IMG/VR virus record: IMGVR_UViG_3300042923_001771
Coordinates: 64,001-128,000 of that record
Strand: one strand, 5' to 3'
Source of the DNA: a virus
Taxonomy: Duplodnaviria; Heunggongvirae; Uroviricota; Caudoviricetes
DNA length: 64,000 nt
In this document: positions 1-64,000 of the stretch, piece by piece
How the letters are laid out: every line of letters begins with the position of its first letter
Position numbering within the stretch: the stretch's first letter is position 1
Made by a program: the position numbers and the translations under genes
The notes under the pieces: generated by a model
Databases searched by the model: none
Told to the model about the DNA's origin: nothing
Seen by the model: the letters and a program-made list of their open reading frames with translations, nothing else

Positions 1-37
1 GAGACGAAGAAAAAGCATCTTGAGGAGGAATACAAAA

Positions 38-526
38 ATGAGTTCTAGTTATGTTGTGATTGGTAAATTTTCAGAAATTAATTTTGATGAAGTGATAATG
101 AAAACTAAAGAGGGATTCAAAGTTGATAAAAAGAAGTTGAGAATTATTGCAGCAACAATTCTTTCTGCGGTTGTTATTGGTCTTCTTTCCGATGTTGCAT
201 TTGCAGCGGAAGTTCACTCAACATTTGCTGGTTTTGACCAAGGTGCAGTGGCAGCGATGGCAAATGTTCAACCTAAACCAACTCAATTGGAACATATTTT
301 TGAGTATATTAGATGGTTGATTCAACTCTTAAGATTAATTGTAAGTAGCGTTGCAGGGTTGATTTGTACCTTTGCTGGTTATAAATGGTCTACAACAATT
401 GACGGAAATGGAGCAGAAACCGCTAAGAAAATTTTGAAAAATGCATTTGTAGGTGGTTTAATAGTTTTCTCCGGTACTACAATTGCTGATTTCTTTGTTG
501 GTAAAATGGAGCAAATTCTAAACTAA
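38..526 (+). CDS. TrbC/VirB2-type pilin-like membrane protein
   Basis: GAGGAGG RBS precedes ATG at 38 (the track's start at 20 is upstream). Signal-like segment ending AFA-A, then two hydrophobic helices (LIQLLRLIVSSVAGLICTFAGY; AFVGGLIVFSG) separated by a short AETAKKILKNA loop, as in VirB2/TrbC pilins. Context supports the call. Confidence 0.6.
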   Translation: MSSSYVVIGKFSEINFDEVIMKTKEGFKVDKKKLRIIAATILSAVVIGLLSDVAFAAEVHSTFAGFDQGAVAAMANVQPKPTQLEHIFEYIRWLIQLLRLIVSSVAGLICTFAGYKWSTTIDGNGAETAKKILKNAFVGGLIVFSGTTIADFFVGKMEQILN

Positions 527-538
527 GGAGCGATACAA

Positions 539-688
539 ATGGATATTAATTATGAAAAAACTATTAGATATACTATTGCTATAACTTGTGGCTTAGTTGG
601 ATTCGCCATTACTTATGTCATTCTTGGATTGGCTATTCAACCAATCCAAGAATGGGTTGACAATAAAACTATAAAGGTGGTAAAATAA
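539..688 (+). CDS. 49-aa single-TM membrane peptide (not in ORF track)
   Basis: AAGGAG RBS at 525-530. Manual translation: MDINYEKTIRYTIAITCGLVGFAITYVILGLAIQPIQEWVDNKTIKVVK*. Confidence 0.55.
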   Translation: MDINYEKTIRYTIAITCGLVGFAITYVILGLAIQPIQEWVDNKTIKVVK

Positions 689-838
689 ATGTTTATAACT
701 TCTGCTGTTATTGCTACTGGTTTTCAGGTAATTATCGCTGTACGCGTTGGTATTTCTACATTTAAAATGGTGAATGTTACACTTAAAAAAAGGACTGAAA
801 AAAAAGACGTAAAGAAAGTAAAAACGATTAAGGAGTGA
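689..838 (+). CDS. 49-aa membrane peptide with basic tail (not in ORF track)
   Basis: AAGGTGG RBS at 674-680; ATG abuts the previous stop. Manual translation: MFITSAVIATGFQVIIAVRVGISTFKMVNVTLKKRTEKKDVKKVKTIKE*. Confidence 0.55.
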   Translation: MFITSAVIATGFQVIIAVRVGISTFKMVNVTLKKRTEKKDVKKVKTIKE

Positions 839-842
839 GGAC

Positions 843-1787
843 ATGCCAGATATGAAAATTCCATTTGTAGATGATGCCCTCAACTCTTGGGTGCAAGAAC
901 ATATTGTTGGACATTTAGCTGATCTTTTTCATCTCCTATCTGATAGCTTGCAGACCGGCGCAAATTCTTTTTTATCTGAAATGCTGGGGTTTGTACTTCA
1001 AACCCCTTTGATTGCAGCAAATCCAGTGATACTTCAAATATGGGCAATTGTCCGTGTAATTTCATTTTCAATTATAGGGTTGATGTTTGTTTGGGAAGCA
1101 TTTAAAAAAATAATTTCTTCAGATAATGTGATAAGACATGTTGAGTTTAAAGAGATGTTTATAAGAATGGTGTATGGTATTATTTTGGCAGTATTTAGTT
1201 TAGATATCATAGATATGATGATTGGTCTTGATAATGCATTAGTTAACACTGTCAAAAATGCTTTTCCCATCATTGTAAACAACAGCATAACTGTGAATGG
1301 TACTTTTAGTTTTATAATGACATTAGTTTTAATTGTTGTTCAAATTGTTTTGGGTGTCAAACTTATGATTCAATATTGGATGAGGATGGCTGAAATATGG
1401 TTAATGGCTGTTTTGGGGCCGTTGATGTATACTCTTTGGATAAATCCAAAATGGGGTGGTTATTTAAGTTCATGGGTAAGTAGATTAACCACTAATATAT
1501 TTACAACATTTGTTTGGGCACTTATAATTTCTTTATATTCTGGTATGGTCAGTATTGTAGCATCAACTGGGATGTTGATAGGGTTTCCAACTCTTGGTCC
1601 AATCGCAGGTATTTGTTTATCGATTGCATTGTTGCTAGTCATGATAGAGACGCCGGATTTCTTAAGGCAACATCTTGCTAGTGGTAAAAATCCAATAGCT
1701 ATGATTAAGAGTACAGTAAATAATGTTAGAAATAGTACACCACTACGTATTACTAAGAGAGCTGCAGGATGGATGTTGAAAAAATAA
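843..1787 (+). CDS. VirB6/TrbL-like polytopic membrane protein
   Basis: 314 aa with about 6 hydrophobic segments. The RMAEIWLMAVLGPLMYTLW...W segment resembles the VirB6-family core. Lies between the pilin-like and PrgI/VirB4 genes. Confidence 0.6.
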   Translation: MPDMKIPFVDDALNSWVQEHIVGHLADLFHLLSDSLQTGANSFLSEMLGFVLQTPLIAANPVILQIWAIVRVISFSIIGLMFVWEAFKKIISSDNVIRHVEFKEMFIRMVYGIILAVFSLDIIDMMIGLDNALVNTVKNAFPIIVNNSITVNGTFSFIMTLVLIVVQIVLGVKLMIQYWMRMAEIWLMAVLGPLMYTLWINPKWGGYLSSWVSRLTTNIFTTFVWALIISLYSGMVSIVASTGMLIGFPTLGPIAGICLSIALLLVMIETPDFLRQHLASGKNPIAMIKSTVNNVRNSTPLRITKRAAGWMLKK

Positions 1788-1799
1788 TAAACAATCTCC

Positions 1800-1836
1800 A
1801 AACCCTGACTAATTACATACAGGGTTTTTATTTTTT
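1800..1836 (+). terminator. Rho-independent terminator
   Basis: AAACCCTG...CAGGGTTT stem followed by TTATTTTTT. Confidence 0.7.
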
Positions 1837-1903
1837 CTGAATAATGTCTCTTTTGCCTATTGATGAATATAATTTTATTATAAGGACATAAGGAGGAATT
1901 AAT

Positions 1904-2284
1904 ATGAATGAAGACATTTGTCTCATACCAAGAAATTTAAGAAAAGCAGATACAATCATACAAACGCCAATAAAATTAACAATGAAACAACTTGTTTATA
2001 TTGGTATCGGTATTGGCGGAGCTTATTTTGCTTATGGCGCAGCGTTGCCTCTATTATATAAAGGTTTAATAATGGGTGGTAGTGCTTTAGCTGGAGTTGC
2101 TGGAGGTCTTTTTAAATATCAAGGTTCGTCAATTGATGAATTAGTTGGTGATAGTGTAGTATACGTTCAAAGAAAATCTTATTACAACAAATTAAATAAA
2201 AGGAGTGAGGTAGTTGTTAATATCAATTCTAGAAAAGAAGAAACAACCATCATTGGTGCAAGATCAATCTCTTTCACCGTTTAG
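1904..2284 (+). CDS. PrgI/VirB3-like membrane protein
   Basis: LTMKQLVYIGIG motif plus two TM helices; overlaps the start of the VirB4-like gene, the usual PrgI-VirB4 arrangement. Confidence 0.6.
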   Translation: MNEDICLIPRNLRKADTIIQTPIKLTMKQLVYIGIGIGGAYFAYGAALPLLYKGLIMGGSALAGVAGGLFKYQGSSIDELVGDSVVYVQRKSYYNKLNKRSEVVVNINSRKEETTIIGARSISFTV

Positions 2285-3926
2285 TCCTCCAAAAAATAGA
2301 GCGGTTTTTAAAGTATCTTCTGTCAATTTTGGGTTTAAATCAATGGATGATAAAATGATGCTTATTGAAAATTTTGGAAAATTTCTAAATTCATTAAACT
2401 TCCCAGTTCAAATACTTTGTGATAGTAAGACAGTTAATCCAGATGAGTGGTTGTTAAAAATACATGATGAAGAATATTATCAATTCTTAAAAGATACAAT
2501 CAATAGTAAGAATGTCACTGAAAAAACGTTTTATATAGCATTTACTGCTAGTGATGAAGTTGAACTTGGTATGCTTAAGAACAATATTAGAAATCATGTA
2601 AAACGTTGTAATTTAATTTGTGAAGAAATTGTTCCTCATGAACCACAAGCTATACCTCAATTGAGTGTAAATCATGTTAAGGTTGGAGAATGGTATCACT
2701 CTACTTTTATAGTTAAGAATTGGCCACATAGCGGTTCTGCTGGATGGTTAGAAGATTTGTACAATTTGGATAAAAACATTTCACTTTCTATGTTTATACA
2801 TCCAGTTCCAAAAGACGAAGCTGTAAAATACATTGGAAGACAATTGGCTAAACTCGGTTCAAGCGTTGTTATAAAAGAACAAGAGTCATGTCACGATGGA
2901 TTAGAAGATGAAGACATTGTAACAGCTATCAATATGCGAGATGAGCTTAATAAGAATGAAGGTAGATTTGTATTTGTAAGCTATTACATTACAGTAAAGG
3001 CAAAAAGTGTAACTGAACTCAAGAAAGATATTAAATATGTAAAAACCATCTTAAGCGGTATGATGATAGAAACAAAACAAGCGACACTTAGACAAGATGA
3101 TGCTTTTAGGTGTTCATTGCCACATGGTGTAGATTATTTAAAAAACAAGGCAATGTATACATTCACCACTACCCCATTGAAAAGATTTTTTCCATTTATA
3201 TCTGCAAACATTGTAGACAAAGGTGGGATTCTAATTGGTGAAAATCTACTAAATAGCTCATTAATTTTCTTGGATCATTTCAGTTATCAAACAGCAAGTA
3301 TGCTTGTAATTGGTAAAGCTGGTTCTGGTAAGTCATATGCTGTGAAAGCTCAGATAGAGAAACTCATTAGGCAAGGCATTGAGGTAACAGTTTTAGATAT
3401 TGAAGATGAGTTCTCTAGAATGCATCCACATCGCAATTTAATAATCAAACATTACGGTAAAACACCTAATGAAGAGTACAAAAAATTTCTTTTCAAATAT
3501 TGGGAAAAGGTTAATGCAGATTCAAGCATACCTAGATTTTTAGTTATCGATGAATTTTGGTGGCATATGAAAGACCCAGAAATTGCTCAACTTCTTCAAA
3601 TGATAGTAAAGCTTAGTAGAAAACGCTGGCTTGGGTTATGTGTAATTACTCAAGAGGTTTATGACATGCTCAGAAATGAATTTGCTGAAAGTATTGTTAA
3701 TAATTGTAGCATTAAGATTTTACTTAAAATTGAGCCCAATCAGAGAGAAAGCGTTCAGAAAACATTTGGTCTAACAAATAGTGAAGTTTCATTCTTGATT
3801 GGTGCGATAGAAGGTGAGGGGATACTCTTTGCTGGATCAAATCATGTACAGTTTAAAACAATTACTTCACCAGAGCAACATAAACGAATTACTACTAAAC
3901 CTCAAGAATTACATTTGGCAATCTGA
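2214..3926 (+). CDS. virB4: VirB4-like ATPase (compact)
   Basis: Walker A GKAGSGKS (3312-3335), Walker B FLVIDE, SRKRWLGLCVITQ motif, C-terminal GEGILF. N-terminal half has VirB4-like FVFVSYYITV...RQDDAFRCSLP. Confidence 0.75.
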   Translation: MLISILEKKKQPSLVQDQSLSPFSPPKNRAVFKVSSVNFGFKSMDDKMMLIENFGKFLNSLNFPVQILCDSKTVNPDEWLLKIHDEEYYQFLKDTINSKNVTEKTFYIAFTASDEVELGMLKNNIRNHVKRCNLICEEIVPHEPQAIPQLSVNHVKVGEWYHSTFIVKNWPHSGSAGWLEDLYNLDKNISLSMFIHPVPKDEAVKYIGRQLAKLGSSVVIKEQESCHDGLEDEDIVTAINMRDELNKNEGRFVFVSYYITVKAKSVTELKKDIKYVKTILSGMMIETKQATLRQDDAFRCSLPHGVDYLKNKAMYTFTTTPLKRFFPFISANIVDKGGILIGENLLNSSLIFLDHFSYQTASMLVIGKAGSGKSYAVKAQIEKLIRQGIEVTVLDIEDEFSRMHPHRNLIIKHYGKTPNEEYKKFLFKYWEKVNADSSIPRFLVIDEFWWHMKDPEIAQLLQMIVKLSRKRWLGLCVITQEVYDMLRNEFAESIVNNCSIKILLKIEPNQRESVQKTFGLTNSEVSFLIGAIEGEGILFAGSNHVQFKTITSPEQHKRITTKPQELHLAI

Positions 3927-4019
3927 GACAATAGGAGGTATTCTGTTTATTGCGGGATTGATGTTTCTATTTTCTAAAAAGCATAATTTAAGCGTAAGTA
4001 GAAAAAGGAGGAAATAAGA

Positions 4020-4244
4020 ATGGACTTGTTGATGAATTACGAAGAGGCATGTGAACTTATCAGAAATAATGGTTGGGATGATTTTTTAGCTTTGTTGAAT
4101 GAGAAATTTCCAAAATACAACCTCAAAGGTTGTAGCATGTCATGGTATGAAGAAAAAGATGGTTCTAAATTTATTTGCAAGGCTAAAGGTTCGCGTGGGG
4201 ATGTAATTGTTGGTTGGTATGGTGTGCATGATAAAGCTATGTAA
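4020..4244 (+). CDS. hypothetical protein, 74 aa
   Basis: AAGGAGG RBS; followed by a terminator. Confidence 0.6.
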   Translation: MDLLMNYEEACELIRNNGWDDFLALLNEKFPKYNLKGCSMSWYEEKDGSKFICKAKGSRGDVIVGWYGVHDKAM

Positions 4245-4255
4245 AGATATTTTTG

Positions 4256-4284
4256 AAAAAGAGAGTAAACACTCTCTTTTTTTT
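4256..4284 (+). terminator. Rho-independent terminator
   Basis: AAAAAGAGAGT-AAAC-ACTCTCTTTTTTTT. Confidence 0.75.
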
Positions 4285-4352
4285 ATTTGGTCTCTTTTTA
4301 ACATATGTGAATAAAATATATTAATAAGGTAATATTGAAAGGAGAATCAACA

Positions 4353-6848
4353 ATGTTCAAAAACAAAAAACAACAACCAGAAGAAAAAACTATACTTAAA
4401 TTGGAAAACGACATTGATTCAACAGCGGATGATAAAAGTAGCGATATGGATAGTTTTTGGGGTAGTATAAATGGTCTTCAAACAAAGAAAGAAAAACCAA
4501 CATTCTCATTTGAAATTTTGAGCAATAACGAAGGTGCAGCATTTTACTTTTCTATTCCAACAAAATTCAAAGGAATTATTGGAAAAAGACTAAATGCGGT
4601 ATATCCAGATATTGAAGTAATTGATATTAAAGAAGATAAGAACGATCCGGTTTCTTCTTTTAGAAATTTGAAAGAAGGTGAGCATACTTACAGTTGTGAA
4701 TTGCGATTAACTGAACATCAAGCATTTGGATTAAGAACTTCTGGAGTGCATAAGACTTTTCTTAATAATTTACTTAATACAATGAATCACTATAACGAGG
4801 AAGAAGTTTCGTTAATTCAAATAGTGATGAGACCAAGAACTGAACAATCTAATGCGAGAGCTGCAGCAAGAAGTACAAGTATCAAACGAAATTCATTCAA
4901 ACATCGAAATCCAGCATTTCGTTCATTGATGTTTGTGTTAGAAATTATTGTAAATTCCTTAATGTTTGTAGTAGATACTCTATTAACTAAAGGTCAATTA
5001 AAGAAAGCGTTTGATGAAACGGCAGTAACTGTAACAACTGGAAGTAGTAAGATTAAAGAAAAGGAAAACAAATTTAAAAAACCTTGTTTTGATGTATCGA
5101 TAAGAATAGCAACTAAATCTAAAGACTTAATAGTGGCAGAGCAAACCGCAATAAGCATATCAAATGTTTTCAAAGAATTGGATGATGAAAACAAACTTAG
5201 ACCAATTAAGATTAATATTAATTCAATAGCTGAAAGAGAAATGAAAAAGGGTAAAGCTTTTTCAAGTAATGAAATTTCTCAATTTGCTTATCTGCCTGGT
5301 AAAAATGTTTCGTCAAGTAATGTTGATAAGGGCGGAGTTAAGATGCCTTATGACAAGAATGTTCCTAATAAAGGCATTGTATTTGGATATTCTCCACAAC
5401 AAGGTAACAGATTAGTGGCATTTCCTATGAATGTGATCTCTAAAGAAAAGTATGATGAGCTCTATCAAGAATATGAAAAAATGATTGACAATATTTGCAA
5501 ACCAAGATTAGTGCTTGGAATGATGGGTACTGGTAAATCTGAATGGATTGTAAACTATACTCTTTCTCTCATTGAGGCGGGAGTTGCAGTTATTCTGGTT
5601 GACCCTAAAAATGATACTCAAAAGAGATTAATTGAATCTATGCCAGAAAATAAGCTTGAAAAAATTGACTACTTGGACCTTGGAGATTTATTGTTCCCGC
5701 CAGGTATGAACTTATTACGTCGTAGAAACCCTGGTGACCCAACCGAAATATCACTCATTGTTCAGTCATTAATTAGTTTCTTTAAAAAGGAATTTGGAAG
5801 GTCTTGGGGTTTTGCAATGCAACAATTAATCATGATGACTGGTAATGCTATTTTACTTGATGAAGTTGCTACATTGTATGAATTCCAATTAATGCTTACC
5901 AACAAAGAATATCGTGGCAATATGATTGAAAAAATTGATGAAAGGTTAAAGGACCCAACGGTTGGCGGTAGAGCAATGTTGAAAGAATTACATGCCTTTT
6001 GGAAACAATTTCATAGTTGGCCTGAAAAAGATCAAATGGCTAGAATTAGCTCAACAATGAATAAAGTCGGAGTGTTTATGAGTAACCGTATTGTTAGAGC
6101 GATAGTATCGCAGAAAGGAAGTTACGATTTTAGAAAATCTGGAGATGCTGGTAGAGTCACAATAGTTAACATTCCAGATGGAGAGTTGGGAGACGAAAAT
6201 ACAAGATTATTAGCGTCGTTTATCAATAAGGCTGTTTGGTTAGATTTTCGTTCTAGAGCTAATATTCCAATTGAAAAACGTTATCCAACTGTATGGCTTA
6301 TTGAAGAAGCTCATATGGTAATGGATGAAGAATTTATACCCATACTTACACAATCTCGAGGATATCGTCTTGGTCTGACCGTTTTAACACAAGGTCTCAA
6401 TAACTTTGAAAGTAGAGGAAACGGAGAACTAAAAGATATTCTTTTAACTAACTGTAAAAATAAAATTGTATTCCGTGTTGGACCAGCTGATGCTAGAATA
6501 CTTGCAGAAGAATTTGCACCACTTACAGCATATGATTTGATGAACTGCCCAGATTATCATTTCTATTCAAAGATACTCCTTGAAGGTGGTAAGGTATCAG
6601 AGGCATTCTTTGCGCATGCTCCAGACATGGCACCAGAGCTAAGAAGTTACGACAAATATAAAGAAAATCATCGTTCTGGTAAGATGACAATTGATCAAAT
6701 TGAAGACCAACTTGATACTCGTCATAACTTAACTGATGCAACTACTATTTCAGTAATTAATCTTGGAGAGGGTGAATCACAAACTCCAGATGAAAGACCA
6801 TCTAAGAAAAAACCTGGAATGAAAAAAGCATTAGAGTTTTTAGAATAA
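4353..6848 (+). CDS. VirD4/TraD/HerA-like coupling-type ATPase
   Basis: AAAGGAG RBS before ATG 4353. Walker A GMMGTGKS, ILVDPKND, WLIEEAH (Walker B), SRGYRLGLTVLTQ, NCKNKIVFRVGPADA. Confidence 0.75.
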   Translation: MFKNKKQQPEEKTILKLENDIDSTADDKSSDMDSFWGSINGLQTKKEKPTFSFEILSNNEGAAFYFSIPTKFKGIIGKRLNAVYPDIEVIDIKEDKNDPVSSFRNLKEGEHTYSCELRLTEHQAFGLRTSGVHKTFLNNLLNTMNHYNEEEVSLIQIVMRPRTEQSNARAAARSTSIKRNSFKHRNPAFRSLMFVLEIIVNSLMFVVDTLLTKGQLKKAFDETAVTVTTGSSKIKEKENKFKKPCFDVSIRIATKSKDLIVAEQTAISISNVFKELDDENKLRPIKININSIAEREMKKGKAFSSNEISQFAYLPGKNVSSSNVDKGGVKMPYDKNVPNKGIVFGYSPQQGNRLVAFPMNVISKEKYDELYQEYEKMIDNICKPRLVLGMMGTGKSEWIVNYTLSLIEAGVAVILVDPKNDTQKRLIESMPENKLEKIDYLDLGDLLFPPGMNLLRRRNPGDPTEISLIVQSLISFFKKEFGRSWGFAMQQLIMMTGNAILLDEVATLYEFQLMLTNKEYRGNMIEKIDERLKDPTVGGRAMLKELHAFWKQFHSWPEKDQMARISSTMNKVGVFMSNRIVRAIVSQKGSYDFRKSGDAGRVTIVNIPDGELGDENTRLLASFINKAVWLDFRSRANIPIEKRYPTVWLIEEAHMVMDEEFIPILTQSRGYRLGLTVLTQGLNNFESRGNGELKDILLTNCKNKIVFRVGPADARILAEEFAPLTAYDLMNCPDYHFYSKILLEGGKVSEAFFAHAPDMAPELRSYDKYKENHRSGKMTIDQIEDQLDTRHNLTDATTISVINLGEGESQTPDERPSKKKPGMKKALEFLE

Positions 6849-6861
6849 AATTGGTAAAGAT

Positions 6862-6883
6862 GGAGCCGAAAGGCTCCTTTTTT
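6862..6883 (+). terminator. Rho-independent terminator
   Basis: GGAGCC-GAAA-GGCTCC-TTTTTT. Confidence 0.8.
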
Positions 6884-6976
6884 ATTGTTAAAATTTAACA
6901 AAGGTGCAGATGATTAATTAGGGAGTACTTGTGATATAATATATATATAAGGTAATTAACCCAAGGAGGAGATAAT

Positions 6977-7750
6977 ATGACAACAATTGTAGATATGACA
7001 TGTTTAAAATCATCGCACTCTCCTATTTTGAGTAACGAAGAAACAATTGAATTATTTAATAAACTTAAATTTAAAAACGACGAATCAGCAAGAGATAAAT
7101 TAGTTTATTCCAATACTGGATTAGTATTAAGTGCTCTTAAGAAATTTAAAAATAGAGGAGAAAATATAAACGATTTATTTCAAATCGGTTGTATTGGCTT
7201 AATTAAAGCAGTTGATAGATTTGACCTTGCTAGAGAATTAAAATTTTCAACATATGCAGTATGGACGATTGACGGTGAAATTAAAAGATATCTACGAGAT
7301 GATTCTGCAATTAGAGTAAATCGTAGTTCAAAAAACATGTTGTACAAAATTAATAGGGCTAAAGATCAATTTGTTATAGAGAATGGTAAAGAACCAACTA
7401 ACACAGAAATTGCAGATAAATTAGGCGTAAAAGAAAAAGAAATTACAAACACCTTACTTTCTTTACAACCAATAGCATCACTATCTGAACCAGTAGATAG
7501 CGATAATGGAAAAGTATCATTGATAGACAAAATTGACGATAAAAAGATAAGTGAAGAATTAACTTTGAATAGTATTGCTTTAAGTGAAGCAATTAAGAAA
7601 TTAAATGAAAAAGAACAAAAAGTAATTAGTATGAGATATTTTTTAGATAAAACTCAAGCCGAAATAGCTAGCGAATTCGGAGTTTCTCAAGTTCATATTA
7701 GTAGATTAGAGAAAAATGCTATTAAAGAAATGAAGAAGTATATGTGCTAA
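6977..7750 (+). CDS. SigF/SigG-like alternative sigma factor
   Basis: Region 2 DLFQIGCIGLIKAVDRFD...KFSTYAV; region 3 EPTNTEIADKLGV; region 4 KTQAEIASEFGVSQVHISRLEK. Extended -10 TGTGATATAAT at 6930-6940. Confidence 0.9.
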   Translation: MTTIVDMTCLKSSHSPILSNEETIELFNKLKFKNDESARDKLVYSNTGLVLSALKKFKNRGENINDLFQIGCIGLIKAVDRFDLARELKFSTYAVWTIDGEIKRYLRDDSAIRVNRSSKNMLYKINRAKDQFVIENGKEPTNTEIADKLGVKEKEITNTLLSLQPIASLSEPVDSDNGKVSLIDKIDDKKISEELTLNSIALSEAIKKLNEKEQKVISMRYFLDKTQAEIASEFGVSQVHISRLEKNAIKEMKKYMC

Positions 7751-7939
7751 TGAACCCTTAGGGTTCTTTTTTTTGCAATTAGAAAAGCATTCATTCTAAG
7801 AAAGGATTTTTAATGATTAGGTTATATATTAACTGATGAAATAATGTTCTGAGAAATCACCAGAATGAACCAGATAACATAAAAAGATGATGGATTAATT
7901 AAAATCCATCATCTTTTTATATACTATATACCTGAGAAC

Positions 7940-8284
7940 TTAATCATCATCACCATCACTGTCATCATATTCTAATTCATCTAAAGAATTATTTTGAGCT
8001 CTTACGGTGTTGATGATAGAAAATACCTTTTCAGCAATTTTTTCAATTGCTGGAGTGTTCATGAGTTCTTTATACGTATTTTCTATTTCTTCTAGTACAA
8101 AATTAAGTTCAACATAAGTGAAGCTTTGTTTTTCATCAGGTCTAGTGATTATTTCTCCATCAATTGGAGCCCAATTAGTAATAAGCTTTTTAAATCTATT
8201 TCTTGAGCGTCCATCCAATAAAGTAGTATAGTTATTGTTATTCATTCTAAATAAAATTGCTACCAAACGATCATCTTGTGCCAT
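7940..8284 (-). CDS. hypothetical protein, 114 aa, acidic tail
   Basis: CAGGAGG RBS on the minus strand; ends at a bidirectional hairpin near 7882-7918. Confidence 0.7.
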   Translation of the reverse strand: MAQDDRLVAILFRMNNNNYTTLLDGRSRNRFKKLITNWAPIDGEIITRPDEKQSFTYVELNFVLEEIENTYKELMNTPAIEKIAEKVFSIINTVRAQNNSLDELEYDDSDGDDD

Positions 8285-8601
8285 TTTAATTCCTCCTGTT
8301 AATTTTTGATATTTTCTAGATTATCCATCTTTATTATTATTATATCTAACTGAAAAGCTTCTATACTTGAAAATTTCTCATTTTTTACTCTTTATTGGAT
8401 TTTTTTTAAAAAACCTGTTATATTTTCATTACTCTACTCTATATTAATGATAGGTTAAGGTTAAACCTGTTCTCTACGAAAAGTGTTTTTACCCAATGAA
8501 TTTGGAGATATTCAGATTTTTCTGATTAGAGTTTAAATACTCTAAGCAAATATCAGAAGATATGCTACTGCTAATTTTATTAGAAAGCAGGAGGCGATTA
8601 A

Positions 8602-9081
8602 ATGTATTTAGTAAAGCCAAACGGTAACTATAATATCGTAATTAGTGATATTGGAGTTACGATTTCATCAAACAATAATATCCTTATTGAAAAGAGTAAG
8701 ATTGATAACTCTGGAGATGCTAGGAAATTGATTGTGTCAAATCTTCTTTTGATAGAGGATGCAAACGAAAAGACAATTAAAACTGAAGATAAGGTGGAAG
8801 CAAAAGCCGATGATGCTAAGATTTTTGTTGCTAGAGAGGAAGAAACAAAAGTTAATTCTGAAGTTTTTGTAAGAGAACCTAAAAAAGAAGTTGAAATTGT
8901 TTCACCGGTAGTTGAAGAAATTAAAAACACTGAAGTTGTTGAAATTTCAACTGAGGAAGTTAAAGTAGAAGTTGCTGAAGTAGTAGAAAATACAAAAATT
9001 GCAACTAAAGTTGTAGCTGAAAAAGCTGCACCAACTACAGAAGTAACTGAAAAATCCATTACCAAAAAAGGTAAAAAATAA
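8602..9081 (+). CDS. probable virion protein, E/V/K-rich
   Basis: GGAGG RBS; low-complexity acidic C-terminal half; first gene of a putative late unit. Confidence 0.6.
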   Translation: MYLVKPNGNYNIVISDIGVTISSNNNILIEKSKIDNSGDARKLIVSNLLLIEDANEKTIKTEDKVEAKADDAKIFVAREEETKVNSEVFVREPKKEVEIVSPVVEEIKNTEVVEISTEEVKVEVAEVVENTKIATKVVAEKAAPTTEVTEKSITKKGKK

Positions 9082-9098
9082 TAGGGAGGTCATTATAA

Positions 9099-10385
9099 AT
9101 GGCAAAGGTAAACTGGTTAGATAAGTTCGCAGCGGATCAACACGCTAAGGAACAAATGAAAAAACAAGCATCCACTAACAAGGTTGCTAATCAAATCATC
9201 GTAAGCCCTGAAGATGTACCAGGTGCTCAAGAAGGTTCAGAAGTTCAATTCAACGGTGAAAGCTTTAAAGTTGTAGATGCTAACTTCTCCGATGAAGTAG
9301 GTCCTGGTGTTGTTTTAGAAAAAGCAGCTGGTTATGAAGGTTTAGAAGGCGACCCAATGGCAGTTTCTATGGGAACTCAACCATCTAGCGTTTCCACTCC
9401 ATCTTCTACTGGTCAAACTTACCACCGTACGAAACTTGACATTCAACAAACTTACGATAATGATCAAGATGCTCAATATGGTCAATCTTCAGCTCAAGCT
9501 ACTGAGCAAATGATTGCTGGCGAAAATGCTACAGATCGTACTTCCGTCCCTGGTCACTACACAAATTCTCCAGGATTAAACACGGCTCCAGCTGCTCCAA
9601 TTGGTGCTCCTGCAGGTGGACCAGTAGGCGCTCCTACACCAGTTGGTACTCCAGCTCCTTCAGCTACTCCAGTAGTGCCAGCAGCTACTCCAGCTCCAGT
9701 AGGCACGGATGCTCCAGCTGCTCCAGCTGCTCCGGCAGCAGTTGACGTTCCAGCTGAAGAAGTTGCTGTTGAAGATGCTCCAGTTGATGGTGTTGAAGAA
9801 GAAAAGGAAAATAAAATCCTTTCCGCTTTGAAAAATTCTATGCCTAAGAAAGCAAAAGTAACTCGTGCTTCCATTAACAGTCACATCATCAACCTTGCTA
9901 ATGATGTATCTAGTACTATCACAGCTGAAGTTGAAGAAGTTCTTGAAGATGCTGAAGAAGCTGTTAAAGCATTCGTTCCAGCTCGCCTTGCTTCCGCAGC
10001 TCTTGCTAAATTAGAAGAAGCTCTTGAAGAAGAGGGAATTGAAGCATTATTCGACAAAATGGTTTCTAAAGAAGCTATCAGCAAAACTGCTGGTGAAGAA
10101 GTTTCCGATGAAGAAATCGAAGAAGTAGTTAAAAAAGTAGCTGAAGTTGTAGTAGCTGAGCTTGAAGAAGTTCTTAAAGATGCTGACGAAGCAATGGATG
10201 GCGAAAGAGAAACTCTAGCTGAAGGCGAAGAAGATGGCGGTTTCGAAATGGAAGCTAAACTTAAAGCTATGGTTGAACGTAAATTACATGCAAAAGGTAT
10301 TTATACTCGTTTTGCACGTACTGCTAGCAAACCTGCTAAGAAGTCAATTGCTCAAAAAATCCGCGATGCTCGCCGTTCTAACTAA
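9099..10385 (+). CDS. acidic Pro/Ala-rich protein, candidate scaffold or internal head protein
   Basis: GGGAGG RBS, strongly biased codons (GCT, GAA, GTT), PA-rich linker, E/A-rich helical C-terminus, basic tip. Function is inferred only. Confidence 0.45.
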   Translation: MAKVNWLDKFAADQHAKEQMKKQASTNKVANQIIVSPEDVPGAQEGSEVQFNGESFKVVDANFSDEVGPGVVLEKAAGYEGLEGDPMAVSMGTQPSSVSTPSSTGQTYHRTKLDIQQTYDNDQDAQYGQSSAQATEQMIAGENATDRTSVPGHYTNSPGLNTAPAAPIGAPAGGPVGAPTPVGTPAPSATPVVPAATPAPVGTDAPAAPAAPAAVDVPAEEVAVEDAPVDGVEEEKENKILSALKNSMPKKAKVTRASINSHIINLANDVSSTITAEVEEVLEDAEEAVKAFVPARLASAALAKLEEALEEEGIEALFDKMVSKEAISKTAGEEVSDEEIEEVVKKVAEVVVAELEEVLKDADEAMDGERETLAEGEEDGGFEMEAKLKAMVERKLHAKGIYTRFARTASKPAKKSIAQKIRDARRSN

Positions 10386-10412
10386 TAAATAATTTCAACT
10401 TCATATCGTATT

Positions 10413-10454
10413 AAATAAGCAGATGTCAGTTTATTGACATCTGCTTATTTTTTT
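10413..10454 (+). terminator. Rho-independent terminator
   Basis: AAATAAGCAGATGTCA...TGACATCTGCTTATTT followed by a T-run. Confidence 0.8.
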
Positions 10455-10479
10455 ATAAAATGTCAAAGTAGGTGTTAAT

Positions 10480-11619
10480 ATGGCAAACATTTATCATAAA
10501 GGTGATGACTTATTTCTTTATGTTCAATTTAAAGATGACAAGAGAAAACCAATTGAAGTAGTAAATCCAACGGTTTGTATTACATACGAACAAGATGGAG
10601 ATATAAAAGATTTACTGCCTATACAAAACTTGGTACAAATGAGTGAAAATGAATATTTTTTCAACTATGTTATCCCTTATGATGCACCGTATGGTATCTA
10701 TCAAATTGAATATCAAGGTCAATATAACGAAGAATTAGGCGGAAGAATATTAGAAGAGTTTCACATCATACCAACTTCTGAAGTGTATGATAATGCAATT
10801 AAAGTTTACGGTTTTGTGCATCAAATGATGGCTAATTATCCATTGATTGGAGTAACTGTAGATGTTTCTTTGACTGTTGACTCCAGAGTTATATCTAAAT
10901 CTTTTACAGGAGACGATGGTTCTTGGGAAGTTCATCTATATCCTGACGAATATACATTTAAATTTAGTAAATTTGGATTTAAAACGCAAATTGTAAGTGT
11001 GCAACTTGGCGCTAGTTATACTGAAATACAATTTGACAATGTGACGCTCGAATCTGAGGCAGATATTAAAAAAGGAAATGGTATATTTAGGGTGAGTGAT
11101 AAATATACCACAAGGGAAGGAGTAGCATTGAGTGGTTTAAATGTTAAAGCATTTAGTACTTTTAACCCAACTGTTGCTTGTGGAGAAGATATTACTAATA
11201 ATTCTGGAGAATGGGAGTTATTTGTAGACCCTGGTATGTATTTGCTAAAAGTACAAGGTGAATCTCTATTAGAAGATTTTGACCAAACTTTTAGATTAAA
11301 GGTAGGTCCGAGCGGAGAATTGTCGTTTGAAAATATAACAAAAAACGTTGCCACTCCAAATATAGATTTTTCATTACAAGGTAATGAAAATGGCAATGGT
11401 ACAGAAGAAATTTCAGATATAGTAACTGATGCAAATGGAAATCCAATTATAGATGTGCAAGTATCTGTTTATTATAAAAACAACTTAAGTAAAATAATAG
11501 CGCAAGACTATACTGATGTTGGTGGTAAATGGATAGTCTTTTTAGATCCTGGCAGTTATGTAATTGAGTTTTATCATCCAGAATTCCATGAGTTTAGAGA
11601 AGATAGACAAGTAAATTAA
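10480..11619 (+). CDS. structural protein with three carboxypeptidase-regulatory/transthyretin-like beta-sandwich repeats
   Basis: Three repeats of P/A-x-x-G/D-V-x-V...T-x-x-x-G-x-W-x-x-x-x-x-P-G/D-x-Y. Confidence 0.55.
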   Translation: MANIYHKGDDLFLYVQFKDDKRKPIEVVNPTVCITYEQDGDIKDLLPIQNLVQMSENEYFFNYVIPYDAPYGIYQIEYQGQYNEELGGRILEEFHIIPTSEVYDNAIKVYGFVHQMMANYPLIGVTVDVSLTVDSRVISKSFTGDDGSWEVHLYPDEYTFKFSKFGFKTQIVSVQLGASYTEIQFDNVTLESEADIKKGNGIFRVSDKYTTREGVALSGLNVKAFSTFNPTVACGEDITNNSGEWELFVDPGMYLLKVQGESLLEDFDQTFRLKVGPSGELSFENITKNVATPNIDFSLQGNENGNGTEEISDIVTDANGNPIIDVQVSVYYKNNLSKIIAQDYTDVGGKWIVFLDPGSYVIEFYHPEFHEFREDRQVN

Positions 11620-11919
11620 AAAGTTTTCTTACCTCCAATTGAAGATTTGATTAGTAACTCTAGTACCAATAGGTTAATATTTAAGAAAAGATACCAGATT
11701 ATTTCTGGTATCTTTTTTACATATATGGGAGCGTAAATAGAAATCAAAAAATTTATTGTAGAAAAATGACGATTTAAGGTAATAAACAACACAAACAAAC
11801 GTATTTTTAACATGAAAGTAACTTTTAAATTTTAGTATATCTATAATCTCTTTAGCTAGCAAAGAGCATTTTATAATATACTAATATTAAAATCTACCTA
11901 AGAGGTAAGGTGAGCCCAC

Positions 11920-12714
11920 ATGGCAGACAAAGAAAAATACTGTGGATATATCAAGGTAACAGATGATCAATTGGCTAATTATTTTGAAGGTAGAAATTTA
12001 GAAGAACTAAAAACAAATCAATATTTAATTAGCGAAGACGAAAAGATTGTCAGATTTGATGGCACTAAAATCGTCGAATTGAGATTACCAGACATAAAGG
12101 GCTTTAAAGCAAAAAATATCCATCAAATGATGGCACTAGACTTATTACACAATAAAAATGTACCAGCGAAAGTTCTTACAGGAATCGCAGGTTCAGGTAA
12201 GACTCGTATGGCGATTCAATATGGTTTATACCTACTAAGCAATGGTGACATTGAGAAGATTTTTATTACTCGTAATCCTGCGACAGTAGGGGAAGATATT
12301 GGCTATTTAAAAGGAACTAAAGAAGAGAAATTATCATTCATTACGAAACCAATAATTGACAATTTACCAGATGGTGAGTTTGGACTACACAAACTTATTC
12401 AGTATGATCAAATAGAATTTGAATCACCTTCATATATGCAGGGTCGCGACTTAAGAAACTCTTTTGTAATAGTTGATGAAGCACAAATGATGGATAAAGA
12501 TTTAGTTAAAATGTTAGGTAGTAGAATTGGCGAAGGCTCTCAAATTTGTTTTGTTGGGGACTATGAACAAGCTTTTTCTAGAAAATATAAGGGTGACAAC
12601 AACGGTCTAGTTCATATGATTAACACACTAAATGGACAAAATTTATTTGGAGTAGTTGAACTACAAGATAGCGTCAGAGGGCCCGTGGCTGAAATGTTTG
12701 GAAAAATGTTATAA
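11920..12714 (+). CDS. phoH: PhoH-family ATPase (YlaK/PhoH2-like C-terminal domain, no PIN)
   Basis: NIHQMMALDLL, GIAGSGKT, RNPATVGEDIGYLKG, YMQGRDLRNSFVIVDEAQ, VGDYEQ. Confidence 0.9.
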   Translation: MADKEKYCGYIKVTDDQLANYFEGRNLEELKTNQYLISEDEKIVRFDGTKIVELRLPDIKGFKAKNIHQMMALDLLHNKNVPAKVLTGIAGSGKTRMAIQYGLYLLSNGDIEKIFITRNPATVGEDIGYLKGTKEEKLSFITKPIIDNLPDGEFGLHKLIQYDQIEFESPSYMQGRDLRNSFVIVDEAQMMDKDLVKMLGSRIGEGSQICFVGDYEQAFSRKYKGDNNGLVHMINTLNGQNLFGVVELQDSVRGPVAEMFGKML

Positions 12715-12789
12715 ATTAGAGCAGTTATTTTTTAAAACTCCTTTCATACTCTATTTTTAAGTAGAGAGTATAGAAGGGAGTTTTTTATT

Positions 12790-13224
12790 TTGCCAATAGT
12801 TAGAAATACATCAGATCATAATATCATTATAAACGAAAAAGTTGTCCTTCCAACAAAATCAATTGCTATATCTCAAGATCAAATTGAAGATGTACAAAAC
12901 CTAATTGATAAAGGTATGTTAAGGTTAGAACCTCAAACTGTAAATAGAGTTGAAAATTTTCCCAAATTTGATGAAAGTAAAAGACAAGAATTTGATGAAA
13001 TAAAAGCACGTCTAATGCCAGCACTTTTCTCACTACATCTCAATCAAGAATTATCTGATGAAGAGTTACGTGATTTGAAGTGGTTTTATAAAAATATTGG
13101 TCCTACGTCACAATTGGATAATAATTTAAAGTCACTTTTAGACGATGTAGTTCATACAGAAGAGTTTTTAGAGGTGCTACTAAATCATTTGTATTCAGAG
13201 TTGATTAAAAATTCGATAAAATAA
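12790..13224 (+). CDS. hypothetical protein
   Basis: AAGGGAG RBS, TTG start. Confidence 0.6.
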   Translation: MPIVRNTSDHNIIINEKVVLPTKSIAISQDQIEDVQNLIDKGMLRLEPQTVNRVENFPKFDESKRQEFDEIKARLMPALFSLHLNQELSDEELRDLKWFYKNIGPTSQLDNNLKSLLDDVVHTEEFLEVLLNHLYSELIKNSIK

Positions 13225-13293
13225 AAACGAATCTTAAAATTATATAGTTAACGGTGCGGTCTTGCACTACTAATTATATAGGGGTGGTCTATA

Positions 13294-13497
13294 ATGGCTA
13301 ATTACACATTTAGTGGAAAAATACCCGGGATTGTTGAACAAATTTTTGTTACTAAGTATCAAGAAGGCAAAGACACTGTATTTGTATCTTTGGCAGAAGG
13401 TCAAGTTAGGAACTTAAACGCTACTCAAGTTGAAGCTTTACCAATTTTACCTGCAGGTTACACGATTACTGCTACTTCGACACCATCAACTCCATAA
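13294..13497 (+). CDS. small probable virion protein, 67 aa
   Basis: GGGGTGG RBS; followed by a terminator. Confidence 0.55.
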   Translation: MANYTFSGKIPGIVEQIFVTKYQEGKDTVFVSLAEGQVRNLNATQVEALPILPAGYTITATSTPSTP

Positions 13498-13605
13498 AAA
13501 AGAAACGGGTGGGCATTAGCTCACCTGTTTTGCGTAAATAAACAAGTGAAAACTTGTATTTATATATAGACGGTACAAATCGTCAATTTTCGGAGGTGAA
13601 TTTGA

Positions 13606-14145
13606 ATGGGAACAATTCTAACCCCAATTAACCAAAAAGCTCCATCATCTATGTCCGTTAGAGAAAGAGAATGGATACAACAACTAAGAGTAATGTTGAA
13701 GGATTTACCAGATCAAGTAAATAGAACACTTGGCACATTAGTAGAACAAGATCGTGGAGAGAGATGGACAGATATGCAATTGCTTATTTATCTAAATCAA
13801 GCGGTTGCAGATTTAAACGTAGAGCCACCACACACTTCATTCACTCTTGATGTAATACCTGAAATATTTAAGGCTTGCATTATTAATGGTGCTACAATTT
13901 TTGCTTTAATTGCAGAAGGAATTCTTCAAGTGGGTGAAAGCTTCTCTTACTCAGACAACGGTATTAGTCTTTCTATCAACTTGGCTCAAGGTTACCAATC
14001 GCTAGCACAAATGTTGTTGACTGGTTATACTCAATTGAAAAAGGATATTAAACGTGCAATGCGTCCACATGCTGCCGGTATCAAACAAAGCCCTGCTCCA
14101 GTAAAGGTTCGTAGCTATGCACCAAGACAATGGACATATCGTTAA
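13606..14145 (+). CDS. head-tail adaptor-like protein (HK97 gp6/SPP1 gp15-like)
   Basis: QLRVMLKD...RWTDMQLLIYLNQA helical signature, SFSYSDNGISLSI beta hairpin; GGAGG RBS. Confidence 0.6.
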   Translation: MGTILTPINQKAPSSMSVREREWIQQLRVMLKDLPDQVNRTLGTLVEQDRGERWTDMQLLIYLNQAVADLNVEPPHTSFTLDVIPEIFKACIINGATIFALIAEGILQVGESFSYSDNGISLSINLAQGYQSLAQMLLTGYTQLKKDIKRAMRPHAAGIKQSPAPVKVRSYAPRQWTYR

Positions 14146-14234
14146 TTTTTTTATGTCTCCCGTAATTGGGAGATTTTTTGTTTAAAAAAGCAGCTAAAAA
14201 AGATATAATATTTCTACACTGGATGGTGATAGAA

Positions 14235-14648
14235 ATGAAACGTGAAGAAATAATGGATAAATTAGAAGCTTATGTTTTAATAAAGAGCATATTAGAAGAT
14301 AAACCAACATGGAAAGTTAGAAGTGGTGAATCTCTTCATGAAGGTATCAAGAAAAACAATTTTATTAGGGTTATAGAACAGAAAAAAGAGCGATGGTATG
14401 GTGTTAAAAAAAAATGGAATACATATCTTGAAATTTTATATGCTGATAATTTTGTAACAATAAGCTTGTTTCTTAGACCAGAACAAAAAAAGGCATATAA
14501 AATGCTTAGAGAATATTTTTTAACAAACAGAGATGCAGTTAAGGAAGCTTCTCAAGATAAATTTACTGCGCGTTTTGAAGACCACGATAGATTTGATGAG
14601 TTTTTCGAAAACTACATACTAGGAGAAAAAGTGTGTAACTTAGTTTAA
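14235..14648 (+). CDS. hypothetical protein
   Basis: GGTGA RBS before ATG 14235; followed by a terminator at about 14648-14678. Confidence 0.55.
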   Translation: MKREEIMDKLEAYVLIKSILEDKPTWKVRSGESLHEGIKKNNFIRVIEQKKERWYGVKKKWNTYLEILYADNFVTISLFLRPEQKKAYKMLREYFLTNRDAVKEASQDKFTARFEDHDRFDEFFENYILGEKVCNLV

Positions 14649-14678
14649 AAAGTCCCTTATTTTTTAGGGACTTTTTTA

Positions 14679-14707
14679 TTTACAAAATCAATTATATGTG
14701 ATATAAT
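14679..14707 (+). promoter_or_regulatory. sigmaA-type promoter with extended -10
   Basis: TTTACA (14679-84), 17-bp spacer, TG-A-TATAAT (14702-07). Confidence 0.75.
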
Positions 14708-14742
14708 AAATATATAAGAAAAAACATAAAGGAGAGAAAACA

Positions 14743-15216
14743 ATGATTGGAATAAGCAAAATAAAAAACAAATTAATGATAAGAAAAGAAATGTATTCAA
14801 TTGAAGAAGTACTATTGAAGATTGTTCCGATTTATACGAAAAAGAAAGAATCTAGGGTTGACTTTGATGGAGACTTAATAGCGATGAATTCTCATCGTTA
14901 TCACAATTTTCATGCTCACGGTGTTGTTTGTGTTACGTGTGGTCTAGAAGGTAAGTATTTTGTTAAAGAAAAATTTAAAGACGATAATTCTTTTCATTTT
15001 AATCTATATGCAATTAACGCTGATGGAAATGAAGTCCTTATGACAAAAGATCATATTGTGGCTAAGTCAAAAGGCGGATTAGATAGACTGGAAAACTACC
15101 AACCAATGTGTACAATTTGTAATAAAGAAAAAGACACAATGTCGCAAGAAGAGTTCCAACAACATATTATCAATAAAGAGATTATTATGCTGGGGGAGGT
15201 TGCTACAATTGCCTAA
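14743..15216 (+). CDS. free-standing HNH endonuclease
   Basis: CVTC...MTKDHIVAKSKGG...NYQPMCTICN. Confidence 0.85.
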   Translation: MIGISKIKNKLMIRKEMYSIEEVLLKIVPIYTKKKESRVDFDGDLIAMNSHRYHNFHAHGVVCVTCGLEGKYFVKEKFKDDNSFHFNLYAINADGNEVLMTKDHIVAKSKGGLDRLENYQPMCTICNKEKDTMSQEEFQQHIINKEIIMLGEVATIA

Positions 15217-15601
15217 ATATGCTGGACATCCAATAATGAATGCAGTTTATGATTCACTCAAAAAGATAAATAACAAAAAAGATGTAATTCTTGTTAAAGA
15301 TTTTGACTCAAAAGCTTGTCAATTGGGATGGCAACGTAAAAATGAAACATTTTCTTGGATGCATGATCTAAGTAAAGAAATATCCACTTTCAGGAATTTT
15401 TCTAAAACCGGAATGTCAATACATAGCTCATTCAAAGATGCTCTTTATCGTGTAAAAAGAGCTATTAGAGCTTTAGAATCTGCTATACAAGATGAATTTG
15501 TCAATCCAAAGCAAATAGCTGTGTTAGGTGAAGTCAAAGACGAACTTGAAGCGTACTTATTAATATTAGAATTTGGAAAAATAAATGAGGAGGCAATGTA
15601 A
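15209..15601 (+). CDS. hypothetical helical protein, paralogue A
   Basis: GGGGAGG RBS before TTG 15209; C-terminal LGEVKDELEAYL is shared with the next ORF. Confidence 0.55.
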   Translation: MPKYAGHPIMNAVYDSLKKINNKKDVILVKDFDSKACQLGWQRKNETFSWMHDLSKEISTFRNFSKTGMSIHSSFKDALYRVKRAIRALESAIQDEFVNPKQIAVLGEVKDELEAYLLILEFGKINEEAM

Positions 15602-15984
15602 TGCAAGAGATTAATATTATCACTAAAACGATACTCTCCTCTCTTCAAGAAAAAGCAAAAGAATTGAAATTCGTTGTAAATAGTATTTTTTTAAATGATG
15701 ATGGAAGTAAAATTGACAAATCATATGCTTGTGACGCGCGGACTGCTATTCATAATTGGTGCGATAGGATTACTAATAAGAATCTTTGGAACTCTTATTT
15801 TTGTACATATAGAGCTGGTAATTTTGAAAAAGATTTAGTGTCAGCTTGTAGAAAAATAGTAAGAGTTCTTAATCACATTACTTCTAACAAAAATTGCAAT
15901 CAGCAATATAAAGAAAAACTAAGTGAGATTAAAGACGAAGTTGAATCTCACTTAGTCATGATAGCAATGGAAAAGGTTGTTTAA
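15601..15984 (+). CDS. hypothetical helical protein, paralogue B
   Basis: GAGGAGG RBS; C-terminal LSEIKDEVESHL. Confidence 0.55.
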   Translation: MQEINIITKTILSSLQEKAKELKFVVNSIFLNDDGSKIDKSYACDARTAIHNWCDRITNKNLWNSYFCTYRAGNFEKDLVSACRKIVRVLNHITSNKNCNQQYKEKLSEIKDEVESHLVMIAMEKVV

Positions 15985-16082
15985 CCCCATATCTTTCTAA
16001 AAAGAAAAATGAAATATTGTTAAAAATAGGGACCTTCTTTCTAATAATGTTATTATACACATTATGGAAAGAAGGTTTTTAT

Positions 16083-17078
16083 ATGACTGAAATGAAACAC
16101 TACACAGATATTCCACGCTTTGGACACAGATCTACGCTAGATTATTTCACAAAAGTTGCATCCAAAGGTCATAAAATTCGTGTTATGCTTAAGTATGACG
16201 GAGCAAATGCTCAATTTGATGTAAACAGTAAAGGCGAGATTGGAGTTTATTCTCGTAACAATCCATTGAATGCTGAATTGAATCTCAATGGCTTTTACCA
16301 ATATGTACAAGAAAGAGTTGATCCAACACTTCTTCCTTCGAATAGAAAGATCTTTGGAGAATGGTTGGTATCTCACTCTGTAGTTTACCCTAAAGATATG
16401 TACAAACAGTTCTACATGTTTGATGTGTATGACACAGAAAAAGAAGAGTATATTGATCCAAATTCTAATGAGTACAAAAACATTGAAGCGTACCTTGTAA
16501 ATCACTGCGGAATGCAGAAGGGCGTTGTTTTGTACGAAGGTTTGTATCAAGGTATGGAGCACCTTGAAGAAATCTTGAATAGAGTTACTCGTGAAAATGA
16601 CACTCCAGATGGTAAGGCGCCAACTACTATCGATGAAGTTTATCACGAAGGTATTGTTATTAAAGCTCATGACTTCCGTGATCAATATGGAAATCAGCTC
16701 TTTGTTAAGATGGTTAGTGATAAATTCAAAGAAACAAAAGTTAGAAAAGAAAGACAGCCATCTGGTCCAGATGCATCTGTTGAAAGAGAAATTGTTGAGT
16801 TTGCAGTTACTCAAGCAAGGATTGAAAAAATTCTCAATAAACTTGTAGATATTGATGTATTACCAGTAGACTATGATTTGGAAGATATGCCAACTATCGC
16901 TAAAAACGTTCCAAAGATAGCATATGATGACATCATGAAAGAAGAGCTTGATACTATCAATGAACAATTTGGAGAATTTGATCATAAGATTCTTGGTAAG
17001 AAGATTGCTGGTACTGTTATTAGTGTTGTGAAAGATATTATTCGTGAAAAAATCGAGCAAAGAATCAAGAACCTATAA
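16083..17078 (+). CDS. Rnl2-family RNA ligase
   Basis: Nucleotidyltransferase motifs I KYDGAN, III FGEWL, IIIa MFDVY, IV EGIVIK, V VKMVSDKFKE; helical C-terminal domain. Confidence 0.85.
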   Translation: MTEMKHYTDIPRFGHRSTLDYFTKVASKGHKIRVMLKYDGANAQFDVNSKGEIGVYSRNNPLNAELNLNGFYQYVQERVDPTLLPSNRKIFGEWLVSHSVVYPKDMYKQFYMFDVYDTEKEEYIDPNSNEYKNIEAYLVNHCGMQKGVVLYEGLYQGMEHLEEILNRVTRENDTPDGKAPTTIDEVYHEGIVIKAHDFRDQYGNQLFVKMVSDKFKETKVRKERQPSGPDASVEREIVEFAVTQARIEKILNKLVDIDVLPVDYDLEDMPTIAKNVPKIAYDDIMKEELDTINEQFGEFDHKILGKKIAGTVISVVKDIIREKIEQRIKNL

Positions 17079-17219
17079 AATATATTGATTGATGAAACCT
17101 ACTATTTGTATAAAATAGTAGGTTTTTTTAATTTGTGTTTGAAAATACAGATGGCATCTAAAAGTGCGAAAGAACTTACATTTTCTAACTAAATAATAAT
17201 TATGTAAGCGGGTGCTTTT

Positions 17220-17663
17220 ATGCTGGAGATTTGGATAGATGGCACTTCGAAGCCAGATAGAATTTCAAATAGAAAACAAGCAAAAGTAGGTCATTCAGCT
17301 ATTGCAGTTATTGTCAAGAAAGATGGTAAAGTAATACATACTGAATCAAAGTATGTAGGAGTTCTTGATAACAATCAAGCTGAATATGAAGCTTTTGTTT
17401 GTGCTTTAAATATCGCTTTAGATATGGATGTTAAATTTGTAAAATTTTACACAGACAGTAACCTGCTTGAAAAACAAATGAATTTTAAATACAATTGTCA
17501 TTCTGAAGCAATTGCACCTTATTACATGAAATCAAAAAACTTGTTACATTTACTTCCTTGTTGGGAAGTAAAATGGATATCTAGAAAAGAAAATAGAGAA
17601 GCAGATAAAATGGCAGACCAAGCAATTGAGATGTGGAAAACTGAACAATTCAAAGATATATAA
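17220..17663 (+). CDS. RNase HI-like protein
   Basis: IWIDG, NNQAEYEA, YTDS, RKENREADKMA give the D-E-D-D catalytic set. Confidence 0.85.
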   Translation: MLEIWIDGTSKPDRISNRKQAKVGHSAIAVIVKKDGKVIHTESKYVGVLDNNQAEYEAFVCALNIALDMDVKFVKFYTDSNLLEKQMNFKYNCHSEAIAPYYMKSKNLLHLLPCWEVKWISRKENREADKMADQAIEMWKTEQFKDI

Positions 17664-17719
17664 AGCCTTGTATTTTCTATTTAAAATTCAGTAGACAAAA
17701 ATATGGAGGGTACGAAAAA

Positions 17720-17944
17720 ATGAAAAGGTTAATAAAAAAATCAAAACAAGATAGTGCAATTGTTAGTGTAAATCCATCATTTGTGCCTATGAGCGAATTA
17801 GATGAAGCAGATATCAAAAATGATAGATGTCCAGCTTGTAAAACTCAAGAATCATTACAAAAAATTGACGGTTTTAAAAAATGTCCTAGCTGCGGAAATA
17901 CTTTTAAGATGTTTGATGGCGATGGATATACTGTAGTGAAGTAA
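17720..17944 (+). CDS. zinc-ribbon protein with MKRLIKKS leader
   Basis: CPAC...CPSC; GGAGGG RBS. Confidence 0.65.
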   Translation: MKRLIKKSKQDSAIVSVNPSFVPMSELDEADIKNDRCPACKTQESLQKIDGFKKCPSCGNTFKMFDGDGYTVVK

Positions 17945-17951
17945 AGGGAGG

Positions 17952-18515
17952 TTGATTAGTATGGCAACTATTGAAGCACCACGTATTATGATTTACGCTA
18001 GGGTTTTAAACAACATAGATAATAGTCAAATAGAAGGTTATTCTGACATTAGAGATAAAAAAGGTAGCTTTGATTTTGGAACAATTAATGGCATAACTGG
18101 TGGAGAATCTTCAAGCGTTGTAGAATTTGACATTTGGAATAATGAACCTGCATTTTCTTCTGGCATGTTAGCGGAAATAAATGCTGATGCTACTGATTGT
18201 GTTTTTACTGCATGGGATAATAGTAATTGTAATTCTGTTCAAGGAATTACTGGCATTGACAATAGATATTTTATTAGAGCTAGAAGTTTAGCAGATAATG
18301 ATTACGCAAAGGCATTCACTCCGATAGGTGGAGATGGCAGTAATTATTTTAAAAATAGTGTAACTCCTGAAAGTGGACCGTTAGAATTGGGTACATTGAG
18401 TGGGAGAGCCGGTGGAGATCGCGTTAAAATTCAAACTAAAATTTTCATCCCAGCTGCAACTGGGCTTTTGGTAAGAAAGACGTTTGTTTTTGGATTTCAT
18501 TACAATTTTGAATAA
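17952..18515 (+). CDS. hypothetical, probable structural protein
   Basis: GGGAGG RBS; beta-rich, ends in FGFHYNFE. Confidence 0.55.
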   Translation: MISMATIEAPRIMIYARVLNNIDNSQIEGYSDIRDKKGSFDFGTINGITGGESSSVVEFDIWNNEPAFSSGMLAEINADATDCVFTAWDNSNCNSVQGITGIDNRYFIRARSLADNDYAKAFTPIGGDGSNYFKNSVTPESGPLELGTLSGRAGGDRVKIQTKIFIPAATGLLVRKTFVFGFHYNFE

Positions 18516-18524
18516 GGTGAATTT

Positions 18525-18929
18525 ATGTTTTGGATCATAGACTATAAAAATAGAAAAAGTATATCAGAAAATGAATGTAGCTTTAGTCAAGCAAGTAAAG
18601 AGAACATAAGAGCTCTTTATTTTCAAAATGAAGCAGATAGATTTGGCGTGCTAGACAATGGACATTTTTTCATTAATGATATTGAGTACGACTTTAAAAT
18701 CAGTAAACAATTGCACAAATATGTTCAATTTAAAACTGCTTCTTTGATTTTTGATGGTGAATCAAAAAATTCAATTGAATCGTGGAATTTGGGTTTTGAA
18801 ATATACAATTCTAAAGATTATGAAAAATACATTATGCACATCACTAAAAATCATGAGATATATTTTATAGCTCAAAGATTTGATTTAAATTCTAATAAGA
18901 TTGATGAACGAAAAGTACGTCTTCAATAA
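18525..18929 (+). CDS. hypothetical protein
   Basis: AAGGTGA RBS, operonic position. Confidence 0.55.
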   Translation: MFWIIDYKNRKSISENECSFSQASKENIRALYFQNEADRFGVLDNGHFFINDIEYDFKISKQLHKYVQFKTASLIFDGESKNSIESWNLGFEIYNSKDYEKYIMHITKNHEIYFIAQRFDLNSNKIDERKVRLQ

Positions 18930-18945
18930 AAAGGCGGTGACAGAA

Positions 18946-19722
18946 ATGAAGAATGGAAAAATTGTTATCTCTGGTAGTTTCAATATAATTGGTGAAAGTA
19001 ATAAAATTTTAACAAACGGAAAATTCAGTACAACAATGGATGACATTAACCCGGTTATTATTCCTAGTAGTTATGATTCGTTAAATAAAGGTGTTTCAGG
19101 CACTATTCTTTATCATGTGAATCCATATCGATATGATATCCCAGATGAACCAGTTCGTAACGCATCAATCAAAGTGTATAAAGATGGAATTATATATGAC
19201 TACACTAAAACTGACGATAATGGTTTTTATGTTTTATATTTAGAAGATGGTATTTATGACATCAAAATACAAAGCCCATCTTACAATAGGACAATAAAAA
19301 ATCAAAAAATTATTAATGGCATAACTCCATTTAACATGTTATTCAAAAGTGGACAAATCGCAAAAAAGGAATTTGATATGGTGGAATTCTTTATGTACGA
19401 AGTTGATGGAGTTTCAACTGGTTTGCGTTATGTTCATGGTACATTATTAAATGAGAATGGTTCTCCAGTTGAAGATGCAGAGATAGTGGTTGCAAATTCT
19501 AACACTCACGTAATACAAGCCTTTGTTAAAACTGGAAAAGATGGTAAGTATGGGTTTGTTATCGATTTGGGAAACTTAGACATAATCATCAGGTCACCTC
19601 GATTTAATGCAAAAGTACTTAGAAATTATGAATTTACAGCTGAAGATGGTTTTATACCGACTGTAATTGAAAAATCAATTTCCTTTGATATAGGAGGGAA
19701 CTCGTTATGGATATCTTATTAA
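18946..19722 (+). CDS. structural protein with two carboxypeptidase-regulatory-like repeats
   Basis: PVRNASIKV...KTDDNGFY...GIYDIKI and PVEDAEIVV...KTGKDGKY...DIII; GCGGTGA RBS before ATG 18946. Confidence 0.55.
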   Translation: MKNGKIVISGSFNIIGESNKILTNGKFSTTMDDINPVIIPSSYDSLNKGVSGTILYHVNPYRYDIPDEPVRNASIKVYKDGIIYDYTKTDDNGFYVLYLEDGIYDIKIQSPSYNRTIKNQKIINGITPFNMLFKSGQIAKKEFDMVEFFMYEVDGVSTGLRYVHGTLLNENGSPVEDAEIVVANSNTHVIQAFVKTGKDGKYGFVIDLGNLDIIIRSPRFNAKVLRNYEFTAEDGFIPTVIEKSISFDIGGNSLWISY

Positions 19723-20567
19723 ATGAAAAGAAATTACCACCACCAACCAATATAACAGTGAACTCTCTTAGAGTTGCTGGTCAGCTTCTAGTTGTTTGGG
19801 ATAAAGTGAGAAATCCCGACCAACAACATCTAGATCAAGGCCTTGTCGATCCTCGATTAATATCAAAGGTAAAGTACAACGTTTATAGAGGTACATCTTT
19901 AGGTGGTATTTTTTATAAATTAAATAATGAGCCATTGAATTCACTGAGATATGAAGATAAAAACGTTGGCAGAAATCCCAATTCACAATATTTTTACAAA
20001 GTATCAACAGTGTCAGAATTTATTGACGGCATCGTAACTAGGATGGTAGAAGGTGAACTTTCAAATCCAGTTATTTATAGAGTATCAACTACAAATAAGT
20101 GGTTTACTAAAATAAATGAAAGAAACATGTGGATTTTAAAAAACACCGGTGTGTTAATGGATTTGTACGTTAGAAAAACAGATGGTCCGCGTTGCAGTCA
20201 ATGTTGGGATGACTTACGTTCTCAAGGAGATCCAGATTGCACGTTTTGTTTTGGTACAACATTTGAAGGTGGCTATGAGCCTATGTCGCAATTATATGTA
20301 AGACAAAAACCTTCTGTTCAACAATTGGACTTAACCCCACATGGTTATGTTCCGAATAACAATCCAGGTGCATGGACAATCTCAGATATAAAAATATCAA
20401 ATAGAGATTTAATGATTAATCCTGAGGGCAAGATTCTTTCAGTTATTAGTTCAAATGTAAGTCACGCTGCAGGATTCTTATTTCATCAAGAACTGACAAC
20501 AAAAGAACTTGATCCGCTAGATAAAAGGTATAAAATAAAGAGAGTTACGTTGTATCCAAGTTGGTAA
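19707..20567 (+). CDS. neck/head-closure protein with FN3-like N-terminus and Cys motif
   Basis: PPPTNITV...LVVWD...YNVYRG...YFYKVSTV is FN3-like. CSQC...CTFCFG resembles the Cys motif of head-closure proteins in large Bacillota myophages. Confidence 0.55.
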   Translation: MDILLNEKKLPPPTNITVNSLRVAGQLLVVWDKVRNPDQQHLDQGLVDPRLISKVKYNVYRGTSLGGIFYKLNNEPLNSLRYEDKNVGRNPNSQYFYKVSTVSEFIDGIVTRMVEGELSNPVIYRVSTTNKWFTKINERNMWILKNTGVLMDLYVRKTDGPRCSQCWDDLRSQGDPDCTFCFGTTFEGGYEPMSQLYVRQKPSVQQLDLTPHGYVPNNNPGAWTISDIKISNRDLMINPEGKILSVISSNVSHAAGFLFHQELTTKELDPLDKRYKIKRVTLYPSW

Positions 20568-20631
20568 GTTAATTTGACTCAACGTTTTTAATATAATACT
20601 GATATGAATTTTAGAAAGGGGATCATCACAC

Positions 20632-20979
20632 ATGACACCAGGAAAAATTACGCTTAAAAACTTTAGCGGAAAGCGTATTGATGGAATTATTACGAATCAG
20701 CCAATTGAGATTTCACAACAATATATGGAAGCTGTTGCAGAAGCAGTACTGCAAGTTCTATATAATATGGGAACTTACTCAAATATTGAATTAAATTATG
20801 ACTTAGAGGTTGAAGGTGGTACTAAATATTACGTTCATGGTACTGACGTTACCGTTGTTCCAACCACTCAAGATCCATACAATAGAAGAATTCGCAATAA
20901 CCCAAATGTTATCAGTAAGGATAGAAAAGACGATAACGTTGCAAATGAGCTTCAAAAGATTGAGCGCAACAGAACATAA
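20632..20979 (+). CDS. hypothetical protein
   Basis: AAAGGGG RBS; followed by a terminator at about 21000-21040. Confidence 0.55.
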   Translation: MTPGKITLKNFSGKRIDGIITNQPIEISQQYMEAVAEAVLQVLYNMGTYSNIELNYDLEVEGGTKYYVHGTDVTVVPTTQDPYNRRIRNNPNVISKDRKDDNVANELQKIERNRT

Positions 20980-21157
20980 AAAATAATGATACTTTTTTGA
21001 AACTACGATACTAATGTATCGTAGTTTTTTTATTTTTTGTTTGAAGGAGCCAAAACACAATTCATTCTAACGTATTTTGCCACTATTATATTTTCATATT
21101 GCTTCATATATACTAAATATGAAACATTAGCCTGCCTATGTATTTATATTATTCTTT

Positions 21158-21736
21158 TTGGAGGTGATTTTGTTGAGAGCCTCCGCTCTGAAATTTACTA
21201 AGGATATGCTTATAAAGTATCTTAGGGGGTTTTTAGCTAACTATGAAAACTATAGTAACTTTTGCCCTAAAGATTATTCACAGGCTTTAGTTTCTGATAA
21301 GGAGCCTAATGAATTAAGGCAGTTCCCATTAGTGGTAATTAGTGGTAGTAGCGGTCAAATCATTGCAGGTGGTCTACAGGATTTTGCTGAAGAAATCTAT
21401 GATGAACAAGGAAGTTTACAAGCTTATCGCTATGGTGGTATGTATGAATTCAACATAACTATCGACATAGCAACAAGAAGTACTCTTGATAGAGAGCAAT
21501 TCTCCGACCTAGTAGCTATGGCTTTAAGAGTTCTAGTTAGAAGGTATATTGAAAAAGAGGGAGTTATCATTAAGGATATGAGGTATGGCGGAGAATCAGA
21601 AGTTAATTACGATTCAGATAAGATCTACGTAAGTAATATTCAATTCACGACATGGTCTCAGTGGTACCAAGATATCAACTTGATGGATATTGGTAAAATC
21701 AATCTCGACTTCAATGGCAGTTCAAGTGATCTTTAA
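21158..21736 (+). CDS. tail terminator/tail-completion protein
   Basis: Directly precedes the sheath gene; FPLVVISG...FNITIDIATRS...RE fold pattern. Exact start uncertain. Confidence 0.55.
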   Translation: MEVILLRASALKFTKDMLIKYLRGFLANYENYSNFCPKDYSQALVSDKEPNELRQFPLVVISGSSGQIIAGGLQDFAEEIYDEQGSLQAYRYGGMYEFNITIDIATRSTLDREQFSDLVAMALRVLVRRYIEKEGVIIKDMRYGGESEVNYDSDKIYVSNIQFTTWSQWYQDINLMDIGKINLDFNGSSSDL

Positions 21737-21801
21737 AAAAGCAACAAACATTAGAGACTTCTTTGTTGAAGTTAATAAGATAAATCAAGGGGGTAATAAG
21801 A

Positions 21802-23577
21802 ATGCCGTATAAAAAACCTGGTGCGTATGCACGATTTGTAAGAACTACAGGAGCTGTGAATAACGCTGGTTCGTCTAGAGTTATGGCTATTGTTGGTACA
21901 GGTAAATTGTTTTTTGACAAATTAAATGAGCCTATTTTAAGACAAACAGATTCTATTTCAGATTTATTAGGTAAAGAAAATGTGTATGAAATTCATCATG
22001 TTACTTCTAAACCGTTAAAAAATGGAGCTGTTGATGATACTGGCATTGAATACAAAGTTCGCAAAGGTACTGATCCAGTATATGACTTAGAGTTAAAAGA
22101 CGGTAAGTACATTTCATGGAAAGTTGGAACTGCTGCTGCAGTAAGTTTGCCAGTTAGCTCAGGCACTGAAGGTTCAGATAAATTTGCTACTGTAGTACAC
22201 GCATCTAAAGGACAAGAGCATTTAATTGTTGATGGTCAATACAAAATAGAAATCACTTATATTGATACCGATGCTACTGATGCTACTAATTTTGGAACAT
22301 ACGCAGTGATCGACATGGCAACAAACCAGGTACTTGGTGAATATCAAGTAGGTAATGATACTGTTGATATTATTCCTGGTATTCAAATGTTCGTAACTGA
22401 CACGTTTTTCCAAAAAATGAGTGAAGACGCAACTCCTGTACCTATCGTTGGTGAATCAATTTCAGCTCCTGGTGATTATGTTATCATTAACACTACATCT
22501 GCTGGTTCAGCCGTTGGAGCAGTTGCTGATGGTTCAGTTTACTATGTAAGTTACGCATACAAAAAAGCAGAAGAAGATTTCAATCCAAAATTGTTCACGG
22601 ATTATCAAGATCTTGTTGCTGAGTATGGAGATTATGATGTTACTGTTTCTGGTAAAGTTACTAATTCTCTATCATTAGGTGCAGAAATTGCATTTATGAA
22701 TGGAATGAATCCAATTGTTTGTGTACAAGCTAAAAATGATAGCGATTATTCTATGAAACTTGCAATTGATCTTTTAGAAAGAGACGTTGCTGGTGTTGAT
22801 AACATCAATACTATCATACCTCTAACAACTTCTAAAATAGTTGCAGCTCACGCAATGAGTCACGTTAATAAAATGTCACTTTCTACAATTGGTAAAGAGC
22901 GTATGACTTACATCGGAGCTCCAACTAATGAAAAGTACACTGATTCCGCTCAAGCAGCTAGCGATTTCAATGATGAGCGTTTAGTTTACGTTGTTCCAGG
23001 TTCTGCTACAAAATCAGTTAGAGACACTGTAACGGGTAGAATTTCTGTAAAACGTGTTCCTAGTTCTTTCTTAGCAGTTGCTGTTGCAGCTCTTGGTTTG
23101 AAAAATGACCCAGCTGAACCGCTTACAAACAAATTCATCAGCGGCTTTGATGCTATTGGTACACCTTACGCTGAAAGCGAAAAGAATGTCATGGCTGAAA
23201 AAGGTTGCTTAATTTTAGAACAACAAGGTCCAAACGTTAAAGTTCGTCACGGTATGACAACTTTTGTTGCTGAAGTTAATAGCAATGAAATTACATTGGT
23301 TCAAATTAAAGACTATGTAATTGAAGCTGCTCGTAAAACACTTGGTAATGTCTATGTTGGTAAAAAACTTATGCCATCCATTGTTAATGATGTTCAACTT
23401 ACGTTGACTAACGTCTTAAATCAATTTGTTGGCCAACAAGTTATCTTAGGATACAGCGGTGTTAGCGTTAGACGTTCAAAAGATGACCCACGTGCTATCG
23501 ATGTTAGATTTGAAATCGAAGCAGTATATCCGTTGAACTACATTAACATTGAATTCTCCTTCTCAGGTATCAACTAA
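21802..23577 (+). CDS. contractile tail sheath protein
   Basis: PGAYARF N-terminus, EPLTNKFISGF, VRHGMTT, EITLVQIKDY, C-terminal VRFEIEAVYPLNYINIEF. Confidence 0.9.
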   Translation: MPYKKPGAYARFVRTTGAVNNAGSSRVMAIVGTGKLFFDKLNEPILRQTDSISDLLGKENVYEIHHVTSKPLKNGAVDDTGIEYKVRKGTDPVYDLELKDGKYISWKVGTAAAVSLPVSSGTEGSDKFATVVHASKGQEHLIVDGQYKIEITYIDTDATDATNFGTYAVIDMATNQVLGEYQVGNDTVDIIPGIQMFVTDTFFQKMSEDATPVPIVGESISAPGDYVIINTTSAGSAVGAVADGSVYYVSYAYKKAEEDFNPKLFTDYQDLVAEYGDYDVTVSGKVTNSLSLGAEIAFMNGMNPIVCVQAKNDSDYSMKLAIDLLERDVAGVDNINTIIPLTTSKIVAAHAMSHVNKMSLSTIGKERMTYIGAPTNEKYTDSAQAASDFNDERLVYVVPGSATKSVRDTVTGRISVKRVPSSFLAVAVAALGLKNDPAEPLTNKFISGFDAIGTPYAESEKNVMAEKGCLILEQQGPNVKVRHGMTTFVAEVNSNEITLVQIKDYVIEAARKTLGNVYVGKKLMPSIVNDVQLTLTNVLNQFVGQQVILGYSGVSVRRSKDDPRAIDVRFEIEAVYPLNYINIEFSFSGIN

Positions 23578-23591
23578 TTTTTAATTAGAAC

Positions 23592-23628
23592 AAAGAGTAA
23601 CTAATGTAATTTACATTAGTTACTCTTT
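23592..23628. repeat. perfect 18-bp inverted repeat, 1-nt spacer
   Basis: AAAGAGTAACTAATGTAA-T-TTACATTAGTTACTCTTT between the sheath and tube genes. Confidence 0.9.
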
Positions 23629-23649
23629 AAATAAAAGGGGTGAATAAAT

Positions 23650-24312
23650 ATGGCAATTGATGATAACAAAATTGTTGCTGATACCGTAAAAGGTAAACAC
23701 GCTGCTTACAAGTCATCAGCAAATAGCAATTTGAACACTTATCGTGCTTCAGGTATGGTTGATATGACTGGTCCAAATGCTGGAGCTATAGCTATTACTA
23801 CTACCAATATTGAAATCCACTCAAATGGTATGAAGGTTGGATTTATTCAATCTTGCTCACCGTCAGAGTCTCGTAACATCGTAAAGGTGCAAGAGTTAGG
23901 AACTGAAGGTGTAGTTCAAGCTGTTCCTGGTAACACGACTGGTGGTCAGTTATCTATTTCTAGATTGGCACTATATAATTCCAATATTTTTAGAGCATTA
24001 GGCTTAACACCAACTGGTAGTTACGATACAGGTTTAGCGATGAATGGAGAATACGTAGAATCTGCTAATTCAACATACAATGTAGGTTCTGGTAAAAACC
24101 CATTTAAAACACTTAAGGATCAAAGAGTACCACTTGAAATTAAGGTTAAGATTAGAAAACCTAATGATATGAATAGTCAGCTTAGTTATGATGAAGAAGT
24201 ATATGTTGACTGTTGGTTAGCTTCTTATAGTAAAACTATAGCATCAAGCACTATCACAGTTACTGAATCTGCGACGGTTCAATACAGCGATGTATATGTT
24301 GCTAGTGTTTAA
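23650..24312 (+). CDS. tail tube protein 1
   Basis: VGFIQSCSPSESRNIVKVQELG...AVPGN...LSISRLALY...CWLASYSKT; follows the sheath gene. Confidence 0.75.
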   Translation: MAIDDNKIVADTVKGKHAAYKSSANSNLNTYRASGMVDMTGPNAGAIAITTTNIEIHSNGMKVGFIQSCSPSESRNIVKVQELGTEGVVQAVPGNTTGGQLSISRLALYNSNIFRALGLTPTGSYDTGLAMNGEYVESANSTYNVGSGKNPFKTLKDQRVPLEIKVKIRKPNDMNSQLSYDEEVYVDCWLASYSKTIASSTITVTESATVQYSDVYVASV

Positions 24313-24346
24313 AAGTAACAATAGAAAACAAGTGAGGTGATAGAAG

Positions 24347-24907
24347 ATGGCAAATAAATTTAATGATAGCATGAATAAACCGTTACATTCACAACGTGCT
24401 TATGGTTGGGATAGAACGTCTAACCCAAATGTAGTAACTGGTACTAGAATGAATCCAGCCACTGCAGAACAAAACGGTCTGTTACAAACTAGCACCAATA
24501 TTACCATGAAGATTAATGGTGATATTATTGGTATGGTTCAATCTCTTTCGGTTTCTGAAAGTAGAACAATCAACAAATTACAAGCTATTGGGCATGAGGG
24601 CATTGTTCAAGCTGTACCTGGTAATACTCAGGCTGGACAACTATCAATCTCACGTATAGCTCTTTATGACAGAAAGTTTGCAGACGTTGTTGGAATCAAT
24701 GATAGTACTATTGGTGGTGTATTCGTTACTTTGCGCAATCAAAGAGTACCATTTGAAATTTCTATTGAAACACCAACAACAGCTACTGCATACTCAGATG
24801 TTACTACTTATTGTGATTGCTGGATTTCTTCATACAGTAAATCTTATGGTGTACAATCAATTACGGTTGCAGAGAACTTAACGGTTCAATATTCTGATGT
24901 TACTTAA
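24347..24907 (+). CDS. tail tube protein 2 (paralogue)
   Basis: IGMVQSLSVSESRTINKLQAIG...AVPGN...LSISRIALY...CWISSYSKS aligns by eye with tube 1. Confidence 0.75.
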   Translation: MANKFNDSMNKPLHSQRAYGWDRTSNPNVVTGTRMNPATAEQNGLLQTSTNITMKINGDIIGMVQSLSVSESRTINKLQAIGHEGIVQAVPGNTQAGQLSISRIALYDRKFADVVGINDSTIGGVFVTLRNQRVPFEISIETPTTATAYSDVTTYCDCWISSYSKSYGVQSITVAENLTVQYSDVT

Positions 24908-25091
24908 TAAATAAAAGCCTCTAACAAGGGGCTTTTTATTTTTGTTTAAAAACTGTAATAAAGCTATTTTTTGTTCTTATTCTTAAAATGAAGACAAAAT
25001 ACTAAATAGTATGATATAAAAAGTGAAAAGATTCGTATTTTAAATATGAATCTTTGTAATAAAAAACGAAGAAAAGAAAAGGGGTTTTAAA

Positions 25092-25439
25092 ATGAGAAAG
25101 TCGCTTGAGGATTTGATTTTTATTGGTAGAATTGATAAGTCGTTTAAGGTGTTTGGTAAGAATTGGACTCTTTCAACTCTAACATCTAATGAACAATTGG
25201 ATGCAACCTCATCAACAGATGGATATGATACTTTATCTCGAGTAAATGCTCTTAAAATTGAGATTTTGGCTCGTTCGGTTAAGAAAGTTGAAGATATTGA
25301 GTTGAATGATGTAAAAGAAAACGTTGAATTTATTGGTAGTCTTCAAATGCCGCTTATTAATGAGTTGTTCTCAAAGTATGAAGTACTACAAAAAGAACAA
25401 GATGACTCTTTAAAGAATTTAGATGATATAAAAAACTAA
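25092..25439 (+). CDS. tail assembly chaperone (lambda G-like)
   Basis: Lies between tube and tape measure genes; ends at the slippery heptamer A-AAA-AAC. Confidence 0.75.
   Translation: MRKSLEDLIFIGRIDKSFKVFGKNWTLSTLTSNEQLDATSSTDGYDTLSRVNALKIEILARSVKKVEDIELNDVKENVEFIGSLQMPLINELFSKYEVLQKEQDDSLKNLDDIKN
25430..25436 (+). other. programmed -1 ribosomal frameshift site
   Basis: A AAA AAC fits X XXY YYZ. The -1 frame stays open (LIDDTYSRIRWKVMKAIG...) into the 25475-26128 ORF. Confidence 0.8.
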
Positions 25440-26128
25440 TAGACGACACTTATAGTCGTATTCGATGGAAAGTAATGAAAGCCATTGGGATGCCACCATC
25501 TGACCCTCGAGTGCGTCAGATGAATGATGCCCAATGGCTTTGGTGTTATTTTAACCAAATAGAGGATGAGAAAGAGGAAGCGGAGAATTGGAAAGCAAGA
25601 TTCGACTACCTCACTTGGTTCATCAACTACGATATGGCTAAAAGTGTCAGTGACCATAATGAAAAAAATAAAGCTACCGATAAGAAAGGTACCCAAGGCC
25701 CTCGTTACAAGGTAGAAGATTTACACAGGAGTTCCGACTTTGAAAAAGAAGCATACGCAGCAACTAAAGGTTATGATCCAGAAGATGGCTTAACAGTCGA
25801 TGAATTTATTGAGCAACTTCAATCTAATAAGCAAGGAAGAGAAGCTGACATCGTAAACGATAGTTTTGAAGACTTGTTAGCTAGTGGAGATTTTTCTGAG
25901 GTGATGGATGCTACTCAAGGAGTTGGTAATCCAAACGAAACACTTGATGATTTCATAACAAGAGCTTTAATGTTAGAAGAACATCTAGAAGATAAAGCTA
26001 TTGAAATTAATGAAGAAAACTTGCGCCATAATAATGGTAACAGTTTTAATGGTCCTCCAACTTCTGAGAATCATCATACTATAGATGATGATGATTTAGA
26101 TATTTTTGAAGTGGATGATGACGAATAA
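25436..26128 (+). CDS. C-terminal part of the G-T-like chaperone fusion (about 345 aa in total)
   Basis: Open -1 frame from 25436; no clear RBS before ATG 25475. Confidence 0.7.
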   Translation, partial: LIDDTYSRIRWKVMKAIGMPPSDPRVRQMNDAQWLWCYFNQIEDEKEEAENWKARFDYLTWFINYDMAKSVSDHNEKNKATDKKGTQGPRYKVEDLHRSSDFEKEAYAATKGYDPEDGLTVDEFIEQLQSNKQGREADIVNDSFEDLLASGDFSEVMDATQGVGNPNETLDDFITRALMLEEHLEDKAIEINEENLRHNNGNSFNGPPTSENHHTIDDDDLDIFEVDDDE

Positions 26129-26154
26129 TTAAAGGGGAAGGACGGTGAAGATAA

Positions 26155-29100
26155 ATGGCGGAAAACAATAACGGGGGAATTTTCGGCAACAAGGGTAACG
26201 GAGACTTTCTTAAGAATCTAAAAAATGAAGTTAACAATAATGCTAACGATATTTCTATGACTCTTGATAAGGTCTTGCGAAGCATTTCTGATTTTAAAGA
26301 TGAAGTCGAAAAAGAAAAAATATCCCTCAATATTGATACATCATATTCTCAAAAAATTGAGAGAATGTTATCTGATTTAGAAAATGATTTTAATAGACTT
26401 ATTGCTCCAGTAAAAGGTAAAATTCAACAGCAAATTTCTGAAGTTTTTTCTTCTGACAATGTAAAGACTGATGGATTAACTAAGGAATTAAATGTTTTCT
26501 CAGACGCATTATCGGGATTTGCAACTAAGGTTAATCAGTTGAGTTCTGAAATTGGAGTTAACTTAGGTTCTGCTTTTGAAAATCTTAATAAGGAAACAGT
26601 TGAGACTTTAAGATCATTTTCTGATATTTTAGCTCAATTACAACAAAGAGATTTAAAAATCAACAACCCCTTCCCTGAAATAATTGCGTCACTTGATGAA
26701 ATTGCAAAAAGAACTCAAAGCATTGGTAGTTTTAACGATGTTTTAAGTAGTATTTTGAATATTCCTGTTGAGCATGGAACGGCTTATCATTTACTAGAAT
26801 TATCTGATAGTTTGGATATTTTTAATAAGACAATGAGAGGCACAACAGATGATGATATAACTAAAATAACTTCATACATTAATGAATTAGAAAAATTAAG
26901 TCAAAAAACTCAAGTTTTCACAGATATTGCTGATAGCATCAAAAGCCTTTCTGTTATTGGAGATATTGCGAAGCAAGTTAATGATTTAAATAGTGCACTT
27001 ACTGCACTTGGTCAAAACAGCAATCTCGGAGCATTAGTTGGTGGTAGTTTTAATGTACCACCAATACCGCAAGGGCCAATCAATATTCCTCCAGCAATAC
27101 CGCCAAGTGGCGGAGGAGGAGGCGGTGGGGGTAATGCAGGTGGTGGAAATCCTGGACCTAGTGGTGGCGGTTACAATGGACCGACCAGTTCATATCCAAG
27201 CCAAGTCATAGTTGGTCCTCAGCCATTTACTCCACAGTATTCGTCTAGTGCGCATGATAAGACGTTTGATGCTATTGAAAAAGCGTTATCTAAATTACAA
27301 CTTAATAATATGTCTGGTGGATCTTGGCACGATAAGTCTAGTAAAAACTTAGATAATGAATCAATTAAAGAAATGATGCAAGTTTTAGAGCAAATTAAGT
27401 ATGATTCAAGTAAATTGAGTGCTTGGGAAGGTCAGTTTAAGCATGCTAGTTCTAACCACGATAAGAGTGGTGCAGAGGCAGCGCTTATGCAAATGAACGA
27501 GTACAGAGCTAAAGTAGTACAAGGAAATTCACAGTTACAAGGCAATCTAGACAATATTGGTCCCAAAGATTTAGGTAAATATCCATCAGAAGTTAGAGAT
27601 ATATTTACTAACATGAAGGATTTTCAACAAGTTATTCAAAATATAATGATAAATCAGTTTAAGTTTAACGAACACTTTGGACTCAACCAATTCAATAAAG
27701 AAATTCTTGATGCCAATAGAGGAATTAATGACTTTGCTAGAAACATAGAAAATCAACCTTGGGATAGAATAAAAGGCAAATTAAGTTCTGCTTTTGACCC
27801 AATTAGTAAATTTACTAGCGGATTAAAAGGTGGAGTAACTGGTGGGTTAGGTATGCTTGGTCTTGGTTCTCTAGGTTCTGCGCTTAGTATTGGTGGATTG
27901 GCTGGTGGAATTACTGATATTTATCAAAGACAAGGTAGACTCTTAGCTGATTCTGCTCAAGGAGAAATATTAGGTGGATACGATTATGATCCGCAAAATA
28001 CAAGACGAATTCTTAGACAAGGCTTAGATTATCAACATTCCACTCACGGAAGAATTCAACAAGAAGACTACTTAAACAGCTATACATCTCTTGTTAATAA
28101 TGTTAGAGGTCACTTTGGCGGTCAAGATGGTTCCGATAAGGCTTCAGCGCAAAGAGATATGGAAAGCTTTGCAAGTACTGCTACAGTTATGCAAGGTATG
28201 GGAGTTTCTCAGGGAACAACTATGTCAGCAATTACTACGTTTTATAAAGAATTGGGTATGAGCGCGAAAGAAACTGATTTCCAATTGGTTAAAATTGCGC
28301 AAACAGCTCAATCTTTAAATGTGCCGTTCGAAGAGCATTTAAAAGCAGTAACAAACTTAGCTACTGAATATAAAGCCATTGGTTTGTCAGCAGATCAAGC
28401 TGGAAATGTAATGGGTAACTTAATGTTTAAAGGTGGTATGACATCAACTGAGGCTGGTAGATTTGCTAGTAATGTTGGTGGAGCTCTAACCAATATGAAT
28501 GAGGGTTGGTTGGCATATGGCGCTGGTATGATGGGTGATGATCCATTAGAAGCAATCATGGATTTAAACTATGGTTATAAAGATGATGGCACAATGAAAG
28601 AAGGAGTTGCTGAAAAGAAAGCGCAAATTCTTACAAATAACTATCAAATGTTTGGTGGCGTCGGCGGAGATGGTGGACGTTATGGCATGAAAGAAGCACT
28701 TAAAGCTATGGGTATTACTGACAACAGAGACGTAGCTAAGTTCTTAAATCATGCTGGTGATGAAAAATGGTTAGTGAATCAATTTAAAGAGATGGATGGT
28801 AAAGCAGGTCTCGGAGATCTTAGTGAAGATAACGCGAAAGATAAACTTACAAGTGGTATATTAGGAGATCTCGGTAAAGCGTCAGATCAACTTTCAGGTA
28901 TAGATAAATCTTTAAATGCTTATAACGAAGTACTTAAGAGGGTAGTTGACGATCAACGCGGTTTATTGGATGAATTGACTGATTTTACTGGAATAATTGA
29001 AAAATTTGGTTCTATGATAGAAAAAGTTATTGGCGGGATGGGGAATCTTTTAGAAACACTTGGGAAACTCGCTAATATGGATTTATCTACCATTGCTGCT

Positions 29101-32100
29101 TTGGGCATTGGAGGGGCAGGCGTACTTGGTGGCTTAGCATCCGCTGGTGGTAGTGCTTTTGTAATGAATAAAGTTTTGAAAAGATTCCGTGGAAGCGGAG
29201 GAGGTAGTGCTGGACCTACTGGTGGCGGAGCTGGAGGAGCAGGTGGCCCAACTAGAGCTCAAGGTGGCGGAGGTGCTGCTGGAAGACCAAGTTGGCTTAA
29301 AAGTTTAACAAAAAGTAAGAGTGGAAAACTTGCCATAGCAGGAGCTGCAGGTTTAGCTGGTTGGGGAGCATATGAGTATTTTGCTGGAGATAGAGCTAGC
29401 GCTGCTACAGATGATGGTGGAGGAGACGATGGATCTGGAGGTATATTTGGTAATATCTACCGAGTACTTCAGGATATCCTTGCAGCACTCGGCGGTGGCG
29501 GAGTTGTTAGTGCTAGTGGCATTGGTGGAGGTGGTGGGAGACCTTCGGTTGATGCACTTGCTGATGTTTCTGGCGTACATGATATTGGTACAAATCCGTG
29601 GTTAGCTACTGGTGTTGCGCTTGGTGGTACTTATGCAGCAACAAAAGTGGGTTCTTCAATACTAAGTAGAATGTCTACACAAGTTCCAGCTAGTGTTTCT
29701 GGAGCGAGTGGAGGTGCATTATCAAGAGTAGCTACAGCTGCAGCATCAAGACCTAGCGCTTGGTCAAAATTGCTTAGTGGTGGTAAATCTAGTGGAGTTG
29801 CAGCTGGTATTTTTAATTCAATTGGTGCAGGTTTTGAAATGCATGATAACTATGAATTAGATGCCCTTTATGGTATTGAAAACCATGGAAGATCTAATGC
29901 AAACACTTGGGGTAAAGCTGCTATCGGTACTATTGGTTCTATAGCTGGTGGTGCACTTGGTACATTAGTTGCTCCTGGCATTGGAACAGTCGGTGGGGCA
30001 ATAGCTGGTGGTATGTTAGCTGATCACTTTAGTGATAACATTATGGGTTTATTTGGCGCTGGTAGTAAAGATATTGAAGAAGATAGAATGAAAAACCCTC
30101 TTTACAAATCTACTCAAGAATTTATGAGAAGAAACGGCGTATCCAATGAAGCTTTTGCTGTTACAGCTTCTAAAGGTATGATGCAATATGGTGGTAGCCT
30201 TGCAAACTTTAGTGAAGCTGAAAGAGACCAATGGGGAGCTAAATTTGCAGAAGGTAAAGGTTCTGGCCTAACTGATGAAGCGGCAAAAGAACAAGCAAAT
30301 CAAATGTTTAGGTTGAATATTACTAACGATGATATTAAAAACTTAAATGCTGAACAACTGCAAAATGGGTTAGAGCTTTCTAAATCAACAGACCAATATC
30401 AAAAAGATTTCGCTAAATATAAAGAAGATTTTGGTAAAAATAACGAAGCAACAAATAAGATTATTGATGAAACAAAAAGCAACACTGGACTTTCACTTAC
30501 TAAGTTGTATGAATTATATGATGTTGCTTCTAATATGCCTGGAGATTTAGCTGCTGCAATTAAAGCTTCAGGTGGACTTGGAAATATGGATGACCCAGGT
30601 AAAATAGAGAGAATGAGAAAGCAACTTGAAGCTGGCGGTTTAGACGTAAAGCAACAAGAAAGAGCTATGGCTGGTTATCTTGATAATAAAGATTTCCTTA
30701 AGAGTTCGATGCAATCCGAAGAAGAAAGAAATAATTGGTTAAGATTGTACTCTATGGATCCATCTTGTCTTCCTCCAGGTACTGACATGTTTGAATATGC
30801 TAACAATAACATAAATCTTAGCAGAAAGACTCAATCATTAATGAGTGGCGGTCTCTTAGGTGATTTTCAAAAGTTTGCTGGTTCAAAAGATGGTCAATTG
30901 TTTATGAACGATTCAGCAAATTCATTACCTTCTCAATTTTCTAGTTGGGACAGTATGATCAAAAAATACACTAAAGAATCAGATATTGATAGCTCAGAAC
31001 TTAAAAAAATTCTAAGTAAAAATCACATTTCTGAAGAACAGTTCGGCAAGTATCTACTTGCGAATGATGGTGGAGGAAACTTCGGTGCAACAAACATAGC
31101 TGGTATTAATAAAGATTATATCAGTAATGGATTCACTGCAGTTGGAGAAGAAAAAAGCAAGGTAGCACAAGAAGTGAAGAAACAAAACGAAGAACAGCAC
31201 AAAGAAGCTGAAAAGACTAAAAAAGAGTTAACTGAAGAAACTACCAAAGCACAAGATGATATCTTCAAGCAAGGTGAAGAAGCTGCTTTGAGTCGCAGTA
31301 AAGATTATGTATCAGCGCTGAAAACATTGCAAGATTTCTTGGGCGACAGTATTAAGAACGTATGGAACAAGCTACAAGATATCAATCAAACAGCAAGTGA
31401 TGCAGTAGTTGAACTTCGTAAAATGGCTTCTTCAGGTGGTTCTGGTGGTGGTCAAACGGGGTTAGGTGGAACTGGTAAATTTGGTTCATCCGTAAATCAA
31501 TGGGATGAATTGATTCAAAAAGTTGGAGCTGAAACAGGAATAGACCCATTGATTCTTAAAACTATCATGCAAAAAGAATCTGGTGGAAATGCAAACGCCA
31601 AAGACAATCAAAATAAAAATGGTACATTTGATATGGGATTAATGCAAATCAACAGTGATACTGCTAAGGGTTATGGTTTTGATTTTGATAAACTGCGTAG
31701 TGACCCAGAGTATGCTCTTAGATCGGCAGCTAAAGTAATACAAGGTAAAAAAACCATGTTGAGTGGTATGGGAGAAGACTCTAACGACCCACATAATATT
31801 TTTCATGCATACAATGGTTGGAGTGCTCAAGGCGGCAGATACGCTGATGATGCTATGGGTTACTTTGACGCTGCTGGCCGTGTTGGAGGATCGGGTGGAG
31901 GCTTTAACGCTTTACTTGGTGAATCAAGACAACTATCATCATCAGGTGCTCTTTCTTATAAGCAAGTTGGCGGAGAATTCAATGGTACTTATCAAGAATT
32001 CTTACAAAGAGGTTTGGCAGATTGTTCGCAATTCGTACAAGAAATGTATGGCAATTTCTTAGGAAAACAACTTCCAAGAACAGCTGCAGAACAATGGAAT

Positions 32101-32850
32101 GCTGGTACTTCAGTTGCTAAAGGACAAGAACAAACTGGTGATTTGGTATTCTGGAACACCACTGGAAAAGATCACTCTCACGTTGGTATGTATACTGGAA
32201 ACGGTAAAGCTATGCAAATGGGTACAAATGGACTTAAGGAAATAGACATTAATTCTATTGACAATTATGAAGGTGCTAGAAGAATTGGTGGTTCAGCTTT
32301 ATATGCTGGTCACAATAGTGCTTGGAACCCAATTACTGGCAAACTCGACGATATTCAGAAAAATACTGAAAAAGCTGCCGATGATGCAAAAAAAATAGCA
32401 GACAATACAGATGCAATCAAAGATAATACAACACCAGATAGCAGCACAAAAACATCATATAAAGCTCTCTTAACAAATATTGGTGAAAACGATCCTTATG
32501 CTGGTATAAACATCAAGGGCAACATGAACAACACAAAATATCTTTTTGACGCTTATGAAAAACTTAAAAGCAAGGGAATCGATTACGATGACCATGGCAA
32601 AGATAATCAAAAGTGGCAACAAGAGATGAGACATAACTTTGATGTTAAACTTAAAGTGGATTTCACAGACCCTGATAAGTCTCCTCAATTCCAAAAAATA
32701 TTAGATAAGCATCTCAATCTTGCAGTAAAAAATGCTATGGAAGAACATACAATGCAAGTTAGTAAAGATACTGAGTCTAGTAATCAAGCATTATGGAACG
32801 CTACAACAGCTAATTCAAAAGCAGTTCAACAAGGTAATTATGATGGATAG
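26155..32850 (+). CDS. tape measure protein with lytic transglycosylase (SLT) and NlpC/P60 domains
   Basis: 2231 aa, helical and Gly-rich. SLT motifs IMQKESGG, GLMQIN, AYN. NlpC/P60 motifs DCSQFV, LPRTAAEQW, GDLVFW, HVGMY. Confidence 0.9.
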   Translation: MAENNNGGIFGNKGNGDFLKNLKNEVNNNANDISMTLDKVLRSISDFKDEVEKEKISLNIDTSYSQKIERMLSDLENDFNRLIAPVKGKIQQQISEVFSSDNVKTDGLTKELNVFSDALSGFATKVNQLSSEIGVNLGSAFENLNKETVETLRSFSDILAQLQQRDLKINNPFPEIIASLDEIAKRTQSIGSFNDVLSSILNIPVEHGTAYHLLELSDSLDIFNKTMRGTTDDDITKITSYINELEKLSQKTQVFTDIADSIKSLSVIGDIAKQVNDLNSALTALGQNSNLGALVGGSFNVPPIPQGPINIPPAIPPSGGGGGGGGNAGGGNPGPSGGGYNGPTSSYPSQVIVGPQPFTPQYSSSAHDKTFDAIEKALSKLQLNNMSGGSWHDKSSKNLDNESIKEMMQVLEQIKYDSSKLSAWEGQFKHASSNHDKSGAEAALMQMNEYRAKVVQGNSQLQGNLDNIGPKDLGKYPSEVRDIFTNMKDFQQVIQNIMINQFKFNEHFGLNQFNKEILDANRGINDFARNIENQPWDRIKGKLSSAFDPISKFTSGLKGGVTGGLGMLGLGSLGSALSIGGLAGGITDIYQRQGRLLADSAQGEILGGYDYDPQNTRRILRQGLDYQHSTHGRIQQEDYLNSYTSLVNNVRGHFGGQDGSDKASAQRDMESFASTATVMQGMGVSQGTTMSAITTFYKELGMSAKETDFQLVKIAQTAQSLNVPFEEHLKAVTNLATEYKAIGLSADQAGNVMGNLMFKGGMTSTEAGRFASNVGGALTNMNEGWLAYGAGMMGDDPLEAIMDLNYGYKDDGTMKEGVAEKKAQILTNNYQMFGGVGGDGGRYGMKEALKAMGITDNRDVAKFLNHAGDEKWLVNQFKEMDGKAGLGDLSEDNAKDKLTSGILGDLGKASDQLSGIDKSLNAYNEVLKRVVDDQRGLLDELTDFTGIIEKFGSMIEKVIGGMGNLLETLGKLANMDLSTIAALGIGGAGVLGGLASAGGSAFVMNKVLKRFRGSGGGSAGPTGGGAGGAGGPTRAQGGGGAAGRPSWLKSLTKSKSGKLAIAGAAGLAGWGAYEYFAGDRASAATDDGGGDDGSGGIFGNIYRVLQDILAALGGGGVVSASGIGGGGGRPSVDALADVSGVHDIGTNPWLATGVALGGTYAATKVGSSILSRMSTQVPASVSGASGGALSRVATAAASRPSAWSKLLSGGKSSGVAAGIFNSIGAGFEMHDNYELDALYGIENHGRSNANTWGKAAIGTIGSIAGGALGTLVAPGIGTVGGAIAGGMLADHFSDNIMGLFGAGSKDIEEDRMKNPLYKSTQEFMRRNGVSNEAFAVTASKGMMQYGGSLANFSEAERDQWGAKFAEGKGSGLTDEAAKEQANQMFRLNITNDDIKNLNAEQLQNGLELSKSTDQYQKDFAKYKEDFGKNNEATNKIIDETKSNTGLSLTKLYELYDVASNMPGDLAAAIKASGGLGNMDDPGKIERMRKQLEAGGLDVKQQERAMAGYLDNKDFLKSSMQSEEERNNWLRLYSMDPSCLPPGTDMFEYANNNINLSRKTQSLMSGGLLGDFQKFAGSKDGQLFMNDSANSLPSQFSSWDSMIKKYTKESDIDSSELKKILSKNHISEEQFGKYLLANDGGGNFGATNIAGINKDYISNGFTAVGEEKSKVAQEVKKQNEEQHKEAEKTKKELTEETTKAQDDIFKQGEEAALSRSKDYVSALKTLQDFLGDSIKNVWNKLQDINQTASDAVVELRKMASSGGSGGGQTGLGGTGKFGSSVNQWDELIQKVGAETGIDPLILKTIMQKESGGNANAKDNQNKNGTFDMGLMQINSDTAKGYGFDFDKLRSDPEYALRSAAKVIQGKKTMLSGMGEDSNDPHNIFHAYNGWSAQGGRYADDAMGYFDAAGRVGGSGGGFNALLGESRQLSSSGALSYKQVGGEFNGTYQEFLQRGLADCSQFVQEMYGNFLGKQLPRTAAEQWNAGTSVAKGQEQTGDLVFWNTTGKDHSHVGMYTGNGKAMQMGTNGLKEIDINSIDNYEGARRIGGSALYAGHNSAWNPITGKLDDIQKNTEKAADDAKKIADNTDAIKDNTTPDSSTKTSYKALLTNIGENDPYAGINIKGNMNNTKYLFDAYEKLKSKGIDYDDHGKDNQKWQQEMRHNFDVKLKVDFTDPDKSPQFQKILDKHLNLAVKNAMEEHTMQVSKDTESSNQALWNATTANSKAVQQGNYDG

Positions 32851-32891
32851 GGATAACCCCTATCCATTTATAAAACAGAGGGGTGAATTAA

Positions 32892-34676
32892 ATGCCGTTA
32901 ATACCTTTTGCAAACAGTAATATGGTAATTGGTGCTATAAGTAAATCTATGAATCAAACATCTGATACTAATGTAATGTATCAAAATAATGATTCTAGAA
33001 ACAATTATTATGAAGCTCAAAAAAGAGCAGATATGTACATGAAAGTAAAGGATAGAAGACCTATGGTGTTTGAATATTTGCAGTCAGCTCCAGACAATTG
33101 GGTTTCTATAACTATGTATATTAATCCCGACAAACTTTCAATTTCACAACAAAAAATAAAAGGTAAACAAGTTACTCGTGGTGGCATTTTTTATCATCAC
33201 TGGGGTGACGACCATCCAGCAATGTCACTTTCTGGTACTACTGGATTATCTGGTATGAAAGGTATCGAAGTGTTAGAAAAAATCTATCACGCTTCCGGAA
33301 CATTGTTAAGATATCAACAATATGGACCATCAACTTACGTTAGCAAAAACCTATCAACAATAGATAATGGTGTTATGGTTGTTGATGTAAATAGCCCTGT
33401 AGATGTGATGAACGCTGCAGCTGACTCAAAGTCAAAAACTTACGTTAACAATCTTAAAGATATTGTGTCTAAAGACAATAAAATAGTTGACGCTTGGAAA
33501 AAATATAAACAAAATAAAAAAATTGTTGAATCATCTACAAGAAGCAACAGTGAAATGAAAAGACTCAATGCAAGAAACACAGATTTGAGAGCACAATATG
33601 GATTTCCAAATGGTAAAGGTGAAGACTTGGGAACAATTGAAGAACTAAGCAGTATGCCTCAAGAATATTCTCAATTATGGGACGTTTATATCGATGGAAA
33701 AACAAGAGCTCAAGCCTTAATAGATGCCGGAGCAACTTTAAGTAATAGTGATGATCTGAGAGGGTTGCATAATATCTTAAAAGGGATGAGACAAGATTGG
33801 AGATTAGAGCCAGATGTAGAATATGGAACTTATGATCTTACCCAATTGCCATTAGAAAAACTGAGATGGGTTACTGCAGCGAAAGAATATATTGACAATA
33901 AGAAAGCTTGGGTAAGGCAACTTGGTAGTATAACAGATGCAACCACGGGTTCAAAAATTAATTTAGAAGACTTGACTAAAGAAAATCAAGCAATTAGAGA
34001 TATGTATGGTTTTCCAGATGGTACGTATGATGAAGTATCAAAAATGTCTTCGCCAATTACAAATAATACTATTGGTGACATAAAGGTTTTAACTGCTAAA
34101 TTATTAAGTCATTATCAAGGCATACTTAATGCTAAAGATTTTCTCAAAAGTATAGACAATGTGGATGCAAAATTAAAACGATATGTTGATAATAGTAGTA
34201 CGAAACCGTCTTTAAAAGATTATTCCAACTTTGCTCTTACTGAGTTTAGAAAAATACAGGGTTTAGATAATGCTATAATTACACAATTAGCATATCAAAG
34301 AACCGTTTACTATGATCATGGTAGCGATTCGCCAGATTCTCCTATTCCATACACTCAAGATGTTGTTGGACAATTATCATCGATTTATGCCGATAGATCT
34401 GCTGCTCTAAATGAAGTTATGCAACAAATGGCAGAGTTTGAACAACAAGAAAAAAGTTTTAGAGAAGATTTGAGAGATAAGTCAATGGATGATATAATGG
34501 ACGACATCAAGGACGAGTGGAAACCAAGAAGAATTTTTATTTATTACGAAAATAGAGTATATGTTGGTCACTTTGATGCATTTTCATATTCTAGAGATGC
34601 GGTCAATCCCTTATTAATTAGATATGATATGCGATTAACAATAGAAAAACAAGTTATCGGTTCTAGCCAAGGGTAG
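32892..34676 (+). CDS. probable tail-tube initiator/baseplate protein with a large internal insertion
   Basis: N-terminal MYINPDKLSISQQK...TRGG...WGDDHPAMSLSGTTG and C-terminal YYENRVYVGHFDAFSYSRDA...YDMRL read as halves of one tube-like fold. Confidence 0.55.
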   Translation: MPLIPFANSNMVIGAISKSMNQTSDTNVMYQNNDSRNNYYEAQKRADMYMKVKDRRPMVFEYLQSAPDNWVSITMYINPDKLSISQQKIKGKQVTRGGIFYHHWGDDHPAMSLSGTTGLSGMKGIEVLEKIYHASGTLLRYQQYGPSTYVSKNLSTIDNGVMVVDVNSPVDVMNAAADSKSKTYVNNLKDIVSKDNKIVDAWKKYKQNKKIVESSTRSNSEMKRLNARNTDLRAQYGFPNGKGEDLGTIEELSSMPQEYSQLWDVYIDGKTRAQALIDAGATLSNSDDLRGLHNILKGMRQDWRLEPDVEYGTYDLTQLPLEKLRWVTAAKEYIDNKKAWVRQLGSITDATTGSKINLEDLTKENQAIRDMYGFPDGTYDEVSKMSSPITNNTIGDIKVLTAKLLSHYQGILNAKDFLKSIDNVDAKLKRYVDNSSTKPSLKDYSNFALTEFRKIQGLDNAIITQLAYQRTVYYDHGSDSPDSPIPYTQDVVGQLSSIYADRSAALNEVMQQMAEFEQQEKSFREDLRDKSMDDIMDDIKDEWKPRRIFIYYENRVYVGHFDAFSYSRDAVNPLLIRYDMRLTIEKQVIGSSQG

Positions 34677-34725
34677 TATTTTCTACCCTTTAACTTGATT
34701 ATTCTTTAGTGAAAGAGGTGGCACC

Positions 34726-37035
34726 GTGGCTGATAATGATAAGCAGTTTGAGTTGAAATATGAAGACAGATTTTCTAACAATCTAAATGGCAGTAATCGT
34801 CAAATGGTAGATAATCTCCAGCACGACCCTAATAAAATGACAGTTGTTGATTTCAAACAAGATTATACTGTCTTGATACGAAAAAAACTATATTATGCGA
34901 TAAATCAACAAAACAATGAAAATTACGTTAAAATTTTCCAGATAAATAACTTTGTATCTTTAAGAACTTCGAATTCTGTTTATGGTAAGGGTGCAGCAAG
35001 CATTACCATGAAAGGTGGAGAAAGAGTTGTAGTTGCTGATAAGGCTAATGTTGCTGATAAAGATTGGGGAAGTTTTGAAGAAATATTGTATGGCTGGAAC
35101 AATGTAGATAATGAAGGCGATGGTGGGTCTTGGAGAAAATGGAAAGACCCTTCTGATCCAAATGGAAAAACTGTTGATTATGGTAATCTTATGAAAGTAC
35201 GTGAGCAAAAATATGGATGGGCTGTTGCGGAGAAATGTGATTTCGAACCAATGGATGAAATTTACATTTTTGGTAAATCAAAGAGAGAAAAATCATCAGA
35301 TGGAAGTTATAAATTCATTCAATTGTTTTTTGGTTACATTGGTACTGTTACGAAAAGTTATAGTGCAGGAACAAACGGTTCAATAATTAGTATTGAAGCA
35401 AAAGATCATTTAAAACTTTTAGAGATATCGCGTATTGCAAACAGACCAGCTATGGATATGAGGGTAGTCGTGCCAGGCTCAAGATTGGATGGAGATGGTT
35501 TTTGGGTTATCGAGGACGATTATAGATATAATGGTATTGATCCAGATACTTTGCAACCATTACAATCCGGAGCATCATTTGTTTTTACAAATTCATTTGC
35601 TGGTAAACGAGCAGATGAAATTATTAAACAGGTTTGTATTGAGGCCGGAATACCACAATCAAAAATAAAAAAGAGAATTGAACCAACCGATAGGACACCG
35701 TTTACTATTCAATATAGAGGTGCAGCGGCAGAGCTGTTTAACGGTGACTTTAAAACGAGATTATCATTTGCACAACAAGCAGCAGAGATATTAAGTTTTG
35801 AATTTTTTGCAGATGAAGAAGGAAACATAGTTTGGAAAATACCAAACTATAATGTTGGTATTAATAGATTAACGGCTAATAATGTTGGGTTTGATGCAAC
35901 TTATCTCTATGATGTTGGTGGAGCACTATATCAGGCCGGCAGTAAAACAATTACAGAGACTAAAGAAATTATTAAGACTAGAGAAGTTGATACTGACGAA
36001 ACAGTAAGACATACTGTAGTTAAAGGTGATACACTTTGGGCTCTTGCTGGCAAATATTTAGGTTTTACATCTAAATGGCCGGAAATTTGGAAAGAAAATA
36101 AGAGTCAAATCAAGAACCCGCATTGGATTTATCCTGGACAAGTTTTAACAATTATTAAAAAAGGCACAGGGAAAAAGACAGAAATTTACACTGAAAAAAT
36201 TCAAGTTCCAAAAACTGTAAAAGCGGAAAAAAACGTTAACTCGCTTTCTAGAATAACCGACGATAAAATTCCAGTAATTTATCCTTGGGAAATTATTGCA
36301 TTTACATTTAGAGATTCAGATGACCAAGTTTTCACAGCGGCTTCTGTAACTGCAGAAATGCCGGTTATCGGTCCTTCAGGAAATGGTGTAACTCAAGCCG
36401 TTCAAAGAGCAATTCAAGACCCATTGTTAATGGCTAAATTCGGAGTCAGGGTGTTTCCTCCAGTAACTAGTCCTCCAGTATTTGGAGCTGTTGGAGCGCA
36501 AATGTATGCAAATTTATTATTGGTACGTTCTCTCTCTAATAGATACACTGGTTCTTTGCAAATGATTGAAGAATCATCTTTGAGAGTTGGAGATCCAATT
36601 AGATTTCATCTATACGATGAGCACCCATTCCCAGAAATGTATCAGGGTGATAGTGAAGATATGAATTCTCCAGTTAATGCACAGGCAATATTTTATGTTG
36701 ATCAGATCGATAGAACAATTCAACCATCAGGAGTTTCAACAATGTCATTATCTTTAAGGGCTGGCAGGGTGATGGGTCAATCTTCAATTTATGATAAGTG
36801 CGTAAATTTATATAGAAAATTTTATGAACCAGATGCTCCAGCTTCGGTCGCTCCTGAAGATCCAAAAGTTGCAACAACAACTCAAACATATAAGGTTGTT
36901 AAGGGCGATACTTTATCAAAAGTTGCAGCTAAATTTTATGGAACTGAAAAAGTTTACAGATGGAAAGAAATAATGATTGCTAATAAATTAGATGGGCCAG
37001 GAATTCAAGTTGGTCAAGAATTAAAAATACCTTAA
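34726..37035 (+). CDS. baseplate hub protein (gp27/Mu gp44-like) with two LysM domains
   Basis: Hub motifs LFFGYIGTV, IEAKDHLK, FEFFADEEGNIVWK. Internal LysM HTVVKGDTLW...NPHWIYPGQVL and terminal LysM YKVVKGDTLS...IQVGQELKIP. Confidence 0.75.
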   Translation: MADNDKQFELKYEDRFSNNLNGSNRQMVDNLQHDPNKMTVVDFKQDYTVLIRKKLYYAINQQNNENYVKIFQINNFVSLRTSNSVYGKGAASITMKGGERVVVADKANVADKDWGSFEEILYGWNNVDNEGDGGSWRKWKDPSDPNGKTVDYGNLMKVREQKYGWAVAEKCDFEPMDEIYIFGKSKREKSSDGSYKFIQLFFGYIGTVTKSYSAGTNGSIISIEAKDHLKLLEISRIANRPAMDMRVVVPGSRLDGDGFWVIEDDYRYNGIDPDTLQPLQSGASFVFTNSFAGKRADEIIKQVCIEAGIPQSKIKKRIEPTDRTPFTIQYRGAAAELFNGDFKTRLSFAQQAAEILSFEFFADEEGNIVWKIPNYNVGINRLTANNVGFDATYLYDVGGALYQAGSKTITETKEIIKTREVDTDETVRHTVVKGDTLWALAGKYLGFTSKWPEIWKENKSQIKNPHWIYPGQVLTIIKKGTGKKTEIYTEKIQVPKTVKAEKNVNSLSRITDDKIPVIYPWEIIAFTFRDSDDQVFTAASVTAEMPVIGPSGNGVTQAVQRAIQDPLLMAKFGVRVFPPVTSPPVFGAVGAQMYANLLLVRSLSNRYTGSLQMIEESSLRVGDPIRFHLYDEHPFPEMYQGDSEDMNSPVNAQAIFYVDQIDRTIQPSGVSTMSLSLRAGRVMGQSSIYDKCVNLYRKFYEPDAPASVAPEDPKVATTTQTYKVVKGDTLSKVAAKFYGTEKVYRWKEIMIANKLDGPGIQVGQELKIP

Positions 37036-37168
37036 GTTTTATGAAGCCTTTACCTTAAATGCGGTAAGGGCTTTTTTACTGAACAATAAAATTTTTAATA
37101 TAAAAAGTATGAATATAGCTATTTATTTAAATAGAAGAAGTAAAACATATAAGGACGCAGGTGGTAAA

Positions 37169-38152
37169 ATGACTGATAGAAATAGTTTTAATATACCTTC
37201 AAATCCTGGTTCATCGGTAAACTCACACACTACAATAGCTGGAGCATCCACAAATGGATTAATTCAAAGTAGTATGGTAACAGGAATACTCAATAAAACG
37301 CCTTACGATGGTAAATTGGATAAACACGGTGAAGTCCGATTGAGAATTGGTATTATTGACAATCCTATGATAAAGAGAACCGAAGAGGGTAGAATTGACC
37401 CAATTAATCCATACAATGTCATTAACATGACAACGGGAAATATTACAATAAGATGGCTGGAACAAGATGGTGGATTAGTAAGACCACCTGAATTTGGAGA
37501 ATATGGGCAAGATGGTGAAGGTTCAGATAGAGAACCACTTACGTTGACGCACCCAATGATTTGGGCAAATGAAAGCAATAACTGGTGTGGTATAAATTAC
37601 ATGCCTCCAGTTGGTTCGGTTGTTATCGTTGGATTTAGAAAACATAATTTGCCAGTATTACTTGGATTTTTACAATCACATTATCAAGTAACTTATCCAT
37701 TAGAATTAGGTGAGATAATGAATAAAGGGTTTGGTCACAATACTTCACATTGGAAAATGAATGATGAACAAGAGCATAAGGCTTGGGTTATCAAAGGTGA
37801 TTCAAAACCAGTTGCAGTATTAGATGCTCCTGGAAGAAAATATAGATGGGAAAATGCTCCTTACACTGTGAAACTCAAACTTAGACTAAAAGCTTGGATA
37901 GATCCTAAGAGTCCAAATGATAATAAAGAAATGATAGAAATGACTGCTACTAGAGTTAAAGATAGTGGTATTGAGGAAAGTGTTATTGAGTTAAGACCTG
38001 AAAAAATCACTTTATCGGTTGGTAACGGACAAAGTATTGCAAGTTCAATTGTGATAGAAAAAGATGTCAACATAAACACTACTGGCAATATGACCCTATC
38101 AGCAAGCAAAACATTAACACTAGTAGGTAACAAAATAGATATAAATCCTTAA
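37169..38152 (+). CDS. baseplate spike (gpV/gp5 OB-fold-like)
   Basis: GINYMPPVGSVVIVGF...PVLLGF followed by a C-terminal beta-helix-like region; GGTGG RBS before ATG 37169. Confidence 0.65.
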   Translation: MTDRNSFNIPSNPGSSVNSHTTIAGASTNGLIQSSMVTGILNKTPYDGKLDKHGEVRLRIGIIDNPMIKRTEEGRIDPINPYNVINMTTGNITIRWLEQDGGLVRPPEFGEYGQDGEGSDREPLTLTHPMIWANESNNWCGINYMPPVGSVVIVGFRKHNLPVLLGFLQSHYQVTYPLELGEIMNKGFGHNTSHWKMNDEQEHKAWVIKGDSKPVAVLDAPGRKYRWENAPYTVKLKLRLKAWIDPKSPNDNKEMIEMTATRVKDSGIEESVIELRPEKITLSVGNGQSIASSIVIEKDVNINTTGNMTLSASKTLTLVGNKIDINP

Positions 38153-38168
38153 AAGAAGGTGAAAATTA

Positions 38169-39077
38169 ATGAGTTATGACGTACAAATGTTTGTTGCTTG
38201 TGATCATATAATTAGAGTGCCCGGTTTGCCTAATCCAACTACAGCCCCTGAGTTAATTGCGACATCAAATCAAGATTCACTTTTAGCAACTGGAACTTAT
38301 TATGTTGCTTATAGTTTGGCCAATGAAAATGGAGAAACAATGGTTAGTGATTTTTCAAAGATTTATCTTAACGAAGCTCAAAGCTTGGATATAAAGTTTG
38401 AATTGTATTCTAGCTTGAATCCAGTAGAAAACATAAGTATCTACTCCGGAATATATATTGGTTACACTGAAGAAAATATGTTAGGACAATTAACGGAAGC
38501 TCAATTAGTTATTGAAGATGCTGTGATAAAAGGAATGACAAGACAAGGAATTTCAAATGATGGAGAATATTCATTTTCTGGTCCAATAGTTCCAGGTAAA
38601 ATGAAGTCTGGTAACAACTTAACATTATTTAAAACATATGTAGATATTCCTACTGCATGTCCTAGATGCTATGGTAAAGGTTTCTACTTTGATATTTTCT
38701 TTGATGTAACTGGTCAAGCGGTTACCGCTGAGAGCTCAATAAAATTATTACAAGAATTACTGAAAATAGTAATTGAAGATAGGGATGGAAACGTTTTTCA
38801 CCCTGAATGGGGATCGGATATCAATAAGAGAATTGGTTCTAAGAAAAGAGGCATAGCTGATAAATTTAAAATTGAAATATCAGTAAGAAATGCAATTGAA
38901 TACTTAAGAGGTGTTCAAGAAGGAAATCAAAGAGTAAAGAAAAATATGAGACCTGAAGAAATGATTGCAGATATACAATCTATAGTCGTTACGGAAGATG
39001 GGCCAACGGGGTATAATGTTTACGTTGAGGTTCTATCAAAAGCTGGAGAAGTTATAGCATATAATGTTAACTTATAA
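38169..39077 (+). CDS. baseplate wedge/sheath initiator (gp25-like C-terminal domain)
   Basis: CPRCYGKG followed by KLLQELLKIVI...FHPEWGSDI. Confidence 0.65.
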   Translation: MSYDVQMFVACDHIIRVPGLPNPTTAPELIATSNQDSLLATGTYYVAYSLANENGETMVSDFSKIYLNEAQSLDIKFELYSSLNPVENISIYSGIYIGYTEENMLGQLTEAQLVIEDAVIKGMTRQGISNDGEYSFSGPIVPGKMKSGNNLTLFKTYVDIPTACPRCYGKGFYFDIFFDVTGQAVTAESSIKLLQELLKIVIEDRDGNVFHPEWGSDINKRIGSKKRGIADKFKIEISVRNAIEYLRGVQEGNQRVKKNMRPEEMIADIQSIVVTEDGPTGYNVYVEVLSKAGEVIAYNVNL

Positions 39078-39100
39078 AAATTAGGAGGCGTTGAAATAGC

Positions 39101-41008
39101 ATGAAAATGAAATCACTTAGTGAAATTGCGTTCAATCTAATTACTCATATACATGATACTTTACCTGAGGTTGATACCAAGGAAGGTACCTTTGTTCGTG
39201 ATGTTTTTATTGATCCAATAGCAACAGAAATCGCTTCTTTATATAGAGAATCAAAATTAGTTGAGTTAGCGCAGTCAATCTTGACAGCTTCTGACGGTGA
39301 CTTAGATAAACTAGCAAAAAACTATTTTATTGAAAGAAAAGGTGCAACTCAATCTTCTGGTAAACTACGTTTTTATCTTGGTTTTGCTGAGCCGTCTCAA
39401 GACGTTATTATTCCAAGAGGAACGCTTTCTACTACTATAAATAAAGCCACAACGGATCCAAAGCAATATGCTACAACGGAAACGATAACTATTATAGCTG
39501 GCAATCCAAGTACGTATCATAAGGATATATTTACCAATCAATGGTATGTTGACGCGGACGCTGTTTCACAAAAGAGTGGAACACTTCACAACGCTGATGC
39601 TGGTACAATTGTTCAAATTGCAAGTACATTGGACAGTATGGTTACTGGTGTATCTAATCCATTTTCATTTACTGGTGGTTCTGATCGTGAAGATGATGCA
39701 AGCTTAATTCTTCGAATGTCACTAGTTGTTAGTGGTTCCAACATTGGTACAAAGGATGGTTATAAATCATTCGTCTTGAGTCAATCTGACGTTGCCGATG
39801 CTATCGTAATTGGCGCAGGAGAACCACTAATGAAACGTGATGATGGTGAAGGTGGAATGGTTGATATCTACGTAAGAGCAGAACAATCAGACGAAGATAG
39901 ATTCAACTTCAATATTGATTATGAGTATATTACAGATAATAGTTTAAGAGACGCTTATCCCGATATAATGCTTCGTAAACAACCTGTTTTGAGTATAAAT
40001 GATATTTCTGGCACTTATCCCGATCCAACTTCTGAAACAGGCTTCACGAAAAAATCTTATATTAATGGTTCGAACTTTAAGATTGAAAAAGGAACTAGTA
40101 AGTATTTTCAAGATATTTATTATGATACTGCGTTTGTTGACGTTCCTTTGACTGATTTAGAAGATGATGAGTTACTAAAAGCTCAAGCTACTAATTCTTT
40201 GAATGCTAAATTAAAAAGATTTTTAACTGTAAAAGACGCAAATGATAATGTTTATTACGATAGAACTATAGCCAATCTCAAATACGATACAGATTTCAGT
40301 CTTATTGACGCAAGTCAAGATCACGTTTTACCAACTGATGTAGATTTCTATAGAGGATACTATAGTGATGGATTAATCTATGTATTACTTTCAAAATCCG
40401 ATGCAAGCAATCCATATGTTGGTGGTAGATATTTTGTTCAAAAAGATGGAAAATTATTTGAAAGAACATATCATCAACCCGATTTTATTGTAGTTAAAGA
40501 TGTCAGTGTTGTTGGAAATAGTGTTAATTCTAAAGATGCAATACGCTGGACACCAGACGCTACAAGAAGTAATCTACCTAGAGTTGATGAAGTGTTGACA
40601 ATAATATATACTTTCAATAGTATTATTTCAGAATTGCAAGATAAAATTGAATCAAAACGAGTTCTAACTGCCGATGTACTACTTAAGGGAGCTTCAAGAG
40701 TACCTATTGAAATTAAACTCGACATTGTACCAGATATTGGTTACAGTAAAGACGTTATTAGAAAATCAATAATTAGTAAATTGACTAGTTATATAAATGA
40801 TCAAACTAAGATGGGTGGAATTGTTGACCGTTCCGATATTGTCTTTATTGCTAGAGGAACTGAAGGCATTGATGCAGTTAACTTGGATAGCGTATATCTA
40901 GCCGTTGAAGACGGTGCTCCGATACATCAAATTAGTCTAAACAAATTTGAATATATGCAATTAGTTAATACTTACATTAATGTAATGTCTGCAGGGACTG
41001 TAGTCTAA
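39101..41008 (+). CDS. baseplate J-like protein
   Basis: DTKEGTFVRDVF, DLDKLAKNYFIERK, FTGGSDREDDASLILR, GTEGIDAV. Confidence 0.85.
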   Translation: MKMKSLSEIAFNLITHIHDTLPEVDTKEGTFVRDVFIDPIATEIASLYRESKLVELAQSILTASDGDLDKLAKNYFIERKGATQSSGKLRFYLGFAEPSQDVIIPRGTLSTTINKATTDPKQYATTETITIIAGNPSTYHKDIFTNQWYVDADAVSQKSGTLHNADAGTIVQIASTLDSMVTGVSNPFSFTGGSDREDDASLILRMSLVVSGSNIGTKDGYKSFVLSQSDVADAIVIGAGEPLMKRDDGEGGMVDIYVRAEQSDEDRFNFNIDYEYITDNSLRDAYPDIMLRKQPVLSINDISGTYPDPTSETGFTKKSYINGSNFKIEKGTSKYFQDIYYDTAFVDVPLTDLEDDELLKAQATNSLNAKLKRFLTVKDANDNVYYDRTIANLKYDTDFSLIDASQDHVLPTDVDFYRGYYSDGLIYVLLSKSDASNPYVGGRYFVQKDGKLFERTYHQPDFIVVKDVSVVGNSVNSKDAIRWTPDATRSNLPRVDEVLTIIYTFNSIISELQDKIESKRVLTADVLLKGASRVPIEIKLDIVPDIGYSKDVIRKSIISKLTSYINDQTKMGGIVDRSDIVFIARGTEGIDAVNLDSVYLAVEDGAPIHQISLNKFEYMQLVNTYINVMSAGTVV

Positions 41009-41030
41009 AAGGATAAAGGAGGGAGGATAA

Positions 41031-43331
41031 ATGAGTAATTATGAAAAGAGACAGGGATACGTAGAAGATGTAATGCAAAGTTTAATCGGAAACCTTCCTT
41101 CGTCTTATAATAAAGAGGTTGGTGATACCAACTTCTATAAGCTACTTCGAGCAGTAACACAAGAACTTGCCGATGCTGAAATAGCAATAGACGAAGTCCG
41201 TGATAATATCTATTTAGATTCTGTTACTGGAGAATCTATCTACAATAACTTTGGTGTTTTCGTTAAACTACAAAAGAGAGCTGAGTGGAGTGAAGATAAA
41301 TATAGAGCGCTTATCAAAGGTGTTATGCAGGCTCTATTAAAAGGCCCCAATAAGCAAAATCTCTTGCAAGCCTTTCAAATGTTCACTCAGTTTGACGTTA
41401 AAGTATTCGAACTTTACAAAGATAAAGAATTCGTTGACCCTGAAATATATAAAGGCTACAACCCTAAATATACGTTCTTATTGCAAATTGAAAAACCTCT
41501 TGATGCCAATGTTGATGCAGGCACTTTGATCGATGATGCAAACTACATTGTTAACATAATTAAACCAGCTCATACAATCGGTATTCATATCATTAACCTT
41601 CGTGGTGAAGAAGACTTTAAACAATATTATGGCGTTGAAAAAAAAATAGCAGATTTAGCAAAACAAATTCAAACTGGAAAAGTTGAAGAAAAAACTGATG
41701 AATGGATTTCACAACACATCAATCAATTAATTGCTGATTATGCTGCAAATAATAATGTTGAATTATCTATAGCTACTGATGAAATCTATATGCAAAATCA
41801 TGGCATGAATAAACAAGATTACGAAGCAAACGCATTGGCAAGAGCTGAGACCTTGTATGATAATTATATTAAAAGTTTCCAAACCAATCCTTATGATCTA
41901 AATGAAAATGATTGCATAATACCAGTACTGCAACTTGATTATTTTAAAAAAATTGCAACTGCAGAACTTCGTGGTACTTTAGATACTCAATTTTTAAATG
42001 GATTAAAGGATACTCACTATGAAGAATCATTAAGCGGCTTAACGATAACACAACTCAACATAATAATTAACAACAGAAAAAATGAGTTGATTAATAGTTA
42101 TATAGCAAACGCCCATGATCCAAATGATTATACAGATGCTGAATGGAACCAGAAAGCTGTACAAAGCCTTAAAAATGATGCTATCTTAAACGCAATTATC
42201 AATGCTCTAGGTGGAAAAGTCAATCTATTTAATGAATGCAAGGCAGAAGCAGAAGAATATAGAGATGAGTTTGAACAAAAATACACAGATCATCCAAATT
42301 ATTGCGGTATGGATAAAATATATGTTGAAACAAACAACTTGAATAGAGAAAATTCATATGGATGGAAAAGCTTAACGTACCTTGGACAATTTTACACATC
42401 AACATCTTTTGATAAATCGAAAATTGGTGGCACTGACTTAATTGGTCCAAGATATACTTTGTATGATAATTCTAACGAAGCTTTTGAACAGGCAAGTGTA
42501 GAAAGAATTAGACTGCAACTTTCTCCCTTTATCCTCAATAAATCTGAAACTTTAAATGCTGTTTTGGTTTTACCAGACGAAGACTCTTTAGGTATAGTTG
42601 CTCTTGGTTATAGTGAGGAAAAATTTAATACTTCTCTAGATGAAATTGGAACTGCTGATCTTGAACTGTCTGAGAGTTACGACAACAATTTAGATACTCA
42701 ATTAGATGTCGAATTTGAAACAAAAGAAGACATTCTCATAAAAGATACAATGACTGAAACTACATCACAACAACTTGAACATAATGATGTTTATGACACG
42801 GAATCAAAAACTGCAGATAGTGATACTAACGTCTTAGATAAAGTTTCTACTGAACAATTTGTTTCGCCTGTAGACAATCTTATCTCAATCAGGGTTTCAA
42901 ATGAAGAATTAATTGAATATTCCAAAACACAAACGCTATTCCAACTTAATAGTACGTCTCAAACAAATTTAAGGGTAGATCAACTTGGCTTAACACAAAA
43001 AGATTTGTATTCTAGTGAATTTGAAGTTGCTGAAAATGTCGACATAAAAGCTATAATCATAGAAGCTGATGATTTCAATGCAAACGAAATTCAAGAAAAT
43101 GTAGATATAAAAACAAGAACAACTGATTCTTTTGTATTTAACGAAGTAATGTTTGAAGAAACAATAAGTTTTGCAAGTAGAATTGTAGGCTTTTCACTGA
43201 ATAATCCTACTGATACTATCAATACAGCAACTAATACGTTATCAATTACAACTATGGACTCAGGTCTTGGTGTTCTTTTTAGAATTGATGGTGAAGGAAA
43301 TGAAACAATTATTGAGCAAAGGGCAATTTAA
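41031..43331 (+). CDS. baseplate wedge protein (gpI/gp7-like N-terminus) with a long acidic extension
   Basis: LPSSY...FYKLLRAV...IYLDSVTG...NFG and IIKPAHT; follows baseplate J. Confidence 0.6.
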   Translation: MSNYEKRQGYVEDVMQSLIGNLPSSYNKEVGDTNFYKLLRAVTQELADAEIAIDEVRDNIYLDSVTGESIYNNFGVFVKLQKRAEWSEDKYRALIKGVMQALLKGPNKQNLLQAFQMFTQFDVKVFELYKDKEFVDPEIYKGYNPKYTFLLQIEKPLDANVDAGTLIDDANYIVNIIKPAHTIGIHIINLRGEEDFKQYYGVEKKIADLAKQIQTGKVEEKTDEWISQHINQLIADYAANNNVELSIATDEIYMQNHGMNKQDYEANALARAETLYDNYIKSFQTNPYDLNENDCIIPVLQLDYFKKIATAELRGTLDTQFLNGLKDTHYEESLSGLTITQLNIIINNRKNELINSYIANAHDPNDYTDAEWNQKAVQSLKNDAILNAIINALGGKVNLFNECKAEAEEYRDEFEQKYTDHPNYCGMDKIYVETNNLNRENSYGWKSLTYLGQFYTSTSFDKSKIGGTDLIGPRYTLYDNSNEAFEQASVERIRLQLSPFILNKSETLNAVLVLPDEDSLGIVALGYSEEKFNTSLDEIGTADLELSESYDNNLDTQLDVEFETKEDILIKDTMTETTSQQLEHNDVYDTESKTADSDTNVLDKVSTEQFVSPVDNLISIRVSNEELIEYSKTQTLFQLNSTSQTNLRVDQLGLTQKDLYSSEFEVAENVDIKAIIIEADDFNANEIQENVDIKTRTTDSFVFNEVMFEETISFASRIVGFSLNNPTDTINTATNTLSITTMDSGLGVLFRIDGEGNETIIEQRAI

Positions 43332-43508
43332 ACTAACTCATTGTAATATTAAGCGTCATATGTCATATAGCATATATGACGTTTAAATTTGTTAATAGAA
43401 TTTGACAAGATAAAATAATTTGACTTTCTAGTTCTATTAAAATATTGAAATTGCATAACAGTATTTTTTGATATAGTATTGCTTTGATAAAAAGAGAGGT
43501 GTTTAATT

Positions 43509-44411
43509 ATGAAAAGTACCGAAGAATTCAAACAACCGACCGGATATATCGGCATGATTCTTCATAAAGGTGGAGAATGGAACGCGGAAACTCAATCGCT
43601 CACTCCCGATGCTGAAATAATCGAAAAATTAGAATTTAAAAACTTAATCGTAAACTCTGCTTCCACGTTAATGGCTCAGAGACTGGCTCCAAGTTCTAGC
43701 ACCAGCACAGTAACTCCCGGTAACTTTATCGCTAATGGATTACAATACTTAGCTGTTGGTCAAGGTGTACAAGAATCCGGCCAAAGTGGTTTTGATTTCA
43801 TGAATCCACAACCAGCTGCAGTTACTAACGTAAAATTAAGAGATGAATTATTTAGAAAAACATTTACAAGTTGGTCATTCATTGATCAAGGTACAGGTGC
43901 TAGTGTTTCTAGTGCTACAAACATCGTTCAAGTTGTTACAACTTTCCTTGAAGCTGAAGCAGTTGGACCTATCGTTGAAATGGGTCTTTATGGTGGTAAT
44001 GCTACAGCAACTAAAGACTCTGGATTTATGTTCAACTACAAAACTTTTCCCGTGTGGAACAAGCCCGCTGATGCTCGATTGATTGTTAGTCGAGTAGCTT
44101 AAGTAATTAAGCTAGAGAAAATTGGGTGAATTGCTGGAAACTCCTTAAGCTCTTAATACCACAACACAACTGGAAACGGTAAATGTGAGGGTTTGAAAAA
44201 TTAAGAGATTGGACAATCAGCAGCCGAGCTCCTATAAGGAAACTTTGGAGAAGGTTCAACGACTAGGCTCAACCTAAAGCGAAAGCAATGGTGATGATGC
44301 CACAGCGCCCAGCCCCTACAAGTAAAGTTGAGGGTGATGATATAGTCTGGCTTTTATCGAAAGATAAAAGATGTTACTAACGTAACGATCACGTGGAAGT
44401 TGACATTTTAA
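43509..44411 (+). CDS. tail-fibre-proximal/baseplate protein, spliced: exon 1 43509-44079, exon 2 44383-44411 (199 aa)
   Basis: KNLIVNSA...YLAVGQG...ELFRK...EMGLYGG...FNYKTFP resembles a gpH N-terminal-type domain. Splicing gives the C-terminus NKPADARLTITWKLTF*. Confidence 0.75.
44080..44382 (+). ncRNA. group I self-splicing intron, 303 nt, no homing-endonuclease ORF
   Basis: P1 CUCGAU/GUCGAG with U.G at the 5' splice site; P10 UGAUUGUUA pairs with exon UAACGAUCA; P2 44095-44114; P3 GGGUG/CGCCC; P4 UUGCUGGA/UCAGCAG; P7 GACUA 44261-65 with UAGUC 44343-47; P9 CUUUUAUC-GAAA-GAUAAAAG; terminal G at 44382. Confidence 0.92.
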
Positions 44412-44639
44412 TCGTCAAAAAGAAGAGGTGTTTACACTTCTTCTTTTTTTGTTTATAATATTATTATGAGAGAAAAATGTAGAATTTGTGATAAAGAATA
44501 TACAATACTTAATAGACGAAAACCTTCAAGGGATGTTTGGAGTTGACCAATATGGACAAAAGAAATAATGACGTCAAATTAAAGAGTGGGAATAATTTTC
44601 CACTCTTTTTTTATGTTTAGAGAGAAGGGAGATGATATT

Positions 44640-45092
44640 TTGAAACGTTTAATTAGAAAAGCAGAACAGTTAGATGTATACAATAGAGATGCAGCGATTG
44701 CATATATAAATGGTCAAGTATTTTTGGCAGATACCCATGCTCAATGTGTTGGCCTTTATTTAGATGAAGTTGACAGTGATAAAGATCTTGACAATTATCA
44801 AAATAGACCAAGTGATAGTCAATTAGAGCAAGTTGATGTTAAAAGAATTGCATTTGCCCATTTGTTAGAAAAAGCAAAAGGAATTGATTATAAGGGTCTT
44901 ATAGTATTGCAACCTGGGATATATGTAGAATCAATTACATTGATGAATGTTACGATGGACGAAGTTACAAACACTATAAAACAATCTTATCCGCAGTATG
45001 ATGTTTTTGAAATCGATGGCAATATAACTTCAAAAGAAGACGTTAAGAAATTAGCAGGATTATTATTAAATAAGAAGGAGTTGATAAAATGA
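44640..45092 (+). CDS. protein with MKRLIRKA leader and one copy of a repeated domain
   Basis: AAGGGAG RBS before TTG 44640; RDAAIAYING...TH...AFAHLLE...GIY...YDVF. Confidence 0.65.
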   Translation: MKRLIRKAEQLDVYNRDAAIAYINGQVFLADTHAQCVGLYLDEVDSDKDLDNYQNRPSDSQLEQVDVKRIAFAHLLEKAKGIDYKGLIVLQPGIYVESITLMNVTMDEVTNTIKQSYPQYDVFEIDGNITSKEDVKKLAGLLLNKKELIK

Positions 45093-45973
45093 AGAGACTA
45101 ATTAAAAAAGCATTTTTATCTTTTGGAGAAGCATTAGACGAGAAAAAGTGGGATGGTACAAAATCTTCACTCAATGAAATAAAGAAAACTGCTTCCGATT
45201 TGGTTGAAGAGTGTGAATTGAGTAATGATGAATCAGATGATGGATATCATATGGATTGTCCTTCGATTTCAGATATGTATATTAGAGCGCTTGTTACACA
45301 ATCGGATGAGTTATATGTATGGATGGATTTATTCAAAGAGCACATTGATGTCGTTGAAGATTTAGGTTACTCACTTGGAGATTGTGTGCATTTAATGATA
45401 AATTACAATGATGGAACAATCGATCTTGAGTATCCAAGAAGTGGAAAAACTATAGAGGAAGAGAAAGAAGATGTGCAAGAATTGTTACCAGAATGGGTAA
45501 TTAATACAAAAGCTCAAATATCTTTTCCGGGTTTAAATGCATCAATAACAAGTAGATTGAAAAAGATTGCTTTTGGAGGGTTTGACATTGGTTCTCGAGA
45601 TTCAGCTATTTCTTATATAAATGGGAAAGTATACGAAACCTACACTCATGCAGAAGCGGTTCAAGAATACGCAAATGAAACAAATAATGAGTTTGAAAAC
45701 GAAGATGGTATGAGACCGAACAAGTGGGAAATGAATGATGCTGGTGTAAATTCGCATGCATTTGCTCATTTGCTTGAAGGTGGAAATGAAGAAGAAGATG
45801 ACGAAGGAAACGTATATGAAACAGAACGCGGAATATACATAGATGTTGATACTATATCAGGTGTTAGCATCGAACAAGTAGCTCAAGCAATAAAAAATGA
45901 GTATTCTGATTATGATGTCTTTTCATATGAACCATCTGGTCCGGAAGGCAAAAATTACACAAAGATTGCATAA
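45089..45973 (+). CDS. acidic protein with MKRLIKKA leader; C-terminal domain paralogous to 44640-45092
   Basis: RDSAISYING...TH...AFAHLLE...GIY...YDVF; internal TSRLKKIA motif. Confidence 0.65.
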   Translation: MKRLIKKAFLSFGEALDEKKWDGTKSSLNEIKKTASDLVEECELSNDESDDGYHMDCPSISDMYIRALVTQSDELYVWMDLFKEHIDVVEDLGYSLGDCVHLMINYNDGTIDLEYPRSGKTIEEEKEDVQELLPEWVINTKAQISFPGLNASITSRLKKIAFGGFDIGSRDSAISYINGKVYETYTHAEAVQEYANETNNEFENEDGMRPNKWEMNDAGVNSHAFAHLLEGGNEEEDDEGNVYETERGIYIDVDTISGVSIEQVAQAIKNEYSDYDVFSYEPSGPEGKNYTKIA

Positions 45974-46083
45974 TATTGAAGGAGTTAATAGAAAAAAGAA
46001 AGTGTTTAGATTGAACTTCTAAAAAAATTGGGTATAAAATTATCATCTTTTTAATATTATTTTAAAATAAAGGAGATGATTTT

Positions 46084-46614
46084 TTGAGAAGACTGATTAG
46101 GGCTGACGAAAATGCTGATGTTCAAGTTGAAGTTTTACCGATGAACGTTAATGATAGTGAAGATGGACATTTTGAATCATATAAACTGGTAGCCAATATT
46201 GATGGCCAAGATGTTGGTTTTCTAATGTTATTTGCATATGAAAATTATGATGGTGGACAAGTTTCTTGGAGATTTAAGGGAAAAACAGTTTCATTACTTT
46301 ATTTTGAAGATTTCGAAGTCGATAAAAATCAAAGAGGTAAGGGTATATCTAACGAAATATTGAAAAAACTTGGTGAGTTGTATGCTGAAAAGTTTCAAGG
46401 TTGGCCTTTATTTAATTTCTATTTAAATCCTATAGCTGAATATGCAGTTTTAAATGCTATTTCAAAAGGCTGGTTACCTCAAGAAGCTTTAATAGAAGAA
46501 TATGCTGATCGTGGTTCAGGTTATTATGGTGCTGATGCAAATAAATTAGTTCAAGATTTGAGAAACAAACTGCCACAAGATTATAGAGGTAGATTTGCTC
46601 CTGAGTTTAATTAA
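46084..46614 (+). CDS. GNAT-family acetyltransferase with MRRLIRA leader
   Basis: Motif A FEVDKNQRGKGISNEIL; preceding strands DGQDVGFLML and LLYFEDF. Confidence 0.6.
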   Translation: MRRLIRADENADVQVEVLPMNVNDSEDGHFESYKLVANIDGQDVGFLMLFAYENYDGGQVSWRFKGKTVSLLYFEDFEVDKNQRGKGISNEILKKLGELYAEKFQGWPLFNFYLNPIAEYAVLNAISKGWLPQEALIEEYADRGSGYYGADANKLVQDLRNKLPQDYRGRFAPEFN

Positions 46615-46664
46615 TTTAAAACATAAGTATTAAAGTAGAGGAATTAAAATTCCTCTACTTTTTT

Positions 46665-46690
46665 CATATTATACACTATATAATTATTAT
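46665..46690 (+). promoter_or_regulatory. 26-bp motif CATATTATACAY-N4-TAATTATTAT, copy 1
   Basis: CATATTATACAC-TATA-TAATTATTAT between a terminator T-run and an RBS. Confidence 0.7.
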
Positions 46691-46707
46691 GTATATGAGG
46701 TGTATGT

Positions 46708-47157
46708 ATGAATTTTGTAGAAAATATTGATAATCAGATAGATAGTTTAAGTGCTAAAATTAAAGAATTAAATAAGACGAGAAATTTGATAAATGTTTTT
46801 CCGGATATTAGAGAAATACAAAATAGATGGAAGACAAAATTTTATACTTCGTTAAAAGTAAATGCAATAGCAACTAATGTCACATTCAGTTATACTTGTG
46901 GTTGTTGTAATGATGCTCCATTGTTAGCTCGGTTTTATGTTGTTTATGATGGCATTGAAGTGAATGCAGATCCGTATACTATCGCTATTGGTGAGAAAAA
47001 CATTTGTGGTTATGGTGATATTCCAAACGTTGGTTGGAGAGATAAACTGATTGAGCATAACATTAATCCTGCGTTGTTTAGTGAAGTAGAGAAGTATTTT
47101 GCAGAAAACCCTCCTGAAAGTTATGAAGATATTGACGAAGAATGGGAGAACCTTTAA
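46708..47157 (+). CDS. hypothetical protein (CGCC motif)
   Basis: GAGGTG RBS. Confidence 0.6.
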   Translation: MNFVENIDNQIDSLSAKIKELNKTRNLINVFPDIREIQNRWKTKFYTSLKVNAIATNVTFSYTCGCCNDAPLLARFYVVYDGIEVNADPYTIAIGEKNICGYGDIPNVGWRDKLIEHNINPALFSEVEKYFAENPPESYEDIDEEWENL

Positions 47158-47158
47158 T

Positions 47159-47410
47159 ATGAATCTAATTGAAGAAATTAACAAGATTTTAGAAGAGCAT
47201 GAGCGAAATGAAGTCGTTGAGGGTGAAGTAGAAATAATTAAAGAAGTTGAAGGCTATAAGTTATTTCTTGTACGCACTAACTTTGAAGGGTATTTTGGCG
47301 TTGTTGATTCGGAAGGTTGGGTACATTTTGCAGGTAGTGAAAATGAAGGCTTAGACCATGGCTACCAAAATGAATTCAACGTAGACCAATATGGTAAAGT
47401 GGGGAAATAG
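47159..47410 (+). CDS. hypothetical protein
   Basis: GGGAGA RBS before ATG 47159. Confidence 0.55.
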   Translation: MNLIEEINKILEEHERNEVVEGEVEIIKEVEGYKLFLVRTNFEGYFGVVDSEGWVHFAGSENEGLDHGYQNEFNVDQYGKVGK

Positions 47411-47412
47411 CG

Positions 47413-47544
47413 ATGGGAGATAGAGAGTGTCCAAATTGCGAAGAAGATTCTTTAGTTGAAGAGAGTTTATCAAAGTGGAAATGTTTAATTTGTAAAGAGG
47501 TTTTTGATGAAGCGTTTTTAGATCCTGAGGAGGATGAACAGTAA
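47413..47544 (+). CDS. 43-aa zinc-ribbon peptide (not in ORF track)
   Basis: Manual translation MGDRECPNCEEDSLVEESLSKWKCLICKEVFDEAFLDPEEDEQ*; stop overlaps the next ATG (TAATG). Confidence 0.6.
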   Translation: MGDRECPNCEEDSLVEESLSKWKCLICKEVFDEAFLDPEEDEQ

Positions 47545-47927
47545 TGTCAAATTTAACAGAAGAAAATAGACAATTATTTGAACAATTGCAGAATGCTTTT
47601 TTAGAGTCATCTATTACTCCAGATATTGAAGCAACGATAAAAAGTGCAGTAAGTAGACGCGTTGAAAGAACACATCCAGATATATTAAAGGAAGTCAAGG
47701 TTACGATGAGACAAGAGAAGGCAGAGAAAGTATCTGCTTATATTGATGTTATGAATGTTAAGTTAATTTTAGACGAAAGCAAACATATAATGGCAACAAT
47801 GTTGGATGAATTAAGGGGTAATTTGGACGAAATAGAAGTAATGAGATTATTAAAGGGAAACGCTAATCTTTACCGAGTAACTACTAGGATGAATTTAAAG
47901 ATAGAAGTAGATATAGTCAGTGAATGA
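47544..47927 (+). CDS. hypothetical protein
   Basis: GAGGAGG RBS. Confidence 0.6.
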   Translation: MSNLTEENRQLFEQLQNAFLESSITPDIEATIKSAVSRRVERTHPDILKEVKVTMRQEKAEKVSAYIDVMNVKLILDESKHIMATMLDELRGNLDEIEVMRLLKGNANLYRVTTRMNLKIEVDIVSE

Positions 47928-47981
47928 TGAAAAGGTAGGAGGTTAAATACTCCTTCTTTTTTTATGTATAATGAAAAAATG

Positions 47982-48010
47982 TTTACGTGTCAATATAATG
48001 GTGATATAAT
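47982..48010 (+). promoter_or_regulatory. sigmaA-type promoter with extended -10
   Basis: TTTACG, 17-bp spacer, TG-A-TATAAT. Confidence 0.7.
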
Positions 48011-48067
48011 ATAAATAGGTGGAATCGTTCACACCGTGATCAGAACACAACAAGAGGAGGATTCTGA

Positions 48068-49210
48068 ATGAATGAGCTAACAAAATGGAAAGTAACATCA
48101 ACAACTTATACTAAGAATATCGATGACATTGTGTCCGATATTAAAAAAGGGTATAAGGGTGTTGGTGGAATAAGACTTAAGCCTTTTTATCAACGTGATT
48201 ACAAATTTACGGTTGAGAAGGAGTCTTCAGTTATTGAATCATTATTATTGGGAATACCAATTCCTATGATTCATTTATCGTCTGACATTGCGCAAGACGT
48301 TCACATTAACAATGTAATTGATGGGCAGCATAGACTATATGCTATTTATCGTTATGTTAATGATGAATTCAGGTTGGCAAGGTTGAAGTTGGTACAAAAC
48401 ATTGAAGAATTTAAAAATGTTGATGGAAAGAAATTTTCCCAATTGCCAAAATCAATTCAAAACAAGTTGTTGTATCAAACTTCTCTGGAGTTTCAATCGA
48501 CGCATGTGCAAGATAATCCTCGATTGGAGCTTGAAATTTTTACTCGTTACAATCAAGGAACAAATCCACTTACCGAACAGGAAATTAGAACGGTCGTTTA
48601 TCATTGTCCGTTTAACGTTTGGGTATACAATGAGTTGATTCCAATGTTTATTGAGAATCCCGTGTATCAAAAGATGTACAACGCACAAGGAAAGAGATTG
48701 TCGAATAAAAAATTACACGAACAAGTGTTCATTCTATATGCAATTCATAAGTACGGGTTAATTCCACGATTTAACGATTCACCTGATTATGCTGATGAAA
48801 TCATGTTTAAGATGAGAAAGCTTAATGATGATTTTGTAGAAGACGAAAAGCAAAAGATGTTGAATTTTTTCGCTGATTTTACCGATTTGTACACGCGGGT
48901 GGCAGAAGAAATTGAAATTGAGTATCCTTGTTCTAAGGAACTTTTAGGTGAGGAACGTTCTGATAAATTTCACACCAGCATTGCTCTTGCTATGGTATCA
49001 ATTTACAATTACCTTATTGAGAATGATATACCAAGAACGGAGTCGTCAGATTTGAGAAAGATTGCCAAATCTATTGAAGTTGGTTTGATAAGAGCTAACT
49101 TCTTAAATCCAGGGCAAATTTCTTCAACCGCTTATCGGTTTCAATTGAGAGGGTTAAAGGAAGTTGTTTATGAATTGAAACAAGCCTTTAATCTTCAAGA
49201 AGTTGTTTAA
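48068..49210 (+). CDS. DUF262 (ParB/Srx-fold, GmrS-like) domain protein
   Basis: PFYQRDY, IESLLLGIPIP, VIDGQHRL, FTRYNQG; no HNH motif seen downstream. Confidence 0.75.
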   Translation: MNELTKWKVTSTTYTKNIDDIVSDIKKGYKGVGGIRLKPFYQRDYKFTVEKESSVIESLLLGIPIPMIHLSSDIAQDVHINNVIDGQHRLYAIYRYVNDEFRLARLKLVQNIEEFKNVDGKKFSQLPKSIQNKLLYQTSLEFQSTHVQDNPRLELEIFTRYNQGTNPLTEQEIRTVVYHCPFNVWVYNELIPMFIENPVYQKMYNAQGKRLSNKKLHEQVFILYAIHKYGLIPRFNDSPDYADEIMFKMRKLNDDFVEDEKQKMLNFFADFTDLYTRVAEEIEIEYPCSKELLGEERSDKFHTSIALAMVSIYNYLIENDIPRTESSDLRKIAKSIEVGLIRANFLNPGQISSTAYRFQLRGLKEVVYELKQAFNLQEVV

Positions 49211-49213
49211 TAT

Positions 49214-49249
49214 AAAAAAAGAGTAGAGAATATTCTCTACTCTTTTTTT
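49214..49249. terminator. bidirectional terminator
   Basis: A7-GAGTAGAGAA-T-ATTCTCTACTC-T7 between convergent genes. Confidence 0.8.
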
Positions 49250-49264
49250 ATACATTTCGATTCT

Positions 49265-51109
49265 TCAAATTAATTTCTCTACTCTAAATTCATCCCAAGT
49301 ACTTGGAAAGCCAGTAACAGCAGTTCCTCTATCATGGCGAATACCAACGAGAGTGTTATTTCCATACTTTGTATTTTCTGCATCTGAAAGAGTGTATTCA
49401 AGTACAAATTTCTTATCAACAAATGCTCTTATTGTTTTACCTTTGCATATAACCATTAATTCATATTCTCTTTCATCAACAAATGTTAAATCAATAGCTG
49501 TAGCTAAAACAGTTTCTGTACCTGTATCAATTTTTACAAGCTGAACTTTATCACCGTGAAAAATTCTAAGACCAAGATTATTTGGTTTGTCTAGAGCTTT
49601 GAAAACAATACCAGGACAAGCCCAAGAAGTTAACCAAGAACTTGTATTAGGATCTGCCCAATTATATTTACCAGCAACCTTTACACTAAATGAAAAATCC
49701 TTAGGATTAGATGAACCATAATCTATTAGACCCATTGCTCCATTAAATTGATCTACAGAGTATCCTTTGTTTCCAGAAATACCAAATGTACCACCACCAA
49801 CCGCTCCCCACACTTGTCCTGTATCTGCAGTCCCTTGTGTTGTTGTGCTATTAGCTCTTGTAAAAGAATCATATAATAAAGTTAAAGGATTTGAAGTTAT
49901 CACTCCACTTGCGTTAACTGACAATGAAAATCTAGTTCCAATTGGAGATGTTAAAATGACGTTTTCGGGTTTTGTTATATTCTTCCAACCAGTCTTTTCA
50001 AAATTTGATACTGAAGCGTAAAGATCATTTTCAAACATAGTAAATTGTCCTTTACTTGTTGGAAAGTCACCTATCGTCAAACTTGTAAGAGCATTTGGAT
50101 TTTGAGCCACCGAATCACCAGTATATAACCCATTAAATGGAGGAATTATAAAACCTCTATGTTGTGTTCTAGTTTGATCGTATATTGCTTTTTTAGCAGC
50201 ATCACCACTATATCCGCCAATCCATTGCATGTACCATGAATAATGTGGTTGAGCATTATATACAGTCGTTGTAGGACTATCTCCAACTTCACCAATAGCA
50301 ATAAGTTTTCCGTCTGCACCACCAGCAAGAGCCAAAATTGCATCGTAATTTATTTGAGCATATTCATAACCAACTGTATGATTTGTGTCATGATAAATAT
50401 CATAAGCTAAAACATCACACTTGTTCAAACCAACCCAAATTTTTGTTGTATCATAAATAGCAACAGGTGTATAATCACCAGGAATATGCGGAGACCAAAC
50501 CCAAATCAAATTATTTAAATTATGAAAATTAGTAAAGTAATCATACATAATATCCCATAATTTTGTAAATCCAATTTTATTTCCCCACCAAAACCAGTCT
50601 CCATTCATTTCATGAAATGGACGCCATAAAAGAGGGATATCTGCATCTCGTAATTGTTTAAGATACGGAACTATTAAATCAAAATCGCTAAGTAATTGTT
50701 TATGCATAACACTACCATTAGTAATAATGGCATCAAATTCAGTTTGTGTCGTTACTCTTTTTGTATTAGCAAAAGTTCTAGCAGAAGTTGGATATACTAT
50801 GTGATATGTTGCAGTAGAAATACATCCAAGTTTTGTATATTTAATAATTGCATTTGTTGTTAATTGAAGGTGATTATTGTAAGTTGTAAGATCTTGACTA
50901 TCCATCCATCCAAATTCAGTACCGTGAATTGCAACATTTGTATTTCCCAATGCTGCACTATTAGAAACAGAAATCATATTACCTTCTGGATTCATGATGT
51001 AATTATGCAAACCTGAAAGGGTTTTTATACCTTTAACGCTATAGAAATAGTTTAAAACTTTTTTGACTGATAGTGAAGCATTAGGATTAATGGGTTTATA
51101 ATTAGACAT
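49265..51109 (-). CDS. glycoside hydrolase family 26 domain plus phage-type linker and C-terminal beta-sandwich
   Basis: WRPFHEMNGDWFWWG (acid/base E), NNLIWVWSP, DVLAYDIY, IAIGEVG (nucleophile E). AAAGGAG RBS on the minus strand. Confidence 0.85.
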   Translation of the reverse strand: MSNYKPINPNASLSVKKVLNYFYSVKGIKTLSGLHNYIMNPEGNMISVSNSAALGNTNVAIHGTEFGWMDSQDLTTYNNHLQLTTNAIIKYTKLGCISTATYHIVYPTSARTFANTKRVTTQTEFDAIITNGSVMHKQLLSDFDLIVPYLKQLRDADIPLLWRPFHEMNGDWFWWGNKIGFTKLWDIMYDYFTNFHNLNNLIWVWSPHIPGDYTPVAIYDTTKIWVGLNKCDVLAYDIYHDTNHTVGYEYAQINYDAILALAGGADGKLIAIGEVGDSPTTTVYNAQPHYSWYMQWIGGYSGDAAKKAIYDQTRTQHRGFIIPPFNGLYTGDSVAQNPNALTSLTIGDFPTSKGQFTMFENDLYASVSNFEKTGWKNITKPENVILTSPIGTRFSLSVNASGVITSNPLTLLYDSFTRANSTTTQGTADTGQVWGAVGGGTFGISGNKGYSVDQFNGAMGLIDYGSSNPKDFSFSVKVAGKYNWADPNTSSWLTSWACPGIVFKALDKPNNLGLRIFHGDKVQLVKIDTGTETVLATAIDLTFVDEREYELMVICKGKTIRAFVDKKFVLEYTLSDAENTKYGNNTLVGIRHDRGTAVTGFPSTWDEFRVEKLI

Positions 51110-51301
51110 AATTAATCTCCTTTATTAAAGTATTTGTGTTGAAATTTTTATAATATATAAAATAATTTAAAAATTTGTAATTATAATAAAAAAATATCAG
51201 TATAAATAAAAGTCAATTTCTTAGAGTGGTAACGAAATCTGGCCTACTAAAATGAGATTATGAACAAATTAACATAAGTGTTAAAACTCATCCACTTTTT
51301 T

Positions 51302-51327
51302 CATATTATACACTGTATAATTATTAT
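51302..51327 (+). promoter_or_regulatory. 26-bp motif, copy 2
   Basis: CATATTATACAC-TGTA-TAATTATTAT. Confidence 0.7.
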
Positions 51328-51344
51328 TTAGGATGTGATAGTAG

Positions 51345-51749
51345 ATGGAATTTAAGGAGAAAGTCCAAGAGGTTAAAGATATAATGGAAGAATTTTACAT
51401 ACTACTTAGTTTGTCTCTGGGTACAGAATTGAAGTTAGGAGTTCAAGAAAATATTGGAATCAAAAACCAAGAAGATAGAGTTTTTGTTACTATCTACAAT
51501 CCTCGACATCCATATATCATGAGGGTTGGAGTATATAAAAATGAAATCGTTGTGGTTCTTGACAAAAGCAGATACAATAGTGGAATAATATTTCACTACA
51601 AATTGAGAAATTATAAGAAGGACGCGCCACCGTGTAATGAGATTGGTAAAAACATTGTTGGTTGCTGGTACGTTGTCTCCAATGAACCAGAAATGCTTAG
51701 AGATGTTATAAGTGTTATTAATAAGAGAGTGAAGGTGTATAATACATGA
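51345..51749 (+). CDS. hypothetical protein
   Basis: ORF overlaps the next gene (ATGA). Confidence 0.55.
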   Translation: MEFKEKVQEVKDIMEEFYILLSLSLGTELKLGVQENIGIKNQEDRVFVTIYNPRHPYIMRVGVYKNEIVVVLDKSRYNSGIIFHYKLRNYKKDAPPCNEIGKNIVGCWYVVSNEPEMLRDVISVINKRVKVYNT

Positions 51750-52639
51750 TTACAAATATTCATGAAGATGTAAAGATATTGCTTAATGAATTAAATATAC
51801 TTGGTCAAGCAGTTATCTTTGGTGGTTACTTGAGAGATTTGTATTTTGGTAGAGTACCAAGTGATGTTGATATTGCAACAAATGTTTCTATTGACGTGAT
51901 TGAACACAATTATGGGTATTTAGAAAAAGCATCTAGACGTAAAACTATTAGTGGACATGATGTATTTTCATTTAAGATGCACCGTACGGAAAAAATATTT
52001 GTCGAGATAGTTTGTACTAATGATAATCTATTAGATAAGGCAAAACAAGCTGATTACACAATTAATTCATTATTGTACGATGGAAAACAAATTATTGATT
52101 CTCAGGGTTGTTTCAATGATATGATGTTGGGGACGATTAGAGAAGTTGACATCAAAATCATTAATAGCGATTTAAGTACAAGACCTTATTTGTGGCTTAA
52201 GACTATCAGATTGACATCAATGCTTGGTCTTGGGTTATCTGAAAAAGTATATGCTGCATTGCAAAAACATAGAGATGTTATTAGTAAAATTAGTCCTGAG
52301 ATTATGCAGGCTGAAGGTCATAAAACTCTTAATGGCAAGGGTGTTTTGAGAGCTATTCAATATTTAGGTGCAAATGACTTTATCACAAGAGATTATGAAA
52401 GTACTGGTTATCATGAAGATAAATTTAGTGTTCAAATTCAACCTCACCAAAAACTAGTGTTGGTTGCTTTATTGACTAACAAACAAGTTGCTGACGAATA
52501 CATTAAATTTTATCATTTTCCTTTGGCTTTGAAGGAGAAATATGAAGAATTGTATGAAGCTTATCATAGTGAAGAAAAACCAGCAAATAGATTAAAACAT
52601 CAAGTAATTACCATTAAGAAAATAATAGAGAAGAGGTAA
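51746..52639 (+). CDS. class II CCA-adding/poly(A) polymerase-family nucleotidyltransferase, divergent
   Basis: Motif A FGGYLRDLYFGRVPSDVDIAT; DYTINSLLYD; LKTIRLTSMLG. Confidence 0.75.
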   Translation: MITNIHEDVKILLNELNILGQAVIFGGYLRDLYFGRVPSDVDIATNVSIDVIEHNYGYLEKASRRKTISGHDVFSFKMHRTEKIFVEIVCTNDNLLDKAKQADYTINSLLYDGKQIIDSQGCFNDMMLGTIREVDIKIINSDLSTRPYLWLKTIRLTSMLGLGLSEKVYAALQKHRDVISKISPEIMQAEGHKTLNGKGVLRAIQYLGANDFITRDYESTGYHEDKFSVQIQPHQKLVLVALLTNKQVADEYIKFYHFPLALKEKYEELYEAYHSEEKPANRLKHQVITIKKIIEKR

Positions 52640-52642
52640 ATT

Positions 52643-52933
52643 ATGATTAGATTTACTCAGACAAGATACGATATGGATCCGTTATCATTTGGAGCAAGAA
52701 TGCTGCGAGCGGGTGTTGACGGATATAAAAGCATCTCTTATGATATAGAATGGGACAATTATGTACTCTTATCTACTGCTACCCCAAAAGAAATAGAAAC
52801 TTATACTGAAAAAGAAATGCTTAGTATTTTTGAAGAATTAGAAACACTTGGAGAGAAAGAATCAAAAGAATTCATATTAAGCAGTGGAGAAGTTGTAGAA
52901 TTGTATTGGGAAATTGATTGTTTCTCAAAATAA
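52643..52933 (+). CDS. hypothetical protein
   Basis: GAGGT RBS. Confidence 0.5.
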   Translation: MIRFTQTRYDMDPLSFGARMLRAGVDGYKSISYDIEWDNYVLLSTATPKEIETYTEKEMLSIFEELETLGEKESKEFILSSGEVVELYWEIDCFSK

Positions 52934-53079
52934 GAAATAAAAATGGAGTGAGATTAATTTCTTGCTCTTTTTTATTTTGTAAGTAACAAGCTAGATTTTA
53001 GTTATACTATCAATCTCCTGGTGTATAGTTTTATTACATTGCAATTGTTGAAATTGTCAATGTAAGGAGAGTGATTTTT

Positions 53080-53996
53080 GTGCCAAATATAATCAAAGAG
53101 CGCATTTATTACGCAAACGGCATTTTAAAGCATTGTGAGGGAAACTACAGTATTTCTGCTACTGACGTAAGGTACATTAAGTTTGACAAGGGTACTTACA
53201 CAATGAAATTAGTTTGGAGTAAGGGTAAGAGAGTTTCACAATTAGTTGCAGAGCATGGAGCAGACTATGGGTTTAATTTTCCGTTTTTTTGGGATGGTAA
53301 CCCAATAGCTGATTGTAAAATTGGTAACACGATTTTAAGTCAAGGTATGATACTGTTGGTGGGGCACAGCAAACAAAATGGCATGGTTTAGCTTACAGAA
53401 ATGGTCAGCCTGAAATCGGACAATTCAGTATTAATGAAAATTTCGGTGCTGATGGATTTTTAGTAAAAACAACACCTTTACTTTTAAATGGACAAGGGTC
53501 AGAAGTGTGGGACTGGTATAGACAACAAGACGGAACTGCTACTGATATTGGTAAGGATTCTAATGGTAATTATGTACGAGCTCAAAGAACGTTTGTTGGT
53601 CTTGATGCTGCTGGTAATTTTCACCTTGCTGTTGGGGATGGAAGAACTTCTTCAGATAGAGGTCTTGACCTTCGTGAGATGGCTATGTATTTGAAAGAAA
53701 AAGGGTGTATGTGGGCATTGAATGGTGATGGTGGTGGTTCTTCTGTGATCGCAGATAAAACTGGCTCTCTTGGTCAAAATGCTGGATACAACGAAAGAGC
53801 TGTCAATCATGCAATTCTAGTTTATATTAAACAACCAGATCCGTTAAAGGAATTAAGAGATAATGCGGCAGAACTTAAAAATCAAGTATTGTATATGTCG
53901 AGCTTAATTGATGGTTCTGGTAGTGGTGTAGAACAATGGACATTAAATTATCTTAAAGAAGTATATGATATTATGAAGTCTAAAGATCTGTTGTAA
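53080..53996 (+). pseudogene. phosphodiester glycosidase (NAGPA-family) gene with a 1-nt frameshift near 53346
   Basis: Downstream frame contains QRTFVGLD...VGDGRT...GLDLREMA...ALNGDGGGSS. Restoring one T (GGT TAT) joins the two ORFs into about 305 aa. Confidence 0.7.
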
Positions 53997-54036
53997 GAAA
54001 TTTTTGGTGAATGGGTTAAAACTCATTCACTTTTTT

Positions 54037-54062
54037 TATATTATTGATTATATAATTATTAT
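54037..54062 (+). promoter_or_regulatory. 26-bp motif, degenerate copy 3
   Basis: TATATTATTGAT-TATA-TAATTATTAT after a terminator. Confidence 0.5.
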
Positions 54063-54072
54063 TTAAAAAGGA

Positions 54073-54393
54073 ATGATAGGCTTGGCGCAAAGAGTAAAGG
54101 GTGGATATAAGAACCGCATTACTGCGGAGAGAAATAAAAGTGCTGAACTTGAAGAGAAATTATCTCTTCATCAAGAGTACCAGAATGCAATTAAGGTTGA
54201 TATTGATTATCTTTCAACGCTTTTCATAGCAATTGTAGCGTCATGGATTTTTCTTCCATTTGTTATTGGACTTGATTTTTCGACTGTAGTTAAGACCTCA
54301 TTGTTTATTTTATTAGCATGGTGTTTACCTAGAATTTTTAAGACTTCAAGAATTAAAGTGCGTTTAAACGAAATGGAAGAAAACAGAAAGTGA
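54073..54393 (+). CDS. two-TM membrane protein
   Basis: LSTLFIAIVASWIFLPFVI and TSLFILLAWCLP. Confidence 0.55.
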   Translation: MIGLAQRVKGGYKNRITAERNKSAELEEKLSLHQEYQNAIKVDIDYLSTLFIAIVASWIFLPFVIGLDFSTVVKTSLFILLAWCLPRIFKTSRIKVRLNEMEENRK

Positions 54394-54407
54394 TGGTGAA
54401 GTAAAAG

Positions 54408-54833
54408 ATGAAATTTGAAATTTTAGCGTCTAAAAACAAGAAGATTAAAGAGGGTTTCTTTATTAAAATAAATAGTATGCTTGGCGATGGCGACTATTAT
54501 GATGCATTTACTATGGGCCCATTCCCTAAAGACAAAATTGAATATCTTGAAGAAGTTGTTTCCTTGCTTGAAAAAATGAGCAAGAAGAGAAATTCTGAAG
54601 ATTACGACGATATGGAAGGTTTTCAATTTTGGTTTAATGAGTGTAATATTCAAAATTATGATGAAGAAGACCCAAAGGTAAAATTTTATAGTGATATTAA
54701 ATTTAAGAGTGAAACAACTTCTAGTTGTTATGGTTGGAAGTCATATGAAGGATACAACTATGTTCTTCAAACATATGAAGTTTTTTACATCAATGCTGAT
54801 GGTTCTAAAAGTGAAGTGAAAGTAACTTATTGA
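54408..54833 (+). CDS. hypothetical protein
   Basis: GGTGA RBS. Confidence 0.55.
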   Translation: MKFEILASKNKKIKEGFFIKINSMLGDGDYYDAFTMGPFPKDKIEYLEEVVSLLEKMSKKRNSEDYDDMEGFQFWFNECNIQNYDEEDPKVKFYSDIKFKSETTSSCYGWKSYEGYNYVLQTYEVFYINADGSKSEVKVTY

Positions 54834-54834
54834 G

Positions 54835-55203
54835 GTGAATTTAGTGGATGAAATAGTACAATATTTTGTCGTTAATAGCGAATTAGAAATGTCTCCTGGT
54901 AAAATTGCTGCACAGGTTGGTCATGTGGCTACGATGATAGCTTATCATGCTGGTAGAGATTCAATAACTACACAAAGTCAAGAAACAAAGTGGTTTTCTG
55001 ATTGGTTTTATAATGACCAGAAGAAAATTGTACTTCGCGGTAAACAAAAAGAACTGGAAAATCTAATTGCAAAGGGTTTTATTTATATTAGAGATAATGG
55101 ATTAACGGAAATACCGGCTGGTTCACTTACGGTTGTAGGTCTTACTCCAATGCCTAAAGATATAGCTCAGGAATATGTAAAGAGATTACAATTATTCAAA
55201 TAA
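54835..55203 (+). CDS. peptidyl-tRNA hydrolase, Pth2 family
   Basis: VVNSELEMSPGKIAAQVGH, QKKIVL, IRDNGLTEIPAGSLTVVG. Confidence 0.88.
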   Translation: MNLVDEIVQYFVVNSELEMSPGKIAAQVGHVATMIAYHAGRDSITTQSQETKWFSDWFYNDQKKIVLRGKQKELENLIAKGFIYIRDNGLTEIPAGSLTVVGLTPMPKDIAQEYVKRLQLFK

Positions 55204-55223
55204 AAATAGTAGGATTTTTCCTA

Positions 55224-55403
55224 CTATTTTTTTATTAGTCTATAATCTAGCTTTTCTTCAATACCCATTACTATTTCTTGTTGAATTCTTCTATATATTT
55301 TTTCAAGTTGTTGTCCTGACCAACTATTAATTTTATCCGGGTCCCAAGTTGGTTTCCAATTTAATAGTTTTTCCTTCTTATATTCTTCTGTTACACCAGC
55401 CAT
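55224..55403 (-). CDS. 59-aa hypothetical protein (not in ORF track)
   Basis: AAAGAGGTGA RBS; MAGVTEEYKKEKLLNWKPTWDPDKINSWSGQQLEKIYRRIQQEIVMGIEEKLDYRLIKK*; ends at a bidirectional terminator. Confidence 0.65.
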   Translation of the reverse strand: MAGVTEEYKKEKLLNWKPTWDPDKINSWSGQQLEKIYRRIQQEIVMGIEEKLDYRLIKK

Positions 55404-55567
55404 GCTATCACCTCTTTATTATCATAAAGTAACTTAAAATTTTTATATTTAGAGTGGGTATAAACTTCCACTCTTTTTTTATTGTTTAAGTAGTTGATAA
55501 AAAAATGAGGTGCTGAAATGACTTCAGTTTCTGACTTAAAAAATATTTACAAAGTGAGGAATATTAT

Positions 55568-55831
55568 ATGAAATTGACATCGAGGTTGAAGAAAAAGAAT
55601 ATGAAAAAAGAAGCAGCATATACTATTGGTACAACGGAGGAAGACGTTTTAAGTAAATTTCCTAATGCGGAGAAAATAAGCGATTATCAGTATAGAGCTA
55701 AGCAAAATGGTATGACTTATTACATTGGTCATGATAGTGTTTTTGACTGTTGGAAAGTTTTTGGTAGAACGCAAGATGAGCCAGGAGTGTTTCAAAGATT
55801 GATGGACTTTTTCATTAGTTCAAAAAATTAA
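55568..55831 (+). CDS. small protein with MKLTSRLKK...KKEAA leader
   Basis: GTGAGG RBS. Confidence 0.55.
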   Translation: MKLTSRLKKKNMKKEAAYTIGTTEEDVLSKFPNAEKISDYQYRAKQNGMTYYIGHDSVFDCWKVFGRTQDEPGVFQRLMDFFISSKN

Positions 55832-55923
55832 TTAGAATGATTAAATTAGAAGAAGTCAGTTAAAAACGCTGGCTTCTTTTTTTAATATAATCTTATATTT
55901 ACAAAAAGGAGACAGAGAAATAA

Positions 55924-56214
55924 ATGTTTGAAAACATTCAATGGGACAATTTTGAAGTAACTTACAATGAATTCAATATTGATAGAAAAAAACCACTTAA
56001 TGAGCAATTAGATGAATTAAAAGAAGATATGTTGCAAGCTGAATTTGGAGACTATATTATTGATATTGGTTATAGTTCAGATTTTGAGGAAGATGGCTAT
56101 TTCACAGTTAGCTTGATTAAAAATAAAGACTGGTTAGATCCGTTTATGCAAAAACGTACTAAAGATTTGAAGCAATTAGAGAAAATTGTACAAGATTTCG
56201 TTTACATGGTTTAA
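55924..56214 (+). CDS. small acidic protein, possibly immunity-like
   Basis: LKEDMLQ...IIDIGY...GYFTVSLIKNKDW..P; AAGGAG RBS. Confidence 0.5.
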   Translation: MFENIQWDNFEVTYNEFNIDRKKPLNEQLDELKEDMLQAEFGDYIIDIGYSSDFEEDGYFTVSLIKNKDWLDPFMQKRTKDLKQLEKIVQDFVYMV

Positions 56215-56427
56215 GTCATGAACAACTACATTATCTATTTTTATGATAAATATAGTATAGTTGATAGTTTTAAATTCACAACATATGATGATTTTTCAGC
56301 AATTAAAAAAGCTGAGAGAGTATTTTCTATGATTGCATATACAAAAGCTGGTCTCTATAGGGGTTCAAAACAAATTAAACGTTTTGATTAAGAGTGGATA
56401 TTTATTCCACTCTTTTTTAAATTTTTG

Positions 56428-56456
56428 TTTACAAAAACAAGCATATGTGATATAAT
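56428..56456 (+). promoter_or_regulatory. sigmaA-type promoter with extended -10
   Basis: TTTACA, 17-bp spacer, TG-A-TATAAT. Confidence 0.75.
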
Positions 56457-56466
56457 ATTAATATAG

Positions 56467-56850
56467 GTGGTGGAAAAAATGATCTATACCCTTCTTAACA
56501 GTGATACATACTTTAAACTCCCATACAATATTGAGAAAGAGTTTGAGGAAGAAATGGACGCAATCATTACAATGCTAGAACTTTCCGGCTTAGAATATTC
56601 TTATGGTCTTTGTGAAAGACAAAACGTTGGTAAAAATTGCGCTTGCGATGGACATATTATGGTTGAAAATGGAAGTCAAATTTGTTTCTTTGTTAATTAC
56701 ACTGGTTTTTTAGAAAAGATGCAAGTATTTAGAGACTACGATTTAGCAAAACAATATTATATGGGCAATTTTATGGAAGCAATTCATGATTTTAAAAAAG
56801 CTACTTGGGAGGCAAGAGATGGAATTGCAATCACTTATAATCAATCGTAG
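56467..56850 (+). CDS. hypothetical protein
   Basis: AGGTGG RBS; start GTG 56467 or ATG 56479. Confidence 0.55.
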   Translation: MVEKMIYTLLNSDTYFKLPYNIEKEFEEEMDAIITMLELSGLEYSYGLCERQNVGKNCACDGHIMVENGSQICFFVNYTGFLEKMQVFRDYDLAKQYYMGNFMEAIHDFKKATWEARDGIAITYNQS

Positions 56851-57250
56851 AGAAAGGTGTGATGAAGTATTTGAATATTTTGATGGAATAGTTGTGGCTA
56901 GAGAATTAGCTGGCAATAGGAGATATAAGTTGATATGTGCTCACAACACAGTTAATGAACCATGTTCTAGAGTAATGTACAATATGTTTGCAATTACATT
57001 TAGTGGCTGGGATAACAATTTAGTTTTCCGTTCTTGCTTAGATAGATATGAACTAAAAGTCTCTATCAAGGTTAAATTATCAGACTCTAACACTCGTAAT
57101 AAATTCAAAGGTATTTTTAAACAATATGGATATGATTATGATTGCAAACCATACGCTACAAGTCTTACCTACAGGATTAGATTTAAAGATGATTTTAAAC
57201 TTGAAGAACTTACTTTTATATGCAGGTTTTTCTTACAATATATGAAATAG
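56786..57250 (+). CDS. hypothetical protein (start uncertain)
   Basis: Open frame with protein-like composition from about 56867. Confidence 0.45.
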   Translation: MILKKLLGRQEMELQSLIINRRERCDEVFEYFDGIVVARELAGNRRYKLICAHNTVNEPCSRVMYNMFAITFSGWDNNLVFRSCLDRYELKVSIKVKLSDSNTRNKFKGIFKQYGYDYDCKPYATSLTYRIRFKDDFKLEELTFICRFFLQYMK

Positions 57251-57264
57251 GAGATGTAATCTAA

Positions 57265-57600
57265 ATGGAAATTTTAAATACTACAACAGAACTTACAGGT
57301 ATAGCTTGGTGGATTGGATTTCCAGGAATTTTTGGTTCAATGACTGCTATCTCAATGTTAATTATTTTTCTTAGTAACAAAAAATACAAAAACGCATTGT
57401 TCACATTTATTATTTTGGTATTGTGCATTTTTAGTTTCAAATTTGCGTATGTGCCTTATTACAATTCCCCAAAAGGACATTATGTGTACCACGAAGTTTT
57501 ATTGAAAGATGGAGAAAAAATAGATGAAAGCATATACAAAATTAAAGAACAAAAAGGAAAAATCACAGTTATTCAAGAATTACATCCTAAATCAAAATAA
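57265..57600 (+). CDS. two-TM membrane protein
   Basis: AGGAG RBS; two hydrophobic helices. Confidence 0.6.
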   Translation: MEILNTTTELTGIAWWIGFPGIFGSMTAISMLIIFLSNKKYKNALFTFIILVLCIFSFKFAYVPYYNSPKGHYVYHEVLLKDGEKIDESIYKIKEQKGKITVIQELHPKSK

Positions 57601-57648
57601 TCAATTGAATATTTTTTATAGGGATGGTTAAAAGCCATCTCCTTTTTT

Positions 57649-57674
57649 CATATTATACACAATGTAATTATTAT
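57649..57674 (+). promoter_or_regulatory. 26-bp motif, copy 4
   Basis: CATATTATACAC-AATG-TAATTATTAT. Confidence 0.7.
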
Positions 57675-57707
57675 TTTATCTTCATTATTTATAAGGAGAG
57701 ATGGAAT

Positions 57708-57986
57708 TTGAGAACAGTGACTTACGTTGGTTATGAAACTCGTAATGCTTTTAGCATGGCTAATATGTTTATGCATTGGGGAGCCAAAGGATATAAGGAA
57801 GCATTTCCTATTGAAGATGCAGATATGGACATGCTGTTAACAACTGGCGATGTCGAATTTGAAGACTATTGGGACGATGCTGACGTTAGCAAATGCTATG
57901 AATTGTTGCAAGAAATGCAAAAAGGAGAAACCAAATTGCACACCATTTCTAATGGTCAAGTAGTAACTTTGGTTAAAGAACAATAA
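57708..57986 (+). CDS. hypothetical protein
   Basis: AAGGAG RBS before TTG 57708. Confidence 0.55.
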   Translation: MRTVTYVGYETRNAFSMANMFMHWGAKGYKEAFPIEDADMDMLLTTGDVEFEDYWDDADVSKCYELLQEMQKGETKLHTISNGQVVTLVKEQ

Positions 57987-58717
57987 TGTGGGGAGGACCA
58001 AGTTTTTCATTCTGGGAAATTGTTAAAATCATACTTCTTTTTCCGTTTTTACTTATAAGACATTTCTTTAAAGTTTATAATCCAATAAGTTATACTGAAG
58101 ATAACAAGCTTATAGACAACCTCTACGATTTGTTGGAGGAAGCAGAAAAACTTACTCACTACATGGGTAAAGGACCATCATATCTGGAAAGTTTCAGGCT
58201 TAAAAATGCTATTAGTGAACATCATATTGAATATAAATATGGTAGCACTGAATTTAGTGAACAACATCGTATTGCATTTTTCTTAACACGTGGTAAAAAA
58301 AATTTTACTTTATTTACTGGTGGTAATTCTGGTGGTGGCGGAAGTTACTACAACAAAGAAAATATCAATTATGAAGAACTAGCTGAAAGAGTATACAGTA
58401 ATATAGAACGTTCCAGAGATCGCAAACAAGATATTCGCCAATGGAGTAACAACTTTCATGAGTGGGAAAAATGGAGAGAAGAATCAATTAAAGCTATCAT
58501 TGATAATTACATTTCATCAATTATTCAAGATAAAGAAATGTTTTATTACTTGAGAAGAGCACTTATAATATCAACTCATGAAGAAACTCACGTTCGTTAC
58601 ATTAAGGCAAAGAATGAATTGATTTCAATTTTAAATGATGAAGTTCTTGTAATGAATATGGTGAATGAAATTGACGAAGCATATTCCGGTAAGATAGTTA
58701 TGAATGAAATAATGTGA
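57986..58717 (+). CDS. hypothetical protein with N-terminal TM
   Basis: TAATG coupling to the previous gene; IVKIILLFPFLLI. Confidence 0.55.
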   Translation: MWGGPSFSFWEIVKIILLFPFLLIRHFFKVYNPISYTEDNKLIDNLYDLLEEAEKLTHYMGKGPSYLESFRLKNAISEHHIEYKYGSTEFSEQHRIAFFLTRGKKNFTLFTGGNSGGGGSYYNKENINYEELAERVYSNIERSRDRKQDIRQWSNNFHEWEKWREESIKAIIDNYISSIIQDKEMFYYLRRALIISTHEETHVRYIKAKNELISILNDEVLVMNMVNEIDEAYSGKIVMNEIM

Positions 58718-58726
58718 GGTGATAAT

Positions 58727-59086
58727 ATGCGAGCAAAAAAAGAGCAAATTAAACGTGTTCACATAAGCCCTAGAAAATTCTATGAATATGCTATAGCTAA
58801 CGGTATTGACCCTGGAGAATTGCATTTAGTATTATCAGCTGAAGAGTTGGAACAATTTGAAATTGGACCTAAGAAATTTCCAACTGGATTTTTACCACTT
58901 TATAATCATTATGAGTGTTTTAATTGTGGTAAAAAGACTGGATGGTTAGATAAACATCTTGGTTTATTTATGTGCAGTGAAGAATGTAGGGACGCTATTG
59001 ACATTCGCTATAATGCTGGTGAAGACTTTGAACCACACCCAAAATATGTACAACTTTGTGAAGATCATATGAAAGACTTTGAGTAG
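58727..59086 (+). CDS. Cys-containing hypothetical protein
   Basis: CFNC...CSEEC; GAGGTG RBS. Confidence 0.55.
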   Translation: MRAKKEQIKRVHISPRKFYEYAIANGIDPGELHLVLSAEELEQFEIGPKKFPTGFLPLYNHYECFNCGKKTGWLDKHLGLFMCSEECRDAIDIRYNAGEDFEPHPKYVQLCEDHMKDFE

Positions 59087-59223
59087 GAGAAATCCTACTC
59101 TTTTTTATTTATGGTCTAAATGTGATATAATATGAATATAATTAAATAAGAAGAGGAGGAGATAGGATGTCTTTATCTAAAGCTTCGCAATAGCAAGAAA
59201 ATTATACCTTCGGAGGGATTATT

Positions 59224-59964
59224 GTGATAATTGAAGGATTAGAAAACAGAAAAACTCAACCAGATATTTCGTTTACTACAGTTAAAATTAAGGTAGGCGA
59301 CTTAGTACAATTGATTAAGAAGGAGAAAACTATTGAAGTTTATTACAATAATCAATACCACCTTGGCACTGTTCCCAGCAAATACACATCGGAAATTAAT
59401 ATTAAACTTTATCATAATGCAGTCATCAAGATGATGAATCCTAAAGCTGTCACAGTTGATTTTACCTTGGAGTGTATAACGGATTTTGATGTAGAAATTC
59501 GTAATGCATTAGCTGATTTGGAAGAGTTAGAAGCAATTAACTCAAGTGAATTTGAAAAACTAGCACTCTTATTTCGCGACAAAAAGATATATTACTTGAA
59601 CTACCCTCAGAATAGAAATATGGAAAATAAACTTTATGGCACTAATGAACATCACAATCGAAATTATTTGAGAAATAAGATAAAAATTGAATTGGAAAGT
59701 GGAAACATATCTGATCGTACAATATATGAAACGTTCAACAAGATGAATGAAAAAAGTGCTCTCGAACCACGCTTAGAAAAACGGATCAAGGAACTAGATA
59801 ATACTTATGGAATCAATATTCCATTAAATAGTTTTCCTAATATACGAACAACGGTTTGCTGGAAATGTGGCTTATCACTTACCTCCTACACTCATAAAGA
59901 GTGCAATTCTTGCAGATGGTTAGTGTGTAAGTGCGGAGCATGTAAACAAGGCTGTAGTTTATAA
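59224..59964 (+). CDS. hypothetical protein with a C-terminal multi-Cys zinc cluster
   Basis: CWKC...CNSC...CKCGACKQGC; GGAGGG RBS. Confidence 0.6.
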   Translation: MIIEGLENRKTQPDISFTTVKIKVGDLVQLIKKEKTIEVYYNNQYHLGTVPSKYTSEINIKLYHNAVIKMMNPKAVTVDFTLECITDFDVEIRNALADLEELEAINSSEFEKLALLFRDKKIYYLNYPQNRNMENKLYGTNEHHNRNYLRNKIKIELESGNISDRTIYETFNKMNEKSALEPRLEKRIKELDNTYGINIPLNSFPNIRTTVCWKCGLSLTSYTHKECNSCRWLVCKCGACKQGCSL

Positions 59965-60000
59965 AGCGCTTGATTGTGGTTATAAATTTAATGAGGTGGT

Positions 60001-60483
60001 ATGATGTCTATAGATATTGAGCTTGAAATTGCTGAAATGCTTCGCAATGGTAAGAAAATATTGGTTGTAGGTTCAATTAGTATGGGAAAAACTTATCTTA
60101 CAAATGAAATATTAAAACATTTTGATACTGATGATGTGATAAAGTATTATGCAGAAAGCAAAGATAGTCAATCATACACTACTCCACTTAGAGTGCTAAA
60201 TGATAATGTTTTTATTGATATGTTGTATAAAGCGCTAGTTTTTGATTGCGGTTATGGTTTTAATGAAGTGGCTTTTACACAAAATAGGAAATTTGAAAAA
60301 GTAAGAAATTGCTTATGCGGGGTATTGATTACAGCAACATCGGGAACTGGAGGATTAGTAGATCAAAAAGGGTTTGAAGAAATTAGAAACAGTATACCTA
60401 CAATTGAATTCATGTTTGATGTTGTTATAGAGATTCTGCCCAATTATGAATATAAATTGCATCAATATGAAAGAGTAGGTTAA
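60001..60483 (+). CDS. small P-loop protein
   Basis: ILVVGSISMGKT Walker A; GAGGTGG RBS. Confidence 0.55.
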   Translation: MMSIDIELEIAEMLRNGKKILVVGSISMGKTYLTNEILKHFDTDDVIKYYAESKDSQSYTTPLRVLNDNVFIDMLYKALVFDCGYGFNEVAFTQNRKFEKVRNCLCGVLITATSGTGGLVDQKGFEEIRNSIPTIEFMFDVVIEILPNYEYKLHQYERVG

Positions 60484-60504
60484 AACCTACTTTTTTTATT
60501 TTTG

Positions 60505-60533
60505 TTTACATAATGAAGAATATATGATATAAT
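60505..60533 (+). promoter_or_regulatory. sigmaA-type promoter with extended -10
   Basis: TTTACA, 17-bp spacer, TG-A-TATAAT. Confidence 0.75.
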
Positions 60534-60610
60534 ATTATTATAAAAAGAATGATTCCGAGATGATTCTAGTGATTCTCAGTATACATAATTAGGAAACGGA
60601 GAAAAATATT

Positions 60611-60970
60611 ATGTTGATGTCAAAAAGGGAACAAAGAGAAAGAGAGATAAAAAATAAAAAAGAAAAAGCCAACTATGATATAATGTATGATGCTCTTACT
60701 GAATTACTTCTTATTGATATTTTGACAGGTGACGATCAATATAAACTTGAAAAAGAAGGTTTGAACAAATTATACATAAGATTTGGCAATGAATTTCAAC
60801 CACGTTGTGTGCTTGTAGCGGAAGAGTACGAATTTAAGTTTTTAGGAATTAATAACCACGTAAATAAAAACATGCACGAAAAATACAAGTTACATCAAAA
60901 TTGGTACTTTTTTAGAGATGTAGAAGGCTTAATGGATATGTTTAAAAGATGTGTTATGGGATTTAAATAA
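60611..60970 (+). CDS. hypothetical protein
   Basis: ORF downstream of the sigmaA-type promoter. Confidence 0.55.
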   Translation: MLMSKREQREREIKNKKEKANYDIMYDALTELLLIDILTGDDQYKLEKEGLNKLYIRFGNEFQPRCVLVAEEYEFKFLGINNHVNKNMHEKYKLHQNWYFFRDVEGLMDMFKRCVMGFK

Positions 60971-61110
60971 GTATGTTGTTTTTAATATAATTTACATATA
61001 CTAAAAAAGGATGGTGTTTCCAGGTGGAACAAAGTATTATTAGCGAAAAGATGGGTTCTGGTTTTTCTTAGATTGATAAGCATTTCCCCGGCATCGAGGA
61101 GAATTTATTT

Positions 61111-61476
61111 TTGCATTTAGATGCTTTAGCTGTGATGTCAGAATTTGATGAACAAATGAGTTTTGAGGCGGACGCTATTGGTGCTAATATTAGATTTCAG
61201 CCAATTTCAGGGTTTTCCGTTTACATTAAATTTAATATTTATCAAAAAAGACTTGAACTTGATTTTGGTAGATGGCAAAACAAATTCAACGTCTCAGAAA
61301 TAATCGAATTTATTGAAAAGCGAAATGGATTAATGATGGCGAGAGATACTTCTTCTCATAATTCACTTTACAGTCTTAAGTACTCAGAAAGAAATTGTCA
61401 AAGATTAATCAAAATTCTTAACTCTTTATTTACTGAGTATTTTGCTGAAAAAAGGAGAGAATTAAGTGCAATTTAA
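61111..61476 (+). CDS. hypothetical protein
   Basis: GAGGAG 9 nt before TTG. Confidence 0.45.
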   Translation: MHLDALAVMSEFDEQMSFEADAIGANIRFQPISGFSVYIKFNIYQKRLELDFGRWQNKFNVSEIIEFIEKRNGLMMARDTSSHNSLYSLKYSERNCQRLIKILNSLFTEYFAEKRRELSAI

Positions 61477-61672
61477 AGCTAGTGATACTATTGAATTTAA
61501 ACGTGGTGATATGAAGCAACGCGGTAATGTTATAAGGATCGAAAATGACAAAGCTATAGTTAATTTATTTGCAGCGTGCGTTCCACCTGGAAAATGGTAT
61601 TATATGGGAGTATCAAATGAGACTCCAATTTTATTAAAAGACATTGAAGAATGTATTGTAATTGAAAGTTAA
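61466..61672 (+). CDS. small SH3-like hypothetical protein
   Basis: AAGGAG RBS, GTG start; FKASDTIEF...GNVIRIE pattern. Confidence 0.45.
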   Translation: MQFKASDTIEFKRGDMKQRGNVIRIENDKAIVNLFAACVPPGKWYYMGVSNETPILLKDIEECIVIES

Positions 61673-61758
61673 AATAGTTAACATTTTAGGAGAGTGGGTT
61701 AAAACCACTCTTTTTTTTGTTTATAATTATAAATTAAAGTTGAAAGGGGAATTTTTTA

Positions 61759-62166
61759 ATGGGTCAAGTAGTAAAATATCAATGTATACAGTGCGAGGTT
61801 GTACATGAGGGAACAGAGACAAAGGTTCCTACTTGTATTTTTTGCAATACTTCTGAACGTATGAAAGCGCTAGAAGAACAAAAAATGTATCAGATAGTTA
61901 TTGATTATGGACATGATTCCTCTGATGTTTTTATTGCTAATGAAGCTGCTAAAAGAAAGATACAAGTAGCTTTTAAATTGGGTGAAAAGATAACTTTGGA
62001 ATTTTGGAAAGAAGAGTTAGATATCAATATGGAGTTTGTTCAAAATATTAAGTATGAACTTTTATCACCAAAGAAAATATCTAGTTTTGAAAGTACGATG
62101 ATTAAGAATCTCAATAAATATGATGTTGCCTTTAATAAGCGTAGGGTGACAGAGGATTGGGTTTAA
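61759..62166 (+). CDS. zinc-ribbon-containing hypothetical protein
   Basis: CIQC...CIFC; AAGGGG RBS. Confidence 0.55.
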   Translation: MGQVVKYQCIQCEVVHEGTETKVPTCIFCNTSERMKALEEQKMYQIVIDYGHDSSDVFIANEAAKRKIQVAFKLGEKITLEFWKEELDINMEFVQNIKYELLSPKKISSFESTMIKNLNKYDVAFNKRRVTEDWV

Positions 62167-62217
62167 TTTGATTTGAATATAAAGTTTGGAGACTGATTAA
62201 AACTCAGTCTCTTTTTT

Positions 62218-62243
62218 CATATTATACATTAAATAATTATTAT
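62218..62243 (+). promoter_or_regulatory. 26-bp motif, copy 5
   Basis: CATATTATACAT-TAAA-TAATTATTAT. Confidence 0.7.
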
Positions 62244-62260
62244 TTAAGGTGGGATATGAG

Positions 62261-62650
62261 ATGGCAAAAGCTAAAAAATTGACTGTAAAAGAAAAAATGA
62301 TTGACTTAATTGAACATATGTTAGTTAATGGTTGGAAGCCTAATCACGAATGGTTGGGAAGTTTAAAGGGCACAGATGTAGATTTTGAAGAACTAATTTT
62401 TGGTAAAACTGGAGATTATAGCGCTCACCTTATTACTGAAGACGGTAAATTTACAGCAAAGTTTACCAACAAACGTCTTCAAATTTTTAGAAAAGATCCT
62501 AAGTGGCAAAAACTTGGTAATTTCCCTGTTGGTAAAGTTGAAAAAATTGAAAATGGTATTATCTACAGAAAAATAAGCGGCATTGCTATTCAAAGTACAG
62601 AGATTATTGTGGTAGGTGAACATAGTGGAAGCAAGGAAGGGTTCGTTTAG
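62261..62650 (+). CDS. hypothetical protein
   Basis: AGGTGGG RBS. Confidence 0.55.
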   Translation: MAKAKKLTVKEKMIDLIEHMLVNGWKPNHEWLGSLKGTDVDFEELIFGKTGDYSAHLITEDGKFTAKFTNKRLQIFRKDPKWQKLGNFPVGKVEKIENGIIYRKISGIAIQSTEIIVVGEHSGSKEGFV

Positions 62651-62852
62651 AGTTTTAGGTAGTTGTAATTTTTGTAATAGAGGAAAGTTATCTGCTTGCG
62701 GGTATGATCTCATTTATCCATATACAGAAGTTTATCAAATTGAAGGCGATAGAATGAGTGTTAGAATGTGCGAAGATTGTTTAGAAACAATTAAAGATAT
62801 GGATGCTTTAGTTGATGCAACAAAAGTGATGAGAGAGTTGGTTAGATCATGA
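62616..62852 (+). CDS. small Cys-containing protein
   Basis: CNFC...CEDC; AGGTGA RBS. Confidence 0.5.
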   Translation: MNIVEARKGSFRVLGSCNFCNRGKLSACGYDLIYPYTEVYQIEGDRMSVRMCEDCLETIKDMDALVDATKVMRELVRS

Positions 62853-63073
62853 AAATGAGAGATATTGGTATTAACATTGAAGTTAAGGATGAAGAACCTA
62901 TTTTTATAGTTAAAGAGATTGTCGACAACGAACTTAGAATTAGATTTATTCATAATTTTGAAGAAGCTGTTGAGTATAGCGATAGATTAATTAAGCTAAC
63001 ACCAGATATGAAATTAACTGTAATATTTAAAGGAAAATTTCCTGATGACTTTATAGAAGGAGAAATAGTATGA
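62849..63073 (+). CDS. hypothetical protein
   Basis: ATGA overlaps with both neighbours. Confidence 0.5.
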   Translation: MKMRDIGINIEVKDEEPIFIVKEIVDNELRIRFIHNFEEAVEYSDRLIKLTPDMKLTVIFKGKFPDDFIEGEIV

Positions 63074-63786
63074 TACGATATGTACACGGTTCAGAGGATT
63101 CTCTTGACTTAGATGTTTTCTACGTATTTGAAAGTATGCCGACATTTGTAGAGTGTCAAAAGTTTTGTTCAGATAAAGAGGAGAATAGAAATATTATTGT
63201 AGTGAAGGAAGGTATTGTTTCACAATGTTTTAAGGGAACAATTGATGAAATCAATAATGGGTTACTTCACACATACCCACTTCATGAACAACAATGTGAA
63301 AATATTGTAACTAAAACAGTTGAACGAGATGTTCTCATTAAAATTGTTAGGGTCATGCGTTGTTTGTTGTCTCATTGTTCTAGGACTCAATATCGTCTTG
63401 ATGTAAAGAAAGTTTTGAAAAGTTCAAGTTGGAAAGACAGACTAAGTATGCTCGACAAAATTGACTTTACCTCAATAGACGATTATGGCAAGTCTGGTTC
63501 AAAAGAAGATGTATTGAAAGTATTTGCTTTTCAATTAGGTCAGGTGTTTGGCCTGATAGATGACAATAATGAATATTATACTAAAAGTTCTATTGCAAAG
63601 CAATACCCTTTGCTTCATAAATATCTGTATCGTCAACAAGATTCAGATATTTCTGATTTAGCTAATGAAATAGATATATTCTATCATTTAGCTGCTTCAC
63701 TTAATATAACTGAAAAAGATGGAATAGTTACTTTTGTTGATTACGATAAGAGCTTTGATTTAGTGAAAGAGCAATATGCAAAATAA
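63070..63786 (+). CDS. putative pol-beta-superfamily nucleotidyltransferase
   Basis: N-terminal VHGSEDSLDLDV fits the hG[SG]-x(n)-DxD signature. Confidence 0.45.
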   Translation: MIRYVHGSEDSLDLDVFYVFESMPTFVECQKFCSDKEENRNIIVVKEGIVSQCFKGTIDEINNGLLHTYPLHEQQCENIVTKTVERDVLIKIVRVMRCLLSHCSRTQYRLDVKKVLKSSSWKDRLSMLDKIDFTSIDDYGKSGSKEDVLKVFAFQLGQVFGLIDDNNEYYTKSSIAKQYPLLHKYLYRQQDSDISDLANEIDIFYHLAASLNITEKDGIVTFVDYDKSFDLVKEQYAK

Positions 63787-63796
63787 AAAGAGAGCC

Positions 63797-64000
63797 TTAA
63801 TTGGCTCTCTTTTTTAGTCTTGTTGTTTTTATTTTTGCTGTAGACTGTTCTTGATTTAAATTTGGATTAACTGTTTTATTTATTTGCGTATAGAATTCTT
63901 TACATTGTTCATATGCAATACTTAAGCTTTGCCATGAACCAGTGCTAATATATTTTTTAAAGTAATATTCAATATCCTCAAGAATTTCACGATCATACAT
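63797..64000 (-). CDS. hypothetical protein, possibly truncated by the window edge
   Basis: Open frame on the minus strand ending in a bidirectional terminator at about 63786-63815. Confidence 0.4.
   Translation of the reverse strand: MYDREILEDIEYYFKKYISTGSWQSLSIAYEQCKEFYTQINKTVNPNLNQEQSTAKIKTTRLKKRAN

Follow-up and report, generated by a model that had tools for sequence, protein, structure and literature searches.

The closest described relatives of the locus analysed here come from Bacillus phages. A 'DNA translocation operon' was reported by Pathria et al. 2012 (PMC3357382) from the Bacillus thuringiensis phage 0305phi8-36 (orf200-207) and from SPO1, in which gp27.3-27.9 represent a partial version. 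Deletion of the 0305phi8-36 operon caused no growth defect, showing that it is not needed under laboratory conditions; the role proposed for it was propagation from cell to cell. In phage G (Donellivirus gee) an orthologous run, gp146-gp156, has the same order as the module described below; only two of its genes have been annotated in this sense (GenBank and the 2025 phage G paper), gp155 as VirB/TraC-like and gp156 as MsbA/TraD-like. The 2025 paper reported that gp155-156 are not virion proteins and called their function in phages entirely unknown. Phage G has a linear genome with terminal repeats, and lysogeny was never observed in 50 years.

We analysed a window of 64,000 nucleotides (positions 64,001 to 128,000 of the IMG/VR record IMGVR_UViG_3300042923_001771). 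The host genome belongs to an uncultivated soil phage related to Bacillus phage G, and the region 38-6848 of the window is a real, intact T4SS-derived module that belongs to the phage. This module is the phage-G-like megaphage version of the Bacillus-phage operon, a kind known since 2012, of which it is one more, fairly complete, member.

Results

All five gene types named in a preliminary description of this DNA (VirB2-like, VirB6-like, PrgI/VirB3-like, VirB4 and VirD4-like) were detected where it had placed them, on the plus strand like all module genes (Table 1), although the last label had to be changed. Each gene is preceded by a GGAGG-type ribosome-binding site, and the GC content is 0.31-0.36 across the module with no compositional break, in agreement with that description. 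The orthologues in phage G gp146-156 share 41-68% identity with the window module.

Table 1. Features of the module and its neighbourhood; positions are those of the window unless prefixed by C1 or L003.
Feature	Position	Strand	Remarks
MOBC-type (Replic_Relax) nickase, secreted M23 wall hydrolase, zincin peptidase	C1:61806-64023		0-2.2 kb before window start
PF18894 'PhageMetallopep' zincin, 3' end	1..23	+	whole gene C1:63574-64023 = L003:11574-12023
VirB2/TrbC-like pilin precursor	38..526	+	orthologue of G gp150, 47% identity; GAGGAGG before ATG at 38
Single-transmembrane 49-residue protein	539..688	+	orthologue of G gp151, 42% identity, BLASTP 1.8e-11
49-residue protein, N-terminal transmembrane segment, basic tail	689..838	+	position of G gp152
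VirB6/TrbL-like polytopic membrane protein	843..1787	+	64% identity to G gp153
PrgI/VirB3-like small membrane protein	1904..2284	+	3' end overlaps VirB4 start
Short VirB4-family ATPase, 570 residues	2214..3926	+	orthologue of G gp155, 66% identity
74-residue soluble ORF	4020..4244	+	between VirB4 and second ATPase
Terminator-like hairpin	4255..4282	+	separates VirB4 and 74-residue ORF from second ATPase
Second motor ATPase, 831 residues	4353..6848	+	orthologue of G gp156, 68% identity
GC-rich terminator-like hairpin	6862..6877	+	module end
SigF/SigG-like sigma factor	6977..7750	+	NCBIfam SigG 2.8e-83, under curated cut-off
Conserved downstream genes, 159, 428, 379 residues	8602..11619	+
Tail sheath	21802-23577

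The pilin-like protein scored 22.1 bits against PF18895 T4SS_pilin, below the cut-off of 26.6, and 18.6 bits against TrbC; phage G gp150 clears the PF18895 cut-off (27.4 bits), and the family is matched by 8 of the 10 pilin-like orthologues or analogues. Their alignment showed a long leader, whose signal-anchor ends in FAA|E, and two conserved hydrophobic helices joined by an invariant AKKILKN loop. The hydrophobic segment of the gp151 orthologue spans residues 11-37, and in three related loci (L006, L007 and L009) the equivalent position is taken by small genes of 37-59 codons. The next product does not match gp152 in sequence and is equated with it by position only. The VirB6-like protein, with 5-6 hydrophobic segments, matched PF19597 TrbL_4 at 5.2e-11 (42.9 bits, cut-off 27). 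The PrgI-like protein (PF12666 at 25.2 bits, under the cut-off of 27) carries an invariant IPRNL motif, is 48% identical to its phage G counterpart and aligned to Patescibacteria PrgI with an hhalign probability of 87.8% (E 3.3e-6).

The short VirB4 starts with TTG at 2214 after a strong ribosome-binding site and has intact Walker A (GKAGSGKS) and Walker B (VIDEF) motifs. It matched P-loop_TraG at 4.5e-16 in the Pfam search, and conju_CD1110 (1.6e-53) and VirB4_CagE (1.9e-18) of NCBIfam, each under the curated cut-off. The run recurs across G-like phages, whose VirB4 proteins form at least 33 clusters (41-100% identity), on contigs of up to 558 kb.

The second ATPase is homologous to SPO1 gp27.4 (1.4e-28) and to 0305phi8-36 ORF201, which the SPO1 protein matched at 2e-20. 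Its N-terminal domain, DUF8128, contains a hydrophobic helical hairpin (approximately residues 187-227) and superposes on the TrwK/VirB4 N-domain with Z 16.6 (rmsd 3.5 Å, 253 residues; next best Z 7.9). The C-terminal half has coupling-protein signatures and a P-loop domain with a helical insert; TraG-D_C was matched by 37 of 39 family members, and the best matches of the family profile to solved structures were DotL (2.3e-8) and TrwB (2.3e-4). The protein first labelled VirD4-like is not a canonical VirD4, since its N-terminal third adopts the fold of the VirB4 N-domain: it is a VirB4-type N-domain joined to a coupling-protein-like motor, a combination new here. By sequence, profile searches did not assign the ATPases to the HerA/FtsK families of packaging or defence. 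Across 18 contigs the divergence of one ATPase tracks that of the other (r = 0.97), and 145 of the 146 records of the second family are from phages of endospore formers.

The absence of a relaxase and a wall hydrolase, described earlier, holds inside the window, but a nickase, an M23 hydrolase and a metallopeptidase lie just upstream of it. The nickase, composed of wHTH and PD-(D/E)XK-type domains, is 41% identical to the phage G orthologue and matched Replic_Relax at 8.7e-25, the MOBC relaxase class of CONJscan (PMC5357655). Residues H104, H132, E155, P171-D172, E189, D191, E195 and K203 are invariant in the G-like, SPO1 and JL proteins. No oriT was identified; inverted repeats occur close to the nickase gene but are AT-rich and unremarkable. 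The M23 peptidase is standalone and secreted, bears an N-terminal anchor and precedes the metallopeptidase gene, whose product matched PF18894 at 2.4e-10 and is orthologous to phage G gp149 (65% identity); the Atlas structure search groups it with PF18894 and gives SprT-like proteins as a weak lead (TM 0.52). The search beyond the window also detected a plasmid-type TubZ gene 14 kb upstream of the module. In the 175 kb of the host genome that were analysed, no plasmid replication initiator was seen, and no integrase or resolvase and no VirB8/TcpC-like gene is present.

Several features distinguish the window phage from phage G: the M23 hydrolase, the 74-residue ORF with its terminator, and the SigF/G-like gene; the corresponding places in phage G are occupied by gp147/148 and an HNH endonuclease, and its module has no M23 gene. 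The 74-residue ORF, which had no family match in profile searches, is missing in phage G, whose gp155 and gp156 genes are directly adjacent, and is thus a lineage-specific insert. The SigF/G-like gene, previously given weight as adjacent to the module, is not conserved there (the HNH endonuclease takes its position in phage G) and is a neighbour outside the conserved module.

Virion genes had been described 1.8 kb downstream. Synteny with distant relatives indicates that 9099-11619 opens the structural block: in L019 and L022 orthologues of the 428- and 379-residue genes directly precede the tail sheath block. However, no profile search assigned a tail identity to 8602-11619, and the sheath itself lies much further downstream. 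The products of the three genes, which also follow the second ATPase in five relatives (L006, L007, L009, L010 and L011), are acidic or Pro/Ala-rich, or have CarboxypepD_reg and Ig-like domains, and lack membrane segments.

The module gene order is the same in six independent loci, phage G included. Relatives with tail genes but no module, which the preliminary description regarded as evidence against its reading, do occur in part: L019-L022 retain the downstream structural genes and lack the module, and in L018 it is reduced to a 56-residue relic, a scar of loss. The module is thus an accessory, losable block. Many Bacillus phages keep only the second ATPase, accompanied or not by a nickase or a weakly pilin-like gene, and have no short VirB4, suggesting that the common core may not need the full channel.

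Discussion

From the identity, integrity, conservation and context of these parts we infer that the module most likely moves nicked phage DNA across a membrane, a reading to which we assign a probability of roughly 45%. The MOBC-type nickase would cut phage DNA at a specific site and the second ATPase would pass the nicked DNA to a membrane channel. The short VirB4 would power this channel, whose parts would be the VirB6-, VirB3- and VirB2-like proteins together with the small transmembrane ones; in this phage the secreted M23 hydrolase would open the wall, and the DNA would cross a membrane out of the infected cytoplasm. The linkage of the module to genes for DNA-moving filaments, TubZ or ParM/Alp, speaks for this reading. 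Any destination is tentative. The DNA may go to an adjacent cell of a chain or biofilm; the forespore (virospore formation) is slightly more doubtful, although the near-restriction of the second ATPase family to phages of endospore formers and the formation of virospores by SPO1 (PMC12991052) favour it. DNA export, whether through cell contact or into the forespore, both suggested for this DNA before, agrees with the 2012 proposal for the related operon. The loss in one lineage, with the absence of a growth defect upon deletion of the related operon, implies that any role is conditional. The phage G module without an M23 gene counts against membrane transfer, as do the lack of a VirB8/TcpC-like gene in the 175 kb analysed, the lack of an identified oriT and the many Bacillus phages with only the second ATPase. 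To our knowledge, no tailed phage has ever been shown to transfer its genome through a T4SS of its own.

An unlikely competitor is plasmid-like DNA handling inside the cell, without transfer, possibly in a carrier or pseudolysogenic state: the nickase would start replication, and the ATPase and membrane proteins would tether or segregate the replicating DNA with TubZ or ParM. The filament gene adjoins the module in the loci read (TubZ in the G-like ones, ParM/Alp in SPO1, JL and D6E), the second ATPase of siphoviruses sits among recombination/replication genes, PHROG 9381 labels the nickase family 'replication initiation by nicking', and the authors of a Bacillus siphovirus study read the trio as plasmid replication/segregation remnants (PMC9658697). 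However, tethering would not call for a VirB4, for a channel of VirB6 type or a VirB3-like protein, for a pilin precursor whose leader can be cleaved off, or for a secreted wall hydrolase, the PHROG label is an annotation and not a test, and neither a plasmid replication initiator nor an integrase was seen. DNA import, as by archaeal Ced or Helicobacter ComB, of the trailing part of the ~500 kb genome or of foreign DNA, is improbable. The combination of small pilin, VirB6 and VirB4 is Ced-like, the short VirB4 weakly matches CedB (2.1e-7) and CedD (1e-6), and its closest cellular relatives are chromosomal T4SS-like loci of Patescibacteria (~30% identity); yet these Ced matches are far under the model cut-offs, export systems are typified by a coupling-type ATPase and a nickase of relaxase type, and the phage G module, at 85-93 kb of 497 kb and far from both genome ends, would enter late. 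Since T4SSs secrete proteins too, and the pilin-like and membrane parts show the highest conservation among the small genes, effector delivery, superinfection exclusion or a pilus-like adhesion fibre can be considered, but the tight linkage of nickase and DNA-moving filament genes and the lack of a conserved candidate effector in the block make this equally improbable.

The origin of the DNA offers weaker competitors. A phage-plasmid or integrated element with an ordinary conjugation system, of which the phage-plasmid was one of two readings offered earlier, found no direct support and is very improbable: the IMG/VR label 'provirus', the TubZ gene and the classification of phage G as temperate by PhageAI point to it, whereas the composition is uniform, no integrase or resolvase was found in the 175 kb analysed, and the relative phage G is linear, is not called a prophage by CheckV and has shown no lysogeny. 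An assembly chimera, or an ICE/plasmid fragment joined to phage DNA, has no point in its favour, although the junction 6848-8602 does hold lineage-specific inserts; it is effectively refuted by the flanks, syntenic in phage G and at least five independent metagenomic contigs from other samples, as is an ICE boundary there, and half of the sampled words of this stretch recur in a second soil study.

The module shares a MobC-like nickase, the large ATPase family and a cytomotive filament gene with the 0305phi8-36/SPO1 operon, and a VirB6 homologue with 0305phi8-36; beyond these it has a genuine short VirB4, a VirB3-like protein and an unmistakable precursor of a VirB2-like pilin (SPO1 gp29.1 is weakly pilin-like, 0.022, with no profile match), and its filament gene is TubZ instead of actin-like. 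The Patescibacteria (CPR) loci share PrgI, VirB4 and the PF18895 T4SS_pilin with it, but have a separate TraC-like gene (PF26593, 222-224 residues) just before the ~600-residue VirB4 in two loci, and no nickase or DUF8128 ATPase in the one locus read for these. With the monoderm T4SSs (MPF FA/FATA: ICEBs1, pCF10, pCW3, Tn916 family) the module has in common VirB4, VirB6-like and VirB3/PrgI-like proteins, a coupling-type ATPase, a relaxase and a wall hydrolase. It differs in the pilin-like gene, in having no VirB8/TcpC-like protein found, in the VirB4-like N-domain that replaces the N-terminal transmembrane domain of the coupling-type ATPase, in the M23 hydrolase, where monoderm conjugative T4SSs use SLT/CHAP hydrolases, and in being carried by a tailed megaphage. 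With a gene content close to complete for the monoderm conjugation set, the module is a vertically inherited, intact but dispensable descendant of a monoderm-type conjugative T4SS.

Conjugation-type genes beside the tail operon of a G-like phage

We detected a near-complete, intact and co-inherited set of conjugation-type parts, physically linked to the gene for a DNA-moving filament (TubZ, 14 kb upstream). The genes reported at 38-6848 in the preliminary description were called correctly, and the observation is real. The "minimal T4SS" described there is fuller than reported, with a relaxase-type nickase, an M23 hydrolase and a zincin directly upstream of the window. The 175 kb record comes from a soil metagenome and is labelled "provirus" in IMG/VR (completeness estimate ~35%); GC is uniform across the window (0.31-0.36), and no RNA data set was listed for the stretch. 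Megablast of window 1-8000 against phage and plasmid collections gave no nucleotide match, and the window proteins are 41-68% identical to those of Bacillus phage G, and their genes follow the order of gp146-gp156.

Genes of the T4SS-like module and its upstream parts (window positions; C1, positions in the whole 175 kb record)
Feature	Position	Strand	Evidence or context
Replic_Relax (PF13814) nickase	C1:61806-62615	divergently transcribed	8.7e-25, 88.4 bits (cut-off 25.3)
Peptidase_M23, standalone, with N-terminal hydrophobic anchor	C1:62940-63476		1.7e-30
Zincin peptidase (PF18894)	last codons at 1-23		upstream of the pilin-like gene
Pilin-like precursor	38-526	+	PF18895 T4SS_pilin, 22.1 bits (cut-off 26.6)
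Two single-pass membrane proteins, 49 residues each	539-688, 689-838	+	hydropathy scan
VirB6-like polytopic protein	843-1787	+	TrbL_4, 42.9 bits (cut-off 27); 5-6 hydrophobic segments
PrgI/VirB3-like protein	1904-2284	+	PrgI, 25.2 bits (cut-off 27); overlaps the VirB4 gene
Short VirB4	2214-3926	+	P-loop_TraG, 4.5e-16; intact Walker motifs GKAGSGKS and VIDEF
Lineage-specific 74-residue soluble ORF, then terminator	4020-4282 (ORF 4020-4244)	+	between the two ATPase genes
Second ATPase, 831 residues, then strong terminator	4353-6848	+	coupling-protein signatures in the C-terminal half

Every module gene in the window is on the + strand and is preceded by a ribosome-binding site of the GGAGG type. 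The T4SS_pilin cut-off of 26.6 is exceeded by phage G gp150, the orthologue of the pilin-like protein (27.4 bits), and the same Pfam pilin family is matched by 8 of 10 orthologues or analogues. Alignment of 19 sequences revealed a long leader ending at FAA before E, two conserved hydrophobic helices and an invariant AKKILKN loop. Together with a hydropathy scan this predicts a leader that can be cleaved off and a pair of hydrophobic helices with a short basic loop, the layout of the VirB2/TrbC precursors of T4SS pilins. The PrgI profile is matched by only 2 of 7 orthologues of the PrgI/VirB3-like protein; hhalign against Patescibacteria (CPR) PrgI gave a probability of 87.8%, and the position of the gene beside VirB4 and its overlap with it fit VirB3/PrgI. 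The short VirB4 additionally scored against conju_CD1110 (1.6e-53) and VirB4_CagE (1.9e-18), both under the curated cut-offs. The two ATPase genes abut in phage G, whereas here the 74-residue ORF and its own terminator separate them.

The nickase gene lies 1.4 kb before the window start. Its residues H104, H132, E155, P171-D172, E189, D191, E195 and K203 are invariant among the G-like, SPO1 and JL proteins, a pattern consistent with a wHTH domain followed by a putatively active nuclease of the PD-(D/E)XK type. PF13814 is the MOBC relaxase family of CONJscan, and PF13814 relaxases are paired with VirD4-type coupling proteins in streptococcal mobilisable elements (PMC5357655). Near the nickase gene we found no distinctive oriT-like repeats; the inverted repeats there are AT-rich and unremarkable. 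The M23 gene also occurs inside the module of the related metagenomic locus L006; the module of phage G does not contain it. Elsewhere in the record, a 230-residue open frame contains a second M23-peptidase domain (41 bits; C1:30558-30875), which has no relation to the one linked to the module.

Locus L003 (C1:52001-66000) also carries, between TubZ and the module, a Thg1-like tRNA-His guanylyltransferase gene (2.9e-33; L003:2189-2980, C1:54189-54980). Between TubZ and the nickase gene lies the gene of a 745-residue VWA (von Willebrand A)-domain protein (L003:3336-5573, C1:55336-57573) and, 2.4 kb beyond it, that of a 369-residue AAA ATPase (L003:7945-9054, C1:59945-61054); these two may form a MoxR/VWA-type pair.

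A predicted hybrid ATPase

The second ATPase was labelled VirD4-like in the preliminary description, and in sequence the label suits its C-terminal half. TraG-D_C is matched by 37 of its 39 relatives, SXT_TraD by the protein itself (4.9e-11, under cut-off), and TrwB_AAD_bind and T4SS-DNA_transf domains are found in its remote homologues. Searched among solved structures, the family profile ranks DotL (2.3e-8) and TrwB (2.3e-4) ahead of VirB4 (0.16). Judged by these signatures, the C-terminal half is coupling-protein-like. The AlphaFold model (mean pLDDT 82.4) leaves the class of the motor undecided, because the alignments of the motor domain to VirB4 (Z 26.9), DndH-C (26.1), TrwB (24.9), DotL (23.9) and HerA (23.4) are effectively tied (Z 23-27).

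The N-terminal 335 residues, assigned to Pfam DUF8128 by precomputed annotations, were folded alone (pLDDT 82.2) and searched against 48,161 chains. The modelled domain resembles the TrwK/VirB4 N-terminal domain and no other (Z 16.6, rmsd 3.5 Å, 253 residues); the next-best match among the 48,161 chains is at Z 7.9, and the top 14 Foldseek matches are all TrwK. A hydrophobic helical hairpin is inserted at about residues 187-227. The second ATPase is no plain VirD4. Since its N-domain matches TrwK/VirB4 while the C-terminal half has coupling-protein-like sequence, the protein is predicted to be a hybrid, in which a VirB4-type N-domain is joined to a coupling-protein-like motor. This structure agrees with, and extends, the remark that the 0305phi8-36 homologue is without the N-terminal transmembrane domain of VirD4 (PMC3357382, 2012). 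DUF8128, a domain of unknown function, would gain a structural identity as a VirB4-type N-domain, and the phage "coupling ATPase" would be recast as a VirB4/coupling-protein hybrid. When the DUF8128 N-domain was paired with the pilin-like protein for complex prediction, the score was 0.00.

Conservation and loss of the block

Used as the sole query protein in an IMG/VR scan, the short VirB4 matched no pattern. At least 33 relatives of it were found at 41-100% identity, on contigs of up to 558 kb, all metagenomic except phage G gp155. Beyond this set the identity falls to ~30%, to the ~600-residue VirB4 proteins of Patescibacteria. In these nearest cellular relatives, as read on one Patescibacteria contig (L015:6743-12032), a separate 222-residue TraC-like (PF26593) gene stands just before a 602-residue VirB4; PrgI and a protein with a T4SS_pilin domain are encoded there too, and rnpA, yidC, dnaA and dnaN of the replication origin are the neighbours. 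Across the 18 contigs encoding both ATPases, the identity of one to its window counterpart correlates with that of the other (r = 0.97), indicating joint vertical descent.

Gene order was compared in six loci (phage G and the metagenomic L006, L007/L008, L009, L010 and L011). The shared order starts with TubZ, opposite-strand Replic_Relax and PhageMetallopep (closer relatives only), the pilin-like gene and small transmembrane genes, continues with TrbL, M23 (in L006), PrgI-like, VirB4 and the DUF8128 ATPase, and ends with three or four conserved genes, of which the final one carries CarboxypepD_reg and Ig-like domains, and with PhoH (closer relatives). TubZ adjoins the module in L006, L007, L009 and L011. 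The junction 3' of the second ATPase holds a SigF/G-like gene and a 114-residue ORF here and an HNH endonuclease in phage G; because these inserts differ by lineage, the sigma gene lies outside the module, and we rejected it as the functional clue it had been taken for. The genes at 8602-11619 were considered as T4SS adhesins or VirB8 analogues and rejected for their lack of signal or membrane segments; those at 9099-11619 were rejected as T4SS parts, their orthologues heading the tail block in relatives without the module.

The conserved 379-residue downstream gene served as an independent marker for block loss in IMG/VR. In one relative, L018 (IMGVR_UViG_3300009680_000010), the second ATPase gene is reduced to its final 56 codons, fused to unrelated sequence in a 162-residue ORF (L018:7258-7746); the 56 residues at the end of this ORF share 52% identity with the ATPase C-terminus. 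The upstream flank holds orthologues of genes located before TubZ in our genome, and the two flanks match genes ~27 kb apart here. The ORF looks like a deletion scar, left by probable removal of the whole TubZ-to-ATPase block. The module is not present in four more distant relatives (L019-L022), where the orthologues of 9099-11619 stand directly before the tail sheath genes. Relatives with the downstream structural genes and no module, which the preliminary description had named as evidence against its reading, do exist. From the scar and these four relatives we conclude that the module, ancestral in the G-like clade, is losable and accessory. Window 11920-17700 (PhoH, RNA ligase and roughly eight further ORFs), between the 379-residue gene (10480-11619) and the tail block (17720 onward), looks like an insertion in the structural operon, because the orthologues are contiguous in L019 and L022.

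Distribution among sequenced phages

The second ATPase belongs to PHROG 5156 (5.2e-158), which includes SPO1 gp27.4 and 0305phi8-36 ORF201. The family was found in 146 phage records, with endospore-forming hosts in 145: Bacillus (133), Geobacillus (5, plus 2 "Deep-sea thermophilic phage"), Lysinibacillus (2), and Alicyclobacillus, Brevibacillus and Clostridium (1 each). The sole exception is a Microcystis phage; this search found no member in Staphylococcus, Listeria, Streptococcus or Lactococcus phages. Nickase homologues occur in 34 records, all Bacillus phages, and the VirB6-like protein, among isolated phages, in phage G only. In SPO1, JL and D6E the ATPase gene is beside an actin-like ParM/Alp gene. 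Directly before it, PBC5 has a weakly pilin-like gene and vB_BpsM-61 a 140-residue gene without family match. The pilin profile showed no similarity to SPO1 gp29.1, whose link to pilins is a weak Pfam match.

Proposed function

We suggest, with a probability of roughly 0.45, that the module transfers nicked phage DNA across a membrane. The nickase would cut phage DNA, the hybrid ATPase would couple it to a membrane channel of VirB6/VirB3/VirB2 type, driven by VirB4, and the DNA would then cross. Taken singly, both destinations are on the unlikely side: a neighbouring cell, to which the secreted wall hydrolase and pilin precursor point, and, a little less likely, the forespore, for which the confinement of the family to spore-former phages and the filament link speak. 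Against transfer stand the lack of a VirB8/TcpC-like gene in the 175 kb and of a recognisable oriT near the nickase gene, the variable presence of M23, and the dispensability of the operon (the 0305phi8-36 deletion; lineages without the block). Plasmid-like replication, tethering or segregation, which would use the module without any transfer, is also unlikely, and DNA import of the Ced/ComB kind is improbable, as is protein secretion or exclusion. The preliminary description had offered a phage-plasmid as one of its two readings. TubZ speaks for it; however, tyrosine integrase and resolvase profiles found no match in the 175 kb fragment (~35% of the genome) and no lysogeny is reported for phage G in the literature, and we regard a true phage-plasmid as very improbable. 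An artefact is barely credible.

Extending the transfer reading, we put forward more tentatively that G-like megaphages may move nicked phage DNA across a membrane virion-free, through a self-encoded conjugation-type channel guided by tubulin or actin filaments, to a neighbour in a chain or biofilm or into the forespore (giving virus-carrying spores), and that a reduced form operates in many phages whose hosts are spore-forming Bacillota. The usual assumption is that tailed phages spread as particles only; if true, this would be a second, particle-free route of transmission or persistence. A conserved, intact conjugation-type machine, which the largest cultivated phage lineage carries and ~146 sequenced spore-former phages share in reduced form, hints at particle-free phage DNA transfer or active genome loading into spores, and either route, if true, would change the understanding of phage persistence and host range in soil. 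Cultivable systems are phage G/Lysinibacillus, SPO1/B. subtilis and 0305phi8-36/B. thuringiensis.

Comparison with known systems

Of the parts of monoderm conjugative T4SSs (MPF FA/FATA), the module has a VirB4-family ATPase with intact Walker motifs (P-loop_TraG 4.5e-16), a predicted relaxase in the PF13814 protein (88.4 bits against a cut-off of 25.3), a VirB6-like channel protein (TrbL_4 42.9 bits) and a predicted secreted peptidoglycan hydrolase, which is Peptidase_M23, whereas the usual type in these systems is SLT/CHAP. The VirB8/TcpC/PrgL profiles PF12642 and PF04335 found no match in the 175 kb, which is ~35% of the genome and where divergent forms could escape.

Pathria et al. described in 0305phi8-36 a "DNA translocation operon" of MobC-like relaxase, VirD4-like ATPase, VirB6 homologue and MreB-like gene, with a partial version in SPO1; operon deletion caused no laboratory growth defect, and particle-free cell-to-cell propagation in biofilms was proposed (2012, PMC3357382). 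Our genome has the MobC-like nickase (BLASTP 3.1e-17 to SPO1 gp27.3) and the large ATPase (1.4e-28 to SPO1 gp27.4), and SPO1 gp27.4 as query finds both 0305phi8-36 ORF201 and phage G gp156. The actin-like (MreB/ParM) gene of that operon is not found here; TubZ tubulin, a functional analogue and not a homologue, is present instead.

In phage G, gp155-156 were listed as TraC/TraD-like (2025, PMC12484599), and a trio of pilin, Replic_Relax and FtsK-like genes in Bacillus siphovirus genomes was read as plasmid remnants (PMC9658697). SPO1 forms virospores, with the ParM gene of its operon named as a possible contributor (2026, PMC12991052). The jumbo-phage review of Iyer et al. (2021) does not discuss the module. 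The module is therefore not new in kind: it is the orthologue of a phage G run, only partly annotated there, and belongs to the operon class described in 2012. What this analysis adds is the set of upstream parts, the prediction that DUF8128 folds like a VirB4 N-domain, the confinement of the ATPase family to spore-former phages, the association of the module with TubZ across lineages and the apparent deletion scar.
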